In this document: one piece after another, positions 1-64,000 of the stretch
Layout: each line of letters starts with the position of its first letter
Numbering within the stretch: position 1 is the stretch's first letter
Assembly: GCA_019058365.1 (NCBI GenBank)
Contig: JAHPZE010000009.1
Coordinates: 67,034-131,033, forward strand
Length of the DNA: 64,000 nt
From: Promethearchaeota archaeon
GTDB lineage: Archaea; Asgardarchaeota; Lokiarchaeia; Sigyniarchaeales; SOKP01
Reading direction: 5' to 3'
The notes under the pieces: generated by a model
Told to the model about the DNA's origin: nothing
The model's database searches: none
Seen by the model: only the letters and a program-made list of their open reading frames with translations
Made by a program: the position numbers and the translations under genes

Positions 1-2301
1 AGAGACTGTAATAATTCTAGTTGATAAGCTATAATTATCTTTTTGGGCTGAGATCGTCAAAAAATTAATCCCAAGGTTTAGCTTTCGAGTGTTAATATCT
101 ATCGAATAATTTAATGGAGAATTATCAGTGAAGTTTCGTGAGATTCTAGTACCTGTAAGGAGTACTAAAGCATTATTAATGAAATTATTAGTATAAGTAT
201 CATTATATGTCATAATTATGTTTAAAGTTGTATTCCATGGAATTTCTATGAAGTTAGTTTCCGTGTTATTTAAAAATATTTTATCAATGTAAGAACTTCT
301 TTCAAGCACTTCAATCTTAAAGCGAATAGATTGAGATGTATAATTTTCTTTTTCAGCACTAACAGTTAAATAAGTATTTCCCAATCCTAAATCTTTTGTA
401 TCAATGATTATTGTATATTGTGGGAGTACTGGGTCTTCAGACACATTCTTGGGGGCTCCCAGTCCTGTTAATTCTACAGTCGCGTTACTAATATGGACAG
501 AAGGTAGTATCTCTTTATCTTTATACGTTATTGTTATATTCCCACTATTCCCATAAATCATTTGGATAGACTTATCCAAAGTTTTATCAGTTTTATCTAA
601 ATAAAGCTGTAATTCAGTTTCTCTTGCAATTACTTCAATATTAATCAGAATAGATATTGATTCATAATATTTCTTACTCGCAGATAAAGTTAAGAAATTA
701 TTTCCAAGACTTAATTTAGATGTATGAATAGTGATATTATATTGATTATAAATATCATCTTCTGACAAATCTTTGGGAGATCCTAACCCAATTAATTGTA
801 CTGTAGCATTTTGAATAAATTGTGATGATGTTTGGTTCATGTAAATGAATGTGATATTAACAGGATCACCCATAGTGACCTCGATTGATTTTTCCAAGGT
901 TTTATCTATAGAGTTTAGAAATAGATTATAGGATGTTGTATCTTCTACAACGTTTTCTGTATAAGAAATTAATAAACTTGCATTATCTATTGATATTATA
1001 ATTGTTTCATTCAAAGTAAATGTATCTGCTAAATATACCTCTATTGAGACACTTATATTATCATCTTTTGATACTATATCTTTAACATCAAAGCCTCCAC
1101 TTTTAATGTCTCGAAATTCAGACCATGCCTTACTTAATTTAACGGTTTCTGAATGAATTCTATTATTAATATAAACTCGTATTTCTGAATTAGGAGATAA
1201 AACTGTCCAATTTTTATCAATTTTATATTTAAAATTTAAAGTTGCATTAATTATATCAATTGTACTTCCTACAGTTTTATGTGTAATTTTATTCCCAACC
1301 TGATTCCAAGATAGTGCAGTAAGCTGATTAATTTTTTTCTCAAAAGTAAAATTTAAACTTACTGACTTTATTATTAGCAATTTCCAATTGTCCGCATCTT
1401 GTGGAAAATTATCCTCACACCAAATTCTCATTCCTATTAAGATTGTGAAATTGTTAAAATTATAACTGAGTACTGACGTTAAATAGAATATTAAAATATC
1501 TTCAGGGATAGTTACCATAAGCGTATCGTTTATGTGATCAATTATAGGAGAATCCTGACCCAGTTTCCAGGTTTGATTATAAGCAACCTCAAAAATACTA
1601 TTATTTGCTATATCAGATATCCAAACATAGAATCGGACATAATCTCCTGTTGATGCTTGAAAGTCTGCTGGATCAATTCCAGAATCGCTTAATACATCAA
1701 TAGCACCCGTAAAATCGTCCCCAGGTTGATCCCAAGAGGGTGTTGCTTGAACTGTGGCATTAAAAATCGCTGTAAGATTTGCAGATGTAATAACATAATC
1801 TGACATATCAACCGGCATATTAAGTATTCTATACCAATTTACAGCTACAGACTGATCAGCACTCTCATCCCAATAATGGCTAACACAAGCACCACTAGCA
1901 TTAATGTTAGTAGTATCTGGATAAGCTGGGAAGTTTGGATTTTTTGATTTAGTCCAATTTGAATCTTGTGTTAAATCAGAATAAAACTCATAATCATACT
2001 TTTTACCTAATACTTCATAATTTGCCTGATTGAGAGTTGTCGTAGCATTAATATCAGAAATATCTCCTTCTGTTGTATTATACCATGGATCTATGGGTGT
2101 TTCAAAAGTAGGATTATCAAGCCATTCTTTTGTATATAGATCTTGTACAATACCTTGGCTATTAGGTGCTGAATCATAATTTATATTATTGTTAGTATTT
2201 TGATTTAATAAGTAACTACTTATTAAAATATTGGATAGCAGTGAGGAAGTAATGATAATAAAGATTAAAATCCTTTTATTCTTACAGTAATTATTTCTCA
2301 T
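1..2301 (-). CDS. Large secreted/cell-surface protein with tandem ~100-aa beta-rich (Ig-like) repeats; partial, 3' end runs off the window
   Basis: Not in ORF track. ATG at 2299-2301 gives MRNNYCKNKRILIFIIITSSLLSN (signal-like). The parts I translated are open and frame-consistent to base 1. At least 3 repeats (e.g. FLNSIDKTLEKSIEVTMGDPVNITFIY..NATVQLIG..QYNITIHTSKLSLGNNFLTLSASKKYY) match those of the neighbouring 1365-aa protein. Confidence 0.85.
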   Translation of the reverse strand, partial: MRNNYCKNKRILIFIIITSSLLSNILISSYLLNQNTNNNINYDSAPNSQGIVQDLYTKEWLDNPTFETPIDPWYNTTEGDISDINATTTLNQANYEVLGKKYDYEFYSDLTQDSNWTKSKNPNFPAYPDTTNINASGACVSHYWDESADQSVAVNWYRILNMPVDMSDYVITSANLTAIFNATVQATPSWDQPGDDFTGAIDVLSDSGIDPADFQASTGDYVRFYVWISDIANNSIFEVAYNQTWKLGQDSPIIDHINDTLMVTIPEDILIFYLTSVLSYNFNNFTILIGMRIWCEDNFPQDADNWKLLIIKSVSLNFTFEKKINQLTALSWNQVGNKITHKTVGSTIDIINATLNFKYKIDKNWTVLSPNSEIRVYINNRIHSETVKLSKAWSEFRDIKSGGFDVKDIVSKDDNISVSIEVYLADTFTLNETIIISIDNASLLISYTENVVEDTTSYNLFLNSIDKTLEKSIEVTMGDPVNITFIYMNQTSSQFIQNATVQLIGLGSPKDLSEDDIYNQYNITIHTSKLSLGNNFLTLSASKKYYESISILINIEVIARETELQLYLDKTDKTLDKSIQMIYGNSGNITITYKDKEILPSVHISNATVELTGLGAPKNVSEDPVLPQYTIIIDTKDLGLGNTYLTVSAEKENYTSQSIRFKIEVLERSSYIDKIFLNNTETNFIEIPWNTTLNIIMTYNDTYTNNFINNALVLLTGTRISRNFTDNSPLNYSIDINTRKLNLGINFLTISAQKDNYSLSTRIITVS

Positions 2302-2544
2302 ATTTTATAAAACCTCAATTAATATTTAAAAATTTTATATTAAGATATAATTTTTCCATATATTCTTATTAATTAATATTTCAATATATTTTATTATACT
2401 TTTCCCTTATTTTAAAAATTTCATCCATTTTAATCTAAGTTTATATTAAATTTGGAAATTTGTCAAACTGAAATTAAAACGCAGTAAAAAACAAGAGAAC
2501 AATATATTTTATGCAAAAGATTTGATTTATAAAAGAACTTACAT

Positions 2545-2598
2545 TAGACCAGTGCGTGAATTTTCATGGAAAATTCCGTGATACTGTAGTGTTGGCTA
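2545..2598. terminator. Intergenic stem-loop between the two surface-protein genes
   Basis: Perfect GAATTTTC-atg-GAAAATTC (2558-2576), extended by CAGT/ACTG (2550-2553/2583-2586). More GC-rich than its flanks. Function inferred. Confidence 0.4.
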
Positions 2599-2658
2599 GC
2601 TGAAAAGAAGAAATTAATTAAATTTTTAAGATTTAATAGTATTAGAAGGTTTTTTAGA

Positions 2659-5600
2659 TTAATCTTTAATCAATTCATCTAATTCTTCCTTTTTCTTAAT
2701 AGTTTTCTCAGTTAATTGATCTGGTACTATTTTAGACTCTGTTAGCTGTGGTTCCAATTTTTTTAATGGCGATGAGGGCTCTACAGGTTTAGCTTTTAAT
2801 TTTTGAACTCCCCCTAATTCTTCCTTATAAAGCATGGAAAATGCTTTTTCTCGGCTTGTAATATGTACACTAGGAGTTGATTTTCTTTTTAATGTTCTTT
2901 TATATTTTCGGACCTTTCTTACTGGCTTTGGATATTTGAGATATCTTTGATAAGCGTAGAAATAGCTTCCCAATATAGTTGCTCCTATAACCGAAATTAT
3001 AAATAGGATTAGAAATAAATTATCCATTGTTGGTTGGGCGATTACTGTTACAATAATCTCATACCTCTGAAAATCATAATCGTCTCCTGCAAATGCAGTT
3101 ATTGTTATAGTAAACGAACCAACTGGTATATTAGAGATTTTCGATTCATATATTCCATCGTCGTTATTGTCTGTTAATACTCCTTGACCATTTTGCCATC
3201 GATATTCTACAGTTGCATTTAAAATTAAGCCTCCAAAATCTAAATTATTAAGTTTGATTTTCAAATCAACAGACTGACCCTCGTTGATATTGATAACGTT
3301 AGATCCTGATAAGGTTGTAATATTAGTTATAATGCGTCTTATGTCTAATCTAATATTAATTATTTTTAGTTGGTAATTATTTCTTTGTGCTACAACAGTT
3401 AATAATCTTACTCCTATATCTAATTGACGTGTATCTAATAAAGTTGTATACTGTTCTAAACTAATACTTTGATTTAATGAATCAGATAAACCTTCACCAA
3501 GAAGTTTCACATCAGCATTATTAATAAAATTACCGAGCAAATCTGAATATTTCACGGTAATATTCAATGATGATCCAATAGGTAATTCTAAAAATGGATC
3601 TCCAGTTTTATTATTACCATTAAAAAACAGTTGAAGATTTGCCATTCTTTCGGTGATCTCTACGGTTATTTGAGCAGGTTGAGATTGATAATCACTCTTA
3701 GTCGCAATGATATTCAAAATATCAATTCCTTGACCCAAAATACCCGCATCTATAGTGAAATTATATTGTTCTAAGGAAGGATTTTCATCAAAATATCCAT
3801 GTCCTAACAATTCTATTGTAGCATTACTTAAGTGCGTTCCAGTTATGAAATCGGTATATATAACTGTTATATTGATTTTTTCCGAAACTTCAACAGTAAT
3901 ATAATTATTTGGATATATTGCTCCATTTAATAAAACAACTAACGATGTTCCCCTTACATCAAGATATAGTGTCAATACTGTAGCAGATGAACTATAGTTT
4001 TGTAATTGCGCTGAGACCGTGAGAAATGTAGCCCCAACATGCAAAAGGGATGTATTAAATACTATTTCATATTGTGAATAAATATAACTTTCGTTTATAA
4101 TCTTAGAAAGTCCTCCTCCAACAACTCTAGCAGTTGCTCCACTTAGAAAGTCGCCAGAAATTTGATCTTTATAGCTAAATGATATGTTTAACAGTTCACC
4201 AGACGTAAGAGTTATACTCTTATCCGTTATTTTTTCAATTCCATTAAGAAAAACATTATCAATGTACGTTTCCCTTTCAATTATTTCGATTTTAATTAGA
4301 ATATTCTGAGATTCATAGTTGGATTCATTTACACTAATTATTAGCGAATGCATTTTATTTACTTCGTATAAAGAACTATTAAACTCCATATTGTAGATTC
4401 CTGGTGACATCATAGTTGTAGATGATTCTCCTAACCAATTACTTGTAGGAGAAGTAATTATCCCATTTCCCGTTGTAGTTTCAGTGTAATTCAAATGAAT
4501 AGTGAAATTTTCATTCCAAGGTACTTGCAAATATGGAAATTCTTGAGCTGTTAGCGAAGTCTTGAGTACCAGATTTATAGTAATTAGATTAGAATTATTT
4601 TGATATAAAGATGAATTTGCATATATAGTAAGCAAATTGTCACCAGCGACACCTCCAGAGGTATTAAAGTCTAATAAAACATAAAATCCTGGGCTAATTT
4701 CATTAAAATATTCTCTACCACCCAAGAAGTTATCGGTATAGATTATAGCGTCTCTAATTGCATCTCCATTCTCTTTATCATTAAAAGACACTAAAAGATT
4801 GATAGTATCCCCCTCAAAAATATTAGAATAATAACTCTGATCAGGTGTAAGTGTTGAGAAATGTTTTACTGTAAATTTTTGTGTTATAATACCTGTTTCA
4901 TTCAATCCGAATATTGAATAAGAGTTGTTCCAAGTAATAATGATTTCATACTCTCCAACTTCATAATTTGGTGGAGTACTTGGTATTTGAAAATAATTAA
5001 AATCAACATTACCGTTCGAATCTGGAGATTGTAACTGATTTACTGCTGCCCAAATTGAACCATTTGGAAATCTAACCTGAAGTTTCGCTTCAGTTTGTTG
5101 AATATAGCCAGAAACTAAAAGAGAATCTGTTATCTTTGCAGTTATATTAATATAATCTCCACTAAAAAATTCTGATTCCTGAACCCAATCATTTCCCGTA
5201 GGTATACTGGTTGTATTTTTAAATATCTGTAATTCTTCACAGTAATTGGGTGATTCTGCATTAAATTTCCAGAAACCATCGGGAGTTGTTGATATTGAAT
5301 TTACTGGAATTAATAATAGTCCGGCTGTAGAATTGTCACATTGAGTTAGTCTATTAACACTTGGTTGCTGGGGTTCAGATACCCAATATAAATCTATATC
5401 TGTAGGAAATTCAAGCCTCATGGTAGCTTCTTCATATCCAGTAGGAACTGCAAAATAAGCATAACTTTCCCAATTAACTAAACTGTTATTTTCTACTGAA
5501 AATTTAGTACCTTCTGAAATGATATTTGTTTCATAACTCGTCTCAGGACTATCTTTAAAAGCATATAAATTTAAATCTGTATCTAAGTCTATTTCATAGC

Positions 5601-6717
5601 TACTCAGATCCCATGTGTCATCACAACTAAAGTTTGCATACACTTTTGAAGATTGCCAATTACCATTCAATTCTAAAGAACCTTTTCCCCAATCTACATC
5701 AGTTACACTACTGTCATTTAATTTTAATTGAATTTGACTTGGTTTAACTTCGGTTTTTAATATTAATTGAATATTATCAATGAAAATTTGTTGATAATTA
5801 CCATATGTAAAACCATTATATGTTGCAGTTATTGGAGTATATTCCCATGAAAATTCGATTTGCACTGAGGAACTATTTAGTGGATTACTATAAATGTTTG
5901 AAGAATTTGTCCAAACACCCTGAGGAATACTGAAACTATGCCAACCAGTCCCAAATCGATATAATGTTAGCGAGCCAATTGAATAAATATCAATACCATT
6001 GATAGAAAATGATAAAAGATGCGAATTAAATTCCATTAGATGGTAGGGACGTACTTCAAAATATAATTCACTATCTAATACTCTACCTCTCGGGATATTA
6101 ATAGTAGATTGCCATGAGCAAATATCTCCATAATGATATGTATATGAATTAGGAGATCCTTGTCCATCCATTCTAAGTTCTAAACTTTCCCTACCAGCAA
6201 CAGACGAACTATCCATATAATTTCCACTCATAGTATTAGTCCCTGAATCAATAAATGTCCAATTTTGATATGGATTTTCTATATCAAGTGTATCATTTTC
6301 GCCTGCGGCATATGTATTATCATCAGGTCCAAAATCGAATGTACCATTGTTCCAATTTCTAGAATCATATAAATTCTTTATAGATGTATCTAATTTGTAC
6401 CCTGTCCAATCAATTCCTAGTGGAATTTCTGCTGTATCGTATGTACCATTTGCAAAATTCACTGGTAAATCATAATCTGTTCGATTAGCATAATGGGTAA
6501 CATTCCAGGAGGTTCCTATTCCACTCAAGTGATTTTCAGAAGATAAACCCTGATCGTTTAATTTGTTAATTTCAGATTTATAATTATTATTTGATTTAAA
6601 ATCTACGAGATTAGTTTTATTTGGATTGCTTAAAATTATGTTCAAAGATAAGCCAAATAAAATAAATAAGATTATAATAAACTGTTTTCTTTTACAATAA
6701 TTTGATATTTTTCTCAA
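2659..6717 (-). CDS. Large membrane-anchored cell-surface protein with about 6 tandem Ig-like repeats, C-terminal TM helix and basic cytoplasmic tail
   Basis: ORF track 2659-6756. Probable start is TTG at 6717 after AGGTG (MRKISNYCKRKQFIIILF). Many N-x-S/T sequons. TM LFLILFIISVIGATILGSYFY is followed by YPKPVRKVRKYKRTLK. Confidence 0.85.
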   Translation of the reverse strand: MRKISNYCKRKQFIIILFILFGLSLNIILSNPNKTNLVDFKSNNNYKSEINKLNDQGLSSENHLSGIGTSWNVTHYANRTDYDLPVNFANGTYDTAEIPLGIDWTGYKLDTSIKNLYDSRNWNNGTFDFGPDDNTYAAGENDTLDIENPYQNWTFIDSGTNTMSGNYMDSSSVAGRESLELRMDGQGSPNSYTYHYGDICSWQSTINIPRGRVLDSELYFEVRPYHLMEFNSHLLSFSINGIDIYSIGSLTLYRFGTGWHSFSIPQGVWTNSSNIYSNPLNSSSVQIEFSWEYTPITATYNGFTYGNYQQIFIDNIQLILKTEVKPSQIQLKLNDSSVTDVDWGKGSLELNGNWQSSKVYANFSCDDTWDLSSYEIDLDTDLNLYAFKDSPETSYETNIISEGTKFSVENNSLVNWESYAYFAVPTGYEEATMRLEFPTDIDLYWVSEPQQPSVNRLTQCDNSTAGLLLIPVNSISTTPDGFWKFNAESPNYCEELQIFKNTTSIPTGNDWVQESEFFSGDYINITAKITDSLLVSGYIQQTEAKLQVRFPNGSIWAAVNQLQSPDSNGNVDFNYFQIPSTPPNYEVGEYEIIITWNNSYSIFGLNETGIITQKFTVKHFSTLTPDQSYYSNIFEGDTINLLVSFNDKENGDAIRDAIIYTDNFLGGREYFNEISPGFYVLLDFNTSGGVAGDNLLTIYANSSLYQNNSNLITINLVLKTSLTAQEFPYLQVPWNENFTIHLNYTETTTGNGIITSPTSNWLGESSTTMMSPGIYNMEFNSSLYEVNKMHSLIISVNESNYESQNILIKIEIIERETYIDNVFLNGIEKITDKSITLTSGELLNISFSYKDQISGDFLSGATARVVGGGLSKIINESYIYSQYEIVFNTSLLHVGATFLTVSAQLQNYSSSATVLTLYLDVRGTSLVVLLNGAIYPNNYITVEVSEKINITVIYTDFITGTHLSNATIELLGHGYFDENPSLEQYNFTIDAGILGQGIDILNIIATKSDYQSQPAQITVEITERMANLQLFFNGNNKTGDPFLELPIGSSLNITVKYSDLLGNFINNADVKLLGEGLSDSLNQSISLEQYTTLLDTRQLDIGVRLLTVVAQRNNYQLKIINIRLDIRRIITNITTLSGSNVININEGQSVDLKIKLNNLDFGGLILNATVEYRWQNGQGVLTDNNDDGIYESKISNIPVGSFTITITAFAGDDYDFQRYEIIVTVIAQPTMDNLFLILFIISVIGATILGSYFYAYQRYLKYPKPVRKVRKYKRTLKRKSTPSVHITSREKAFSMLYKEELGGVQKLKAKPVEPSSPLKKLEPQLTESKIVPDQLTEKTIKKKEELDELIKD

Positions 6718-6958
6718 TATATAACACCTAATAATTATTATTCTTATAATTTGCACTTATTCATATTTACATAAATATTTTGATCTTACTTTTAGGATTC
6801 AATTACATTCTATCACAAATTAATTGGAAAATCTAAATGTGTATTTTATATTAATTTGAATAAAGTTTAATTAAATTATAATAATAAATAATACTTAAGA
6901 AATAATTATATAGTTTTAAGTTAAAAAACTTATTTATAAAGATTTTAAAGTGATATAA

Positions 6959-8212
6959 TTGATCCAAGGCATTTTGACATTTCAGTTCAAAATTAATCAA
7001 AAAGAGACGGGCGAAATAGCACCAGAGTTTGAACCCATTCAATTAGTATTCCGGGAAGATAAATATGATGAAAATAATTTTTCAGAATTACTTGCTCAAA
7101 ATGATATTTTTGCGATTTTTTACCAGCACACTACGGGACTTTTTGGAGTTAAATACAGTTACAGCAATTTTTACGAGGGAAGATTAAAAGAAACTCCTTA
7201 TCAAGTGTTATCTTATTTTAAACAAGTTGCTGATGGGACTCAGTATTTAGCCATTTCAATATTTGAATTAGATGATGAAATTGATATTTTTGAAGATCTA
7301 ATTAAAGAGATGGGAAAAAGATTAGATGTCATATTTGATAAATTAACAAGAGCAAGGAACTCAAAACAACTTTCATTAATCGAGAATATTAATATTAGAT
7401 TAAAAAATGAAGTAAAATTCACTATTTTTCAAGTTGACCGATTATCGAATTTAGATAAACTTCAGAAAATCGCGCTGATTTATAATAGTGTGGAGCGTTT
7501 GAAAATTTTGGAGATCTTACGGGAATATCCAATTTCAAAAAAGAAACTGAAAGGAATACTAGAAAAAATGAAAATTAATGTAAATGTGGATATTCTTCTT
7601 CAACCCTTTTTAGAGTTGAATCTCATACGTCGGGATTGGATAAAAGGAGAGAAAAATAAAAAATCGGGAGAGATAACACATCAAGGAGAATATTTATTTC
7701 TAGTCAAAGATTTATTGTTTGCTCGTGTTCCTAATGAAAACTTGTTAAACCACTTTAAAGATACCAAAAATGAATTGTTACCCTTATACAAACAAAAGGT
7801 TATTGAATATTTCTCAAATTATGATCCTTATACTCAGCCTATTGAAGAAACGAAAAAATTAGCCTCAATTCTTCTCAATCCCGATGTATATGATTTTTTT
7901 GTGTTGATGAGACATAATCATTACCCACTGGATAAAATTCCCAAAATTTTTTCAGAATTCGCTGTTACAGAAATCTTATTAGATGATTTAAAGAATTTAA
8001 ATATTATTACTGAGGTTATAGACGATAATGATAGAAAATGGATATGTTTATTAACTGATATCAAACCATTAATAGTATTTCCAGAATATTTACTTCCTAA
8101 AATTAGAGCAGCGTATAAGGATCAAGATTCTGATGGAGCAATTACTTATGAAATTGCTAAAAAAGCGCTTAGTTTATTAGAAATAACATATCCAGAAAAA
8201 GTAAATTTTTAA
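6959..8212 (+). CDS. Hypothetical protein, putative N-terminal longin-like fold plus two winged-helix-like segments
   Basis: 417-aa ORF with TTG start. N-terminal beta/alpha pattern (YQVLSYF..QYLAISIFELDDEIDIFEDLI) and wHTH-like segments RLKILEILREYPISKKKL..LLQPFLELNLI and YDFFVLMRHNHYPLDKI..LLDDLKNLNII. Fold is inferred. Confidence 0.6.
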   Translation: MIQGILTFQFKINQKETGEIAPEFEPIQLVFREDKYDENNFSELLAQNDIFAIFYQHTTGLFGVKYSYSNFYEGRLKETPYQVLSYFKQVADGTQYLAISIFELDDEIDIFEDLIKEMGKRLDVIFDKLTRARNSKQLSLIENINIRLKNEVKFTIFQVDRLSNLDKLQKIALIYNSVERLKILEILREYPISKKKLKGILEKMKINVNVDILLQPFLELNLIRRDWIKGEKNKKSGEITHQGEYLFLVKDLLFARVPNENLLNHFKDTKNELLPLYKQKVIEYFSNYDPYTQPIEETKKLASILLNPDVYDFFVLMRHNHYPLDKIPKIFSEFAVTEILLDDLKNLNIITEVIDDNDRKWICLLTDIKPLIVFPEYLLPKIRAAYKDQDSDGAITYEIAKKALSLLEITYPEKVNF

Positions 8213-8245
8213 GGTTTATACATCAAAAAGAGATGATTTTTAAAA

Positions 8246-10453
8246 ATGTATCTATTTAAAGATAAAAATATAGTTGAAGTCCCTATTACATGTAAAATTT
8301 GTTTAAAAGAACTTAAATTTCCAGTTTCGGCGGATGAGTATAAACAAATTACAAAGTTTCCTATTAAAAAAGAACATATTCATGGTGACCCTCCACATAA
8401 ATTAATAGTCTTTATCAATCAGTATTTGGAAGTTGAGAACTTTGAGATAAAAGATGTTATAGAAAAAGTAAAAGATGTGGCTTATTCTAAAGAACTAACT
8501 AAACAAGTATTAAGTGAGATTGATCTATCAGATGAGGAAATAGAACTATACTTTCGTACTACAGGCAGAGAAGCAGTATCAATAGGAGAAATGTCAATTT
8601 TAATTAACAAACCAAAAGAAAAATGTAAAGAAATTGCAGATAAATTTGTCGAGAAAGGCTTATTTAGAGAGATCATAGGCGCAACTCCCCATTATCAAGC
8701 ATTACCACCATATGCAGCTTTAATTGCACAATTAAAGAAATTTTATACTTATATTTCTGATATAAAATCTACCATCCCTCAACAATTAGATAAATCATTT
8801 GCTCAACTTGAAACTGAAGCTAAGGGCATGGAAAAAATGAAAGATACAGGTGCAGTAATGACAGATTTGAAAGAAAAAATGCTTTCTCAAATCCATGCTC
8901 AGAAGAAAGAATTTGATAATACAATTTCAGCAATCGATCAAATTAAAACAATCACAGAAGATATCTCAAATCTTGGAGATTTTACTAAAACTTTATCTGA
9001 TGATCAAATTGGATCATTATCCAAGCAATTTGAAAATCTTAATGTTAGAACCTCCCAAATAATTAAAAATCAAGTTGATGATCTAAGAAATCAATTTGGT
9101 GATATCAAAAGTACAATTACTGATAATTTACAAAAATTAAAGTTAGGTGTAATTCAGCAAGCTGTAGGTGATGTTATTGATAAAGTTATTGCTACTCGTT
9201 TAAAAGATATTACTGATAATCTAAATGTGCAATTAAGTGTTAGTCAGACTGTATTTGCAGATGAATTGAATAAGGCGACAAAAGGAATAAACACAGAAAT
9301 TATTTCTAAACTGAAAGATTCTCTTGAGGATGCGACAAAGAATATTGAATCACTTACCTCTAAATCAGGAGAAGATAAAGAACGAATTTTTGCAGATATT
9401 TCTGAAAATTTTAATAAAGCTGTAAAGTTAGCAGAACAGCGAATTGATGGTCTTTCTGGAGGTATATTTGAATCTTTTGGAAATATAAAAGATATTTTTG
9501 GAAAGGGAATTGTTGATACACTAGATCAGACTTTATCAGATATTTTGCAACGGTTAGAAGTAAGCGAAATTACTACTCGAGAATTTTGGGATCAAGCTAA
9601 AGGCCAACGTGGATTTACTATGAAAGATATCTGGTTTATTCGATCTCCAGAAGCGGCTAAAGCTCATATAAATGAAGAAATATTAAATGCTAAGATGAGA
9701 GTTTTAATTGTTGCTCCAAATCTTTCAGATATAGACATTGAAACAATTAAAACTCGGCCTTCACGTGTTAACTTTAGAATCGCAACTTATATTGACCCAA
9801 CTATCCCGGAACATGAAGCTATTATGCAAGAGATGGATAATATGGATAATGTGGATTATAGAAATCGAGCTCTGCAAAATCTTTGGGGAATTAATAAAGA
9901 TTATGAAGAAGTAATCCTCTGTGTTCTTTCAAAAACGGAATTTAGAGGAGAATCTGTTACTGAAATAGCTGGTATAGGAAGCATAATTGAAGAACATATC
10001 AAAATATTTGTCCCTATACTTGAGGATGCTTGGGTTGGAGCACGAAAGGAAGTTATGCGAGGAATAAAAAAGCCAATCTCATTAGAAACAAAACCCATAT
10101 TAGAAGAACCTTTAAAAGAAGAACCTATTATTACTAAACCTGCAATAACAATCCCATCGGAAGAACCTAAAGAGATAGAGAAAGACACAGCTGAAATTCC
10201 AAAAGATACTTTCTTATCAAAACAATTCCATGATGTTTTAAATAATCTCGAAACTATGACCGGAAGAGAAGTTTCAGAGGCATTAGAAAGATTTCAAAAT
10301 GAATATGTTAAGAGAGAAGGATATAACAGTGTATTAAAGAACATTCATAACGCTGGCACCGGACTTAAAGATAAAGCAGAGATATTAAGTCGTCCTGAAA
10401 GGGATGATCTAAAACTTTCAATGAAAATATGGAAGCAAAAACTAAATCTTTAA
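8246..10453 (+). CDS. TrmB-like wHTH protein with N-terminal Zn-binding motif, long coiled coil, TrmB/PLD-like domain and C-terminal helical domain
   Basis: CKIC..HIHGDPPH; LSDEEIELY..SIGEMS..ADKFVEKGL..YQALPPY (TrmB-type HTH); about 300-aa heptad-rich region; AHINEEILNAKMRVLIVAP. Confidence 0.7.
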   Translation: MYLFKDKNIVEVPITCKICLKELKFPVSADEYKQITKFPIKKEHIHGDPPHKLIVFINQYLEVENFEIKDVIEKVKDVAYSKELTKQVLSEIDLSDEEIELYFRTTGREAVSIGEMSILINKPKEKCKEIADKFVEKGLFREIIGATPHYQALPPYAALIAQLKKFYTYISDIKSTIPQQLDKSFAQLETEAKGMEKMKDTGAVMTDLKEKMLSQIHAQKKEFDNTISAIDQIKTITEDISNLGDFTKTLSDDQIGSLSKQFENLNVRTSQIIKNQVDDLRNQFGDIKSTITDNLQKLKLGVIQQAVGDVIDKVIATRLKDITDNLNVQLSVSQTVFADELNKATKGINTEIISKLKDSLEDATKNIESLTSKSGEDKERIFADISENFNKAVKLAEQRIDGLSGGIFESFGNIKDIFGKGIVDTLDQTLSDILQRLEVSEITTREFWDQAKGQRGFTMKDIWFIRSPEAAKAHINEEILNAKMRVLIVAPNLSDIDIETIKTRPSRVNFRIATYIDPTIPEHEAIMQEMDNMDNVDYRNRALQNLWGINKDYEEVILCVLSKTEFRGESVTEIAGIGSIIEEHIKIFVPILEDAWVGARKEVMRGIKKPISLETKPILEEPLKEEPIITKPAITIPSEEPKEIEKDTAEIPKDTFLSKQFHDVLNNLETMTGREVSEALERFQNEYVKREGYNSVLKNIHNAGTGLKDKAEILSRPERDDLKLSMKIWKQKLNL

Positions 10454-10551
10454 GAATATTCTTTTTTTAATTATTTTAATCTTTTAAATCTATTAGACTA
10501 TTGATTTTTTATAATAAAATACTTATTATAGTATTTATAATTACTTTTTTT

Positions 10552-11571
10552 ATGGATAAAGAGGTTATAACTTTAAAATCTGGGAAGATTAATGAATATC
10601 TCCATCACATTGACATGAAAGCATATGGAACAACAAGGATGTTATCAATTTTCCTAGCAAAATTCGATGATTGTTCAATTCTCTTTGATTGTGGTTCTTC
10701 TTTGGATATTAGAAAAGGATTAAGATATTTTAATAAAAATCATATTCCATTATCATCATTCAAATACTTAATAACATCACATCATCATTTTGATCATAAT
10801 GGTGGAATGTGGAAATTGTATGAGGAAATAAAAAAGTTTAATCCGCAAGTAAAAATTCTTACAAACTCCCTCACAAAAACGCTTTTAAATGATTATGAAC
10901 ATCATTTAAGTCGTGGAAGAAGTACATATGGAAATCTAGTTGGTGAGATGAAGCCTATTGAAGATAATGCGTTTAAAATTATAGAACCAAGTATGAAATT
11001 TAAGAAAAATGCAGATGGATTAGATGTGATTGAGGAATTTACTTTCAATGGATCAGAGATAAAATTAGCGATATTAGGGACATCTGGTCATACTCCAGAT
11101 CACCAAACTCCTGTTTTGATTAAAGATAATTCAATTGATTTCATTTTTCTTGGAGAAGCTGCTGGTACAATTCAAAATTACTCAAAATTGTTAACTCTAC
11201 CAACATCCATGCCAATATATTACAATCATGAAGCATATATGAAATCGTTAGAAAATTTAAAACAACTCTGTCCATTAAAAGCGGGTTTTGGGCATTTTGG
11301 AGTAGTAAATGGAAAAGATAATGTTCGAAAAATTCTTTTAGAGCATGAATCCTTTATGGAAAAGTATAAATCTTTAATTATCAAATATTACAATGAAAAA
11401 TCTGAAACTAAGTATATTCTTGAAAAGATATTACCAACCTTACTCCCTAGAACTGATCTATCTATTGAAGATGTTCCTATTTTTAAGAATATAGCGTTAG
11501 GGATTGTATACGGAATGATGATCTCTCTGGGATTTCGATCAATCCCTCAAGAAGAAATGAAATATTTATAG
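10552..11571 (+). CDS. Metallo-beta-lactamase-fold hydrolase
   Basis: SHHHFDHNGG, GHTPDH and FGHFG motifs. Likely start is ATG at 10552 (track 10501). Confidence 0.85.
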   Translation: MDKEVITLKSGKINEYLHHIDMKAYGTTRMLSIFLAKFDDCSILFDCGSSLDIRKGLRYFNKNHIPLSSFKYLITSHHHFDHNGGMWKLYEEIKKFNPQVKILTNSLTKTLLNDYEHHLSRGRSTYGNLVGEMKPIEDNAFKIIEPSMKFKKNADGLDVIEEFTFNGSEIKLAILGTSGHTPDHQTPVLIKDNSIDFIFLGEAAGTIQNYSKLLTLPTSMPIYYNHEAYMKSLENLKQLCPLKAGFGHFGVVNGKDNVRKILLEHESFMEKYKSLIIKYYNEKSETKYILEKILPTLLPRTDLSIEDVPIFKNIALGIVYGMMISLGFRSIPQEEMKYL

Positions 11572-11632
11572 TTAAAATTTTAATAGATTCCTTCCGTAAA
11601 CTTCTAATTATTGATTATCATTAGATTTTATA

Positions 11633-12832
11633 ATGGATAGAGAACTAGCTACTTTTGATATATGTATTATTGGAGGAAGCATTGCGGGTAATTATTTGAG
11701 CTATCTTTTATCCAAAACAAATTTAAAGATACTAGTTATAGAAGAACATAACCAAGTAGGGTTACCTCTTCAATGTGCCGGTATTGTTTCTCAAAAGTTG
11801 AGTAGATTAATTGATTTACCTCCCAAGCTCATTCTAAATCGAGTACATACAGCTAAAATTGTAGCACCATCAGGAATAAATATTAAACTAACTGGAAATG
11901 AAAAACCATATATAATTGATAGGATTGGCTTAGATTGTTTGTTTTATGAAAAGATAAAAGAAAATAATAATATCAAATATAGTTTTGGAGAGAAATTTAA
12001 AAATTTTCAAATTGTAAAACATCGTAAGGAAAAATTATTATTAATTGAAACTAATAAAAGAAAAATAAAAGCTAACATTTTGGTTGGATGTGATGGACCA
12101 TTATCCTCCGTAGGAAAGATTTTAGGAGTAAAAAATGATAATTTATTTGCTACTCAGATTCGCATTGAAGGCCAATTTGATGAAAATGAAGCAGTAATGT
12201 TTTTTGATCCACGATGGAGAGAATTTTTTGCGTGGATTGTCCCGGAAGGGAAGAATATTTATCGTATTGGAATGGCAAGCTCTAAAAACATAGTTAAAAA
12301 TTTCCGTATTTTTCTAAATAAATTAAAAATAAATTTGGACCAAAAAATTGATCAACAAGGCGGGCTAATACCATACGGTTTAATGAAGAAACTTGCTTTT
12401 AAAAATGTTTTATTAGTAGGAGATTCAGCGTGTCAAGTGAAAGCAACTACAGGGGGTGGCATTATAATGCTTTTAACAGCTGTAAAATATGCTGCTAACT
12501 GTGTTAAAAATTGTTTTAAAATAAAGAAGTTTTCAAGAAGAATAATCAAAAAATATTATGAAACTCCATGTAAAATTAAAATTGGGCGAGAATTGAAAAT
12601 CCATTATTTAATTCGAGCATTTTTAGAAAAATTTTCTGAAAAAGATTTCGAAAAAGTATTCCAAATAATAAAAACGAGTAAAATTGAAAATTTGATTTCT
12701 ATTTATGGAGACATGGATTTTCCTAAATTATTTATCTATAAATTAATAAAAAATCCATTAGTGATTCCTTTTCTAATAAAATTTTTATTAAAAAATACTC
12801 ATATTATTGTTGATGTTATTAGAATGCTTTAG
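11633..12832 (+). CDS. Geranylgeranyl reductase family FAD-dependent oxidoreductase
   Basis: DICIIGGSIAG, PLQCAG, GCDG, FAWIVP and VGDSACQVKATTGGGI motifs. Confidence 0.85.
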   Translation: MDRELATFDICIIGGSIAGNYLSYLLSKTNLKILVIEEHNQVGLPLQCAGIVSQKLSRLIDLPPKLILNRVHTAKIVAPSGINIKLTGNEKPYIIDRIGLDCLFYEKIKENNNIKYSFGEKFKNFQIVKHRKEKLLLIETNKRKIKANILVGCDGPLSSVGKILGVKNDNLFATQIRIEGQFDENEAVMFFDPRWREFFAWIVPEGKNIYRIGMASSKNIVKNFRIFLNKLKINLDQKIDQQGGLIPYGLMKKLAFKNVLLVGDSACQVKATTGGGIIMLLTAVKYAANCVKNCFKIKKFSRRIIKKYYETPCKIKIGRELKIHYLIRAFLEKFSEKDFEKVFQIIKTSKIENLISIYGDMDFPKLFIYKLIKNPLVIPFLIKFLLKNTHIIVDVIRML

Positions 12833-12834
12833 TT

Positions 12835-13188
12835 TTAAGAAGGAGGAATCATCGCAAAGAAAGCAATCTGACCAAAGATAAAATACCAAATTAGCATAAA
12901 CCCAATTATTACCAATGTTGATACCAATCCAAAACCTTTTACACCCCTTGGAATACCGAGCCCCTCTTCATTTTTCCTTTGAATAAAGGCTCTTATCATT
13001 GCTACAATGTATATTAGAACAACTATTATTGCAACGATCCATAAAAATAACATAAACAATGATAAAGTATACACAGGAAAACTATTTAACCACACCCAAA
13101 ACCTTATTATTAAATAAGTGGGAATTGTGGAATAGATAACTGCTGTAAAAAAGAATACAACTCCCCATGCTATTCCTTTAAATGCCAT
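12835..13188 (-). CDS. Small membrane protein (about 3 TM)
   Basis: 117-aa hydrophobic ORF converging on the GGR gene. Confidence 0.7.
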   Translation of the reverse strand: MAFKGIAWGVVFFFTAVIYSTIPTYLIIRFWVWLNSFPVYTLSLFMLFLWIVAIIVVLIYIVAMIRAFIQRKNEEGLGIPRGVKGFGLVSTLVIIGFMLIWYFIFGQIAFFAMIPPS

Positions 13189-13329
13189 TTTTGCAAATTT
13201 AAATTATTATTTAAGGTTGAATGCTATGCTTTTTTTATTTATTATATTTATGATAATTTAAAAGATTTGCTGGAGGTTTAATTTAATGAAAAAAAGTATT
13301 AATTATTGTCTTTATAATTGAATTTTATA

Positions 13330-14370
13330 TTACACTATTTTTCGTATTAACCATCGTATAGCGGTCATAACTTTTTCATCTTCTTTTAAAATGTTTATTG
13401 GAAAATACTTTATCTTAATACCAAGTTCTCTTAATTCATTAATTTCAAATGTTTTGTTAATAAATTCTTGTTCAAAATATTCCCTACCATGAAATTTATT
13501 TCCTATAATTAAAATTGGGACTAATTCAGTCTCAATTTCTAACCGTGTATTATCAACTATCTTAAAAATTTCCTTTGTTTGAATTATTGAATTTTTATCC
13601 GATACATTAAAAAGAAGTATAAATCCCTGTGCGAAATTTACACAATTTTCTAAATTCTCAAAATCTTTGCATTCAAATTCTCTTATCTGATTATCATATT
13701 GTAAAATTTCGAGGTTCTCAATAACAACCTCATAAATCCTACTTGGTAAATCATTTCTTTTAATATTTAAGAATTGTATTAATTCAATATTCTTCAAAAA
13801 CGTTGTTTTACCCGCTCTTGGGGCACCTATGATAAAAATTTTCTTTATAAGGCGTTTATCCCTTATAGGGGTCTCTAATCGATATTTAGGGGCTAATTTT
13901 TTAAAATATTTGTTGAAAATATCTAAAAATCTACTTTTTAATTCCTCATTGGCTAATTCTAAAGGATATTCACTAGAAATAGCATTCTTCTTTGTATGCA
14001 AAATTATTGCTAAATCATTTTTTAATTTGCTAATCTCAGAAGCAAATTCTTCTAAAACTGGTGCTTTAGAATCCAAATATTTAAATACATCTACGATCTC
14101 ATCCTTAAAGATTGCTGTTTTGATCATATAAGTAATCATCATTAACTCTTTGCCCCCCCTTGCTAAATCAGAATCAATATGAAAGATATGATTAACAGTT
14201 TGAAATTTTCTGTAAGCAAAAATGAAAGTGCCTTCCTCATCATTGAATTCAAGAATTCGATTTATATCAGGTGTATCTAAGCTTTTTACTAATGGTTCGC
14301 TTGAATATAATGTATTTGGACCGATAACTTGATCAAAATAGGTAATACACAATATCTGGTTTTGTGTCAT
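13330..14370 (-). CDS. Longin/uDENN-like domain fused to a degenerate Ras/Rab-like GTPase domain
   Basis: N-terminal YFDQVIGP motif (uDENN/longin FDxxxGP). P-loop GAPRAGKTT and GFILLFNVSD are present, G4 reads GNKFH, and no clear DxxG. Confidence 0.75.
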   Translation of the reverse strand: MTQNQILCITYFDQVIGPNTLYSSEPLVKSLDTPDINRILEFNDEEGTFIFAYRKFQTVNHIFHIDSDLARGGKELMMITYMIKTAIFKDEIVDVFKYLDSKAPVLEEFASEISKLKNDLAIILHTKKNAISSEYPLELANEELKSRFLDIFNKYFKKLAPKYRLETPIRDKRLIKKIFIIGAPRAGKTTFLKNIELIQFLNIKRNDLPSRIYEVVIENLEILQYDNQIREFECKDFENLENCVNFAQGFILLFNVSDKNSIIQTKEIFKIVDNTRLEIETELVPILIIGNKFHGREYFEQEFINKTFEINELRELGIKIKYFPINILKEDEKVMTAIRWLIRKIV

Positions 14371-14474
14371 TGTTGAAAAGATAAGACTTATTCAAATTTA
14401 AAATTTTTAATTGTCATATATGGAACTCTTTTTAGTTTCAATAAAATCAAAAAAAAATGGAAATTTAAATTTTA

Positions 14475-14730
14475 TTAGTGAAAAAAGCCAAAGATGAAAC
14501 TTAATCCACTTTGATAGGGTTATATTGTGCAAATCAGTAATGTAAAGAATAATGTATTGACGAGAGCTCCAGCAATTATATTTCCGCTTTTTTGATATAT
14601 TAATATTGAGAAAAAACCATTTATCAGAAATAATGGTATTGCCAAAGGTATAAAATTACCAAAGTAGAAAAAACTCCCCATCATAAGTGAGAAAATTAAG
14701 AAAATCTAGAAAAAATTTAAAGATAGCACT
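14475..14730 (-). pseudogene. Remnant of a polytopic membrane protein C-terminus
   Basis: One frame reads FKFF*IFLIFSLMMGSFFYFGNFIPLAIPLFLINGFFSILIYQKSGNIIAGALVNTLFFTLLICTI*PYQSGLSFIFGFFH*, a protein-like hydrophobic sequence broken by TAG and by TAA (14520-14522). Confidence 0.5.
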
Positions 14731-14761
14731 TTTCTTAATATTTTAAAAGAAATAATAAAAT

Positions 14762-15643
14762 GTGATTCAAATGGGAGATTTTAAAAAGATGGAGCAAGCT
14801 TATAAAGCTTCTTCTAAAATACTGGAAAAAAGAATGGAAAAAGAACGTCCGATGGATCTCGACATATTGAGAAAGGTGAAAGAATCATCGATAATTATAG
14901 TTGCTGGTTCTTATGACAAAATTGAGTTAGTTTTAGAACTAATAAACGTTCCATTCATTTTAATTCAACCTTATGAGGTTAGTCAAATTGAATTAAGATC
15001 AGATCAAATCTTAATTATTAATTGTCCAGGGAATGTAAATGATGACGCATTGCCCAAAATTAAAAATTTTGTTAAAGATGGAGGATTCCTCTTTACTACT
15101 GATTGGGCTTTGCAAAATATTCTTGAAAAAATATTTTCTCGTTATTTAAAATACAATCGACGACCCACTGGAGATGATTATGTAAGAGTAGAAATATTAG
15201 ATAAGAGTAATAAGTTTTTAGAAGGTTTATTTGATGAAAAAGCTGATCCAATTTGGTGGTTAGAGAGTTCTTCATACCCTATTCAAATATTAGACAAATC
15301 TCAAGTTAAACTTTTAATTGTAAGTAAAGAAATGCAAGAAAAATATGGTGAAGCGCCAATTGTTATTACATTTGATTATGGTAATGGGACTGTTCTGCAT
15401 ATGACTTCCCATTACTACTTGCAAAGAGCGGAGCTTCGCACTAAAAGACATAAAATGAGTGCTAAAGAATATGCCATGAAAGAAATTGGATTATCTGAAG
15501 ATGAAGCTGAAATGGATGAATTGGAAGGTTTAAGTCTTGGTGAAGCTGAATCAGCATATTCTACTACGCAATTTATTAGCAATGTGATTGTAGAACAACA
15601 AAAAAAAATTGCTAAAAGAAAAAAGGAGAAGGAGGATAAATAA
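14762..15643 (+). CDS. Class I glutamine-amidotransferase-like fold protein
   Basis: GSYDKIELVL, ILIINCPG, FVKDGGFLFTTDWA and GTVLHMTSHY. Confidence 0.65.
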   Translation: MIQMGDFKKMEQAYKASSKILEKRMEKERPMDLDILRKVKESSIIIVAGSYDKIELVLELINVPFILIQPYEVSQIELRSDQILIINCPGNVNDDALPKIKNFVKDGGFLFTTDWALQNILEKIFSRYLKYNRRPTGDDYVRVEILDKSNKFLEGLFDEKADPIWWLESSSYPIQILDKSQVKLLIVSKEMQEKYGEAPIVITFDYGNGTVLHMTSHYYLQRAELRTKRHKMSAKEYAMKEIGLSEDEAEMDELEGLSLGEAESAYSTTQFISNVIVEQQKKIAKRKKEKEDK

Positions 15644-15731
15644 CAATTTTTTTTAACTAAATTCTTAAGAAATATAGTTCTACTCCTTTTAAAATCGATA
15701 ATTTAATTTGTAATAAATTAATTATTTTATC

Positions 15732-17189
15732 ATGGTTGAAAGCCCACGGGAATTGCATGGAATGCGACTCATAGGTTATGCCTTAGGTAACTTTGGCTTA
15801 ATTTTGACAAATATGTTCATTGGAGTATTTCTTTTTCAATATTATGTTTATACCATCAATTTGGACTCAATCCTTACATCGGTTGGAATTTCTTTACAAC
15901 TTATTTTTTCAGCAATTTCTTCAATAATTTTTGGAATCCTTGCTGATAATAAAAAACCAGCAAAATTTGGAAAACGTCGGCCTTTTCTCCTTTATGGATT
16001 GCCAACATGGGTTTTAACCAGTATTATCCTATGGTTGCCACCTAAATGTCCGCAAAATAATTCACTGTTTATCCCTACTGTAGCTTTTTTATGGAGTATA
16101 TTAATCATTCAATCAATATCTGGATCATCAATGATGACAGTTCATTTTTCTATGCTTACTGAACAATCACAAACTCATCAAAATAGAGAAAAAATTGCTG
16201 CTGCTATAACTTTCTTTCAAATAATTGCTTCTATTTTAGCTTTGATGTTACCTCTAATCATTGAAAGTATTTTACCAAATCCTGAGAATGTAAAATGGTG
16301 GGAACCTTCAGGGCAAATAGTTTTTTCTTATATGCCTTGGATAGGAACCTCATTTACATCATTTGGAGTTATTAGTATTCTAATAACATTTTTCTCAGTA
16401 GATGAGAGTTTCCATAAAACAACAACTCTTAAAATTAGCCAAAAAAAAGCAGCATTAAAATCATTTATTCATCAAATGAAAACACCCTTATGGGACAAAA
16501 AATATCGAAATTATTTATCCGTAAGGTTATTTACTAGCATATCGGGAAAAATATTGGGTGTAATAGTGATACCTTTTCTGACATATACACTATTATTTAC
16601 TGGGAGTAAGTATTATATTTATGTAGGTGTCTCGATTATAAGTAAAATGATAGGGTTTTATATCTGGCGGAAATTACTTAAAAAGAATTCAATTCTTAAA
16701 ATATATATGATATGTATAATATCTTCTATAATTTCTTGCTTGCTTGAGCTAGTATTTTTAATTAAACTCCTTTCTGTTGAATTTGAAATTGCTTTCTTCA
16801 TTTTTACTATGGGTACAATTTTGGGTTCTATGTATGGATTGGGATTATTTGAACCGCCTTTAGCGAGTGCTTTAATTTATGAAGCTGCCGATAGGATTGA
16901 AGATTTAGATTTCGATGAAGCAGTTTCAAAAATTTCTGGAGTTTATTTTGGACTGAACTCTTTTATTATGGCAGCGGGTCAATCAATGGCATCTTTTATA
17001 ATAGGAATAATTCTTACTGGGCGAAATGCTGAGAATTCTACAATAATTACAATTACATTAGCTTCAATGGGGATCTTTTATTTACTTAGTCTATTTTTTT
17101 TGAAGCGAATTAAATTAGAGAAGAAATTCATAAGCAAAGAGGCTTTAAGCTCTGGAGTCTCTGAAGATGATTTTTCTCTTAAAGAATAA
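15732..17189 (+). CDS. MFS transporter, GPH/MelB-like sugar transporter
   Basis: About 12 TM; GILADNKKPAKFGKRRPFLLYG motif. Confidence 0.85.
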   Translation: MVESPRELHGMRLIGYALGNFGLILTNMFIGVFLFQYYVYTINLDSILTSVGISLQLIFSAISSIIFGILADNKKPAKFGKRRPFLLYGLPTWVLTSIILWLPPKCPQNNSLFIPTVAFLWSILIIQSISGSSMMTVHFSMLTEQSQTHQNREKIAAAITFFQIIASILALMLPLIIESILPNPENVKWWEPSGQIVFSYMPWIGTSFTSFGVISILITFFSVDESFHKTTTLKISQKKAALKSFIHQMKTPLWDKKYRNYLSVRLFTSISGKILGVIVIPFLTYTLLFTGSKYYIYVGVSIISKMIGFYIWRKLLKKNSILKIYMICIISSIISCLLELVFLIKLLSVEFEIAFFIFTMGTILGSMYGLGLFEPPLASALIYEAADRIEDLDFDEAVSKISGVYFGLNSFIMAAGQSMASFIIGIILTGRNAENSTIITITLASMGIFYLLSLFFLKRIKLEKKFISKEALSSGVSEDDFSLKE

Positions 17190-18254
17190 TTATATCTTAG
17201 CAGGATTTCGTATAAAAGTCTCAATAAGCTGAATAGTTTTATAAATATCATCAAGCTTTAGTAATGATGTTGGTGAATGAATATATCTACAAGGAACAGA
17301 TACAACTGTACTTGGGACACCACTACGACTAAATTGAATTTTTCCTGCATCAGTCCCGCCATACATTGGCTTTTTATATTGATATTGAATATTCTCATAC
17401 TCTGCATTTTTAATCAGTCTTTTATTCACTTTAGGATTTGATATTACCGATCTATCCGCTACTGTAATTGCTGGTCCTTTTCCTATGCTTAAAGGGTTTT
17501 CAGAATCTTTTATCCCTGGTACATCTGCTGCAGATGTATTTTCGATTGCAATTGCCATTGTAGGTTTAAGTTCATAAGCACCAGTTATCGCACCAAAACC
17601 TCCTACTTCTTCCTGTACCGCAAAATTGAAAAGAACAGTATCAGAATGCTCTTTTTCCTTTAAGAGCATCATTATGTGCAGGAGAACATTACAACCTGTA
17701 CGATCATCAAAAGCTTTTCCACGAACCATACCATTAGGAAAATCAACAAAAGGACTAAATAATGTACCTATACTTCCAATATTAATATTGTTATTAAGTA
17801 CCTCATCTTCGGAAGTCATCCCAATATCAATATACATATTAGAAATATTAACAACTTTTTTTCGTTCTTCAATTGTAGTAAGATGAGGTGGCTTTGATCC
17901 AATAATCCCATGAAATACTTGATCATCCCCTGATTTCAAAATAACAGACTGCCCTAAAAGAATTCTGTCATCCCACCCACCAATTGATACGAAATGTAAA
18001 AAACCTTTCTTGTCAATGTGAGATATCATAAATCCAATCTCATCGATATGAGCATCTAATAAAATCCTATTTTGTCCATTTGTTCCTTCTTTTACTGCTA
18101 AAACATTTCCAAGGGGGTCTATCAATGACTTATCAGCTAAGCCTCTATTTTCAATTTCTTCAAGAATAAAAGTTCGTACTTCCTCCTCATGTCCCGATAC
18201 GCCAAGTAGATCAGATAACTTTTTCTGTAATTCCTTAATACTTTCAATATTCAA
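17190..18254 (-). CDS. M42 family aminopeptidase (TET-like)
   Basis: AHIDEIG, KAFDDRTG, VQEEVG, GGTDAG and RYIHSP motifs. Confidence 0.92.
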   Translation of the reverse strand: MNIESIKELQKKLSDLLGVSGHEEEVRTFILEEIENRGLADKSLIDPLGNVLAVKEGTNGQNRILLDAHIDEIGFMISHIDKKGFLHFVSIGGWDDRILLGQSVILKSGDDQVFHGIIGSKPPHLTTIEERKKVVNISNMYIDIGMTSEDEVLNNNINIGSIGTLFSPFVDFPNGMVRGKAFDDRTGCNVLLHIMMLLKEKEHSDTVLFNFAVQEEVGGFGAITGAYELKPTMAIAIENTSAADVPGIKDSENPLSIGKGPAITVADRSVISNPKVNKRLIKNAEYENIQYQYKKPMYGGTDAGKIQFSRSGVPSTVVSVPCRYIHSPTSLLKLDDIYKTIQLIETFIRNPAKI

Positions 18255-18412
18255 ATTATTTCTACTTATTAGTAAATGTCTTTTAATTTAATAATTAAAC
18301 TATTAGCAATTCACATAAAAAGTTTAAGGTAATTAAAAAATGTTAGTTAGAACAACAAAATCATTAAATAAAAGAATCTAAAAGAATATAGTAGTAATAA
18401 TATAAAATAAGA

Positions 18413-20089
18413 TTATTTTTTTCGCTTTTTTAGTTCAGCTATTGATTTCTCAGCTAAGATTAGAGCATTATCGTATTTTGATTTGTATTTTTTAACCTGT
18501 GCGTCCAGTTCTATTATTCGATTATTTAAATCTAATACCATTTCGCTATTATTATCTAAAGGGGCCACATTTTCTCCACCTTTCTCTGCCATTTCTTTTA
18601 GAAAGTTGTATTTCTCTTTCCATACATTTATTTCGGTTTGTAATTCTTCTATAGTCTCATCAGTAGCAACAAGTGGTATATCTTTTCCTTCTTTTACATC
18701 AGCTACTTTTTGTTTCAAACGATTAACTTCATCCTCTAATTCTTTAATTCTCACTTTTAATGTAGAAATTTCATCTAAATAATCAACAGCTCCTTTTGGC
18801 TCAAGCATTTCTTCAAACATAGATTTTCCAGTTTCTAATTCATCAGCAGATTTTCCTCCTAAAAGCCTCTCTTTTCGCCTCTTTAATTCTTCAACTGTTT
18901 GATCTGAAAGGAAATCTAACGGATTAAAGCTGACACCCCCATGTTTTGTTCGCCTTTTTCTAATTTTCACAAAGAGAGGAATGCCCTTAACAGCTTCACC
19001 GCATATTATTGCTTGCCCTTTATCTAGTCCAGAGATGTCTGATTTATTATCATTACTTAAATCTTCAGCACTGGAAATAGTAATTCCGATATCTCTAATA
19101 TCTGAAAGATTGTGAACAACCCAAGTTCCCGCTTGAGCTCTTATTGTAGTGTCTAATAGTTGTGGACGCTGTGTTCCTATAACAATATTAGCACCAAATT
19201 TTCTTCCTTCCTGTGCGAATAATTTAACGACTTCACAAGTCTCTGTCTGCTTCTTTCCAGCAAATAAGTGAGCCTCATCTAAAAATAAGTAGAATGGAGG
19301 TATTACTCTAGTTGTGCTAGCTTCATATAATTTTTTCAGTAATTTTCCAGCTATAGCTTCTTGAACTTCTAAAGCCATACCATTTAAATTTACTATAGTA
19401 CACAAATTCGGCGCAACAATATCTGTAGGTTTTAATGAAAAAAGGTATTCTATATCTACATCCCCACCTTTATTTTTCTTTAAATCAGAAAATTCGATTA
19501 TACCATCAACAAATTCACTTTCACCTTCCGGTAGATCTTCACCGGCAACCTTTAAACTACCATATTCTCCATGTCTATCTAAAATTACAAGAGGAATTCC
19601 CTTCTTAAGAAATTCTTCACATAATACTCCCATTGTATAAGATTTACCAGAACCAGATTTTCCAGTAATGAAAATCCTACCAAAATTTTTAATTAATAAA
19701 TACACTTCATAAGGATATCCAATTAAATTCCCTAAAGAAAGTGATTCTTCCGGCGGATTAAATATACCTAAAATTTTTGCGATTTGTTGTTCTTTTGCCA
19801 TATAAACATCTAGCCCAATTTCAAATGGTCTTTTTGGTCTTTCTCCTAATACCGCTAATTTAGCCATTCGTCCCTTATCTTCGGTCCACATATCAGTAAT
19901 ATAAAGAACAAAATACTCTCTATTTCCTTTTTCATCTCTCTCTCCATAAATAGTTAAATAATTATTTCTTTCAACTGGAGGACCTTCAAATACAACGGTG
20001 ACTGTATGAGTTGTTGTCTTTCCCGTTAATCTACCAACGGGTTTCTCTTCTTGCAAACTATTATTATCTTCATCTAACATAAAAATCAT
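18413..20089 (-). CDS. HerA/FtsK-family ATPase (DUF87-like) with N-terminal barrel and C-terminal coiled coil
   Basis: GKSGSGKS, ILDRHGEY, FLDEAHLF, EGRKFG and TQRP motifs; about 150-aa coiled-coil tail. Confidence 0.85.
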   Translation of the reverse strand: MIFMLDEDNNSLQEEKPVGRLTGKTTTHTVTVVFEGPPVERNNYLTIYGERDEKGNREYFVLYITDMWTEDKGRMAKLAVLGERPKRPFEIGLDVYMAKEQQIAKILGIFNPPEESLSLGNLIGYPYEVYLLIKNFGRIFITGKSGSGKSYTMGVLCEEFLKKGIPLVILDRHGEYGSLKVAGEDLPEGESEFVDGIIEFSDLKKNKGGDVDIEYLFSLKPTDIVAPNLCTIVNLNGMALEVQEAIAGKLLKKLYEASTTRVIPPFYLFLDEAHLFAGKKQTETCEVVKLFAQEGRKFGANIVIGTQRPQLLDTTIRAQAGTWVVHNLSDIRDIGITISSAEDLSNDNKSDISGLDKGQAIICGEAVKGIPLFVKIRKRRTKHGGVSFNPLDFLSDQTVEELKRRKERLLGGKSADELETGKSMFEEMLEPKGAVDYLDEISTLKVRIKELEDEVNRLKQKVADVKEGKDIPLVATDETIEELQTEINVWKEKYNFLKEMAEKGGENVAPLDNNSEMVLDLNNRIIELDAQVKKYKSKYDNALILAEKSIAELKKRKK

Positions 20090-20261
20090 ACTAAAATTGA
20101 TATTTTAGCATTATATGAAAATTCAAATATATTAATAAGATCTAACTATTTTTTACAATTTAAAAAGAATATATAAATATTCATAAATCCATTAGCTACT
20201 TTTATTGGTTTTTAGTGGATGCTCTTTTGTAAACATCAATAGCACTTGGAAGAAGCTTTAT

Positions 20262-21194
20262 TTATTCTTTTATATGATATACTATACTCTTCTTGATCAT
20301 TCTTATTGGTTTATAAGACTCTTTTGCTCTTCTTAGCCCTTCAATGCCTAAATCTTGTTCTCTATTAACATAAATAGCATCTACACAGCAATTTTTTAAG
20401 AAGAAATTATTGATTGCTTGATAAGAGCCTTCATATTCCATATGAGCCTTCTCAATATGAATCACTAAAGTCTTATCATTTAACATTTCACCAAATGTAT
20501 AGGCAGCACATTTATCATCAACACACAATAATCCACCAGTAAAACCAAGTTTCTCAAAATTGTTTAATGCCTCATATATTGCGTCTTGTTCTGCTTCTAA
20601 ACTTTCATCTTCGGTACAAGCTCTTATTATACACCATTCTAATTGAAGCTCTTTGCATTTTTCGATAAGATCTACTGTTAATACTTTGAAATCATACTTA
20701 TAATTTTCTAAAAATTTTCGTAGCCATCTTCTATTTTGCCTGTATTTGTTTCCCGCTAAATTTATGATCTCTTTCTTGTTATGTATATAATCCCAATTAT
20801 TAGGATCTTCAAGACAATCCAAATTTAATTCAGAAAATTTCTCGTTTTCTTTTAAACTAATACAGATATCCTCTGGAACTCTATGAACTTCTATATTTCC
20901 AATATCCTCAAATAATTCAATAATGATTTTATCAGGATAAGGACCAATCGGAGGAAAGAAGTAAATATAATCTCTAGAATCTGTATTTATAGGTTTTCTC
21001 CTACTTTTTAAATAATCATTAGAATATAAGATTAAATGCTCCTTGAATTCCATAAATAGAAAATTATAATAATTCCTCCACATAAAGAGATTAGTAAATG
21101 TAAATTCAGAAATTTCTGGAGGATATTTTTGAAGATACTCGTCAAATAGCTTTTTATAAGATATTTCAATTGCTTTTCCCGTGCTAAGATCCAT
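20262..21194 (-). CDS. DUF2156 / LPG-synthase C-terminal-like (tandem GNAT fold) protein
   Basis: SEFTFTNLFMW, WDYI, HIEKA and YVNREQDLGIEGLRRAKESYKP. Confidence 0.85.
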   Translation of the reverse strand: MDLSTGKAIEISYKKLFDEYLQKYPPEISEFTFTNLFMWRNYYNFLFMEFKEHLILYSNDYLKSRRKPINTDSRDYIYFFPPIGPYPDKIIIELFEDIGNIEVHRVPEDICISLKENEKFSELNLDCLEDPNNWDYIHNKKEIINLAGNKYRQNRRWLRKFLENYKYDFKVLTVDLIEKCKELQLEWCIIRACTEDESLEAEQDAIYEALNNFEKLGFTGGLLCVDDKCAAYTFGEMLNDKTLVIHIEKAHMEYEGSYQAINNFFLKNCCVDAIYVNREQDLGIEGLRRAKESYKPIRMIKKSIVYHIKE

Positions 21195-21285
21195 GGTTAT
21201 TTTATTATTTAAAGAACTTTAAAAGGATTATCCTTTTAGAGAGAGACTTGAAATAAATCGATTTTCTAAAATATTTCAAAATACA

Positions 21286-21714
21286 TTAATATTGTTTTTT
21301 AATTAATTTCAATATTTCTCTAATGAAATTTTCTACATCAGTTAATCTTTCTTTTGTAAACATTAGAACTCTTGAATTGTCAATTTTAGCATATCCATGG
21401 ACTAATACATTTCTGAACCTAGCCATAGAAGCTAAATTGTTACTCAATGGTTCTTTAATAATATCATTACTATCAAGAATCTCAAACATTTCAGCATAGC
21501 TTTCTGCTCTTTGAAACCCTTTTACTGAAATTATATGTGAAGCGATATCAATACAAGTTTCAATTATTTCAAATAGTGAGTATTTAATAGCTTGAATATC
21601 TTTATAGCTACTTAAAAGGACAGATTCAATTTTTTCTTTTTATGGGTTTAAAAAAGCTATATTTCGTTCAATAATATCTATTTTACCATGAATTAATTGC
21701 TTATCTATTTGCAT
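21286..21714 (-). pseudogene. HEPN (DUF86/HepT-like) toxin gene with premature stop
   Basis: ATG at 21714 overlaps the MNT 3' end: MQIDKQLIHGKIDIIERNIAFLNP*KEK..DIQAIKYSLFEIIETCIDIASHIIS..SYAEMF..FRNVLVHGY. In-frame TAA at 21640-21642 (codon 25). RX4HXY motif intact. Confidence 0.8.
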
Positions 21715-22120
21715 ATCTCAACTCTCTCATATTATTGTAAATTTCAAAATGTGGCTTAATATCTAAATATTCTTTCATAATTTTTGCTTCAAATTGAATT
21801 CTTATGGTCTCATCACTCGAGTAAATAATTTTAGAATTTTTAAGCATTGAAAAAAGAAATCTTAAAGGTTTTTTATTTAAAATTCTTATATCTACTGGTG
21901 TAATCCCTCCAAACGTATCTCTAAGCTTATTTTCTAATCTTCCAGCTAATTCTGCTTCATACATTAACTTCGGGTTAAAATTATCGCTAATTAATAATCC
22001 AATATCAATATCTTCATAAAAATCACTATATAATACAGAACCATAAAGATAGGATGCGATAATCTCCTTATTTCCTGATAAAATTTCTGTTAATGCCTTC
22101 TTTATTTCTTCAATATTCAT
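21701..22120 (-). CDS. Minimal nucleotidyltransferase (MNT/MntA-like antitoxin)
   Basis: YLYGSVLYSDFYEDIDIG and VDIRILN motifs; overlaps the HEPN start. Confidence 0.85.
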   Translation of the reverse strand: MNIEEIKKALTEILSGNKEIIASYLYGSVLYSDFYEDIDIGLLISDNFNPKLMYEAELAGRLENKLRDTFGGITPVDIRILNKKPLRFLFSMLKNSKIIYSSDETIRIQFEAKIMKEYLDIKPHFEIYNNMRELRYANR

Positions 22121-22261
22121 TTTATAATAATTCTAATGTCCTTTCAATTAAATATATTTTATGGGAACAAACAAAAAATTTATCTTCTTTTTGGTTAAAA
22201 AGTAGAGTTACTAACTTTCATTAGTTTAAACTTTTTTATTAAATGTAACTCTCAATTCTTT

Positions 22262-22549
22262 ATGGATTTTTGGTTAATTTTAAGAATTATTTTCGTAATT
22301 TTTCTGATAATTTTAGGAATTTTCTTTTTCATTATATATATTATATTAAGAATTATCCAAAGGTATCATAAATTTCTAATCCCAGGTTTTATGACGCGTA
22401 TAATTGATAATCCTATTAGAAGAAAATTTATACAAAAACCTGAAACTGTTGTTAAACGAATGAAACTCGAACCTAGTATGGTTATTATTGAGATCGGATC
22501 AGGAGATTGGTTTATTTATCAATTAAGCTTTAAAAAAAGGAAGACTTAG
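22262..22549 (+). pseudogene. Truncated membrane-anchored class I SAM methyltransferase
   Basis: TM + IDNPIRRKFIQKPETVVKRMKLEPSMVIIEIGSG (start of motif I). The ORF ends 14 codons later. Confidence 0.55.
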
Positions 22550-22551
22550 TA

Positions 22552-23106
22552 ATGAAAATTAACGGATTAAAATTACACAGAAAAATATCTTGGTTGGTTG
22601 CATTTTTTTCATTAGTTGTACTAATTATAGTGAGTTCACATAAATTTCTTGAAATTTACGACTTCTACCCTGTTTTTCATTTGAGTCTGGAATGGACTTT
22701 AATGGGATTATTTATTATACATTGCATTCTTTCACAAAAAAATTTGAAACTTTGGTTCCCTCGTATATTTAAAGGGTTAAAAAATGAGAGAACTCGTCCC
22801 ATATACATTTTTAGATTGATACAACTAATTACAAATAGAGTAATTATTATTTTAGGCGCACTAGTCGTAATATCTGGTTTAGGATATTATAAGTGGTATG
22901 CTAAAAGTATTGGAATAGTAATACCATTTAGTTTGCATGTATATTATGATTTTTCTATGATGATATGCATCATAATTCACATTGCAGTTGGATTTAAATT
23001 CATGTCCATAAGAAGGAGAATAAGAACTCGGAGTTCTAATCTATTTATAATTCTTTTAAGTAGCATCTTAATAATTATGATTACTCTTCTAAATTTTGTA
23101 CTATAG
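22552..23106 (+). CDS. Membrane protein with repeated His-bearing helices (DUF4405/cytochrome b-like)
   Basis: LHRKISW, FHLSLEW..IIHCI and LHVYYD..IIHIAVG; possible heme ligands. Confidence 0.55.
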   Translation: MKINGLKLHRKISWLVAFFSLVVLIIVSSHKFLEIYDFYPVFHLSLEWTLMGLFIIHCILSQKNLKLWFPRIFKGLKNERTRPIYIFRLIQLITNRVIIILGALVVISGLGYYKWYAKSIGIVIPFSLHVYYDFSMMICIIIHIAVGFKFMSIRRRIRTRSSNLFIILLSSILIIMITLLNFVL

Positions 23107-23143
23107 GAAAAAAAATAAAAAAAGGATTAGATAAATTAAATAT

Positions 23144-24151
23144 TTATAATCTTTTAATAATCAATTCAGCCATTCGGTTAGAGAAACCCCATTCATTATC
23201 ATACCAGCTTAACACAAAAACTTCATCCTCTACTACCTTAGTCCAAAGACCATTGAATATTGAGCTATGTGAATTACCTATAATATCACTACTTACAATT
23301 GGGTCATCGGTATATTCTAATATACCCTTTAAACTATTATTGGAAGCTTCTTTCATCTTAGAGTTTATGTCCTCAACAGTACATCTATTTTCTACAATTG
23401 CTTTTAAATCAACCACGCTACCATCAAGTGTAGGAACTCTCATAGCTATACCATCTAATTTACCTTTAAGTTCTGGAAACACTAATCCAATAGCTTTAGC
23501 AGCTCCTGTAGATGTAGGAATCATATTTGAAGCAGCAGCTCTCCCACGGATCATTTTGGAAGCATCCCCCGCCCGAGCAATATCTGCTGTTGTCTGATCG
23601 TTAGTGTAAGAGTGAATCGTCGTCATTAGACCATATTTAATTTTATAATTCTCATGTAATACTTTAACAACTGGAGCTAAACAGTTCGTAGTACAGGATG
23701 CATTCGAAAGTATCTTATGCTCATTTGTTATTTTGGCATCATTACATCCTAACACCACTGTAATATCAGGGTTAGTTGCTGGAGCACTTATTAAAACTCT
23801 TTTTGCTCCCGCAGTTAAATGTTTAGATGCTCCATCCCTATCAGTAAATCTACCAGTTGATTCTACAGCAACATCCACACTCTTACTTCCATGTGGTAAG
23901 TTTGCAGGATCTCTTTCAGCAGTAATTGGAATTTCTTTGCTACCTATTACTAATGATTTTTCTTTAGCTTCCACTTTACCTTTAAATCGGCCAAAAACAG
24001 TATCATATTTCAAGGAATAAGCCAAATACTTTGGTTCAAAAAGATCATTAATCGATACAATATCGATATCATTCCAAAAATTATCATATACTGCTCTAAA
24101 GAATAATCGACCGATTCGACCAAAACCGTTGATTGCGACTCTTTTCGCCAT
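23144..24151 (-). CDS. gap: Type I (bacterial/eukaryotic class) glyceraldehyde-3-phosphate dehydrogenase
   Basis: INGFGRIGR, ESTG, NASCTTNCLAP, TGAAKA, RVPT and WYDNE motifs. Confidence 0.97.
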   Translation of the reverse strand: MAKRVAINGFGRIGRLFFRAVYDNFWNDIDIVSINDLFEPKYLAYSLKYDTVFGRFKGKVEAKEKSLVIGSKEIPITAERDPANLPHGSKSVDVAVESTGRFTDRDGASKHLTAGAKRVLISAPATNPDITVVLGCNDAKITNEHKILSNASCTTNCLAPVVKVLHENYKIKYGLMTTIHSYTNDQTTADIARAGDASKMIRGRAAASNMIPTSTGAAKAIGLVFPELKGKLDGIAMRVPTLDGSVVDLKAIVENRCTVEDINSKMKEASNNSLKGILEYTDDPIVSSDIIGNSHSSIFNGLWTKVVEDEVFVLSWYDNEWGFSNRMAELIIKRL

Positions 24152-24530
24152 TTTATATCACTTTATTCTTTTTTCAATTTAATTCGTTTTATTAGAAATA
24201 ACAATCTAAATATGTGGTAGATAGTTTTTTAATTTTCTAGTTTTAAATCGTAAATTTTTGAATTCTAAAGTCAAAAAAATAAAAAAATCTAAAAATATGG
24301 TTATAGCATTCTATTAATCACATCTTCAAAGATGATTAAAAAAGCCCAATTTGTTGCTAAAAAAGCTTACTACAAAAATCATCTTCCTTATTGGCATTTC
24401 TTTAGAAAGGAGAAAAAAAATTGATTACCTTTAAAGGGACTATATTATTTTCTTAACCTAAATTTTTATTTAATTAAAAATTCTATTTTTATTAAAATTT
24501 ATTTAATAAATTTTTCAACAGAATAAGGAT

Positions 24531-25961
24531 ATGAACAATATGGAAGAAAAAAAAGAAGAGGAAATAAGAGATATTCCCGGTAGAACAGGTACGCAAGTTA
24601 CAATAAATCTCGCAAATATTATTGATAATGCTGATGGTCAAATTTTTCCTTCTGTTTATGAACAAATTCAATCTTCACCATTAAATTTAAGTGTTGTACA
24701 ATTAGGGAATTTAACAGGTATTAGATCATTATTGCAAGCTGTCACAACCCCACTATGGGGTTGGTGGAGCGATAAGCATTCAAGAAAGCGAGTATTGGCT
24801 CTGGGGTGTTTCTTTTGGGCAATTTTTACAATTTTAATTGCTTTTAGTGTTTCTTATATGGATATGCTTATATATAGGGCAATAACAGGAATAGGTCTTG
24901 CTGTAATTATTCCTACCGCTCAATCCCTCATTGCAGACTATTTTTCTCCTAGTAAACGAGGAAGAGCTTTTGGATGGTTAGGTCTTACGGGTGTACTTGG
25001 GAGTATTCTTGGAACCATATATGCAACAGCATTAGTTGGTGCTTATACACAAATTCTTGGTATCGAGACTTGGAGATTTATATTTATTATCTGGGGAGTA
25101 ATAAGCATAATTATTGGTCTTTTGGTTTGGTTATTTGCTAAAGATCCTATTCGTGGTGAAATGGAACCAGAATTACGTAAAGTTTTGACTTCAGAAAAAG
25201 CAAAAAGGTATAGCTTAAAAATCTCAGACTTTAAACAGATTCTTACAAATAAAACATTCCTTTTAATTGTTCTTCAAGGCACTGCTGGTTCAATTCCATG
25301 GAATGGTATCTTTTTTATGATAATTTGGTTTGAATACATTGGATTTGATCCATTAACTGCAGGGTTAGTTTTTTCTGTTATTGCCATAGGTGCAGCCTTA
25401 GGCAATCTTTTTGGTGGATGGCTTGGAGATAAAGCAGCTAAATGGAGTCCTAATCGTGGAAGGATATTAATTGCGCAGATATCAGTTTTTGCAGGAATTC
25501 CCTTAACTATGGTAATATTTTTAATGATACCGCAGACAATTAATTCTATGTTAATGTATATCTTGGTTGGGGCTATAACTGGCTTCTTAATCTCTTGGTC
25601 TGCAGGAGGAACCAATAACCCAATTTTCAGCGAAATCTTTCAACCTGAAATTAGAAGTTCTGTCTTTTCAGTAGATAGAGTATTTGAAGGCGCTTTTGGT
25701 GCCTTGGGTACGGTGTTCGTGGGATTTGCTGCTGCGAGCTTTGGATACATCACCCCTCCTATTAATGTAGACATAAGTACATTACCGCTAGCATTTCGAT
25801 TATCGAACATGACAGCATTAGCATGGGGTATGTTTATTACTGCATTAATTCCATGGATTATTTGTTTAATCGTATATACATTTATCTACTTTACATATCC
25901 TAAAGATTATGAAAAGATGCGTGTTTTTCTAGAAAATAGAGCTAAAAAATTAGAAGAATGA
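24531..25961 (+). CDS. MFS transporter (spinster-like)
   Basis: WGWWSDKHSRK, SLIADYF..RGRAFG and GGWLGD motifs; about 12 TM. Confidence 0.85.
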   Translation: MNNMEEKKEEEIRDIPGRTGTQVTINLANIIDNADGQIFPSVYEQIQSSPLNLSVVQLGNLTGIRSLLQAVTTPLWGWWSDKHSRKRVLALGCFFWAIFTILIAFSVSYMDMLIYRAITGIGLAVIIPTAQSLIADYFSPSKRGRAFGWLGLTGVLGSILGTIYATALVGAYTQILGIETWRFIFIIWGVISIIIGLLVWLFAKDPIRGEMEPELRKVLTSEKAKRYSLKISDFKQILTNKTFLLIVLQGTAGSIPWNGIFFMIIWFEYIGFDPLTAGLVFSVIAIGAALGNLFGGWLGDKAAKWSPNRGRILIAQISVFAGIPLTMVIFLMIPQTINSMLMYILVGAITGFLISWSAGGTNNPIFSEIFQPEIRSSVFSVDRVFEGAFGALGTVFVGFAAASFGYITPPINVDISTLPLAFRLSNMTALAWGMFITALIPWIICLIVYTFIYFTYPKDYEKMRVFLENRAKKLEE

Positions 25962-26184
25962 ACATTTATTTTTTTTTTAATAATTTATATATTAAATTAG
26001 ATATTTTAGAAATTGAATAAAATTTTATCCATCAGAAGACAATGTTATTAAATCGCGTAGAAAGAAATATTGAGCCAAGTTCTTTAGTCACTTTTTATCA
26101 AAAGGATGATTAAAAATATTTGCATCCAATAAAATAATTTAAATTAATATAAAAAAAGATTTATGGATTTAAGGAATTTTGATC

Positions 26185-28557
26185 TTACATTTTTTCTTTT
26201 GCATGTTCGATATTTCTCAAAATAGTTTGTGCTAATGGAATTTGACTTAAACCAATTTGTTGTAGAATTTGTAAAGCTTCTTGATATTTTTGTATCGCAG
26301 CACCATAGTTTTTTTGATAAAAATCAATAGTTCCAATGTTATGGATAATACCTGCCATTCCTACAGAATCACCTAATTGTTTATATAATGTGAGTGCATT
26401 TTCATACATCATAAGGGCTTCAAATAAATTTCTCTGGTCTTCTAAAATCATCCCAATATCCTCTAAACATTTTGCTTGTAAATTTGGCTGATTCATCTTA
26501 GCACTTAATTCTGAAGCCTCTTCGAATGCTTTTAAAGCCTTTTTACGATCTCCTTTCTCACGATATACCCCCCCTAAATTTATAAGTGTATTTGCCTTTC
26601 CAAGCTGATATCCTACACGTTCGAAAATCTTTAAAGTTCTTTCCCAAACTTTCATTGCCTTTAATTGGTCTCCTTGATAAAAATATACTAATCCTTCATT
26701 ACTGAAGGTTGTACCTTCGAGTAAGGGATCATTTAACGAATCTCCTAATTTTAAAGCCTCTTCAAAATAGTTCAATGCTTCATTAAAGTTGCTAAGGTTT
26801 GTATATATTAACCCAATGTTATTAAGAGTAGATACTCTTTTTGATAAAGATCCTATTTTTATAGAGATATCAAGCGCTTGTTTGAAATATTCGAGTGCTT
26901 CATAAAATCTGCCAATAGCACGGAATAATTCACCAATTGTATTTAAACATGCAACTTTACCGTCAAGATCAGATAGAAGATCATTAATATGAAGTGATTC
27001 TTCATAACTCTTATAAGCCGCATCCACATTACCTAAACTTAATTGAATCATTCCTATAATCATAAGCATATCCGCTTTATCAGACAGTTTTCCTAATTGA
27101 TCAAAGATTTGAAGCGATTCAGTGGCTTTTTTTAAAGCCTCAACATTGTTTCCCATATTTTTAATAATTGAACTAATATTTCTAAGAGTTATAGCTTTGG
27201 AAAAATAGTCATTAGTTTGTTCAAATAATGGGAGAGCTTCATTAAAATATTTTAAAGCCTCAGAATATTTACCCCATGCATTATATATATTCGCAATATT
27301 ATTATAACAGGCGGCTTTCCATTCCTTAGGTTCTATTTTTTCTGCAGATTTTAATGCTTGATTATATAATTTTAGAGCTTCAGAGTAATTTCCTTGCTCA
27401 TAATGAATTTTTCCTATTAGATTGAGTGATTTTATAATCATGACTTCATCTTTAATTTTTTCTGAAATCTTAAGTAATTCTTGCGCACATCGGAGTGAAT
27501 CCTCCATTAAATTAAAATCGAAATATATTGTTTGTGGAATAAAGTATCTCATAAGATCATTTGGTGGAGTAATATTTTCTTTTAGCCATTCTAAGGGTGA
27601 AATTGAAAAATTATCTTGACTTAAGTTTGGGGAGCCACTTAATAATTTATTGGCTAATCTTGATGTATTCACATCAACCCTATAAACGTTCTTTACATTA
27701 TTCATTTGTTTTATTTCTGTAAGAATTTGATCTACTTTTTCCATACTTTTTGACCTCTCTATATCAGTGGATTCAATTTCATAGATTATCTCCCTTCCCA
27801 TGTCGTCCCATATAAAATTAATCCATACTAGATTCTCGATATTATGTAATTTCTTTAAAGTAGGAACAACATCAAAATCATCACTCCCAGAATAACCCAT
27901 GACAATTAATGAGCGCCCGCTTGAGATATTATCAAATAAAGATCGTTTAAATGGCTCCACTTGAAAAACACTCATTCCTTCTTTATTTGATCCAAATGCC
28001 TGTATAGTTGCAACTAAGGTATCTCTTGTACTTTCATTAGAAATTATATTTTTTGTAGAACCATGAATTTTGTAGACTGTCTTTAGACCATTTAAAAATA
28101 AGTCTGAAGGAACAGCGTAATTTTCGAAGTCTTGTCGTGTAATAATAATCTTTATTTGTTCTTTAGGTATATCTAACTGGAGTAGAGCCTGTTCTATTAA
28201 AAAATCGAAATTTGTTGTCATTAAAAAATGTCCTTGAGTAATCTTTTCAGCAAGATAAAAATGTTGAGAGTTTGGTTTATTACACAACCCATAATAATCA
28301 ATAATTTTTAACTCTGGATCCAAATTATCTCTTATGATCTCTACTAATGCTTCAAACCGAAGTTCTTTTATCATAAGTATTTTCTCTACTTCTGATTCAG
28401 CACATATAAATTTTATCATGGCATCCATCATTGAACGACCAGCAGGTTGACAAGAGGGAGCATCTACAGAACAGCCAGCACCAATTAAAAATGTCAATTT
28501 CTGGTTATTTCCTAAAAGGTCTTCTATTTTTAAATTAGCTTTTTTCATGTTAATCAT
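26185..28557 (-). CDS. SIR2-like domain fused to about 10 TPR repeats
   Basis: FLIGAGCS, TTNFD, KIHGS and GYSGSDDFD motifs, then ~40-aa TPRs (LNNIGLIY..EALNYFEEAL). Confidence 0.85.
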   Translation of the reverse strand: MINMKKANLKIEDLLGNNQKLTFLIGAGCSVDAPSCQPAGRSMMDAMIKFICAESEVEKILMIKELRFEALVEIIRDNLDPELKIIDYYGLCNKPNSQHFYLAEKITQGHFLMTTNFDFLIEQALLQLDIPKEQIKIIITRQDFENYAVPSDLFLNGLKTVYKIHGSTKNIISNESTRDTLVATIQAFGSNKEGMSVFQVEPFKRSLFDNISSGRSLIVMGYSGSDDFDVVPTLKKLHNIENLVWINFIWDDMGREIIYEIESTDIERSKSMEKVDQILTEIKQMNNVKNVYRVDVNTSRLANKLLSGSPNLSQDNFSISPLEWLKENITPPNDLMRYFIPQTIYFDFNLMEDSLRCAQELLKISEKIKDEVMIIKSLNLIGKIHYEQGNYSEALKLYNQALKSAEKIEPKEWKAACYNNIANIYNAWGKYSEALKYFNEALPLFEQTNDYFSKAITLRNISSIIKNMGNNVEALKKATESLQIFDQLGKLSDKADMLMIIGMIQLSLGNVDAAYKSYEESLHINDLLSDLDGKVACLNTIGELFRAIGRFYEALEYFKQALDISIKIGSLSKRVSTLNNIGLIYTNLSNFNEALNYFEEALKLGDSLNDPLLEGTTFSNEGLVYFYQGDQLKAMKVWERTLKIFERVGYQLGKANTLINLGGVYREKGDRKKALKAFEEASELSAKMNQPNLQAKCLEDIGMILEDQRNLFEALMMYENALTLYKQLGDSVGMAGIIHNIGTIDFYQKNYGAAIQKYQEALQILQQIGLSQIPLAQTILRNIEHAKEKM

Positions 28558-28719
28558 TTAAACTTCTTCTGTTATTTAAGATTTTTCAACTAAAAGTTAG
28601 AATTAATTTTTGATAATTGGAAGCTTATAAAGTACAATATAAAGAATGATAAAAAATTGAATTATATAAACTAATTGATTAAAAATTAATAATATGAAAA
28701 GTATGAAAATAATTTTTTT

Positions 28720-29493
28720 TTAAGCTTCCTCTTCTTCTTCAAATTCTTTACCCATTAGACGCATAACAGCATCAGCAAGCTTGTTTTGACTTCGACTCAT
28801 AATACCTTTTACTTTTCCTTCTTTTCCAAGAACTCTTAGCATGATGCCATTCCACACGGAAGAAGGTTCTCCTTTTATACTTTTAAACCTATCTCGATGA
28901 ACCTCAACACTAATGTTATCATAATTCTTAGCAGCTTCGGTACATTTAAAGCATAGAATGCATTTATCTCGATCTACTTCGATTGCTTTACTCTTTCTTT
29001 CCATAGCGCTCACAGAACATTCATCACAAAAAGCATCAATCCTCTTTATATCTTTTTCATTACAGGTAATTGTAATAGAACCCTCTACAACTTTACGTAC
29101 TTTTTGCCCATTCTCTAAAGTTCGTACTTCTTCTTCAAATTCGGGAAGGGAACCATTCTCAACTACATTTAGTTTTTTCTCGCCATTAATGAAAAGTTCT
29201 AATGTATATCCAGGACAAATCCACGTACAACAACCGCACCAGACGCACTTTTCAGTGTCAACTACTATTTTTTTGTCTGATTCAATTTTCATTTCTTTTG
29301 GGGTTCCTATAGCTGTCTTTTTTAGTGGTTCATCATAAATAGAGACGGTAACGGGACATACACGATGACAAAATCCGCATTCGATGCATTTTTCTTCATG
29401 ATATCGGAGTTGCATAACATGATTTAGCATTTTGAACTCGTAATCCACTGTATTTTCATCCACTTGAATAGCTTTTTTTGATGGTAGAGACAT
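28720..29493 (-). CDS. 4Fe-4S polyferredoxin (FwdF/FwdG-like)
   Basis: CIECGFCHRVCP, CVWCGCCTWICP and CILCFKC motifs. Confidence 0.8.
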   Translation of the reverse strand: MSLPSKKAIQVDENTVDYEFKMLNHVMQLRYHEEKCIECGFCHRVCPVTVSIYDEPLKKTAIGTPKEMKIESDKKIVVDTEKCVWCGCCTWICPGYTLELFINGEKKLNVVENGSLPEFEEEVRTLENGQKVRKVVEGSITITCNEKDIKRIDAFCDECSVSAMERKSKAIEVDRDKCILCFKCTEAAKNYDNISVEVHRDRFKSIKGEPSSVWNGIMLRVLGKEGKVKGIMSRSQNKLADAVMRLMGKEFEEEEEA

Positions 29494-29664
29494 TTTCTCT
29501 CTTATTTCTTAAGAATTTTAAATTAATTATTTATAATTCATATAATATAATAAACGTTTCAATTAAGTATCTCGTATTCGATTTGACAATGAATTGAACT
29601 AAGAATATATTTATATAAGATTATCTTTTTTTTCAATAATTCAATAATATTTGCAAATCCAAAT

Positions 29665-30414
29665 GTGAATCTGAGCATTTTAAAATTGACAAATTTTTGT
29701 AGGAATATTTTTATTATTCACTTCCTTGTTCTTTCTGTAATCAATCTTTCCATATTTCAAGGGATAGGTAATCTTCAAGCTATCCAACAATCAGATTTAA
29801 TATATGAAGATCAAATTGAGTTAAAATACGGAATTCCAACCCAATTATCAGAAGCATCTGTTCCGTCTAGTGCCACATTTGATGTATGGGGTATTACAGA
29901 TATTTATCTCAGTGCAAACTATTCATATAATAATGGTTCAATTTGGATAGATGATCAAAATGAAAAAGGAATATGGGAACATGATCTTAATGAAGCTTTC
30001 GAAGTTGATATGAACTTAAACGATTCATCTATGAGATATTATAGTTTATGGGCCAACTCATCAACTTTAGGGAATAATACATTGTATTACACTTTCATCC
30101 CTCGGATTTTTCATGAAGGGAATGTTGGTTTAATAATTATTATCATTACGGTATTTATGATGCCTATTTTAATTATCGTTTTGATTGCTAGAGAGAAGGG
30201 GAGAAAAAAAGATTCGCATTCTGTGAGAGTTGCTAAAAAAATTGGGGAGAGAATTGCATTAAGATTTGAAGATAAATATCAAGAAAAAGTAAAATCAATA
30301 TCCGAACAAAAATTTAAGAAAAGAGAGAAAAAGTTGTGCCCTAAGTGTGGGTTTGAAATTAAAGTCAAAGATGATAACTTTTGTACAGAGTGTGGTTTTA
30401 AATTAAGAAGGTAA
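29665..30414 (+). CDS. Membrane protein with C-terminal zinc ribbon
   Basis: Signal/TM, second TM, then CPKCG..NFCTECG. Confidence 0.7.
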   Translation: MNLSILKLTNFCRNIFIIHFLVLSVINLSIFQGIGNLQAIQQSDLIYEDQIELKYGIPTQLSEASVPSSATFDVWGITDIYLSANYSYNNGSIWIDDQNEKGIWEHDLNEAFEVDMNLNDSSMRYYSLWANSSTLGNNTLYYTFIPRIFHEGNVGLIIIIITVFMMPILIIVLIAREKGRKKDSHSVRVAKKIGERIALRFEDKYQEKVKSISEQKFKKREKKLCPKCGFEIKVKDDNFCTECGFKLRR

Positions 30415-30458
30415 ATAAGAAAAAATAAATAAAAATTAAACTTAAAAATGGATATATC

Positions 30459-30599
30459 TTAAAACATCAATGAAATTGCGATATCTAGAATAAAATACAA
30501 TGCAAGGATAAATAAAGCTGTCCAGTAGATGATTCGAAAATATTTCCATATTGTCCATTTATTCTCTTTTATTGAATCCCATAATTCTTTACGATTCAT
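30459..30599 (-). CDS. Small single-TM protein (46 aa)
   Basis: MNRKELWDSIKENKWTIWKYFRIIYWTALFILALYFILDIAISLMF, with GGAGGT RBS upstream. The track extends it to 30674. Confidence 0.6.
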   Translation of the reverse strand: MNRKELWDSIKENKWTIWKYFRIIYWTALFILALYFILDIAISLMF

Positions 30600-30615
30600 T
30601 TTTTTAGACCTCCGT

Positions 30616-30750
30616 TTAAATGAAGAAATGGTATTTCCATAATATAAATGGAACAATGACGAGAAGACCCACAATTATCATGATAATAAGTTCAATGAGA
30701 AATTTTTGATTTTGAGTCAATTCATTTTCCTTTTCTTTTTCTTCAACCAT
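30616..30750 (-). CDS. Small single-TM protein (44 aa), not in ORF track
   Basis: MVEEKEKENELTQNQKFLIELIIMIIVGLLVIVPFILWKYHFFI; ATG lies 1 nt after the upstream stop. Confidence 0.6.
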   Translation of the reverse strand: MVEEKEKENELTQNQKFLIELIIMIIVGLLVIVPFILWKYHFFI

Positions 30751-30751
30751 A

Positions 30752-32242
30752 TTAACTACCTCCAAATTGATTTGCATATTGAATTAATCCAGTAGCACTA
30801 AATCTAGCCATCCTTATCTCTGTTGCTGTAAATAGCATTATCCCAACAATCCATGGATAGTCGTGATTGATAGGACATGTATAGTAGCTAACATAAATGT
30901 CATCACCTCTTATGACAACTCCTGTATATGCGGTGTCACCATTGCTAGGAAGGTCAAAAAGATGAATCAGTCGATCTTGTTTAACTTCATAAATTGAAGT
31001 TCGTTTTTTACTTATGTGATTGCCAAGATCGATACTTGGACCGAGGTGATTACGTCCTGCAGCAAAAATTCTTTTTCCATCTTCCAATGCGAAAAGGGTT
31101 GCCCCATCTAATCGTGTTTGGAAATCTGCAGCATATGACCAGTTTAAGAGGTTGTTATATGATGTAGCTATGATAGTACAAGCATGAGGAGTACCAAATA
31201 AATAACCTTCCCAACTACTCACAGAACTCACGCGTAAGGTTGCAATTAATTCACCATTTGGTAAGAACATCAAACAAGGTTCATCACTAAAATAAGTCTC
31301 ATAAACTACAGATACTTCTGTCCAATTTACACCGTCATTAGTTTCTAATAAAATTGTTTCGGGGTTGTCTTCTTCTTCATTGCTAGCCATAACATACCAA
31401 GTATTATTATCATTAGTTATTGGCTCTTGTCTTCCAAAATGCCACCCACCTTCCAGTTCCCATGTTGTTCCATGAGAAACGTTGACAAATATTTGTTCTG
31501 GAACTGACCAAGTTTCACCATCTATACTTGAGCAATAAAAAGTCCAATTTGGACTAGGATCAAACTCAAAATTAGGTAAGAAGTATAAAAATAATGTTCC
31601 ATTAATCTCCGTTAATAATGGATCTCTTACATCATTTTGTCCAGGACCTTTAATAGTAGCTACTGTCTGCCAACTTCCAGCAGAAGCATCAGAAGATTTA
31701 GCTACTACTAATTCACCATTTAGATCCTGAAGGTGCCACTTAGAAGACTGATAAACTAGATAGAATTCATCATTCCAATAGAATAGTTCAGTATTAGATT
31801 TATGATGCTTTTCTAAATTATTACCCGATGGGATTGCTGTCCAAGTTTCCAAATGGAGAATAGGATCTACATTAAAGGAAGGAGGAAGACGAAGAGAATA
31901 ATATGTAAGCATAGCTCCAAATAATGAAACAAGCGATATCATTAAAGTGAATAAAACAACGATACATTTTTTACCACTATTTAGAACTTTACCTTTAAAT
32001 TGTCTTGTTTCTTTTTTGATAAAAAACACATCTGTAAGAACAAGATATATAGTTTCAAAGATCCCGATAAATAGAAAAATAGCTATGACGATTCCAAAGA
32101 AGAAAGTGAAATTTCTTGTTCCTCTCCCAAATGGTTCTAATGTTCCAATCGTACCAATTATAATCATCAATACCACAGCGATTAATATTGAATACAAGGG
32201 AATTTTAACTTTTGTAGTTAGTTTTATTTTGAGTTTCAGCAT
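30752..32242 (-). CDS. Membrane-anchored sialidase-like (BNR/Asp-box) beta-propeller protein
   Basis: Three N-terminal TMs, DVRDP, and Asp-box-like SSIDGETW and ETNDGVNW. Confidence 0.7.
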   Translation of the reverse strand: MLKLKIKLTTKVKIPLYSILIAVVLMIIIGTIGTLEPFGRGTRNFTFFFGIVIAIFLFIGIFETIYLVLTDVFFIKKETRQFKGKVLNSGKKCIVVLFTLMISLVSLFGAMLTYYSLRLPPSFNVDPILHLETWTAIPSGNNLEKHHKSNTELFYWNDEFYLVYQSSKWHLQDLNGELVVAKSSDASAGSWQTVATIKGPGQNDVRDPLLTEINGTLFLYFLPNFEFDPSPNWTFYCSSIDGETWSVPEQIFVNVSHGTTWELEGGWHFGRQEPITNDNNTWYVMASNEEEDNPETILLETNDGVNWTEVSVVYETYFSDEPCLMFLPNGELIATLRVSSVSSWEGYLFGTPHACTIIATSYNNLLNWSYAADFQTRLDGATLFALEDGKRIFAAGRNHLGPSIDLGNHISKKRTSIYEVKQDRLIHLFDLPSNGDTAYTGVVIRGDDIYVSYYTCPINHDYPWIVGIMLFTATEIRMARFSATGLIQYANQFGGS

Positions 32243-32408
32243 TATTTTTTCTCTTTTTTCTCGATTTTATATTAATTTATGAATAGATTTTAATTAATAT
32301 TTATCTAGAACTAATATTTAAAGATTAAATACATAGATTTTACATTCTTTATCTTAAATGTAGAAAATTAATTGATAATGAATTAGTGAACTTCGCAAAT
32401 CTTTTCAA

Positions 32409-33074
32409 TCAACCATAAAATAGTTGATATAACTCCTTATAAAGTTCAGCAAGTCGAGAAATTCTATATTGGTCATTTTGTTGTAAAATGTAGGAGATAT
32501 AACCGGCTAATCCTGTTGGATTATTAATCCATTGCAAAAAACCTTCAACTTCTGCTTTAAGATACGGATCAATCTTAGGTTGAGTTGATGCAACTTGGTT
32601 CGCTACAGCTTGCTCTGATGAATTCTCAGATGCTATCTCTTCCTTACTGTCGGTCGGTAATTCAATCTTAGATTCAATAAATTCAGATTTTATCCCTTTT
32701 TTCAACATAGCTGCTGCTCTTGCTATAGCAGGATATGCCATATGAAACCAACCTTTGGCTTTAGGTTTAATATGAGCCAACATATATTTATCTCCATCTG
32801 GAGTCGCAGCACCAATTAAATGTCCTTTCTTATGACGATTTGTGCTTATAAAACGTTCAGGTTCCATCTGCAAAATGGAGTACTTAATTTCATTAAGAGT
32901 GACAAATTGTGCATTCCCGCTAGACCATTTAGCTAAAATTTCATTTATATCTTTCTTAATATCCCACTTACCTGTAGAAAATAAAACTTTTCCTTTTTTA
33001 TCCACTAATGCTACATCTGATGCATCAGGATAGTGTTTTTGTAATTTACTCACAACAGATTTGATACTAACCAT
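32409..33074 (-). CDS. Asgard-type profilin domain with C-terminal helical extension
   Basis: VALVDKKGKVLFSTGKWDI..VTLNEIKYSILQMEPERFISTNRHKKGHLI follows the Loki-profilin pattern as I recall it. Extra ~95 aa (acidic linker + helices). Likely start is ATG at 33074. Confidence 0.7.
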   Translation of the reverse strand: MVSIKSVVSKLQKHYPDASDVALVDKKGKVLFSTGKWDIKKDINEILAKWSSGNAQFVTLNEIKYSILQMEPERFISTNRHKKGHLIGAATPDGDKYMLAHIKPKAKGWFHMAYPAIARAAAMLKKGIKSEFIESKIELPTDSKEEIASENSSEQAVANQVASTQPKIDPYLKAEVEGFLQWINNPTGLAGYISYILQQNDQYRISRLAELYKELYQLFYG

Positions 33075-33100
33075 AATCAGGAAAGCTTTTGTTATTCTTT

Positions 33101-34483
33101 TCAATCACTAAATTTTTGTTTGGTTATTTTAATCCAATTATCAATATCTCTTAAAAGTTCCACCTTCTCTTTCGAACTTAATCCTATATTAGGTTCGGCT
33201 CGTTGATAAACATTAATATATTTACTGAGCTCCCATAAATAATTTACATGTAGAATTTTTTGCTTGATATTATTTCTTACTATTTCAAAAGCTCTTCCAA
33301 TTGTTTGGATATCATAATTTTCTTCAATTATTTTTTTTAATGTTATAAGTGATTCTAAAGGATTTTCATGTGGAATATAAGGAAGGGGTTTAATTTCGAT
33401 AAAAGGGCGTTTCATAGTCCTCAATTCAAAGTCTTCTTCTTTTTTAATAAGTTTCATAACCGCGGGTTTTTCAAGTGTCTCAGGTTGTTGAGGCTGATAA
33501 AGTTTATTTTTCTTTTCTATACCTGCGTTCTCTAATTCTTCTTTTGTTTGTCTTTTAAATTCTACTGGCCATTCTTTGAAAGAGTTCATTCTATCCTCAG
33601 CAGATATGAAAATAGACTCTTTAGGCATTTTTTTATACATTTGATCACCCTCTTGATTAGAAGTAAAGGGTTTACCAGATCTAAGGAAGGGAGCAGATTT
33701 TTCAATTATAGAAAATAGGAACATTGGATCATATTGAATAGAAGAGTAGACATTTTTTAATCTTAGGATAGTCTTATTAATATTTTGTAACTCTGTGCTG
33801 GTAAAATTCTCAATGAGATGTTTATCACTACCTAACGTAATTCCAAACAATCCTGCTATAGCTTCTAAGTATTTTGTTTTAGCTTCATATTCAATATCTC
33901 CTGATATCATTATCTTATTGTAGGAATCTCTAGAAGTACTCAATAGCATATGCCCATTTTTTTCTATTTGAAAAGATTTTGGATCTCGTAAGACTTCTAT
34001 AAACTCTAGAAAAATATCTTTATAAGGAATAAATAAATTTCTCATAAGTGTACCTCGTATAAAGGTTAACTTATTTTCTGATTTAAATGACATGTCAATT
34101 GGCATCTTAAATAATTTTTCACCAATAATTACATCTCTATCATTTTCTAATGTAATATTAAGTGATGTTGCTAAATGGTCATATACGTAATCAGCTAAAA
34201 TTAAACCTGTTAATTGTCGGTTATCTGTGATATATCTTCCAGATTGTAATTCAAATTTAACATAATAATATCCTAATCCAAATAAATAATATAGTGTACC
34301 CATTTCACTTGATATAGCGCATTCAGTGCCCCCTAAAAATATAACCAGATCTTGAGAAATTTTGGAAACATTATGATGAGCATATTTACCCAATGTTGGA
34401 TAACCAAGTAAATCTCCCCAACTTGGGATAATAAAAAGAATATAATGAGGAACTAGTTTGCCATTGATAATATTAGTTGACAT
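33101..34483 (-). CDS. Hypothetical protein upstream of the profilin gene
   Basis: 460-aa ORF. Its C-terminal ~80 aa resemble the C-terminus of the 8246-10453 protein. Confidence 0.75.
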   Translation of the reverse strand: MSTNIINGKLVPHYILFIIPSWGDLLGYPTLGKYAHHNVSKISQDLVIFLGGTECAISSEMGTLYYLFGLGYYYVKFELQSGRYITDNRQLTGLILADYVYDHLATSLNITLENDRDVIIGEKLFKMPIDMSFKSENKLTFIRGTLMRNLFIPYKDIFLEFIEVLRDPKSFQIEKNGHMLLSTSRDSYNKIMISGDIEYEAKTKYLEAIAGLFGITLGSDKHLIENFTSTELQNINKTILRLKNVYSSIQYDPMFLFSIIEKSAPFLRSGKPFTSNQEGDQMYKKMPKESIFISAEDRMNSFKEWPVEFKRQTKEELENAGIEKKNKLYQPQQPETLEKPAVMKLIKKEEDFELRTMKRPFIEIKPLPYIPHENPLESLITLKKIIEENYDIQTIGRAFEIVRNNIKQKILHVNYLWELSKYINVYQRAEPNIGLSSKEKVELLRDIDNWIKITKQKFSD

Positions 34484-34643
34484 ATTTTTTTAAAAAAAAA
34501 GTGAATTCCTATTTTAAAATGTTAGTTTCTACTATTTAATTTTTTCTTTAAACTAGACTTCATGCATATTAATGTTTATAGAAGGAAATCAATTGTAAGT
34601 AAACTTCTTAATGTATTATTCTAGTTTTTTCATTTGTTTTTAG

Positions 34644-34877
34644 TGGAATGGCATTAACTTCTATGCAATTCTCAGTATTGGATATGATATAACAAAATAT
34701 ATCAAAGTAGAGCAAAATTTAAAAGAATCTAAAGAAAAATTCAGAGTAATCACTGAACAGTCATTTATGAGTATCTTAGTTATACACAATGGCGTTTTAA
34801 AATATTTTAATGAAAGACTGCTAAAAAGACTGGGATATTCCGTAGAGGAAATAAAAAATTGGAAACCATATAATTAA
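34644..34877 (+). pseudogene. PAS-domain (sensor kinase) fragment
   Basis: WNGINFYAILSIGYDITKYIKVEQNLKESKEKFRVITEQSFMSILVIHNGVLKYFNERLLKRLGYSVEEIKNWKPYN* is a typical PAC-DIT..LKESEEKFR-PAS junction. It is bounded by stops, with no start codon upstream of the DIT motif. Confidence 0.75.
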
Positions 34878-34881
34878 AAAT

Positions 34882-36810
34882 TTAATTTGAATCAACAGAA
34901 TCACGCTGTATCCATACTGTCATTTGACTTTTACCACGATTAGCCCAAGCATAATAAGGGATAAGATGTATTTTTTCTAAATTCTTATCATTATTATGAA
35001 TAGAACCTGTAATACTAACAATCCCATTAAGTAAATCACTATGGTATTTCTCTTCGAGTAATATATTATCATTTAATTTTATATTAAATATGGATTCAAT
35101 TTCATTATCAACACTTTCAATACAATAAACAAGGGGACCTCGTTCAATTGCCACCTTATCGATATTTTCTTTAACCTTTGGATTACTTAATACTCTTCTA
35201 ATGGGCATTGGTATGCTTAATTCAATAGTATCGTTATCTTTCCAAGTTCTCTGAATTCTAATAAATCCATTTTTTATATGAAATTCTATTAATTCATTGT
35301 TGACTTTTATACTTAATTCCAGATTATTCGGTGTCAAGTAATAATATAAATCACTTGGAACTGGTTTGTTCTGTACCCAGCCAGGAATTCGAATTGCAAT
35401 AGCAAATTCTTTCGTCTGGGTCAGAGAGACTGCAATTTTTATTTCTCCATTCCATGGATAATTTGTTTCTTGAACAAGTGACACTTCCGTATCTTGAAAT
35501 TTAATCGATGCAATACTCCCAATAAAAAGATTAACATAAATACAATCATTTTCTAGCGCATAAATATAACCTGGAATCTGGGGTATAAAGCGTACAATAT
35601 TAGTAGGACAACAAGGACACTTATACCAAGATCTTCTGCTTACATTTCCTTTTGAAGAGAGAGGGTTAGTATAGAAAAATCCTTTTCCGTTTAATGAAAT
35701 TCCCGAAAGGAACCCATTATATAAAATACGTTCCAAAACATCAATATATTTAGCATCACCATACAATAAAAAAAGACGGAAATTCCAAAATATATTGGCA
35801 ATAGCAGCGCATGTTTCAGCATAAGCTTCAAAATTAGGCAATTCATATTCATCTCCAAAGCTTTCTCCTTCTGAACGAGCACCAATCCCCCCAGTTATAT
35901 ATAATTTTTTAGAAACTATATTATCCCAAATACGATTTATAGCTGTTTTGTATTCAGAAATATTGTAGAGTGACACGATATCTGTTATTGCTGAATACAT
36001 GTAAGCCGCTCGAACAGCATGTCCAACTGCTTCATATTGCTCAATGACTTTTTTATGAGATTGGTTATATTCAGGAGATCTTGCATCTTCAAAATAAATT
36101 TTAAATTTATTTAAATAATCTTCAAAATCAAATACTTTAGTAGAACCACGAAGGTCTAAGAAAAATTTTGCTAAATCTAAATATTTTGTACTATTTGTAA
36201 TTCTAAATAACCGAATCAAAGCAATTTCAATTTCTTGGTGTCCCGGAATTCTCTCTATTTTTCCTGGACCAAATTCATTATATATTAAATCTGCACTTTT
36301 AATCGCCGCATTTAACAATTTTTGTTTAGCTGTAGCTTGGTAATAGCCAATTGCCGCCTCAATAAGATGCCCCATATTGTATAATTCATGACTTAATATT
36401 GAAACTAATTCCCAACGTTCCTTACCAGCCCATACATGAGGGCTTTCTGGATTTATTGTCCGTGCAGTATATAAATATCCATCATCTTCTTGAGCCGCTG
36501 CTATTTTTTCAATTAAATAATCAACATAATCTTCGAGTTTAGAATCAGGTTTTATAATTAATGAATATGCTGCCCCCTCAATGACTTTAAAAACATCTGA
36601 ATCATCAAAAGGAAAGATCGGTTTTTTTCCGTCATTTAATAATCCTGCGGCTCTAGAAAAATTAGCAATACGTCCAGTCTTCTCGCAATTTTTAAATGCA
36701 TGAGGAATTGTTATTTTATGATTAATTTCTATTCTCGGAGACCAAAATCTATCATTTATCTTTACTTTATCAAGTGAAATTGGTCGAATTACTTTACCTG
36801 AAAAATCCAA
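34882..36810 (-). CDS. GH127 family glycoside hydrolase (beta-L-arabinofuranosidase-like)
   Basis: FDDSDVFK, HELYNMGH, GHQE, GHAVR, ETCAA and CPCCPTN motifs. Confidence 0.92.
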   Translation of the reverse strand: MDFSGKVIRPISLDKVKINDRFWSPRIEINHKITIPHAFKNCEKTGRIANFSRAAGLLNDGKKPIFPFDDSDVFKVIEGAAYSLIIKPDSKLEDYVDYLIEKIAAAQEDDGYLYTARTINPESPHVWAGKERWELVSILSHELYNMGHLIEAAIGYYQATAKQKLLNAAIKSADLIYNEFGPGKIERIPGHQEIEIALIRLFRITNSTKYLDLAKFFLDLRGSTKVFDFEDYLNKFKIYFEDARSPEYNQSHKKVIEQYEAVGHAVRAAYMYSAITDIVSLYNISEYKTAINRIWDNIVSKKLYITGGIGARSEGESFGDEYELPNFEAYAETCAAIANIFWNFRLFLLYGDAKYIDVLERILYNGFLSGISLNGKGFFYTNPLSSKGNVSRRSWYKCPCCPTNIVRFIPQIPGYIYALENDCIYVNLFIGSIASIKFQDTEVSLVQETNYPWNGEIKIAVSLTQTKEFAIAIRIPGWVQNKPVPSDLYYYLTPNNLELSIKVNNELIEFHIKNGFIRIQRTWKDNDTIELSIPMPIRRVLSNPKVKENIDKVAIERGPLVYCIESVDNEIESIFNIKLNDNILLEEKYHSDLLNGIVSITGSIHNNDKNLEKIHLIPYYAWANRGKSQMTVWIQRDSVDSN

Positions 36811-37059
36811 ATTATCAACCTTACAAAAAATTAATATTTCTCAATATTTTTTCTTAAAATTCTAGGTAAATTAAAAATATAAAATTTAAAAAAATTAGGA
36901 TTATGATTATCTAAATACCATTTAAGATAATCAAGAGAGATAAAATCATGATATTATGAATAATTGGATCTATCAAGCATTACCTAAAAAAAACAAGAGA
37001 AATTTATCAATTCAATAGATTTTACATTCTTTTATTTGGTTAAGAAAGTGTGATATGTC

Positions 37060-38046
37060 TTGAAAGAAAAGAATTTTTCAAAATTTCTCTCAAAGAGCAA
37101 TGTGGATAAAGAACAAGCAGCAATTTTTATTGCTAGATTAAATAAATTCGATAAATATCTTAAAAAAAATAATTATAATATTGATTCAATTCCTAAAGCA
37201 GAAATCCTCAAATATACAGAATATTTAATAGCAAATAATAATGACGCAGTGTTAGATTTATTAAGAGCTTTAATCAATTACGCTAATTTCATAAAAAATT
37301 ATGATTATATAATTGAGATTATCGACATCTCAGAATCTTATAATGCAATGGACAATCTTTTTCAAAGAGTTGCTGAGCAACATGGTGAGAAAATCCGAAA
37401 TGAAATTTTTGAAAACATATCAATTCCCCCTTTAGGAATTCATCCAGAGAAAAAACCTGAATTCACTAAAGTAATTATGAAAAGATTAATAGAAAAAATT
37501 GGTGATGAAAAAACAATAGGGTTATTAAAACCGTGTTTGCATGGTCGCCCTGGAGATATCACGAAGGATAGAGAAGATTTCTTAAGATTAAATGATATCG
37601 ATGAATTTTTAAAACTAAAAAAGCAAGAATTAATTGAAAGACTCCAAAAACATCAAAAGGAAGGAACCCTGGAATTTGCACAATATATCGATGAAGAAGT
37701 AATTGAATTTATAAAGAATACTCCAACAATTAATCCTGGAATAAGAGAGGGGGATAAAATTATTGAAGCTAAGCTGCCCTATCAAACAAAGAAACATATA
37801 CAAGCAAAAGAAAAGAGAATGAAAGGTTTTTTTAGTTGTTATTGTCCTTGGATACGAGGTGCTATTAAAAATGGTACTAACAATGAACTTTTCTCTCACT
37901 TCTGCTATTGTAGTGCAGGATACACAAAGAAATACTGGGATGTTATATTCGATCAACCAGTCACCGTGGAACCAATCGAAACATCTCTTACAGGAGGATT
38001 ATTATGCAAGTTTGCTGTTCATATTCCAAAAGAATTTCAAAAATAA
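37060..38046 (+). CDS. Cys-rich DUF6144/V4R-like protein
   Basis: CYCPW, FCYCSAGY and GGLLCKFAV motifs. Confidence 0.6.
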   Translation: MKEKNFSKFLSKSNVDKEQAAIFIARLNKFDKYLKKNNYNIDSIPKAEILKYTEYLIANNNDAVLDLLRALINYANFIKNYDYIIEIIDISESYNAMDNLFQRVAEQHGEKIRNEIFENISIPPLGIHPEKKPEFTKVIMKRLIEKIGDEKTIGLLKPCLHGRPGDITKDREDFLRLNDIDEFLKLKKQELIERLQKHQKEGTLEFAQYIDEEVIEFIKNTPTINPGIREGDKIIEAKLPYQTKKHIQAKEKRMKGFFSCYCPWIRGAIKNGTNNELFSHFCYCSAGYTKKYWDVIFDQPVTVEPIETSLTGGLLCKFAVHIPKEFQK

Positions 38047-38154
38047 GAATACATCCTTCTCAAATTTAAAATTATAAATAGGACAGATTTAAACCTAGAT
38101 TTTAAATTTCTTTAATTTTCAGTTCAATAAGTTCAATTCCACAAAGTCTTATCG

Positions 38155-38325
38155 CTATATTGGTGGGAAATGACCTGAGAAATAAATGAAACTCATAAAA
38201 GCGAAAAAAATCAATGTAAAAACTATTATAATGAGTATAAATCGAATATCATCATTAAGTTTTCTGATTCTGTCAAGTTTTTTTACAATTTCTTTTAATT
38301 GATTTTGGATATTTTCATCATTCAT
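38155..38325 (-). CDS. Small coiled-coil protein with C-terminal TM (56 aa), not in ORF track
   Basis: MNDENIQNQLKEIVKKLDRIRKLNDDIRFILIIIVFTLIFFAFMSFIYFSGHFPPI*. Confidence 0.55.
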   Translation of the reverse strand: MNDENIQNQLKEIVKKLDRIRKLNDDIRFILIIIVFTLIFFAFMSFIYFSGHFPPI

Positions 38326-38518
38326 AATAATACTCTAAATTTAAGATTTCAACTTAATATTATAAGATAAAAAGATATTTAAAAATTTATTATGGATTTA
38401 CTATATGAATTAACTCTCTCCTAATAAGGATAATTCTAAATTTTTTTTCTAAAAAAAATGTTAATTAGTATCTATAAATCAAAATCAATAATAAAATAAA
38501 GAATTAGAAAAATTAGTC

Positions 38519-39658
38519 TTATGTTTTTTTTAATTCCATCTGGGAAATTGCTTTTCCAGATCGGAATGGAATATCTTCAAGAGACATGCCTGCTTCATAT
38601 TTAAACTTCTTCTTAAAGGCTTCATTTAATGATTGGAAATATAGCGACAATGGTAAGTTTTGAGGACAGTTATTATCACAATTTCCGCATTCTACACATC
38701 TATCAGCATCATGAGCTATACGTGTTAATTGATATGTTGCTTTATCAATGTTTTTATCTTTCCTCTTCTTCTGTAATATACAATCCACGCAATAACAAAC
38801 GGGACAACCTCGAATACATGTATTGCACATAGTACATTTAAGTAATTCTGCAATTTTATCTTTTTGTGAGAGATTTTCCCATTCTGCTAGATCTTTAGCT
38901 CTTTTTTCTTTAGCTTTTTCGATTATTTCATTATATTTATCTGAATGTGCTTTTTTCTCCTTATCTGGAAGTGATTTTTTCTTGATTCCTGATTTCTCCA
39001 ATATATCATTTCCTTTATCAGAATACACTTTCAAGATAATCTCATCCGAATCAACTGGAATTCCAAGATCGCTTACAGTCAAATCAGCGACTACCGGAAT
39101 TTTGCGATAGCATCTCAAACAATTCTCAGCAACAGTAAGATTAAGCTCTTTTGTGCTTCCATCTTCCATCTTCACGATAAGACCGTTGTCTCCCACCTTT
39201 TCTTTTACAATTTTAGTTGGATCAACATCCTTAATCGCTCTCATTTCTCGTCCTGCTTTGGGAAGTAGCCCTCTATCTTCAATACCAATTATAAAGAGAT
39301 TATCAAGATTTATTTGCTTGATCTTTGCAAGTTCTATTAGTGCTCTCGTATCGCAAGGACGAGCAATTAATCCTACTTTTTCATTCATCGCACCTGCAAC
39401 AGATTTATGCAGATATTTTGAAGCAGAGTCTGTTCTTGCATAGCCAAATGCAATTAAAGGAGTTAATGGAAAATCCTTCACATCTTCTTCTTTTTCTGCT
39501 AATATAGGCTGAACAGTAAACCTGTCTATAGTCCCGGATTTCTTATCAACTCTCAATTCAGCACCGATTATTTTATCTACTGCTTTTTCTTTTAATAAAG
39601 TTGCTAAAATTTTAGAAAAATCTTCAATCTTTATCAAATATTCTGCTATTGCTTCCAT
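38519..39658 (-). CDS. F420 hydrogenase/formate dehydrogenase beta subunit (FrhB/FdhB family) with 2x[4Fe-4S]
   Basis: ARPCDTRALIEL, NCLRC..ADLTVSD, CTMCNTCIRGCPVCYC and CVECGNCDNNCP. Confidence 0.88.
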   Translation of the reverse strand: MEAIAEYLIKIEDFSKILATLLKEKAVDKIIGAELRVDKKSGTIDRFTVQPILAEKEEDVKDFPLTPLIAFGYARTDSASKYLHKSVAGAMNEKVGLIARPCDTRALIELAKIKQINLDNLFIIGIEDRGLLPKAGREMRAIKDVDPTKIVKEKVGDNGLIVKMEDGSTKELNLTVAENCLRCYRKIPVVADLTVSDLGIPVDSDEIILKVYSDKGNDILEKSGIKKKSLPDKEKKAHSDKYNEIIEKAKEKRAKDLAEWENLSQKDKIAELLKCTMCNTCIRGCPVCYCVDCILQKKRKDKNIDKATYQLTRIAHDADRCVECGNCDNNCPQNLPLSLYFQSLNEAFKKKFKYEAGMSLEDIPFRSGKAISQMELKKT

Positions 39659-39764
39659 GTAATCCCAACTCTATCTATCTACTTAACTAATATTTTTTTT
39701 AAATTTCTCAAATTTTTTGAAACATATTTTAAATATTTTTACTTAAATTTTTTAAACTATTTTT

Positions 39765-39837
39765 ATGTGTTATATGGTGCACCCATTTCTTCAACTGAGT
39801 TCTCACTTTTTTAACTCAATCTCATCAGTAAACACAT
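39765..39837 (-). promoter_or_regulatory. Eukaryote-like SECIS element in the 3' UTR of mvhD
   Basis: mRNA sense: AUGUGUU-uacug-AUGAG-AUUGAGUU-[AAAAAAGUGAG]-AACUCAGU-UGAA-gaa-AUGG-gugca-CCAU-au-AACACAU. It has a 7-bp helix I, an AUGA/UGA tandem G.A core, an 8-bp helix II and an A-rich apical loop, and begins 9 nt after the mvhD stop. Confidence 0.85.
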
Positions 39838-39845
39838 TAAATTTT

Positions 39846-40304
39846 TTAAGCCTTAGCTTTTGCTTTAGCTTTCTCTTTTTTAGGTGTGCCTTTCGAACGT
39901 AGCGGGCTTGGTCCTAATTTATGGACTGTCTTATCGATTTCTATTGCTTCGTTTTGAAATTTCTGTCCTTCAGCTGCGGTACAATAGATTATTTTTATTC
40001 TATCTGGGCTCATTCCAACAACTTTTAATATTTCTTTAGTGTATTCAACTTGTCTATATGCATGGTAATTTCCAGTCTCATAATCACATTCACCTGGGTA
40101 TCAAGCATTAATTACAACAGCATCTGCGCCTCTTCCAAATGCGCGCATAATTAAGTCAGGTCCTACACGTCCAGAACAAGGTACTAAAATGTTTCGTATT
40201 GAATCAGGATATTGAGCGCGGATTGTACCTGCCATATCGGCACTCCCATAACCTCATTTCCAGCAAGCAAAAACAATTATTTTAATATCATTTTCTTCTG
40301 CCAT
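39846..40304 (-). CDS. mvhD: Methyl-viologen-reducing hydrogenase delta subunit (MvhD/VhuD), selenoprotein with Sec17 and Sec68
   Basis: Absent from the ORF track. MAEENDIKIIVFACWK-U-GYGSADMAGTIRAQYPDSIRNILVPCSGRV..GADAVVINA-U-YPGECDYETGN..CTAAEG..LGPSPL, 152 aa. TGA at 40254-40256 and 40101-40103, stop TAA, RBS GAGGT. Confidence 0.93.
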
Positions 40305-40317
40305 GTTTCTTACCTCT

Positions 40318-42294
40318 CTATTCCTCTATTGGTAATAATACATCCATTAATGCCATATATTGTTCGTCTCTAAAGTATGCTAACTCAATTGCATGTGAAG
40401 GACACAACGAGGCACAGGTCCCGCAACCTCGACAATTAATTAAATTCACCACGAGATTTCCTTTTTCATTTACAGATATAGCGCTATATGGACAAGCTTC
40501 TATACATTTATAGCATTTAGCGCAACGTTCATCTGATGGCGTCGCTCTGATTAATTCCATAGTATATTCTCCCTTACTCATAGGAATTCCCGCTACTGAT
40601 GCAGCTCCTCGAGCTTGACTCACTGCTTTATCAATCTCTTTCTGTCCTTGAGCTGAACCGCAGATATATATACCAGGTACTTTAGTGCTAATTGGATCAA
40701 GCCGAGCATGATATTCCTTTAAGAAACCATCAGGACTTTTCTCCATGTTTAGTACTTTAGCAATTTCTATCGTACCTTGGGATGGAAGTGAAGCAGATGA
40801 TAATATAACCATATGAGCTTCCATTTTAACAACAGAATCAGTTCCAACTGGTTCAAATTGTACTAAAAGATTCTTCGTTAAAGGATCTTCTTCAATTTTT
40901 CCAACCATTCCTTTTACAAAGATAGTTCCAGCATCACGGGATCTTCTATAATATTCTTCATAATCCTTCCCGGCACATCTCATATCTATATAGCAACAGA
41001 TAATTTGTGAATCAGGATATTCTGATTTGATTAATTTAGAGTTTTTAAGCGAAAGGTTGCAGCATATAACACTGCAATGAGCATTTTTATTTACATCTCT
41101 TGATCCTACACAATTTATAAATATAATTTTAGTAGGACGCTTTCCATCAGAAGGACGCTTTAAATGTCCATATGTTGGACCATTTGGAGCGAGGATCCTT
41201 TCTAATTCTATCTGATTGATTACATTATCATAAGTACCATATCCATAATCATTACCTTGATAGAGATCCCAACCGGTAGCTACGATTATTGTACCAACTT
41301 TAAGTTCAACAATTTTATCCTTTTGACTAAAATCTATCGCTTCTTGTTCACATGCATCGACACATGCGAAGCATTCAATGCATACATTTCTCTCAAGTTG
41401 TGACACTGCAGGTACTGCTTGAGCAAAAGCAATATCAATGACTTTTCTTGCTGATAAGTGCTCATCAAAATAGTTACTCGTGTAAACTGGGCATACGTCT
41501 CGACAGGTTCCACATCCTGTACATTTCGTTTCATCAACAAATCGTGCTTTTCTTCTCACTTTGACATTGAAATTGCCAATATATCCATCTATCACATCAA
41601 CTTCACTATATGATAAGATTTCTATATTTGGATGGCGATTAGCTTCTAGCATTTTCGGTCCCAAGATTCATATAGAACAATCATCTGTAGGGAAGGTTCT
41701 ATCGAGTTGGGACATACGTCCGCCAATTGTTGTATTTTTTTCAACTAAATATACCTTATATCCAGCATCACCTAAATCGATAGCGGCAGATAAACCTGCA
41801 ATTCCACCACCTACTACTAAAGCTGCGGGTTCTACTGGTACGGTTTTAGTAGGCACATCTTCCAATAATTTCGCTCGAGCAATACCAGCTTTGATTAATT
41901 CAATAGCTTTTAAAGTAGCTTTTTCACGTACTTCTGGAGCTTGGTGTACAAAGGAACAATGCTCTCGAATGTTAACGAATTCTAAGTATCTTGGAGGTAA
42001 ACCCATCTCTTTTAATATTGCGTGAAAAACGGGTTGATGAGTTTTTGGAGTACAAGCAGCAACTAAAACCCTATCAAATTTAAATTCTGCATGTCTTTCC
42101 TTGATTTCAGTAGATCCACCTTCCGTACATAAAGAGAGATATGGATAAGCCCAAACATTATCTAATTTATTTATTTCCTCGACAATCTTTGGAATGTCTA
42201 AGATTCCTGCGATATTGACACCTCAATGGCATACGAACACACCTATTCTTATTTGATCTTCGTCATTATTTTCATTGGTCTGTTTATCAGACAA
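40318..42294 (-). CDS. hdrA: Heterodisulfide reductase subunit A, selenoprotein with Sec24 and Sec209
   Basis: TTG start after AGGTGA. One continuous frame joins both track ORFs: RIGVFVCH-U-GVNIAG (TGA 42223-42225) and TFPTDDCSI-U-ILGPKM (TGA 41668-41670). 658 aa with GGGIAG FAD motif and several CxxCxxCxxxC; stop TAG. Confidence 0.93.
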
Positions 42295-42300
42295 ATTCTT

Positions 42301-42401
42301 CACCTTTAGTTAGAATAACCTCCTAACTTTTAAAGATCGACTATTTCATAGATTAGTTTTTCATACTAATCCCAGAAATACTAATGATAAAGTAAATAGT
42401 C
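42301..42401 (-). promoter_or_regulatory. Candidate structured 5' leader of hdrA
   Basis: Inverted repeats GACTATTT/AAATAGTC, GATTAGT/ACTAATC and AGTTAGGA/TTCTAACT, plus ATCTTT/AAAGGT overlapping the RBS. Confidence 0.45.
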
Positions 42402-42716
42402 TATATTATTAAAATTAAATTATTATGAAAATTCAATTCTCTCTTACTCAAATTTAGTATTTGGAAATAGGATTTTTTATTAATGTGACTTAATTATTTT
42501 TGACTTGCTCGAGATCATAAAAAAGAATTAAAAAAATTATCATTTTCAAACATTTAACAATAAATTTTTATTATTTACGATCAAATTTCATAAAGAATTT
42601 TAAATTTATATATAATTTAATTTTCCTGAAGTTATTTTATAAACAATTACCCCCATGAAATCAAATAATAAAATAAAAAAAAATAGCTTAAGTTATCAAT
42701 ATTCGATTAATTAAAA

Positions 42717-44297
42717 TTAGCTCAAGAGTGCCATTATATTTCCTAATTCTTTCATTTTTTTCGCTCCTTTCACCTTTAGCTTCCCAGAAAGCATTTTCCC
42801 TATCATTGCAACTTTAGATAACTTTCCACTACTAAAATCGAAAAATAAGCCCGCGGGACATGCGAGTAAACCATCTACTTTTAGATTTTTTAATGTTTCT
42901 TCATCATTCCTCACATGATCTACTTCTAATCTTCCATTTTCTACCGTAATCAACGCACCATATCGTTGGTCAGTGAGATTATATAAAAAACTCATCTTTG
43001 CTTCAGCATATTGTTCCTTAAATTTAGGTTTATCATTAATTTTTCCCATTTGTCCCCATAATAAACCTGCTAAGCCTCTTCTCTCTTTCTCTTTTGGAGG
43101 TTTTTTCTTCGCCTCTTCAGTATTTCGCCATACATCAAAAGACTCTCTCTTTGGCAGTACAAAATTTATGTCCTCTAAGTTATCTGCGATTGGTAATTTT
43201 CCATATGTATGAGTAGCAGCTACAGCTGCATGAATATGATCTGAAGGAGTATCATAGGGTACATTCATAAGGAAAATACTTAAATTATGATCACGAGCAA
43301 AGGCATCAATATATCTCTTAACCGTATCTACAATTTTATCAATTGGACCATCACGTAGCAATCGGGCATTTATACCTGCAGTTACTGTTACAGGTGTCCC
43401 TTTCTTACGAAACTTTTCTGTGTAATCACGAACAGCTTCAAGGGGATATTCGTGCCAACGTCCCATACCTAAAAATATGGCAGGAGTTCCTCCCATGCTA
43501 GCAATTTCTACATCAAAACTATCATGAAGGATTTTAGGATCAAATTTTTCTATCCTTTCTTCACAATAATCTCCACTTACATTCATTGTGGTGACCCCGA
43601 TTTTTTTTACATTCTTCTCAAGTCTTTGATTATAGGGGACTACCCATTCTTTCATCTCATCAGGAGATAAATTTGGCACACAAGCCCAAGCATCAGCTCC
43701 TATTCCCATTAGAGCATCCATAGCTTCATTTTGAGCCTTAACCGAAGGAGTTAATACATCATCAACGATAAATTTAAATACTTCATGAGCGAAATCTGGT
43801 TGTTTTCTCATCGCTTTAATAAGTGCTGGAAAACCCATCAATCCTACTGCTAAACTAAAGGGTGAGCAAAAAGAAACCATTGACATATCAGATTGTACTA
43901 ATCCACCCGATTTCAATAACGACGGATATCGACCAGCTGTATGGAAATCAACTTTTTTCATTTTTAATTTTTTAAGATCTTCAGGGCTCTTAATTAATGG
44001 ATCACGAAAATCAATAGTAGGCATCGAATTTTCACCATAAATTAACTTTCCACCTAATGCTTCTACTTCAAGATCATATATATCAAATCCTCCTGCAGGA
44101 CTATCCAAATTATAATAACGCCCAATTATTTCACCCATTTCGTAATTAAAGACAAAATCGCTATAAAACCTTTTAGCGGGTGATTTAGTAAGATACATCA
44201 CATGGTCATGGCATTGAGCTCCGATAGTGAGTGTGCCTTTATCTCCTCTTGAAATGAGACTTCCCAAATCTTTTTTCACTTCACCTGTTTGAGACAA
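42717..44297 (-). CDS. MtaA/CmuA (uroporphyrinogen decarboxylase superfamily) methyltransferase fused to a C-terminal SCP2 domain
   Basis: DLEVEALGG, GRYP, CSPFSLA, LLRDGP and VPYDTP..IHAAV; tail GALITVENGRLEV..DFSSGKLS..MLSGKLKVKG is SCP2-like. Confidence 0.8.
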   Translation of the reverse strand: MSQTGEVKKDLGSLISRGDKGTLTIGAQCHDHVMYLTKSPAKRFYSDFVFNYEMGEIIGRYYNLDSPAGGFDIYDLEVEALGGKLIYGENSMPTIDFRDPLIKSPEDLKKLKMKKVDFHTAGRYPSLLKSGGLVQSDMSMVSFCSPFSLAVGLMGFPALIKAMRKQPDFAHEVFKFIVDDVLTPSVKAQNEAMDALMGIGADAWACVPNLSPDEMKEWVVPYNQRLEKNVKKIGVTTMNVSGDYCEERIEKFDPKILHDSFDVEIASMGGTPAIFLGMGRWHEYPLEAVRDYTEKFRKKGTPVTVTAGINARLLRDGPIDKIVDTVKRYIDAFARDHNLSIFLMNVPYDTPSDHIHAAVAATHTYGKLPIADNLEDINFVLPKRESFDVWRNTEEAKKKPPKEKERRGLAGLLWGQMGKINDKPKFKEQYAEAKMSFLYNLTDQRYGALITVENGRLEVDHVRNDEETLKNLKVDGLLACPAGLFFDFSSGKLSKVAMIGKMLSGKLKVKGAKKMKELGNIMALLS

Positions 44298-44301
44298 TTC
44301 A

Positions 44302-44946
44302 TTACACCCCCATCAATTTTTTTGCTTTTTCCACAGAGTCAAATGCATCTTTTCCCCAAGCATCTGCGCCAATTTCATCAGCATATTCTTGAGTACAGGG
44401 AACTCCACCTATCATTACTTTAAGCTTATTCCTTAAACCTTCATTTTTAAGTCTATTAATTACTTCTTTCATTTCTAACATAGTGGTTGACATATAACAT
44501 CCTAGACCTAAAATATTAGGGTTTAATTCCTTTACTTTTTGTATAAAGATATCTTGTGAAACATCTTCCCCTAGATCAATAACATTAAATCCTCCTCCTC
44601 GTAAAGTCGCATTGACCATAATCTTACCTAGATTATGCATATCCCCCGCAACAGTACCTATTAAAACCTTACCAGAAGTTCCTATCTCTCCAGCAGATAA
44701 TTTTGGTTCTATAACTTCCATAGCTAATCTGAAAGCTTCAGCACATAATATTATATCTGTGTGAAAATAAATATTTTGTTTCCATAATTCTCCAGCTTCT
44801 TGTACTCCTGGCACTATTCCTTCATTTACTATTTTAATTGGCTCTATTTTTTCCTTTAATGCTTTCTTAGCAAGTTCTTGAGCAAGTTCATCATCACCTT
44901 CAAGAACTGCTTTCTTTAATTTATCTAATATACTTGAAATACTCAT
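44302..44946 (-). CDS. Corrinoid (B12-binding) methyltransferase protein, MtbC/MtaC-like
   Basis: Four-helix cap plus GTVAGDMHNLGK (DxHxxG), MIGG and IGADAW. Confidence 0.92.
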   Translation of the reverse strand: MSISSILDKLKKAVLEGDDELAQELAKKALKEKIEPIKIVNEGIVPGVQEAGELWKQNIYFHTDIILCAEAFRLAMEVIEPKLSAGEIGTSGKVLIGTVAGDMHNLGKIMVNATLRGGGFNVIDLGEDVSQDIFIQKVKELNPNILGLGCYMSTTMLEMKEVINRLKNEGLRNKLKVMIGGVPCTQEYADEIGADAWGKDAFDSVEKAKKLMGV

Positions 44947-45164
44947 TACACCATCACACCTAATTTCAAATTATGAAGATATAACATCTTGAATAAAAAT
45001 TGAATATCTTCAATTTAAATTTCAACTTTTGTATTTAAATAGTTTTAATTTTTATCAAAAGAAATTAATAATATTCAATTAAACTCAGCATTGTAGAACA
45101 TGCTTATATTGTATAAAGTGGTTATTATTAGGAGAAGGGTAATTTTTCAGGTTTACTTTCTTAT

Positions 45165-45641
45165 TTATAATAATAGGATCATTTCTTTATCACCATCATT
45201 TTCTTTAAAACCATATTTCTCATACAATCGTCTTCCATATGGAGTTGCATGTAAAACTACTGATTCTATACTATGTTTCTTTATTTCATCTAATAATTTC
45301 TCAAGTAATTCTGAGCCAATACCTTTTCTACGCCATTCAGGTTTAGTATACATATTCATAATATAGGCAAATTTTCCCGTTATATTGATAAAATGGGGAG
45401 GTTTCTGTAGAAAAGATAATCCACTTGTAGCGATGATTTCATTATCTGATTCTGCTAACCACGCAATAAACTCATTGGATTTCATTTTGTCAATGAAAAA
45501 TTCTTTTAAATATTTCTGAAATATCTCAATTTCCTTATCAGGTGGAAAATCTTGAATTTCTTTTAAAAATTCAATTCGAAATTCTATCAGTTTGTCTATA
45601 TCATCTAGAATCGCTTTTCTAAGTAAGTACATAACTATCAT
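45165..45641 (-). CDS. GNAT family acetyltransferase
   Basis: NMYTKPEWRRKGIG and LYEKYGF motifs. Confidence 0.9.
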   Translation of the reverse strand: MIVMYLLRKAILDDIDKLIEFRIEFLKEIQDFPPDKEIEIFQKYLKEFFIDKMKSNEFIAWLAESDNEIIATSGLSFLQKPPHFINITGKFAYIMNMYTKPEWRRKGIGSELLEKLLDEIKKHSIESVVLHATPYGRRLYEKYGFKENDGDKEMILLL

Positions 45642-45790
45642 CTAAGATTAAAAATATTTAATCCTTCACATTAGTAATAATAATATCCCTAATATTTTAT
45701 CTAATCAAGAAATTACTACGTATCACTAAAACAGACTATTTATATAAACAATGAAATTAAGAAAAAAATAGAAATAATAAAAATTTTGAT

Positions 45791-46348
45791 TTAAGCTTCA
45801 GTTTCTTTCAATATATCCCCAAATAGTCTCTTTACAGCATCAATCCGTTTTTCTTCACCAATTTGTTCCACATCTTTTAATGAGATGGCTTCTTTTGGAC
45901 AGACGTCAATACAAGCAGGATATCTTTCTCCTCTCTCAGGATCGATATAATCATCTTTCATAGTTTCACATAGATCACAAATCAGAGCCTTCTGAGATTG
46001 AATATGTAGACTAAGTACACCGAAATCGCACGCTCTGATACAGAACGCACATCCATTACATTTATCGTCATCAACTATAATTGATCCTGTCTGTTTATCT
46101 TGCTCTAAAGCTTTTTCTGGACAACTTCGAACACATGGTGCATCATCACATTTTTGACAGGCTAACGCGACATTTAAAATAGGTTCAATCCGTACTCTAT
46201 GAATTCTAGTGTTAATCGGGTTAAATTCACCATCATGTACAAAAGAACATACAGATTCACAAGTTTCACAACCAGTACATAAGTTTGGATCGACAATAAT
46301 AAATTGGTGTACAACCCCCCCTCTCTTTTTTGTACCACTTTTTGACAT
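45791..46348 (-). CDS. 4Fe-4S ferredoxin subunit of aldehyde oxidoreductase (AorA/HydN-like)
   Basis: CTGCETCESVC, CQKCDDAPCVRSCP, CNGCAFCIRAC and CDLC..PACIDVCP; abuts the AOR gene. Confidence 0.88.
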   Translation of the reverse strand: MSKSGTKKRGGVVHQFIIVDPNLCTGCETCESVCSFVHDGEFNPINTRIHRVRIEPILNVALACQKCDDAPCVRSCPEKALEQDKQTGSIIVDDDKCNGCAFCIRACDFGVLSLHIQSQKALICDLCETMKDDYIDPERGERYPACIDVCPKEAISLKDVEQIGEEKRIDAVKRLFGDILKETEA

Positions 46349-48280
46349 CTATTTCTTACCTCCAGCAGGCTTTAGTTTGCCAATAACAAAATCTAATCCA
46401 AGAGATTTTAAAGTTTCATCAGTTGGAATTCCTGTTTTAGTATCCCAACCTCGAGCTTCATAATAGCCACTTAGTAATTGTTGATATCCGTCTTCCTTTA
46501 AAACAACTCCTTTAGCTGGTCCTCTTGTGTGTGATTCCTTAAAGAACCTCTCAGGAGGGTGATCATCATCTCTTGTCCATCCTTCTCGAATATTAAAGCA
46601 TTTTGAAAGATTAACAATAGCATCTCCCCTCTTTTGTATAAATTTATCAGTTACCGGAATTCCAGTCACTAATTCAAAAACTTTAGCCATTTCAGCGTCA
46701 TTTTCGTAAATTCCTCGAGTAAATTTACACACGATATATGAATCAATAATAGCATAGATGTCTTCTAATTCCTTAATTGATTTTCCTCTTTCAAGGGGTT
46801 TATCATAGGCAAATCTATCAAAATTTCCTTTTGCATCTAATCCATAGGACCCATTTCTTAAATGGCATGCCCCTCTAATTGAAACACTTTCTCCAACGGC
46901 AAATGAGGTCATTCCATGAAGATCAAATGCAGGCAGTTCCAACCCTTTAATATGCATACCGTAATAGCTAGCATTTTTTATTCCTTTTTCCTCTAATCTG
47001 ATGCCTGCCTGTTTGGTACCATCACCAAATATTTCCCCCGCAAAGCTCTTACCAAGTATCATTTCTTCTGTGAATTTTACAAGATTTACCGTTGATCCAA
47101 AGGGTAATTCATAGCCCAAATCCTTTTTAGTAATTAAACCGAGATCATATAATTCACAAGCCATTGCGGCAGTAACTCCTCCTGAAATTGCGTCAATCCC
47201 TAAATCATCACATAATTGAACACACTTAAATACCGTTGGCCAATCAGAATTTCCTGTAGCAGTACCGAACCCATAACAAAGCTCTACATCTATACTGGCA
47301 TATAAGTTAGGCCAATGAGGATGTGTTTTTGGAATTTTAGCAATATGATCACACGCAATTGAACATTGAGAACATGCAACCTTTTTGACTACCCAGTCAT
47401 TATTAAGTGTATCTCCCGTAAAAGTTCCATCATCAATTTTTTCCCATGTTCCCTCACGATGGTTAAAAATTGGAAACATTCCTAACTTATTATAACTTGT
47501 GATCCCTGAAGGCGTTCCTAAATCTCGATATTTAGCTGTAGCAGGACCATTAGCGACTTTTATTAATTTTCTAGCTAATTTATAAAATTCAACTGGATTT
47601 GCTACTTTCACGCCTTTAGTACCTCTAAAGCATACAGCTTTAAGGTTTTTAGACCCCATTACTGCGCCCATTCCAGTTCTTCCTGCTTGTCTATTACGAT
47701 CATTGGTTATACAACCCATTCGGCTCATTCGTTCTCCAGCTGGACCAATTGACATGACCGCCAATCTCTGATCTTGAAATTCTTCTCTTATGTGTTCTTC
47801 TGTATCCCAACAACCTTTTCCCGCTAGGTCTGGGCATGGTACAATATAATAATCATCATCATCCACAACCATATATGAAAGTTCTGATGCTTTCCCTTTG
47901 AATACAATCATATTGATACCAGCACGGCGAGCTTGAGCTCCAACAGATCCAGAGGATATTGCCATACCAAACATGCCGGTTAATGGAGATTTAGCAAATA
48001 CTCCATATTTAGAGCTTGTTGGTAATATAGTAGCTGGAAATGGGCCATGTGCGTATAAAAACACGTTCTCTGGGCTTAGGGGATCTACTCCTGCAGGACA
48101 TTCATCCCACAGGATTTTAGCAGCAAAACCATATCCACCAATCCAGTCGCGACAGAATTCATTAGATAATGTAGATTTGCTAATCTTTCCATCTGTTAGA
48201 TCTACATCAAGTCTAACTTGTGAATAACCCAATATTTTATCAGGAATAGATATTTCTTTAGTTTTACTCATGTTTTTCAC
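46349..48280 (-). CDS. aor: Tungsten-containing aldehyde:ferredoxin oxidoreductase family protein
   Basis: KSPLTG, IGPAGE, AGRTGMGAVMGSKNLKA, CSQCSIAC, DDLGIDAIS, RGACH and YYEARGW motifs. Confidence 0.92.
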   Translation of the reverse strand: MKNMSKTKEISIPDKILGYSQVRLDVDLTDGKISKSTLSNEFCRDWIGGYGFAAKILWDECPAGVDPLSPENVFLYAHGPFPATILPTSSKYGVFAKSPLTGMFGMAISSGSVGAQARRAGINMIVFKGKASELSYMVVDDDDYYIVPCPDLAGKGCWDTEEHIREEFQDQRLAVMSIGPAGERMSRMGCITNDRNRQAGRTGMGAVMGSKNLKAVCFRGTKGVKVANPVEFYKLARKLIKVANGPATAKYRDLGTPSGITSYNKLGMFPIFNHREGTWEKIDDGTFTGDTLNNDWVVKKVACSQCSIACDHIAKIPKTHPHWPNLYASIDVELCYGFGTATGNSDWPTVFKCVQLCDDLGIDAISGGVTAAMACELYDLGLITKKDLGYELPFGSTVNLVKFTEEMILGKSFAGEIFGDGTKQAGIRLEEKGIKNASYYGMHIKGLELPAFDLHGMTSFAVGESVSIRGACHLRNGSYGLDAKGNFDRFAYDKPLERGKSIKELEDIYAIIDSYIVCKFTRGIYENDAEMAKVFELVTGIPVTDKFIQKRGDAIVNLSKCFNIREGWTRDDDHPPERFFKESHTRGPAKGVVLKEDGYQQLLSGYYEARGWDTKTGIPTDETLKSLGLDFVIGKLKPAGGKK

Positions 48281-48566
48281 TATTGTTTATGAGTTATTTT
48301 TTGTAGAAATTAATTATAAAAAAATAAAGTATCAAAATTTTAAAGGTTATTTGTTAATCATAGAAATAGCTTTCCTTAAAATTATTTACCAGATTATTTA
48401 TCAAATAAAGCGAATATTATACAAAATGATTTTACAAATTTGTAAATGATAACTCTTTATATGTATATACATCAAGATCAGATGATGAAATTACTGTTAA
48501 AGAGATTTTAAAAGAAGTGATAAAAACAATCAGATTAGATATATATTAAAAGATAATGATATTGAA

Positions 48567-51329
48567 TTATACTAAAAAGAGTAGTTTTCCGAGAAAACTT
48601 AAAATATCAATGACTTTTATCTTACTTTTTAAATCTCTGTTTTCATTTAGATAACAGTTTAAATGAGCGATGCATTTAGGACATGCCGTAATTAGATATT
48701 CTGCTCCTGTTGCTATTGCTTGTCTAATCTTTTTTTCCTGAAATTTTTTAGAATCTTGATTGCAAGAAACATACGCAGAAACACCACAACAATCTGCATC
48801 TTGTTTAGCATCTTCCATTTCCACTAAATCTAAAGATGGGATAAGCTTCAATACCTCACGTGGTGCATCAAAAACATTACTCATTCTCCCAAGCCTACAT
48901 GGATCATGGTAAGTCACTTTAATTTTGTCGAAACCAGGAAATGTTATATCTTCTAATAAATTTTCTTTAAGAATATACTCACTAATGTGATAAATATCAA
49001 AATCAAACTCATCATTATCTTCAAATAGCTGTTTATACTCATTTTTCCATGTATAATATCCTTCAGCGCAACTAAAGACTAGAGTTTTGACTCCTGCATC
49101 TTTAAATAGTTTTACATTATATTCCGCTAATTTTTTAAATGTTTCAACATCTCCTCGCCAAAGACTATCATGTCCACAACATTTTTCTTGAGGCAAAACT
49201 ACTGGAGTTATACCATTTTGATTTAATAGACCAATTACACTCTTGGGGATCTCATAATAGTTAGGTGCATTTATTGAAGACCAGATATTTTGACTCCCAT
49301 AATCACAGATCATAACACCTGAATCATCAAGTGCTTTTTCAAAATCCTCTGGTATCTGGTCAGTATTACAACAACAATTACAATTCAAACATCGATTAGC
49401 TTCTTTCTTTGCTTGTTCCTCAGTAAATCCTAATTCCATTTCATCAAAACAGACTAATCTCTCAGAACCAGGCATAAAATTCATGTTTTGACATGCTTGA
49501 GTTTGGATATATTTTTTAGGTATTGCGGATCGTTTAAGATCATTTTTTCTTATCCTTCCTTCCTTTAAGTCAAGTCCTCGGAGATAACTATTAATTGAAT
49601 AAGCCGCTTCTCTACCATTCCCAATAGCATCGACAGCGCACATCAATGAGTTATTAATTATATCACCACCAGCAAAGACTCCTGGAATTCCTGTTTCAAA
49701 TGTTAAATCATCAACTACAATTTTACCTCTTTCAATGTCTAATTTATTTTCTGTAGCAGCATTAATAGGTTCTGGATCAAGCCCTTGACCGATAGCTATG
49801 ACAATATAATCAACAACTATTTTAAACTCTGAACCTTCAATTTTACTTAATGGTCTTCTTCCTGTTTTAGGATCTGGATCTCCCCATTTTATTTTATAAC
49901 AATTTAAGGCTAATTTACCATCAGATTCTTGTGTGATGTTTGTGGTTGATGTCTCAAAATGATACTCCATTACTTCTCGTTCAGCTTCATGTAAATCTTT
50001 AAGTACGTTCTTTAGAGTCTCTTCAGTTAAAATATCAACGAGATCAACTTTGGTTGCTCCTAACCGAAGTGCTGTTTCACCAACATCTACAGCAACGGCG
50101 CCGCCTCCTATAATTCCAAAAGTTTTTCCTTTAAATTCTTCTGGATTTTCTGAACATTTATATTTTCGGTCTAAAAGGAAATCAAGTGCCACATGGACAT
50201 TTGATAAATTCTCACCTTCAAGTCTGAGAGTCTTGGGGACGTATAAACCTACAGCTATAAAGATTGCCTTATATCCTTTTTTCCATATATCTTCTATAGT
50301 AAAATCTGGACCGAATTCTTTATTTAAAACAATTTCTACTCCCATACTTTTTATAAACTCTACATCATGGTCAAGTGCTTCGTCAGAAAGTCTGTATTGT
50401 GGGACGCCATATCTTACTACTCCCCCAGTTTTATTTCCTTTTTCAAAGATCGTCGGTTTATAGCCCATTCTTGCAAGAAAGTATGCAGCTGACAAACCTC
50501 CAGGTCCAGCTCCTATAATAGCTACTTTTTCTTTTGTCTGTGGTACTGGTTTTATTTTACTTTGATTAGGATGTTCAACTTCCCAATCAGAGACAAACCG
50601 CTTAAGTTCACGGATAGCTACAGGATCATCAAAATATTGACGGTTACAATTTAAGGCACATTGAGCTGTACAAATTCTTCCGCATAAGTAAGGTAAAGGG
50701 TTTGTTTCTCTTATCAAATCAATAGCTTCTTGATACTTACCTTCTGCTATTAGAGATACATAACCCTGAACATCAACCCCTGCAGGGCATCCTACCACAC
50801 ATGGAGCCGCTCCAGTTAAAAAGGGAACGCATCCCATAAAATAGCCAATTTCTCCTTTATTAGTTATTTTTAATCCCGTTCCTTCAAGGAAACCTATTTT
50901 ATTAGTAAATTTAATTTTGTCTTCAGCCATTAATTTTGGTAAACTTGAATAAACCCTCTCATGATTACAACTTATTAACCCCTCTTGTAATGGTTTATAT
51001 TCTGATGCAAGAGAGCGAAGATCTTTAATTATTTGGGTAAAATTTACTCCAGTATCTTCCTTAGTCATTGGGCAATAAACTGAACATAGACCACAAGTAA
51101 GACACTTCCATATATCATTATTTTTTAAAGCCTCTTCTGGTGTTAGAAAAGTTAAATCTACAATTAAGCTGCGGGGGTAAAAGATATCTAGAAATGCAGT
51201 TGGGCAAACATTATTGCAACGATTACAATTATAACAATAGTTAGCAGCAGAATTAACTTTTTTAAGTAACTCTATTGAAGCTGTTTTCTTGATTTTATCA
51301 TCAGCTACTTTATCATCAGATTCAGTCAT
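48567..51329 (-). CDS. HdrD-like (HdrC + CCG) protein with an inserted GltD/NfnB-like FAD/NAD(P) module
   Basis: In order: CYNCNRCNNVCP and CLTCGLCSVYCP; GYFMGC; APC..CPAG, CGRIC, GAGPGG, GGGAVA, EANRCLNC; then EKCCG, YHDPCRLGR, CCG and TACPKC. Confidence 0.85.
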   Translation of the reverse strand: MTESDDKVADDKIKKTASIELLKKVNSAANYCYNCNRCNNVCPTAFLDIFYPRSLIVDLTFLTPEEALKNNDIWKCLTCGLCSVYCPMTKEDTGVNFTQIIKDLRSLASEYKPLQEGLISCNHERVYSSLPKLMAEDKIKFTNKIGFLEGTGLKITNKGEIGYFMGCVPFLTGAAPCVVGCPAGVDVQGYVSLIAEGKYQEAIDLIRETNPLPYLCGRICTAQCALNCNRQYFDDPVAIRELKRFVSDWEVEHPNQSKIKPVPQTKEKVAIIGAGPGGLSAAYFLARMGYKPTIFEKGNKTGGVVRYGVPQYRLSDEALDHDVEFIKSMGVEIVLNKEFGPDFTIEDIWKKGYKAIFIAVGLYVPKTLRLEGENLSNVHVALDFLLDRKYKCSENPEEFKGKTFGIIGGGAVAVDVGETALRLGATKVDLVDILTEETLKNVLKDLHEAEREVMEYHFETSTTNITQESDGKLALNCYKIKWGDPDPKTGRRPLSKIEGSEFKIVVDYIVIAIGQGLDPEPINAATENKLDIERGKIVVDDLTFETGIPGVFAGGDIINNSLMCAVDAIGNGREAAYSINSYLRGLDLKEGRIRKNDLKRSAIPKKYIQTQACQNMNFMPGSERLVCFDEMELGFTEEQAKKEANRCLNCNCCCNTDQIPEDFEKALDDSGVMICDYGSQNIWSSINAPNYYEIPKSVIGLLNQNGITPVVLPQEKCCGHDSLWRGDVETFKKLAEYNVKLFKDAGVKTLVFSCAEGYYTWKNEYKQLFEDNDEFDFDIYHISEYILKENLLEDITFPGFDKIKVTYHDPCRLGRMSNVFDAPREVLKLIPSLDLVEMEDAKQDADCCGVSAYVSCNQDSKKFQEKKIRQAIATGAEYLITACPKCIAHLNCYLNENRDLKSKIKVIDILSFLGKLLFLV

Positions 51330-51431
51330 TATAAGTCAATAAAATAGGTTTTTTATAGTTAATTAAAAAGGTTGTTTTAATTTGAATATAATTGTTATAT
51401 TTTGTTAATTAGAAATTTCTAATAGTATTAC

Positions 51432-52292
51432 TCATGAATGCCTTGAAGGTTGACATATTCTGAGGCAGTAAGAGCAGTAATTATTCTCTAAAATACTTTG
51501 AATACATTTAGATCTATCGATGTGTGTAATTACACCATTTGGTTTTTCAATAGGAATCTCATAGACGGCACCTCCTTTACATTCCCTTACACAGGCTCCA
51601 CACTTTATACATGACTCTTGTAAATCACTGAAATCTCTTTTTTTTGTTTTAGGAATTTCTGCATCGGTAGTAATTATACTCCATCTTTGCCTAGGACCAA
51701 ATTCAGGTGAAATAATTAATCCATTTCTACCCATAATGCCTAAATTTGCAGCAGTAACGTGAGGGCCATATAGAAGTTTTCCTCCAAATGGATGGTGAGC
51801 TTCACTCTTATAACCTAAGTGTTTCATGTATTCTGCTAATTCAATTGTAACATCACCTAAAACTTTATAGACTCGAAATACTTCTATTTCACAAATCGCT
51901 CCAGGGGCTTTCTTAATTTTATCCCATTTCATTTCCATTCCGAGGATTATCGCATTTTTCCCATAAACTTTTAGGTCTTTAAAAATATAATTTTCGTTAA
52001 CAGGCGTATAGCTTATGAAATCTACATCAAGTTCTTTCGCTTTTTTCTCAAATTTCTCCCAAAAATCAGGTGAAACATCTGTTTTATTATTATTTTCATT
52101 TCCATATTTTGTTTTCCTCGATTGCTGGAACCCTTTAAAAGTTCCCCGAAGATACTTACTGAATAGGTTAGCAGTTTCTCGATCTAGGATTTCTGCTGGA
52201 CCTAAACTCATGCTAAATAGTTCTTTAGGAACAATAAAAACAAGATTTTCATTTCTTCCAATATAGGTTGGCTCAATCCCTGCGTCTGACAT
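51432..52292 (-). CDS. Reductive dehalogenase / epoxyqueuosine reductase-like 4Fe-4S protein
   Basis: AANLGIMGRNGLIISPEFGPRQR..ITTD, CIKCGACVRECKG and CSYCLRIC. Confidence 0.8.
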   Translation of the reverse strand: MSDAGIEPTYIGRNENLVFIVPKELFSMSLGPAEILDRETANLFSKYLRGTFKGFQQSRKTKYGNENNNKTDVSPDFWEKFEKKAKELDVDFISYTPVNENYIFKDLKVYGKNAIILGMEMKWDKIKKAPGAICEIEVFRVYKVLGDVTIELAEYMKHLGYKSEAHHPFGGKLLYGPHVTAANLGIMGRNGLIISPEFGPRQRWSIITTDAEIPKTKKRDFSDLQESCIKCGACVRECKGGAVYEIPIEKPNGVITHIDRSKCIQSILENNYCSYCLRICQPSRHS

Positions 52293-52636
52293 TTATTATC
52301 ACTTTTAATTCAAAACACTACAATTTTTACGTTTCTTCATATTAAATACAATATAAAGATAATGGTTTTAAAGATAAATCCTCTGAATTCTAGTTCCCCA
52401 TTCTGTGGAAAGGAAAAAGAAACAAAATACTCTAAATGTTTTAATATCTACTGTCAAGGATAAAAGTTTAATTTAGTGAGTAACTATTTATACCAATATA
52501 TTTCACTCTAAAAATAGATCTTTTAAGGAATAAATTAATATTAATATCTGGTTAATTAATTTTTAGTTAAGTTTTTATTTTAGAAAACTTCTTTAAAAAT
52601 TCAAGTTTTAGAAAAACACATTAGTTTAGTTAAAAC

Positions 52637-53314
52637 ATGATGAAATTCTTCAAGAAAAAAAATTTAGGAATAGGATTTGCAAGTGAAATATGCATATGGA
52701 AAGATAAATCGGACTGTGGAGATTGTAAATTAGATGAACAGATATTTTGCCGTCCTAAGCTGAAATACATGATTTATTTTGCATTACCATTAATGATTGG
52801 TTTAGTCCCAGTAATCCTTGGAGTTTTGTTTTCGAATTTTAATATCATAATAAAGTTATTTTTCTTTATAAGTTGGTTTGCTTATGCCATGTTCTTTTTT
52901 AGTGTTTGGGAAAGCCATATGATTTGTAATTACTGCCCTTATTATGCAAATGACGCACAAAAAACGCTTCATTGTCCAATAGATAAGGGAAAATTAAAAA
53001 CAGGAAAATATCAACCTGGACCCTTGTCTATGTCAGAAAAGATTCAGTTTATATTAGGAGCAAGCATATTGTTCATGTATCCTATTCCCTTTTTAATAAT
53101 TGGAGGATTATTACTTCCATTAACCTTTTTGATTATTGGAATAATTACTTGGATAATCGTAATTCAGTTAAAAGTATGCAATGCTTGTGTGAATTTTGCG
53201 TGTCCTCTAAATAGAGTGAAAAAGGAAATTAGGGACGAGTTTTTCCAGCTAAATCCTATTATAAAGGAAGCATGGATAAAATCAGGATATAAAATCGAAT
53301 TTGAGGGGAAATAA
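52637..53314 (+). CDS. Cys-rich membrane protein
   Basis: Four TMs with CGDC, CNYCPYY and CNACVNFACPLN. Confidence 0.7.
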   Translation: MMKFFKKKNLGIGFASEICIWKDKSDCGDCKLDEQIFCRPKLKYMIYFALPLMIGLVPVILGVLFSNFNIIIKLFFFISWFAYAMFFFSVWESHMICNYCPYYANDAQKTLHCPIDKGKLKTGKYQPGPLSMSEKIQFILGASILFMYPIPFLIIGGLLLPLTFLIIGIITWIIVIQLKVCNACVNFACPLNRVKKEIRDEFFQLNPIIKEAWIKSGYKIEFEGK

Positions 53315-53637
53315 GAGTTTATGATAATAGATTTTAAAAGATTGAGATGGAAGAAAGAGAACCTTGCATTGCTTCGGGTCCTCTGGAGTACTAAAATGTG
53401 TGATCAAGGGATTGCTTAGATGTGAGAAAGACCTAAAAAAGATGTGATAGTATTTTTTTATCTATAAAATTTTTGAATTAAAATCTATTTTCATAGATAA
53501 CATTAGTTTAATCAACTTTTTACCTGACATCCTTCACTAATTATCTTAAGTCAACTTTTATATATCTATAAATCAAAATAACAAAATTTTTACTTCAGAA
53601 TAGAATATATTGAATAATTAGAGAGAATAAAAACTGT

Positions 53638-56600
53638 GTGGTTATTAACATTAAAGAGTTTAAATATAAATGTCCTTTTTGTGGGAAATTATTAGAAAGT
53701 AGATTATCTAAATGTTTTAATGTATATTGTCAAGGGCAAAAATTTAATATAGGTAATTTAGTCATAAATAGGTTAAATCCAGATTTAGGGATTGGACGTA
53801 TAATAAAAAAATTAGAAATCCCAACTTCAAAATCTTTAGATGAGGATGATACTTATTTTATAACAAAATATAAAGTGTCTTTTAAAAATAACATATCCAA
53901 GATTATTCATCCCATTGATCTTATCCATCTGATTTTTGAGATTAATGACAAAATTGTGACTAAACAAGGAATTGGGTATATTAATACAAAAGATTTTCTA
54001 ATCAAAAATGGAATAATATCTTATGAATTTTTGATGGAGAATGGTAAAGTATCTCAAATTTTTGAAAATGAAATTTATTCTAAATATGAAACTCCTATAA
54101 AAAGTTTGATTTCACAACAGTTATTTGATCCTCCTAAGAATTTCTTGATTAAGTACTGGGCAAACTTGTTTTATTCCTATTATAAATCATATCAAATCAA
54201 ATGCATTACTAATTCTCGCTTATCATTAATGCCCCATCAAATAAATGTCACTCATAGATTGTCTGAAGAACATTTTCCTAGGATTGTTTTAGCCGATGAA
54301 GTTGGTCTTGGAAAAACTATAGAAGCAGGTATTTATATCAAGGAAATGATGGCAAGAGATTTAGCAGAACGCATCTTAATTATTGTTCCTGCCTCATTAG
54401 TTAAACAATGGCAATTTGAAATGCAAAATAAGTTTAATATTAATTTTACAATTTACGATGGAAAAAAAGTCAAAGAATTGAAAAAACAAGGGAGTTATAA
54501 GCATCCGGAAATTCTCCAGAATCCCTTCTATTATAATAATTTAATCATATGTTCCCTTCAATTTGCTCGAAGTAGAAAATATATTGAATTATTATCAAGT
54601 ATTTCATGGGATATTGTGATATTCGACGAAGCACATCATTTAAGAAGATATATAATCAACGTAAAGACGGAAAATTATCGAGAAACTCTTAATTATGAAT
54701 TAGCAAGAAATATAAGTCTAAATTCAGAAAGTATGCTCCTATTAACTGCTACTCCCCTACAACTTCATTCTTTTGAATTATTTTCTTTAATTGAACTTAT
54801 TCATCCAGAGATCTTTGAGAGTTTTAGCGATTTTGAACATTTTAGAAAAAATATGCCATTTATTAACTTACTAATTTCAAACCTTAATAATATTGATAAA
54901 TTAAATAATTTTGAACTAAAAAATACGATTAGACTTCTAAAAGATCTTAAATATGTAGATAGAAAAAAAGAGGTTAATCAAATTCTTTCAAAGATTAAAG
55001 ATGATTCTTATAAATTGAATCTATCAAGAAAGATTGAAGAAGATCATACTATCTCTAAATTTTTAATTAGAAATCGCAAGAAAAATGTATTTACTGGAGA
55101 GTTATTAAATAAGAGAATTGTAAATACTATTATGGTATATCCTACTCAACAAGAATTAGATGTCTATAACGAGATCCGTCTTTACCTTGCAAAAATCTAT
55201 AATTCTACCCTAAGCAAAGAAAACACAGGGATTGGATTTATTATAACTACTCTTCAGAAACTACTTACAAGTTCGAAATTTGCATTTTTAAAGAGTATGG
55301 AAAGAAGGTTGGATCAAATTGACAGATATAAAAATATTTTTCTTAATACAGACATAATCAGAGAAGTTGATCCTGAATTTTATGAATCAGAAATGGAGGA
55401 TCAATATCTTGACTCTGAAATAATAGATGTTTTCAAAAGTAAAAAAAGTACGGTAAAACAAGAAGATTTAATTGATATGCTTAATCAAGAGAAGATATTA
55501 AAAGAATTCTATGATAAACTCAATACTCTACCATATGATTCGAAATCAGATAAGTTAATGGAATTATTAGACCAGATTTATGCACAAAGCTCTAATGAAA
55601 AGATAATAATTTTTACGCAATTTGTTGATACATTGAAATTCTTAAAATCATTAATTGAGAATCACAATCATGATTATTCTGTTGAATTATTTTATGGAGG
55701 ATTAGATAATAGAGAAAAAGATGAGGCAGTTGAAAGTTTTAGGGTTAGTGAGAAATCATCTATCTTAATATCTACAGAAATTGGAGGAGAAGGTCGAAAT
55801 TTCCAATTCTGTCGTGTTCTAATAAATTATGATTTACCATGGAATCCAATGAAACTTGAACAAAGGATTGGGAGACTAGACAGAATTGGTCAAAAATCAA
55901 AAGAAATTTACATTTATAATATATTCATGGAAGGAACAGTTGAAACTGACATAATTCACGCTATAATAAAAAGAATTAACCTTTTTGAAGAATCAATTGG
56001 AATTTTAGAGCCTATCATTGGAAGAATTGAAAAGGATTTTAAAGATGTTATTTTTGCTGAAGAAGATGGGAAAAAACGGAAGAAGTTGAACGAATTTTAT
56101 CGAACTCTTGATGAAGAAATAAGAAAAGCGAAAGAAATCGAGATGCAATTAGATGATCTTATGATTGATAAAAGGTCTTTTCAAATGGAGGGCTTAATTA
56201 CTTCTTTAGCATCGTGTGTAGATGTAAAACTTACTCATAATGAATTATACTTATTAATGAAATTATTTTTTGATATTCATAATAATTTATATGGTAATTT
56301 AGAAGAAATTCAAGATCTTCCTGAAAAAATTAGAGAAGATTATTACTTTATTTCAAAAATTCTTGTATCAAATGCGTTGCTTCAAAATCCAAAATATTAT
56401 TTTCTGAATGAGTATATTGGAACTTTCAATCTTGAACTCGCAAGAAAAAAAGAAGAAATTGACTTTTTTGCCTTAGGGCATCCATTAATCAACAACATTT
56501 TAGATTTTTGCAAAAGTGAAGAATTTTCTGGAAATTTTAGTATACTTTATTTAAGAAAGAAAACAATGGAAAAATTTAAGGTTCCTAAAAAAATCTACAC

Positions 56601-57246
56601 TAATAGATTGTATCTTTTTGTTTTCTCAGTTAAATTCCAAGGCTATATAATTGAAAACCAGACTATAGCAGTTGTGGTAGATAAAAATGGTAATGAAATT
56701 GAAAATTTTGCTGATAGAATCTTAGATATTAAGAAGATTAATGAATTATTCGAATTCAATGGAAATAAAGAGAAAATTAATATCGATTATAATCTAGTTA
56801 GTAATCTTCAAAAAGTGGCAAAGAAAATTGTTAAATCAAAAACTTCAACTTGGAAAAGAGAAATTAAAATTCTAAATGATACTATTTTTAACCAAGAAAA
56901 AAGGAAGAAAGAAAAAATGTATTCCCATAAGAGAAGAACCCTCAATCTAAAGCTTGAATCATTACGTCAAATATTAGAACGAAATAAAAATAAAATACCA
57001 ACCACACGGCAACTGCAAAACATAGAAAAACTAACAGATATGGCAAAAAAGCAAGAAAGATTAGATAAAATAGAAAAATTAAAAGAACAAACCAAATTTA
57101 TTCAAACAGATTTAAAATTGACTGAAAAAAAAATCGATGAATTAACATTTGAATATGAAGATCTTAAAAATGATATGAATAAAAGAAATCTATCAAAATT
57201 TTACACTAATCTCCTATCATTTGCTTTATTAAAAATAGTTGAATAA
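53638..57246 (+). CDS. SNF2/RapA(HepA)-like SF2 helicase with N-terminal Zn motif
   Basis: LMPHQ, LADEVGLGKT, DEAHH, TATP, STEIGGEGRN, YDLPWNP and QRIGRLDRIG; N-terminal CPFC..C..C. Confidence 0.92.
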   Translation: MVINIKEFKYKCPFCGKLLESRLSKCFNVYCQGQKFNIGNLVINRLNPDLGIGRIIKKLEIPTSKSLDEDDTYFITKYKVSFKNNISKIIHPIDLIHLIFEINDKIVTKQGIGYINTKDFLIKNGIISYEFLMENGKVSQIFENEIYSKYETPIKSLISQQLFDPPKNFLIKYWANLFYSYYKSYQIKCITNSRLSLMPHQINVTHRLSEEHFPRIVLADEVGLGKTIEAGIYIKEMMARDLAERILIIVPASLVKQWQFEMQNKFNINFTIYDGKKVKELKKQGSYKHPEILQNPFYYNNLIICSLQFARSRKYIELLSSISWDIVIFDEAHHLRRYIINVKTENYRETLNYELARNISLNSESMLLLTATPLQLHSFELFSLIELIHPEIFESFSDFEHFRKNMPFINLLISNLNNIDKLNNFELKNTIRLLKDLKYVDRKKEVNQILSKIKDDSYKLNLSRKIEEDHTISKFLIRNRKKNVFTGELLNKRIVNTIMVYPTQQELDVYNEIRLYLAKIYNSTLSKENTGIGFIITTLQKLLTSSKFAFLKSMERRLDQIDRYKNIFLNTDIIREVDPEFYESEMEDQYLDSEIIDVFKSKKSTVKQEDLIDMLNQEKILKEFYDKLNTLPYDSKSDKLMELLDQIYAQSSNEKIIIFTQFVDTLKFLKSLIENHNHDYSVELFYGGLDNREKDEAVESFRVSEKSSILISTEIGGEGRNFQFCRVLINYDLPWNPMKLEQRIGRLDRIGQKSKEIYIYNIFMEGTVETDIIHAIIKRINLFEESIGILEPIIGRIEKDFKDVIFAEEDGKKRKKLNEFYRTLDEEIRKAKEIEMQLDDLMIDKRSFQMEGLITSLASCVDVKLTHNELYLLMKLFFDIHNNLYGNLEEIQDLPEKIREDYYFISKILVSNALLQNPKYYFLNEYIGTFNLELARKKEEIDFFALGHPLINNILDFCKSEEFSGNFSILYLRKKTMEKFKVPKKIYTNRLYLFVFSVKFQGYIIENQTIAVVVDKNGNEIENFADRILDIKKINELFEFNGNKEKINIDYNLVSNLQKVAKKIVKSKTSTWKREIKILNDTIFNQEKRKKEKMYSHKRRTLNLKLESLRQILERNKNKIPTTRQLQNIEKLTDMAKKQERLDKIEKLKEQTKFIQTDLKLTEKKIDELTFEYEDLKNDMNKRNLSKFYTNLLSFALLKIVE

Positions 57247-57255
57247 TAGGCGATT

Positions 57256-57786
57256 TTATTTATAATTTATATTTTTTAACATTTTATTTGTCAAATTCAA
57301 GAAAGCATCTTCGACATTTTCCCCTGTTTTTGCGGAAGTTTCGACATAATAAGTTTTCTCTTTTTTAGCAAACACTTGAGCACTTTCTCGTTCGGAAAGT
57401 TCATCACTTTTTTCAATTAAATCTGCTTTATTTCCAATTAACACAAATGGTATGTTTTTACCAGCATATTCATGCAAATCTTTTAACCAATCTTCAAGTT
57501 CTTCAAATGTATGCCATCGGGAAAGATCAAAGACGATTAACGCTCCATTAGCGCCATCAAAAAAGCTTGATCGTAGAAACTTATATCTATCCTGGCCACC
57601 AATATCCCAAATCTGCAATTTTATAGTTGTCCCCGGTTTGTATTCAATAATTTTTGATAAAAAATCAGCACCAATAGTTAATTTATACCTAAAGGAGAAT
57701 TTATTCTCTACAAACCTATGTAAGAGTGAAGTCTTACCGACAGCTCCAGGACCTATGATAATTACTTTAAAAACAAAAAGTGACAT
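57256..57786 (-). CDS. Rab-like small GTPase
   Basis: GPGAVGKTS, TIG, WDIGGQ, NKAD and SAK motifs. Confidence 0.95.
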   Translation of the reverse strand: MSLFVFKVIIIGPGAVGKTSLLHRFVENKFSFRYKLTIGADFLSKIIEYKPGTTIKLQIWDIGGQDRYKFLRSSFFDGANGALIVFDLSRWHTFEELEDWLKDLHEYAGKNIPFVLIGNKADLIEKSDELSERESAQVFAKKEKTYYVETSAKTGENVEDAFLNLTNKMLKNINYK

Positions 57787-57911
57787 AATGTTTGAATAAT
57801 TACGTATACAGTTTTAATAAATAATCTCCATTAAATATTTATACATTTTTGAAAATCTCAAGCTTAAATAGAAGAAATTTTCAAAATAAAGGAGTAAAAA
57901 ACTATTCAGAA

Positions 57912-58433
57912 TTAAGTTTTTTTTATGACATTTTTAGCTAGTTCGATGAACGTATCTTCTACATTGTCACCTTCTTTAGCTGATGTTTCAATATATAAAC
58001 AGTTTTCATTCTTAGCATATTGAAGCGATTCATTTCGGTTGATTACCTCACCTATTTCACTAATCAAATCAGACTTATTTCCTATTATTACAACTGGAAT
58101 ATCTTTTCCAATTGATTGTTTCATATCGGAGAGCCATTCTTTCATTTTCGAAAAAGTTTGAACTCTTGAAAGATCAAAAACCAATAGTGCGCCATTAGTT
58201 CCATCATAAAAATTACGACGCAATGATTTAAAACGATCCTGTCCTCCAATATCCCAAATAAGTAACCTAACTTTCTTTTCTTGATCATATTCTACTGTTT
58301 TAGTTATGAAATCTACCCCAATAGTAAATTTATATTGGAGAGAAAACTTATCTTCAACAAATCGGCGTATAAGAGATGATTTTCCCACTCCTGCAGGGCC
58401 AATAACGATAATTTTGAATGAATATTCTTCCAT
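57912..58433 (-). CDS. Rab-like small GTPase
   Basis: GPAGVGKSS, TIGVDF, WDIGGQ, NKSD and SAK motifs. Confidence 0.95.
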   Translation of the reverse strand: MEEYSFKIIVIGPAGVGKSSLIRRFVEDKFSLQYKFTIGVDFITKTVEYDQEKKVRLLIWDIGGQDRFKSLRRNFYDGTNGALLVFDLSRVQTFSKMKEWLSDMKQSIGKDIPVVIIGNKSDLISEIGEVINRNESLQYAKNENCLYIETSAKEGDNVEDTFIELAKNVIKKT

Positions 58434-58595
58434 TTTATTGAAATTTAAGAATTTTCTTTATATAAACATCTTATAAAAGTTTAATAATTTATATAATTTC
58501 ATTTCAAAAACCTTAAAAAGCTGAGAAATCACAATAAGAGTAAAAAAAATTAATAATACAAATAACCAAAGAATTAGTTTATATTAACGCTCACG

Positions 58596-59126
58596 TTAAG
58601 AATTTTTATTTACCATCCTTCGAGTAAGATCGAGAAAAGCTTTATCGACGTTTTCACCTGTTTTAGCCGAAGTTTCAATATAAATACTATTTTCCTTTTG
58701 TGCAAACTGAATAGGTTCATTCCGATCAATTATTTCTCCAATTTCCGGAATTAAATCTAATTTATTTCCAATTATTATAACTGGAAAATCATTCTCAATA
58801 GCTTGTCGAGCGTCTGAAAGCCACTCCTTCATTTTCAGAAAAGTATTTGCCCTTGAAAGATCAAAGATTATTAAAGCACCATTAGTCCCTTCGTAAAAAC
58901 TTCTACGTAATACTTTAAATCGTTCCTGGCCTCCAATATCCCATAATGTAAGCTTAGCAATTTTCCCTGATTCATATTCTACTTGTTTAGTCATAAAATC
59001 TACACCAATGGTGAACTTATAATGTAGGGAAAACTCATTTTCTACAAATCTACGGATAAGACTTGACTTACCTACCGCTGCTGGACCAATTACAATCAAT
59101 TTAAACGAATAAATTTGTTCGGACAT
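58596..59126 (-). CDS. Rab-like small GTPase
   Basis: GPAAVGKSS, TIGVDF, WDIGGQ, NKLD and SAK motifs. Confidence 0.95.
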   Translation of the reverse strand: MSEQIYSFKLIVIGPAAVGKSSLIRRFVENEFSLHYKFTIGVDFMTKQVEYESGKIAKLTLWDIGGQERFKVLRRSFYEGTNGALIIFDLSRANTFLKMKEWLSDARQAIENDFPVIIIGNKLDLIPEIGEIIDRNEPIQFAQKENSIYIETSAKTGENVDKAFLDLTRRMVNKNS

Positions 59127-59283
59127 TCTTTATTAACCCTCTCTAATATACTATTGATTTTTTTAAATTATAAGCTTTTTAAGTAAATAGGATTATATAT
59201 ATAAACTTGCATTTTTGTTAATAAAATCTATTTAATTCAATTTAATATTAATATACCAAGTAATTTTCTAGTATTAAAACAAT

Positions 59284-60099
59284 TTAATCCTTAATTAAGT
59301 TATATTTTTTTCCATATTTTCTAAATGATTTAGTACCCCCTCCCTCTTGTAAAACCTGTAGCGTTGCATTTGAATCAAAGATTTTCATTCCGCCAACTAT
59401 ATTCACACCATAATCAAATAAAATATCAGGTATCATACTAGCAGTAGGACCAATTAAAATTATTTTTTGAGCCTTCTTCTTGAATATTTCTAAAATAGAT
59501 TCAAAAGTATTATTGATTAAAGTAGTTCCGGTACAAAATAAGATGTCAGTTGAAATTTCTTCTTGTTTTAATTGATCGATACTATGTTTGAGTTTAATAT
59601 CCTTGAATTCTGGAGAAGTTGAAAGAGTATCCTCTATTACTGTAATTGAAGGAGTGATTTCATAGATCTCTCTTATTAATGGTTTAATGAATCCTATAAA
59701 TGTAACTTTAGTATCTCCATTAATTTTTAGAAGATTTGATATATTTTCTTTTTCAAATTTTTTATATGGATTTACAATTTTTAAAATATGCTGGGAAACA
59801 CCATTTAAAGTGGCGATTCCAATAATTTTTTTAAGACTTGGGGGTTCAAAAGACCAATTTAAAAGCTTGCTGATTGGTTGTTTTGTAAGCTCACCAGCAA
59901 AACTGATGTTACTGCAATTGGTTGTTTTTAAAATGCTTTGCAGGGTCGATGCTAGCCCTAAAAATGGTTCATAAGCATAAGTTGTAACTTCCACACCAGT
60001 ATAACTTACCCCAATTACAACTTTTGTAATTTGAGGGGGTACAATCTTGTGAATTTTATAAATTTGCTTAATTAAATCAACTGTTTTTTCTAAAATCAT
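59284..60099 (-). CDS. DUF364 family (Rossmann-like) protein
   Basis: IGIATLNG, TGTTLINNT and IGPTASMIPD motifs. Confidence 0.85.
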   Translation of the reverse strand: MILEKTVDLIKQIYKIHKIVPPQITKVVIGVSYTGVEVTTYAYEPFLGLASTLQSILKTTNCSNISFAGELTKQPISKLLNWSFEPPSLKKIIGIATLNGVSQHILKIVNPYKKFEKENISNLLKINGDTKVTFIGFIKPLIREIYEITPSITVIEDTLSTSPEFKDIKLKHSIDQLKQEEISTDILFCTGTTLINNTFESILEIFKKKAQKIILIGPTASMIPDILFDYGVNIVGGMKIFDSNATLQVLQEGGGTKSFRKYGKKYNLIKD

Positions 60100-60125
60100 C
60101 GTGTTTGAGCTAAATGGAAATATGA

Positions 60126-60569
60126 TTATTTCTTTATCTCATAAACCGTATCACAATAAGGATCCCCTTCTGCAACTGTTTTAAGAATCTTGAGTTCAAT
60201 CTTATCACTAACCGCTTCACGAAAATACTCGTGGTCAATAGCCATAACCGCTTCACATAATTCTCTAGAAGTATTTTCAAGACCAAATGGGCACTTGGTA
60301 CCTTGAATCTGGAATCTTTCATCCGAGATCGAAATTATTTTAACGAAGTTTTGGTCAAAACTCTTCGAGAATGCTTTAGCGACAGAAGTTAAATTGTTCT
60401 TTGGAAGTTTCTTTTTAACTTTTAGACCCAATGACTGTCCTTGCTTTCTACAAACATTTTTTATAATAGATAAAACTTCTCCTCCAAATTTTTTATACAC
60501 CGCTTTAATTAATAAACCTTGAGCTTCAATTGGATTTACTGGTAATTTATCATCATTATTTTGTTCCAT
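60126..60569 (-). CDS. ATC-hydrolase/V4R-like protein
   Basis: TKCPF..LCEAVMAID..TVAEGDPYCD. Confidence 0.75.
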   Translation of the reverse strand: MEQNNDDKLPVNPIEAQGLLIKAVYKKFGGEVLSIIKNVCRKQGQSLGLKVKKKLPKNNLTSVAKAFSKSFDQNFVKIISISDERFQIQGTKCPFGLENTSRELCEAVMAIDHEYFREAVSDKIELKILKTVAEGDPYCDTVYEIKK

Positions 60570-60725
60570 TTTCCAAAACTCTTTTACTTATTTATTATAC
60601 ATAAAATATGATTGTTTAACAAAATTATACTTGGTTTTTTAGTTTTATTTGCATGTTTTTTTTATTCTGTTTAAATACTAATGATTCTTATATATTGTTA
60701 AAACGCTAATTTATGAGGTTTTACT

Positions 60726-61109
60726 ATGAAATATATAATAATTGAAAATGAAAAAATCGGAGAAATAAAAGCAAAATTATTAATTAATAAAAATCCTAAA
60801 ACATGTCAAGCAATTTGGGATGCTCTTCCATTTGAAGTAAATTTATCAAGGTGGGGCGAGGAATTGTATGGTGATTGCCCTGTTGTAATTCCAGCAGAAC
60901 ATTCTCAAAAAGAATGTGATGTTGGAGATGTGGGGTATTGGATGAGTGGTCAAGGATTCTGTATCTTTTGGGGTCCTACACCAGCGAGTTCAAGCAAGAA
61001 ACCTGTTGCTGCGAGTGCTGTTAATATATTTGCTAAAATTGAAGGTGATACTAAAAAGATTTTTGACCAATTTTCCTCTTTCCAAGGAAAGATTAAAAAA
61101 GGTGAATAA
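60726..61109 (+). CDS. Cyclophilin-like fold protein (DUF369)
   Basis: NPKTCQAIWDALPF, RWGEELY and GDVGYW..FCIFWGPTP. Confidence 0.85.
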   Translation: MKYIIIENEKIGEIKAKLLINKNPKTCQAIWDALPFEVNLSRWGEELYGDCPVVIPAEHSQKECDVGDVGYWMSGQGFCIFWGPTPASSSKKPVAASAVNIFAKIEGDTKKIFDQFSSFQGKIKKGE

Positions 61110-61169
61110 TCCATATAATTCCATTTTTTAATATTATTATTTTAAGTCAATGAGAATAGTGATTTTTTA

Positions 61170-62036
61170 ATGAAAAAGAAATGGTACAAAAGCAAGGTCT
61201 TTGTAATTACGGGAGCTAGTGGTGATATTGGAAGTGAAGTGTGTCGTAAATTTGCTCCCTTAGGAATGAGAATGTATTTACTGGATTTACCCAATACATC
61301 ATTAGATAACTTGAAGGAGGAGCTTAGAGATTTAGGGGCGGAATATGTTGAAAATTTTGAATTTGATGTTGTCAATCGAACTCAGATTGAAGTAGTTATT
61401 AAGAAGATTGGTGAAAAAGAAAAATACATCGATATTTTATATAATAATGCCGGTATAGGAACTACTTGTTCAATAACTAATGGTGGGACCTTTGAAGAAT
61501 ATCGAAAAATCATGTCTATAAACATTGATGGTATATGGTTGGTGCTTCAAACAGCATTACCATTTATTGGACGTCCTGCTCCAACTAAAAAATTTCCCGA
61601 TCGAAAAGAAGGGCAACTTATATTCACTTCAAGCTCAGCGGGAAAAACGGGAATACCTAATATGGCGGCTTACTCAATGAGTAAATTCGCTATTGTTGGC
61701 TTAGCAAATTCTATTCGATTAGAGTATAAAATGCAAAACCATAATATTCAGGTAATTACAATCTGTCCAGCACCGGTAAAAACAAAATTTTGGGAATCTA
61801 CGGTTGAAATGAAGGAGTGGGTAGAGAAATATCAAAAACGTGGCATTTTTTATAAATATGTAGATGTTAAAGATGTTGCAAAGACAGTAATGAAGGCTTC
61901 ACGTAAATACAAAAGGGAAGTTTTTGTTCCAAGATGGTGGTGGCTTTTAGCATGGTTACAGCTTACAAGTCATAAAGCTGTAGGGAAACTTTTAATCAAA
62001 ATAGAAAAAAGTAAAGAAGACATGCCGAAAAGTTAA
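61170..62036 (+). CDS. Short-chain dehydrogenase/reductase
   Basis: TGASGDIG, NNAG and YSMSK motifs. Confidence 0.92.
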   Translation: MKKKWYKSKVFVITGASGDIGSEVCRKFAPLGMRMYLLDLPNTSLDNLKEELRDLGAEYVENFEFDVVNRTQIEVVIKKIGEKEKYIDILYNNAGIGTTCSITNGGTFEEYRKIMSINIDGIWLVLQTALPFIGRPAPTKKFPDRKEGQLIFTSSSAGKTGIPNMAAYSMSKFAIVGLANSIRLEYKMQNHNIQVITICPAPVKTKFWESTVEMKEWVEKYQKRGIFYKYVDVKDVAKTVMKASRKYKREVFVPRWWWLLAWLQLTSHKAVGKLLIKIEKSKEDMPKS

Positions 62037-62163
62037 TTTCATTGGCAGTTTACTTTTTTGTCTCATCAAAATTATGATTTAGTATATACTTATAAATATA
62101 AGTTACATAGAAGAAAAAATAAAGAACTCTTTTTTATAATTATGAGGATATGAAAGATTCATT

Positions 62164-62979
62164 ATGGGAGTTAAAGATAAAGTAAATAATTTTTATAAAT
62201 TGTTAACTCATCCTAAAGTCGTGAAATTTTCATGTATCAGTGCGACAATTGTTTGGATTTCAAGTGTAGTACTAGCAATTCTGATTGGGCAATTAGATCC
62301 TGCAGGTCCTCCTTCCGATCCTGCTGGATTTAATATATTGATTAATTATATTAGCGATTTAGGCAATCTTGACTTAACACCAATGCCTATTATCATTGAT
62401 TTTGGAATGATGCAAACCTCTATATTAATGGTTCCCGTCTCATTCTACTTGAGAAAAGTATTGATAGGGGATAGGTCGAAAAAATTAAGAAAATTATTAG
62501 GTAATTTAACCTTACTCTGTATGCTAATTGCTATGTGTGGATTATTTCTGACTGGAGTAATCTCTGAAGATGTTGGTGGAAAATTGGATAGTATTATTGG
62601 ACCGCCTTTTCCTAATTATTTCTGGCATGATATTGTTGCAGATTTTGCATTTATCTTTTTTATGGTTAGTGGAATTCTAGTTGCATCACAATTTATAATA
62701 TTTCCGGATATCTTAGAACAGCAAATTGGAATGAAACAAACAATTACAATACGTGTATTATTAGCAATAAATTCATGGATATTGACTCCAATCTTTTTTA
62801 CTTTCTTTTATACTGTACCTTATCTTTGGTATACTGATGCATTTTGGACTTTTTTGCCATTGTGGCAATGGGCGCCTTTTTGGGAATGGCTACTTATGTT
62901 TTCACTCTCGGCTTGGATACTGTTGGTGTCAAATCTGTTGCTAATAAAATCATTAAATCGAGAAATGACAAATAAATAG
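62164..62979 (+). CDS. DUF998-like membrane protein
   Basis: NYISDLG, GVISED, WHDIVA and PFWEW; about 6 TM. Confidence 0.7.
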   Translation: MGVKDKVNNFYKLLTHPKVVKFSCISATIVWISSVVLAILIGQLDPAGPPSDPAGFNILINYISDLGNLDLTPMPIIIDFGMMQTSILMVPVSFYLRKVLIGDRSKKLRKLLGNLTLLCMLIAMCGLFLTGVISEDVGGKLDSIIGPPFPNYFWHDIVADFAFIFFMVSGILVASQFIIFPDILEQQIGMKQTITIRVLLAINSWILTPIFFTFFYTVPYLWYTDAFWTFLPLWQWAPFWEWLLMFSLSAWILLVSNLLLIKSLNREMTNK

Positions 62980-63121
62980 TTTTTTTACTTTTTATAATAG
63001 CAATTTTTATCCCTATTTCATTATAGAAAATTAAAATAGAAAAAAAGAAAGAAGATATACATCTTAAAAAATAAACCAAAAATGCAATAAAATTAAAATT
63101 TTTGTATTCTAGACTACTAAT

Positions 63122-63856
63122 ATGATTGAAAAAGCATTTGAACCTTTTGGTATAGCTCTTGAGGATTTTTATAATGGTAAAAAAGGAGTTGAGGTCACTT
63201 TATGTCGAGATGATGGAATAGAATGGAAAGTACCTATTGAATATTTCTTTAGAGGCCCTGAAAATTTTTCAAATATAGAAAAACAAGCACTACAACTATG
63301 TAAAGGTAGAGTTTTAGATATCGGAGCAGGAGTTGGACCACATACCTTGGAACTTCAAAAATTAGGTCTTGAGGTTTATGCAATTGATATATCCTCACAT
63401 GCGTGTCGGATAATGAAAAAAAGAGGGATAAAAAATGTTTAATGTACAGACTGTTATAATTTAAAAATGGGTTCATTTGATACCATTCTTTTATTAGGAC
63501 GTTCAATCGGGTTTGTGGAGAATTTAAATGGAATGAAAAAATTCTTATCTTACTGCAAAACTATCCTAAATCCAGAGGGAATTATAATTCTTGATTCAAT
63601 AGATTTTCCTTCAATTAAAGAACAAAATCTTCTTAAATATCAGGAAAGAAACCGAAAGTTAGGAAAGTATAGTGGTGTGACAATATTTCAAATGAAATAC
63701 AAAAATATCATGGGAGATAAAATCCAAAATTTACAAATAGATCCTGATACACTTAAAGAATGTACGCAAGAGGTAGGATTATCTTGCAAGATCCTTAGTA
63801 TAGAAGAAGATGGAATGTATTTAGCTAAGATTATTAAAATGCCTACCATAACATGA
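63122..63856 (+). pseudogene. Class I SAM-dependent methyltransferase split by one in-frame stop
   Basis: The two track ORFs are in the same frame: ..VLDIGAGVG..RGIKNV*CTDCYNLKMGSFDTILLLG.., with TAA at 63440-63442. Confidence 0.8.
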
Positions 63857-63860
63857 TTAA

Positions 63861-63985
63861 TCGTGAAAGACGGGTTTCACGAACAAAAAATAGAATATTA
63901 AGAAATTTATTTGGGTAGTTACAAAACCCAGTGATGGGTTTTAAGTATTTCGGTATCTTGGTTTCTTATAAAATTGCGAAATACT
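63861..63985. repeat. Cluster of three perfect short inverted repeats
   Basis: TCGTGAAA/TTTCACGA (63861-63882), AAAACCCA/TGGGTTTT (63923-63942) and AGTATTTCG/CGAAATACT (63944-63985). Confidence 0.6.
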
Positions 63986-64000
63986 GGTTCCAAAGTTGCT

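Follow-up and report, generated by a model that had tools for sequence, protein, structure and literature searches.

In a 64,000-nt stretch of an archaeal genome (the window; source genome 29.5% GC, relatives among the Promethearchaeota), two minus-strand genes, hdrA and vhuD (mvhD), lie in tandem and are followed by a short conserved RNA element and a gene for an FrhB/FdhB-like iron-sulfur protein (Table 1). An initial annotation of this DNA had read hdrA and mvhD through four in-frame TGA codons, each at a conserved cysteine position, and had suggested that a single selenocysteine (Sec) insertion sequence (SECIS) located after mvhD serves both genes. We recovered the four codons on the minus strand at 42223, 41668, 40254 and 40101, in sequence contexts that agree with those described there, together with the 13-nt gap between the genes and the absence of TGA from the true stops of the three genes, which are TAG for hdrA and TAA for both vhuD and the FrhB-like gene. 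Alignment of the read-through translations identified the products as HdrA and VhuD/FlpD and placed Sec in Cys/Sec columns; all four TGAs stand opposite Cys or a non-standard (Sec) residue in HdrA/MvhD structures.

The hdrA product, translated with TGA as U, carries Pfam FAD and 4Fe-4S domains, matches NCBIfam HdrA2/HdrA at 730 bits and aligns to the solved chain PDB 9sfi_A with E=1e-205. Its Sec residues are 24 and 209, the latter being the canonical one near residue 200, and in this as in its domain architecture the protein is a Sec-containing HdrA. UGA 1 is present across all orthologous loci that have a complete hdrA, and UGA 2, which is conserved among orthologs, aligns with a residue X of 9sfi_A that denotes a non-standard residue (Sec). 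The vhuD product matches Pfam FlpD (E=1e-40), NCBIfam VhuD and the PDB chains 9sw2_D and 5odc_D; its Sec residues 17 and 68, separated by 51 codons, reproduce the pattern of Sec-containing VhuD/MvhD proteins (Pfam FlpD PF02662), in which two Sec occupy Cys positions about 50 codons from each other. UGA 3 and UGA 4 are conserved in Asgard loci, and all four TGAs are retained in approximately 25 orthologous Asgard loci (those examined in which both genes are complete). The column of the hdrA start at 42294 holds ATG, GTG or TTG among orthologs and an AAGGUGA Shine-Dalgarno sequence precedes it by 5 nt; on these grounds 42294 is taken as the true start codon. Across 25 operons, entropy was 0.125 bits at codon positions 1 and 2 versus 0.95 bits at position 3, and purifying selection spans the UGAs and the sequence beyond them, acting on the full-length frames. 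No ortholog frame has a TGA near the HdrA C terminus. The gap between the two genes is approximately 12–35 nt in 34 related loci, taking the beginning of the tblastn match as its downstream edge, and three other Sec-containing hdrA-vhuD pairs in the same genome share the layout.

Table 1. Positions of genes, codons and RNA features at the hdrA-vhuD locus, numbered along the window
Feature	Position	Strand	Description
Oligo-T run	42674..42683	-	3′ of the upstream URO-D methyltransferase gene (stop 42717); read from sequence
Conserved AT-rich block	42383..42427	-	Contains UUUUAAUAAUAUA; nearly invariant in 22 aligned leaders
5′-leader hairpin	42351..42371	-	GAUUAGU-AUGAAAA-ACUAAUC; covaries in orthologs; not SECIS-like
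hdrA	40318..42294	-	658 codons plus TAG stop (40318-40320); start TTG 42294; translated with TGA=U
UGA 1	42223..42225	-	HdrA Sec24, context VCH-U-G; opposite Cys in 9sfi_A
UGA 2	41668..41670	-	HdrA Sec209, canonical site, context DDCSI-U-ILG; opposite residue X in 9sfi_A
Shine-Dalgarno sequence of vhuD	40312..40317	-	AGAGGU, inside the 13-nt gap, directly 3′ of the hdrA TAG; read from sequence
vhuD/mvhD	39846..40304	-	152 aa; ATG 40304, TAA 39846-39848
UGA 3	40254..40256	-	VhuD Sec17, context CWK-U-GYG; opposite Cys in 9sw2_D
UGA 4	40101..40103	-	VhuD Sec68, context NA-U-YPGEC; opposite Cys in 9sw2_D
Full conserved 3′ element, three-way junction	39765..39837	-	RNAalifold on 27 sequences gives exactly these three helices (helix I, the lokiSECIS helix and hairpin 2)
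Helix I of three-way junction	39837-39831 paired with 39771-39765	-	
lokiSECIS core	39791..39825	-	AUGA, 9-bp helix (GAUUGAGUU/AACUCAGUU), 11-nt loop AAAAAAGUGAG, then GA
Hairpin 2 of three-way junction	39786-39774	-	AUGG-GUGCA-CCAU
FrhB/FdhB-like iron-sulfur protein gene	38519..39658	-	Pfam FrhB_FdhB_C and Fer4 domains

The minimum-free-energy fold of the element downstream of vhuD consists of exactly the 9 bp and 11 nt of the published lokiSECIS geometry. The stem is flanked by AUGA on the 5′ side (39825-39822) and GA on the 3′ side (39792-39791), both essentially invariant in 27 orthologs, and 7 of the 9 helix pairs show compensatory changes among paralogs (2 of 9 among orthologs). As in other lokiSECIS elements, some of which have AA in place of the 3′ GA and whose loops end in G, mostly with an A before it, the loop is A-rich in its first five nucleotides and ends in AG, and the AUGA begins shortly after the coding sequence, 20 nt past the vhuD TAA stop; from the AUGA (39825), UGAs 1–4 lie 2398, 1843, 429 and 276 nt away. 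The element belongs to none of the Rfam SECIS models, including RF00031, and an Rfam search of 36000-46000 at E≤10 returned no SECIS family, with only noise matches to snoRNA models. It would resemble the eukaryotic SECIS in behaviour, yet by covariance model it stands outside RF00031; Mariotti et al. (2016) also reported an element type that falls outside the eukaryotic SECIS model (PMC4989117). Having every published sequence, structure and location feature of the lokiSECIS, the element is assigned to that class, with a predicted Sec-directing role.

Several features suggest that hdrA and vhuD are carried on one mRNA: the 13-nt gap contains a Shine-Dalgarno sequence and is too short for a promoter, hdrA is preceded by a conserved promoter-like block, and the next gene upstream is followed by a T-run. 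The AT-rich block probably serves as the BRE/TATA promoter from which the unit is transcribed, and the oligo-T run, which is terminator-like, would mark the upstream limit of the unit. The downstream limit is less sharply defined. The FrhB-like gene follows the SECIS element after 132 nt, is syntenic in orthologs (with the same start in L056) and has a TAA stop with T-runs behind it; it may be a third cistron or be transcribed from its own promoter. In the window, the DNA between the SECIS and this gene lacks any stretch of at least five T, and because there is no clear oligo-T terminator before the next gene, the element may be intercistronic rather than part of a 3′UTR. A tricistronic hdrA-vhuD-frhB-like mRNA would be a variant of the decoding of both cistrons by one SECIS and not exclusive of it. 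The T-runs that follow the FrhB-like gene, the lack of such runs before it and the recurrence of the three-gene order, at least in L056, favour the longer transcript, whereas a conserved AT-rich motif (UUUGGGAAAUUUAAGAAA in orthologs) approximately 45 nt before the FrhB-like start resembles a separate promoter and UUUUU occurs directly 3′ of helix I in some orthologs. On balance we consider the tricistronic form rather unlikely.

A single shared SECIS would have to act on hdrA from beyond vhuD, and the competing account is that hdrA has a hidden recoding signal of its own, either in the leader hairpin (42351-42371) or in the coding sequence, with the 3′ SECIS serving vhuD only. The leader version rests on analogy with the 5′-UTR SECIS of a methanogen fdhA gene, and both 5′-UTR SECIS variants and the fdhA1 SECIS were among the reporter constructs studied in Methanococcus maripaludis (PMC11881835). 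The hairpin in the hdrA leader is indeed conserved with compensatory changes, appearing at the same place in other loci as UUCUUAG/CUAAGAA or UCCUA/UAGGA, but the aligned leaders contain no conserved AUGA..GA or GAA_A motif and the loop sequence is unconserved. Within the coding sequence, no window in either gene or after any UGA showed suppressed synonymous change in 25 operons. Third-codon positions are free along hdrA, including just after both of its UGAs (entropy 0.78–1.06 bits), and the most conserved synonymous window was not significant, its value being reached in 178 of 1000 permutations; the coding sequence of the unit is under no other RNA-level constraint.

Descriptor searches gave the same picture. 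The operon contains one perfect lokiSECIS match in 3.1 kb, with 0.005 expected, which exceeds chance, and a SECIS is found at the vhuD 3′ end in 34/34 Asgard loci (26 by the strict descriptor and 8 as bulged variants seen in the 3′UTR alignment). Twelve descriptor matches elsewhere are scattered, the eight of these listed being mutually unrelated except for one orthologous coding pair, and in hdrA the descriptor gave no match above chance expectation. In five orthologs, matches approximately 300 nt ahead of hdrA proved to be unrelated AT-only sequences and were rejected as chance occurrences. A covariance model (R1) trained on 11 paralogous SECIS cores proved overly sequence-specific: the SECIS at 39825-39791 escaped it, and its best matches (E ~0.3) were noise. 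Since R1 missed a known SECIS, model-based absence elsewhere is weak, and we excluded R1 as evidence of absence; its insensitivity also counts in favour of a hidden hdrA signal. The scan of the operon for SECIS elements thus yielded one and no second, in leader or coding sequence, by descriptor and synonymous sites, while its covariance-model part proved insensitive. With that caveat, the operon appears to have a single SECIS, downstream of vhuD only, and the claim of the initial annotation that the only clear SECIS lies after mvhD, about 2.4 kb from the first TGA, holds at 2398 nt. We regard a separate signal for hdrA as improbable.

Sec decoding by one shared SECIS also finds its machinery in the genome, where a tRNA-Sec candidate, EFsec-like and PSTK-like proteins, SepSecS and SelD are all present, the set that makes up Sec utilisation of the archaeal/eukaryotic type. 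SepSecS scored 480 bits, above the curated cut-off, and there are two copies of SelD, each with one in-frame TGA (Sec-containing). The EFsec candidate has selB as its best family (241 bits, below the curated cut-off, versus 132 for EF-Tu), and the PSTK candidate matches TIGR03574 at 4e-44, below the curated cut-off yet the best family for the ORF. Located by a relaxed anticodon-stem search, the tRNA-Sec candidate has a UCA anticodon, a 9-bp acceptor stem and discriminator G and is twice interrupted; it adjoins SepSecS, lies 4.5 kb from EFsec and was called tRNA-SeC by ARAGORN only after in-silico removal of the two insertions. In the unedited genome, tRNA-Sec was found neither by ARAGORN, with or without introns, nor by the Rfam tRNA-Sec model, whose three matches are ordinary tRNAs; a strict D-arm plus anticodon descriptor for tRNA-Sec found nothing, and a T-arm match near SepSecS was rejected as a multi-intron tRNA-Ile(UAU). 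TGA is otherwise an ordinary stop in this genome, terminating 328 of 2289 long ORFs (14%), about as many as TAG. The notion that the four TGAs are not Sec codons but products of a reassigned code, of sequencing or assembly errors or of pseudogenes draws on the bare presence of in-frame stops and nothing more, and is effectively refuted by this ordinary use of TGA, by TGA at the same four positions in approximately 25 independent metagenome-assembled genomes, by their placement on Cys/Sec columns, by full-length frames under selection and by the dedicated Sec machinery.

We propose, with a probability of about 80%, that hdrA and vhuD form a Sec-decoding bicistron, from a Loki-type Asgard archaeon (Promethearchaeota), in which one shared 3′ SECIS serves four UGAs. 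The proposal builds on the gene identities, the Sec at Cys/Sec columns, the machinery and the single conserved SECIS, all of which are observed. Transcription would most likely start at the conserved AT-rich block approximately 100–130 nt upstream of hdrA and run through hdrA and vhuD, with vhuD translation initiated from its own Shine-Dalgarno sequence within the 13-nt gap. Through the single structured element past the vhuD stop, a kink-turn-type lokiSECIS, the EFsec/Sec-tRNA(Sec) complex would be brought to the mRNA and passed on to ribosomes that pause at UGA 1, 2, 3 or 4, which lie 276 to 2398 nt upstream in the two cistrons. Sec would be inserted at all four UGAs, and the SECIS would act across the cistron boundary. 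The shared SECIS suggested in the initial annotation is supported, at the level of comparative sequence data, by a single constrained 3′ SECIS (0.22 bits), free synonymous sites (0.95 bits) and the lack of a second signal.

Conservation extends beyond the lokiSECIS core. Mean entropy was 0.22 bits within the 3′ element versus 0.72–0.76 bits in its flanks. MAFFT failed to register the ortholog and paralog SECIS groups and the lower helix of the paralog group, so constrained folding, with shuffled flanks as controls, was used to judge the three-way junction across families. The same architecture was obtained in 14/14 SECIS elements from three gene families (hdrA-vhuD, vhuU and UU-protein genes), each with its own helix sequences, against loose controls in which 10–30% of shuffles also yield it. 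One SECIS, at C34:290724, had been considered as that of a ‘prxL’ gene, an assignment that was rejected for want of a Pfam match and the presence of an adjacent UU instead of a CxxC box. Tentatively, and at somewhat less than even odds, we suggest that the functional shared SECIS is the whole 73-nt three-way junction (39765-39837) rather than the 35-nt hairpin of published models. The lower helix would then close the kink-turn arm together with an extra 4–6-bp hairpin on the 3′ (non-bulged) strand, in a fold that may be k-junction-like. The three-way junction is without description in the main texts of PMC4989117 and PMC11227280. If real, the junction would contribute its extra hairpin and lower helix to the platform for a putative archaeal SECIS-binding factor; no homologue of SBP2 is known in archaea (PMC4989117, PMC11881835). 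The full junction could also account for the inactivity of the minimal Loki SECIS in a heterologous test, in which a minimal lokiarchaeal vhuU SECIS in M. maripaludis gave background activity (21.1 versus 22.1 mU/mg for the no-SECIS control; PMC11881835).

The shared-SECIS hdrA-vhuD pair is already known, having been published for Lokiarchaeota in 2016 (PMC4989117), as the initial annotation had noted for Sec-containing HdrA and VhuD with eukaryote-like 3′ SECIS elements, and extended to Asgard archaea generally in 2024 (PMC11227280). Mariotti et al. (2016; PMC4989117) and Huang et al. (2024; PMC11227280) described one SECIS after VhuD on an mRNA that is polycistronic, with as many as six UGAs spread over approximately 2 kb and with UGA avoided as the stop of HdrA. 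In light of this earlier work, the locus is a clean, well-annotated further example and no discovery. Its value is in part one of annotation: standard gene callers would fragment hdrA and miss vhuD, and the locus supplies precise coordinates for the true start, the promoter block, the Shine-Dalgarno sequences and the full 73-nt element. One eukaryote-like SECIS for two cistrons, if it works as proposed, would be a notable archaeal-eukaryotic intermediate in Sec decoding.

The closest known systems are the Lokiarchaeum HdrA-VhuD tandem pairs (Loki and Laz contigs, PMC4989117), which share the gene order, the very short gap, an HdrA with multiple Sec including the canonical one near 200, a VhuD with two Sec approximately 50 codons apart, an HdrA stop that is UAA or UAG, and one SECIS just after VhuD with AUGA, 9 bp, an 11-nt A-rich loop ending in AG, and GA. 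Nothing essential differs: the Sec count is 2+2 here and up to 4+2 there, the first UGA lies 2.4 kb from the SECIS here versus ‘about 2 kb’, and the genome is another of the Promethearchaeota. The element likewise fits the type I eSECIS-like model for Asgard archaea (GA_[G/A]A core, 7–15-bp upper stem, 8–20-nt loop; PMC11227280), in which hdrA and frhD invariably adjoin and nearly all have a common eSECIS-like structure; that model mentions a core, upper stem, apical loop and lower stem, and the main text of the paper says nothing of the additional hairpin that is inserted here between GA and lower stem. Methanococcales and Methanopyrus have orthologous proteins, hdrA-vhuD synteny and a VhuD with two Sec and one 3′ SECIS, which also has AUGA..GA/AAC, but each of their genes has its own methanogen-type archaeal (GAA_A) SECIS, whereas hdrA here has none and the element is kink-turn and eukaryote-like. 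Methanosarcina HdrA2 (NCBIfam NF040770) is an HdrA-MvhD fusion, of which our HdrA covers model positions 1–640 and VhuD 645–773, both with scores below the family cut-off; here, by contrast, there are two cistrons and they contain Sec. Compared with eukaryotic SECIS elements (RF00031), helix II is shorter (9 bp versus approximately 12 bp or more), Rfam match and SBP2 are lacking, the mRNA would be polycistronic and a third hairpin lies inside the internal loop. Shared with them are the AUGA/GA quartet core, the A-rich apical loop and the position after the coding sequence and, with the multi-UGA SelP mRNAs of eukaryotes, the probable long-range action of one element on several UGAs.

Reading TGA as selenocysteine (Sec) merged the table-11 ORF fragments of the minus strand into two genes, hdrA and vhuD (mvhD). 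Pfam placed FAD and 4Fe-4S domains in the first product and an FlpD domain in the second (E=1e-40), NCBIfam assigned the proteins to HdrA/HdrA2 and VhuD, and HdrA matched the solved structure 9sfi_A (E=1e-205). In the structural alignments, three of the TGAs align with Cys: the N-terminal HdrA one in 9sfi_A and the two of vhuD in 9sw2_D. The fourth, at 41668, is aligned with a non-standard residue (X) of 9sfi_A, which fits what we would assume for a methanogen HdrA that contains Sec. Family and structure comparisons of the read-through translations thus agree and bear out the initial annotation, which had placed four in-frame TGA codons at Cys sites of HdrA and MvhD. Its account of the gene boundaries also held: the genes are separated by 13 nt, opening with an AGAGGU Shine–Dalgarno sequence 7 nt 5′ of the vhuD ATG, and the true stops avoid TGA (TAG for hdrA, TAA for vhuD). 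Alignment of 22 orthologous leaders revealed ATG, GTG or TTG at a single column, 5 nt 3′ of an invariant AAGGUGA that forms a second Shine–Dalgarno sequence at the usual spacing. This shared column identifies TTG 42294 as the true hdrA start, yielding a 658-aa HdrA whose Sec residues are 24 and 209.

Features of the hdrA–vhuD locus and the tRNA-Sec candidate of the same genome (window positions unless a contig is named)
Feature	Position	Strand	Evidence or remark
AT-rich block containing UUUUAAUAAUAUA / …UUUAAUUUUAAUAAUAUAGACUAUUUAC…	42427-42383	-	nearly invariant in 22 Asgard loci, upstream of hdrA
Covarying hairpin, hdrA leader	42351-42371	-	covaries among orthologs
Invariant UUAGGAGGUUA motif, hdrA leader	42319-42323	-	~25 nt before start
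hdrA	TGA 42223-42225 and 41668-41670; TAG stop 40318-40320	-	read-through translation
vhuD/mvhD	ATG 40304 to TAA 39846-39848; TGA 40254-40256 and 40101-40103	-	152 aa, read-through translation
Helix I AUGUGUU/AACACAU	39837-39831 with 39771-39765	-	RNAalifold
SECIS core: AUGA, helix GAUUGAGUU, loop AAAAAAGUGAG, helix AACUCAGUU, GA	39825-39791	-	fold
Hairpin 2 AUGG-GUGCA-CCAU	39786-39774	-	RNAalifold; between GA and helix I 3′ strand
FrhB-like gene	39658-38519	-	T-runs after gene
tRNA-Sec candidate	C34:~23041-23197 (= L075:17042-17198)	+	relaxed anticodon-stem search

A related hdrA–vhuD pair was found in 34 Asgard loci. Among 25 orthologous operons the vhuD TGAs occupy the same positions, and so do those of every complete hdrA; a few operons carry a third hdrA TGA near HdrA residue 59. 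None of these frames holds a TGA near the HdrA C terminus, which leaves TAA or TAG as the hdrA stop in every case. Entropy in the 25 operons was 0.95 bits at third codon positions but 0.125 bits at the first two, indicating selection on the full-length read-through proteins. The window's own genome encodes three further Sec-type pairs of the same layout, together with eleven Cys-type FlpD genes.

This genome (4.74 Mb, 54 contigs, 29.5% GC; window = C21:67034-131033) has Promethearchaeota (Asgard/Loki-type) metagenome-assembled genomes as its nearest relatives in the species collection. Among 2289 long ORFs, 328 end in TGA, a frequency similar to that of TAG, and hence the genetic code is not reassigned. 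All the Sec-decoding components named in the initial annotation were matched, tRNA-Sec as a candidate: SepSecS (480 bits, exceeding the curated cut-off), two SelD genes with one in-frame TGA each, a 472-aa GTPase as candidate EFsec (top family selB, 241 bits versus 132 for EF-Tu) and a 269-aa candidate PSTK (top family archaeal PSTK, 4e-44). Neither ARAGORN nor Rfam called a tRNA-Sec in the genome. The candidate sits immediately 5′ of SepSecS, with the EFsec gene 4.5 kb away. It combines a 9-bp acceptor stem, a CUUCAAA anticodon loop (anticodon UCA), a 4-bp T stem, discriminator G and an encoded CCA, and two insertions interrupt it, one in the D-loop region (~36 nt) and one in the T loop (~30 nt); once both were removed in silico, ARAGORN called tRNA-SeC in 140 of 176 splice variants. 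A T-loop intron and linkage to EFsec have been described for Loki tRNA-Sec (Mariotti et al., PMC4989117); the published gene has the T-loop intron only, whereas the candidate adds the D-loop-region insertion. Because ARAGORN found only 30 tRNAs genome-wide, many tRNAs here probably contain non-canonical introns. On the same contig, a tRNA-Ile(UAU)-like gene (C34:~25520-25700, minus strand; L075:19480-19700) is broken by at least two long insertions.

The SECIS starts 20 nt past the vhuD stop and folds into a 9-bp helix with an 11-nt loop. It matches the lokiSECIS in every feature: AUGA before a 9-bp stem, an 11-nt loop with A's first and AG last, GA after the stem, and a location adjacent to the stop codon (Mariotti et al. 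2016, PMC4989117). Helix pairing is kept through compensatory changes, with two-sided changes in 2/9 pairs among orthologs and 7/9 among paralogs; in the paralogs 91.9% of cells were paired, versus 36–52% when the partner was slid by 1–3 columns.

We searched positions 39700-42800 with a relaxed descriptor ([AG]UGA, 8–10 bp stem, 10–14 nt A-rich loop, GA or AA). With zero mismatches only the element after vhuD matched (0.005 expected), and two mismatches added one further match (1.4 expected). Across the 34 loci, a strict match lies at the vhuD 3′ end in 26, and the 3′UTR alignment revealed a one-nucleotide-bulge variant in the remaining 8. Another 12 matches are scattered elsewhere in the 92.8 kb of the loci; eight of these were inspected and are mutually unrelated, except for one orthologous coding pair. 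Synonymous-site variation gave a check that needs no SECIS model: third positions were not significantly conserved in any 12-codon window, whether of hdrA (minimum reached in 178/1000 permutations) or of vhuD (595/1000), windows just past the four UGAs were ordinary (0.78–1.06 bits), and mean entropy was 0.22 bits in the 3′ element versus 0.72–0.76 in its flanks. Both analyses uphold the earlier statement that the only clear SECIS follows mvhD. Rfam gave no match to SECIS in the region, and our own covariance model, being too specific, was given no weight. At the hdrA/vhuD junction of another paralog (own genome, C9), a descriptor match overlapping the first vhuD codons (L037:1465-1501; AUGA, 9 bp with one mismatch, 13-nt A-rich loop, GA) is probably a chance occurrence in A-rich coding sequence.

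In a paralogous Sec-type vhuD of this genome (C16:433518-433988, minus strand; L033), which ends …PVE-UGA-CUC-UUA-UAA, the near-C-terminal in-frame UGA is that of the SECIS AUGA core, and translation would end either within the core or, after two more codons, in helix II. A small vhuU-like gene (…CFDC-U-LSCAAH…; C16:94100-94258, plus strand; L076), 3′ of a large hydrogenase-subunit-like ORF, has a terminal UGA overlapping the AUGA of its own SECIS, with one extra A between AUGA and stem. A third gene (C34:290239-290715, plus strand; L077:740-1216; paralog C34:292034-292501) encodes a 158-aa protein with a tandem pair of in-frame UGAs (…HAD-UU-ADV…), and a lokiSECIS follows 11 nt past the stop. 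All 39 matches, from 33 of 41 related genomes, retain this TGA pair. The protein had no Pfam match, carries adjacent UU in place of a CxxC box, and is not PrxL.

We infer the extent of the transcription unit, in which the SECIS would be either 3′-terminal or intercistronic. Upstream, ~10 consecutive T follow the end (42717) of a URO-D-type methyltransferase gene; the AT-rich block ahead of hdrA is probably a BRE/TATA promoter. The covarying leader hairpin is not SECIS-like, with no conserved AUGA..GA or GAA_A motif in the 22 leaders. Downstream, the stretch between the SECIS and the FrhB-like gene lacks any run of five or more T, and a conserved AT-rich motif ahead of that gene could be a separate promoter. 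Minus-strand neighbours in the window (42717-44946 and 48567-51329) encode a URO-D-family methyltransferase with a B12-binding protein and an aldehyde:ferredoxin oxidoreductase; a 920-aa neighbour has GltD-like and HdrD/CCG domains, and no hdrB or hdrC adjoins the pair among the window neighbours.

RNAalifold on 27 orthologous 3′UTRs predicted three helices (helix I, the SECIS arm and a second hairpin), suggesting that the SECIS forms part of a conserved three-way junction (39765-39837, minus strand) of lower helix, kink-turn arm and extra 3′-side hairpin. In orthologs, helix I and the stem of hairpin 2 hardly vary and carry no information for covariation; sequence conservation ends exactly at the helix I ends. 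The SECIS elements of paralogous hdrA–vhuD pairs have the same architecture with other helices (CCGAA/UUCGG, CCCCU/GGGGU, UCCGAAA/UUUCGGA), as do those of vhuU (GUUGGUUU/AAACCAAC) and the UU protein. The architecture occurs in 14/14 elements versus 10–30% of shuffled flanks.

The observation of four Sec codons and one SECIS is confirmed, and sequence comparison supports the accompanying interpretation that this SECIS would act at long range across a cistron boundary on a polycistronic mRNA. Such sharing is already known as a published model. A single lokiSECIS, downstream of VhuD only, may serve up to six UGAs over ~2 kb, and the HdrA stop is invariably UAA or UAG (Mariotti et al. 2016, PMC4989117); the same arrangement spans Sec-utilising Asgard genomes (Huang et al. 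2024, PMC11227280). The interpretation is therefore an independent rediscovery. In the only functional test we found, a minimal Loki vhuU SECIS gave background activity in M. maripaludis (PMC11881835). The locus is a typical member of the published hdrA–vhuD arrangement. Published models comprise the core with its upper stem and loop, a lower stem also being mentioned, and the extra hairpin is absent from the main texts of both Asgard SECIS papers (PMC4989117, PMC11227280); the three-way-junction detail may be the sole part that goes beyond them.

Follow-up and report, generated by a model that had tools for sequence, protein, structure and literature searches.

Putative three-way junction, with a closing helix and a third hairpin, in the SECIS element shared by hdrA and vhuD of an Asgard archaeon

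The window, by which we mean the whole stretch of 64,000 nt that was analysed from the 4.74 Mb genome (29.5% G+C) of a Promethearchaeota archaeon, carries on its minus strand the genes hdrA and vhuD, an RNA element and a frhB/fdhB-like gene. The hdrA gene (40318-42303) is an ORF of 661 codons in which two in-frame TGA codons are read as selenocysteine (Sec, U), and its Pfam matches are the FAD/NAD and 4Fe-4S domains typical of HdrA. After a spacer of 13 nt it is followed by vhuD (also named mvhD or frhD, FlpD family; 39846-40304, 152 codons; Pfam PF02662, E = 1e-40), which has its in-frame TGA codons for Sec at 40256-40254 and 40103-40101 and its stop codon TAA at 39848-39846. The RNA element starts 8 nt past this stop codon and extends from 39837 to 39765. 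It is the only match of our covariance model R1 in the window, and no second SECIS was found there with this model. The frhB/fdhB-like gene (38519-39658, Pfam PF04432), which is reported for context only, begins 106 nt after the element and has the same orientation.

Both TGA positions of vhuD are conserved, with two TGA codons in the matches from genome sequences and tryptophan (W) in database homologues. In the protein database, the VhuD homologues P0014, P0018, P0033, P0050, P0113 and P0065 show W in place of both Sec residues. TGA has evidently been taken for a tryptophan codon by public gene callers, and Asgard selenoproteins sit in the protein databases as full-length but mistranslated entries. 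The loci nearest to this vhuD all come from Asgard MAGs that are labelled Promethearchaeota or similar.

In 5′ to 3′ direction the RNA reads AUGUGUU-UACUG-AUGA-GAUUGAGUU-AAAAAAGUGAG-AACUCAGUU-GA-AGAA-AUGG-GUGCA-CCAU-AU-AACACAU, and all coordinates given for its parts refer to the minus strand. The outermost segments AUGUGUU (39831-39837) and AACACAU (39771-39765) pair with each other as helix I, which is also predicted by RNAalifold and shows 99% column identity in an alignment of 53 orthologues. In other groups of SECIS elements its sequence is replaced by unrelated but complementary strands. Between helix I and the AUGA core (39822-39825), which is invariant in the 53 orthologues, lies the 5′ junction strand UACUG (39826-39830). 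Helix II consists of the 9 nt strand GAUUGAGUU (39813-39821) and of AACUCAGUU (39793-39801); it follows from pairing, from RNAalifold and from compensatory changes. Its first pair is G.U in this copy and is frequently mismatched in relatives, as the comparative alignment reveals. The apical loop AAAAAAGUGAG (39802-39812) has 11 nt with a run of A and ends with AG. Helix II is followed by the dinucleotide GA (39791-39792), found as GA in 52 of the 53 orthologues and as AA in the remaining one. A linker of 4 nt, AGAA (39787-39790, 92% column identity), connects it to the third arm, helix III, with the sequence AUGG-GUGCA-CCAU (39774-39786), for which the stems are 99-100% identical and the G-C of the loop is invariant among the orthologues. 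The dinucleotide AU (39773-39772) then leads to the 3′ strand of helix I.

All features that had been listed in the original prediction, which was made from this sequence without database searches, are thus present on the minus strand at 39765-39837: helix I, a kink-turn-like core, helix II, the apical loop and the AUGG-GUGCA-CCAU hairpin. It had also placed the element inside the operon and upstream of the frhB-like gene, in agreement with its location between vhuD and the co-oriented frhB-like gene. The core and helix II had to be shifted in register, to AUGA/GA and 9 bp with a first G.U pair instead of AUGAG/UGAA and 8 bp. Overall, the observation is confirmed, while its interpretation is partly supported.

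The prediction that this is a SECIS agrees with published descriptions. As defined for Lokiarchaeota, lokiSECIS elements have an AUGA motif, a 9 bp stem and a subsequent GA (rarely AA), together with a loop of 11 nt that has A in the first five positions and ends with a G preceded by A; they are found just past the stop codon, and one copy is common to each hdrA-vhuD pair (PMC4989117). Huang, Xiao & Zhang (2024) refer to the same element as type I eSECIS-like (PMC11227280). Each of these features, i.e. the position, AUGA/GA, the 9 bp stem, the 11 nt loop and sharing by an hdrA-vhuD tandem, is found in the element at 39765-39837. Judged by its sequence, it is a SECIS with the published Lokiarchaeota core, and both hdrA and vhuD have the in-frame TGA codons that such an element serves. 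It follows that the short helix II was already known. The original prediction had compared it to eukaryotic SECIS elements, which is not the proper reference, as a helix II of 9 bp and a loop of 11 nt are defining features of lokiSECIS (PMC4989117).

Eukaryotic SECIS elements of form 1 (Rfam family SECIS_1) share with the Asgard element the tandem sheared pairs of AUGA/GA and the unpaired adenines of the apical loop and, like it, work over a distance from a site 3′ of the gene. They differ in that helix II of the eukaryotic element has about 12 bp or more instead of 9 bp, that the Asgard element bears a hairpin which branches off the 3′ strand of the "internal loop", and that its G.A pairs are flanked by a Watson-Crick pair and a 3 nt bulge in the manner of a standard k-turn. 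Eukaryotic SECIS elements of form 1 are bound by SBP2, a protein with an L7Ae domain. According to published papers, SBP2 is not known in archaea.

None of the Rfam SECIS families matched at its gathering score in the whole window, nor at E <= 10 in the region 39700-39900. The only matches that shared the signature of the core at this latter threshold were weak ones to C/D snoRNAs (15-22 bits). Together with the sequence CUGAUGA, which resembles a C box, they suggest a k-turn RNA that has nothing to do with Sec, either a box C/D-like sRNA or a regulatory site for L7Ae that belongs to the frhB-like gene. This we consider extremely improbable: the scores are far below the gathering scores of 41-50 bits, a D box as well as C′ and D′ boxes are absent, CUGAUGA alternates with CUAAUGA among the orthologues, the A-rich loop and the 9 bp stem are features of SECIS elements, and the same fold is found behind Sec-encoding genes of unrelated families (see below).

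When folded as a single sequence, the element is thermodynamically unremarkable. Its minimum free energy is -15.3 kcal/mol (z = -1.72) and 10 of 200 shuffled sequences fold equally well, although the centroid structure is a three-way junction. The case against a chance structure rests on comparison.

We collected 80 orthologous or paralogous vhuD loci, which gave 81 sequences including that from the window. The core was found by descriptor in 71 of the 81 sequences, and a covariance-model search of nine others revealed it in all of these. Each of the 80 loci has both the closing helix and the 3′ hairpin. The vhuD loci fall into two paralogue groups, and the element from the window belongs to group 1 together with about 60 other loci. 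As the two groups were misaligned when MAFFT was applied to them jointly, they were aligned separately, and covariance models were used thereafter. Model R1 was built from group 1 only; as all divergent elements were lost with default filters, it was run with filters switched off. It then found 16 of 18 paralogous vhuD elements in full length and at the right place, and also, again in full length, all 8 other SECIS elements that were known at that time in the genome.

Within group 1, AAUGUGUU, AUGG-nnGCn-CCAU and AACACAU are all 99-100% identical. In contrast, identity is 81-85% for helix II, which covaries, and drops to 65% in the 3′ flank and to 60% for the FrhB-like protein. In helix II, 8 of 9 pairs show compensatory changes among the 53 orthologues. 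For the same set, RNAalifold predicted the same three helices unaided, and 95.8% of the alignment cells are paired, compared to 30-44% when the partners are slid. The three-way junction with a kink-turn core, as originally proposed, is thus supported by RNAalifold and also by the covariance models. In group 2, helix I has the unrelated sequence ACCGA/UCGGU, and the stem of the third arm occurs in the compensatory variants CCUU/AAGG, CCAU/AUGG, CAUU/AAUG and CCCU/AGGG. It should be noted that helices I and III are nearly invariant within group 1, so that their covariation arises between groups, for which positional homology is assumed.

The two groups also differ in their gene context. A frhB-like gene is found downstream in all 60 group-1 loci whose sequence extends far enough, in each case on the same strand, and in none of the group-2 loci. 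The SECIS subtype of group 1, with its GAA linker, a loop ending with GAG and AUGUGUU in helix I, is strictly tied to the hdrA-vhuD-frhB-like cluster (loci L001-L065).

The original prediction had treated the additional hairpin as a peculiarity of one element. This is not the case, as it is present in every Asgard SECIS that could be parsed. A descriptor scan together with model R2 revealed ten type I elements elsewhere in this genome, which follow four vhuD genes, a stand-alone hdrA, a gene for a Prx-like protein, two genes for small proteins and two paralogous genes with adjacent Sec codons. Adding the element from the window and two of type II, each belonging to a selD gene, gives 13 SECIS elements in this genome, and a closing helix and a 3′ hairpin occur in all 13, including both type II elements. 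The stand-alone hdrA, which has 678 codons and two Sec codons, carries its own SECIS 14 nt past its stop codon (C16:346822-346912, plus strand) with no vhuD in between, and is thus an exception to the rule that the hdrA element is always shared with vhuD.

Model R2 has matches in all 25 genomes of the family to which the window belongs, with 1 to 10 matches per genome and about 170 in total; 60 further matches were retrieved and aligned. Outside of this family, only few matches were obtained under strict filters. At least six further families (f2, f8, f13, f16, f19 and f23) also have vhuD genes with two Sec codons. We inspected the 3′ regions of five of these (f2, f8, f13, f16 and f19) by eye. 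In f2, f13, f16 and f19, the layout is the same while the sequences of helix I and helix III are wholly different, two examples being CCGCC/GGCGG with CCCU-caaaGCA-AGGG and CUGCUGC/GCGGCAG with CCCCU-GCG-AGGGG. In family f8, the third hairpin is clear, while the closing helix is weak or was not seen. R2 detects 14 of 20 loci from other families, and none of the three from f8.

Covariation was quantified in three alignments, with a total of 20 pairs in each. In alignment A5, 91.8% of the cells are paired (88.3% for helix I, 98.6% for helix III), compared to 35-49% with slid partners. For A6, which contains 71 diverse elements, the value is 91.7% (helix I 86.6%, helix III 97.2%; slid partners 37-50%), and for A8, with elements from other Asgard families, it is 90.3% (helix I 88.7%, helix III 93.3%; slid partners 34-42%). 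All 20 pairs change on both sides in each of the three alignments, and all four pairs of helix III covary in A6. A check of helix conservation and covariation, which had been suggested with the original prediction, thus has a positive outcome, with 90-92% paired cells against 34-50% in the slid controls. As these alignments were fitted to the structure of the model and are biased towards it, alignment-free tests were also performed. When the 24 nt after GA were folded for 138 unique elements, every one of them formed a hairpin with 3 bp or more, and the mean minimum free energy was -4.27 kcal/mol as opposed to -1.76 kcal/mol in shuffled sequences. In constrained folds, the complete junction was obtained for 64 of 79 elements, compared to 22% when the flanks were shuffled. 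Covariance models and alignment-free tests, which together cover more than 200 related elements, point to the same three-armed fold. Sequence comparison thus establishes that the core is identical to that of lokiSECIS and that all three arms are conserved and covary across Asgard selenoprotein genes. The fold itself, Sec insertion and any binding partner of the element are what we infer from this.

The linker from GA to the third hairpin has four bases in most elements; it is shorter in some and has two bases in family f16. Its sequence is AGAA in group 1 and CnnA in the general type. The stem of helix III usually has 4-6 bp, and its loop nearly always contains a G followed by C or U. For the GC of this loop, we searched the junction strands and the apical loop by eye for a complementary conserved GC that might form a pseudoknot or a loop-loop contact, and found none. 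Dimerisation via the palindrome GGUGCACC of this copy was also considered and was rejected, as the common GAGCA variants are not palindromic.

Published models require only the core hairpin. The SECIS might accordingly consist of AUGA, helix II and GA alone, with helix I and the 3′ hairpin being a separate feature of the mRNA end such as a stabiliser, a processing site or a terminator; the element is indeed located at the end of the vhuD cistron, and helix I is poorly formed in some elements, being weak or consisting of A/U pairs only. However, the hairpin follows about four bases after GA in most elements irrespective of the gene, also behind selD and where the element overlaps the stop codon. 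In addition, helix I encloses the core hairpin together with the third arm, so that they belong to one fold, and the same-strand gene that follows after 106 nt at this locus has its counterpart in all 60 readable group-1 loci. A terminator was rejected because no U run follows the element. We thus regard a separate mRNA-end feature as unlikely.

Another possibility is suggested by the methanogen-type SECIS of euryarchaea, in which an asymmetric GAA_A bulge separates the lower stem from an upper one made of consecutive G/C pairs. In group 1, GAA directly precedes the AUGG...CCAU hairpin and an A follows it, so that a second SECIS of this type could reside beside the eukaryote-like one. Huang et al. 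described eaSECIS-like structures downstream of eSECIS-like ones, with both co-occurring in 3.4% of the genes, and deemed them to be non-functional (PMC11227280). The GAA is specific for group 1, the general type having CnnA in its place, and the AUGG/CCAU stem has only two G-C pairs, not the clamp of three consecutive G/C pairs of methanogen elements. Furthermore, the hairpin occurs in every element examined, far more often than in 3.4%. A second SECIS is thus very improbable. The 3.4% may instead have been glimpses of helix III in GAA-bearing elements like that at 39765-39837. The vhuD SECIS of Methanococcales and Methanopyrus (Mariotti 2016, Fig. 4B), which we compared by its published description, has the GAC in common with the general Asgard type. 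Its GAA_A bulge and G/C clamp are located within the main stem, and a third hairpin is not part of that description. In summary, a single three-armed SECIS accounts better than each of the alternatives for the uniform spacing, for a helix I that encloses the other arms, for the absence of a U run and for the occurrence behind unrelated selenoprotein genes.

The junction next to the core has additional regularities. AUGA is preceded by a purine (A or G), and the nucleotide one position further 5′ pairs with the one directly after GA. In the general type, all 70 elements have G-C at this pair, and this accounts for their conserved GAC; U-A or U.G takes its place in each of the 53 group-1 elements, and A-U in family f2. 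At the second pair, all 53 group-1 elements have C-G, and 43 of 58 elements elsewhere have AU, UA, GC or GU. In family f19, even four pairs are found (GUAG/CUAC). These features would make the core a standard k-turn, composed of a short C helix, a 3 nt bulge R-A-U, the G.A/A.G pairs and the NC helix. In the copy from the window, the C helix would be formed by C39828-U39827 and A39790-G39789. The bulge position L1 would be G39826, while the A and U of AUGA would be L2 and L3, and the G and A would form the tandem sheared pairs with GA (39792-39791), which is part of the non-bulged strand. What the original prediction had described as an internal loop is better understood in this way, its kink-turn character being retained.

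K-turns that are part of a three-way junction have been described as k-junctions by Lilley's laboratory for the TPP riboswitch and for DUF-3268 RNAs (Wang et al. 2014, PMC4005666; Li et al. 2023, PMC10573300). There, a k-turn with tandem G.A pairs has an extra helix on its non-bulged strand. The Asgard element has the same strand topology as far as sequence and pairing can tell. The connector has two bases in k-junctions and four in the Asgard element, where one to four of them are paired with the 5′ strand. K-junctions whose third helix likewise lies on the non-bulged strand play only an architectural role and do not bind L7Ae (PMC10573300), because the extra helix blocks access. As the third helix of the Asgard element is set back by the short C helix, binding of L7Ae is neither implied nor excluded. 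The genome contains only two genes of the L7Ae family (PF01248), on contigs C51 and C52, and no further paralogue that would be a candidate for an SBP2 equivalent.

With a probability of roughly 80%, we consider the element to be the SECIS of the hdrA-vhuD pair in which the k-turn arm, the closing helix I and the third hairpin form a three-way junction. The k-turn arm would consist of the 2 bp C helix, the bulge G-A-U, tandem G.A/A.G pairs, the 9 bp helix II and the A-rich loop of 11 nt; the small third hairpin, its loop having the conserved G-pyrimidine, would branch from the non-bulged strand four bases past GA. The single copy past vhuD would permit Sec insertion at all four UGA codons, the most distant of which is about 2.4 kb upstream. 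Most likely, the SECIS brings Sec-tRNA(Sec) and an elongation factor to the ribosomes that translate hdrA and vhuD. The junction may hold the RNA in its kinked shape, a role that the third helix has in k-junctions, and the archaeal Sec-specific elongation factor or an adaptor might dock to a surface formed jointly by the third arm with its loop, the k-turn and the A-rich loop.

How archaeal SECIS elements in 3′-untranslated regions are linked to the ribosome is an open question, and no protein that binds them is known; archaeal SelB was reported not to bind SECIS (PMC4989117). The core hairpin of a lokiarchaeal element was found to be inactive in Methanococcus maripaludis (PMC11881835), a result that does not tell whether the core alone suffices. 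Should the three-way junction with its conserved third arm be what functions, this negative heterologous test, for which apparently the core hairpin alone was used, may have to be redone with the full junction. The third arm would then also be a concrete bait to pull down the missing binding factor, and search patterns for Asgard selenoproteins could be made far more specific, as illustrated by R2 with its matches in each genome of the family.

The closing helix and the 3′ hairpin appear to be the new part; the SECIS family is known and its published model seems to be incomplete. It has been depicted as a single stem-loop or as a lower stem with an internal loop (PMC4989117, PMC11227280, PMC13188914). 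The main texts of Mariotti 2016, Huang 2024 and a 2026 review (PMC13188914) mention no third hairpin, no three-way junction and no paired C helix beside a 3 nt bulge, and the main texts of Sun 2021 and Peiter 2025 do not describe a third arm either. The supplementary material of Huang 2024 that was examined contains no SECIS structures, and full-text literature searches that combined SECIS with "three-way junction" or used the name "lokiSECIS" returned nothing relevant.

Asgard SECIS elements are the main evidence for the transition of the Sec machinery from archaea to eukaryotes, and have hitherto been modelled as eukaryote-like hairpins. The comparison with eukaryotic SECIS elements would have to be redrawn if what functions is a k-turn seated on a three-way junction whose third arm is conserved in sequence. 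A more far-reaching proposal, which taken as a whole we consider possible but somewhat doubtful, is that the Asgard SECIS is such a k-turn on a three-way junction and not a shortened eukaryotic SECIS, that its third arm, whose G-pyrimidine loop is nearly invariant, docks the reader (the Sec elongation factor, or L7Ae/L30e with an adaptor), and that this arm was lost in eukaryotes when SBP2 took over.

Some further observations on selenoproteins were made in the course of the analysis. No tRNA-Sec was found above the cut-off of the Rfam model in this assembly, where the best weak matches were tRNA-Gly and tRNA-Ser, despite the presence of at least 13 SECIS elements and of two selD genes that themselves contain Sec. 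Either the tRNA-Sec gene is missing from the assembled contigs, or it has diverged too far to be recognised by this model. In family f19 (G038:C1:6018-6419, G088:C584, G070:C99), the vhuD matches with two TGA codons are part of open frames of 592-595 aa, which suggests that vhuD is fused to its neighbour in this family or that the frame runs on across the gene boundary. In the genome of the window, SECIS elements at C16:318489-318577 and C35:297165-297252 (both on the plus strand) are located behind small ORFs that apparently code for membrane proteins and have a single Sec codon each, in the motifs GGCGUGG and CFUH, respectively; the element on C35 has a GUGA core in place of AUGA. The two paralogues with adjacent Sec residues, each about 160 aa long (motifs HADUU and GCUU), are encoded on the plus strand of contig C34 of this genome (G000) at 290230-290712 and at about 292000-292500. 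They match no Pfam family and may represent an undescribed selenoprotein family with a diselenide-type motif. Each of their genes has its own three-armed SECIS (290709-290793 and 292498-292585; loci L096 and L097).
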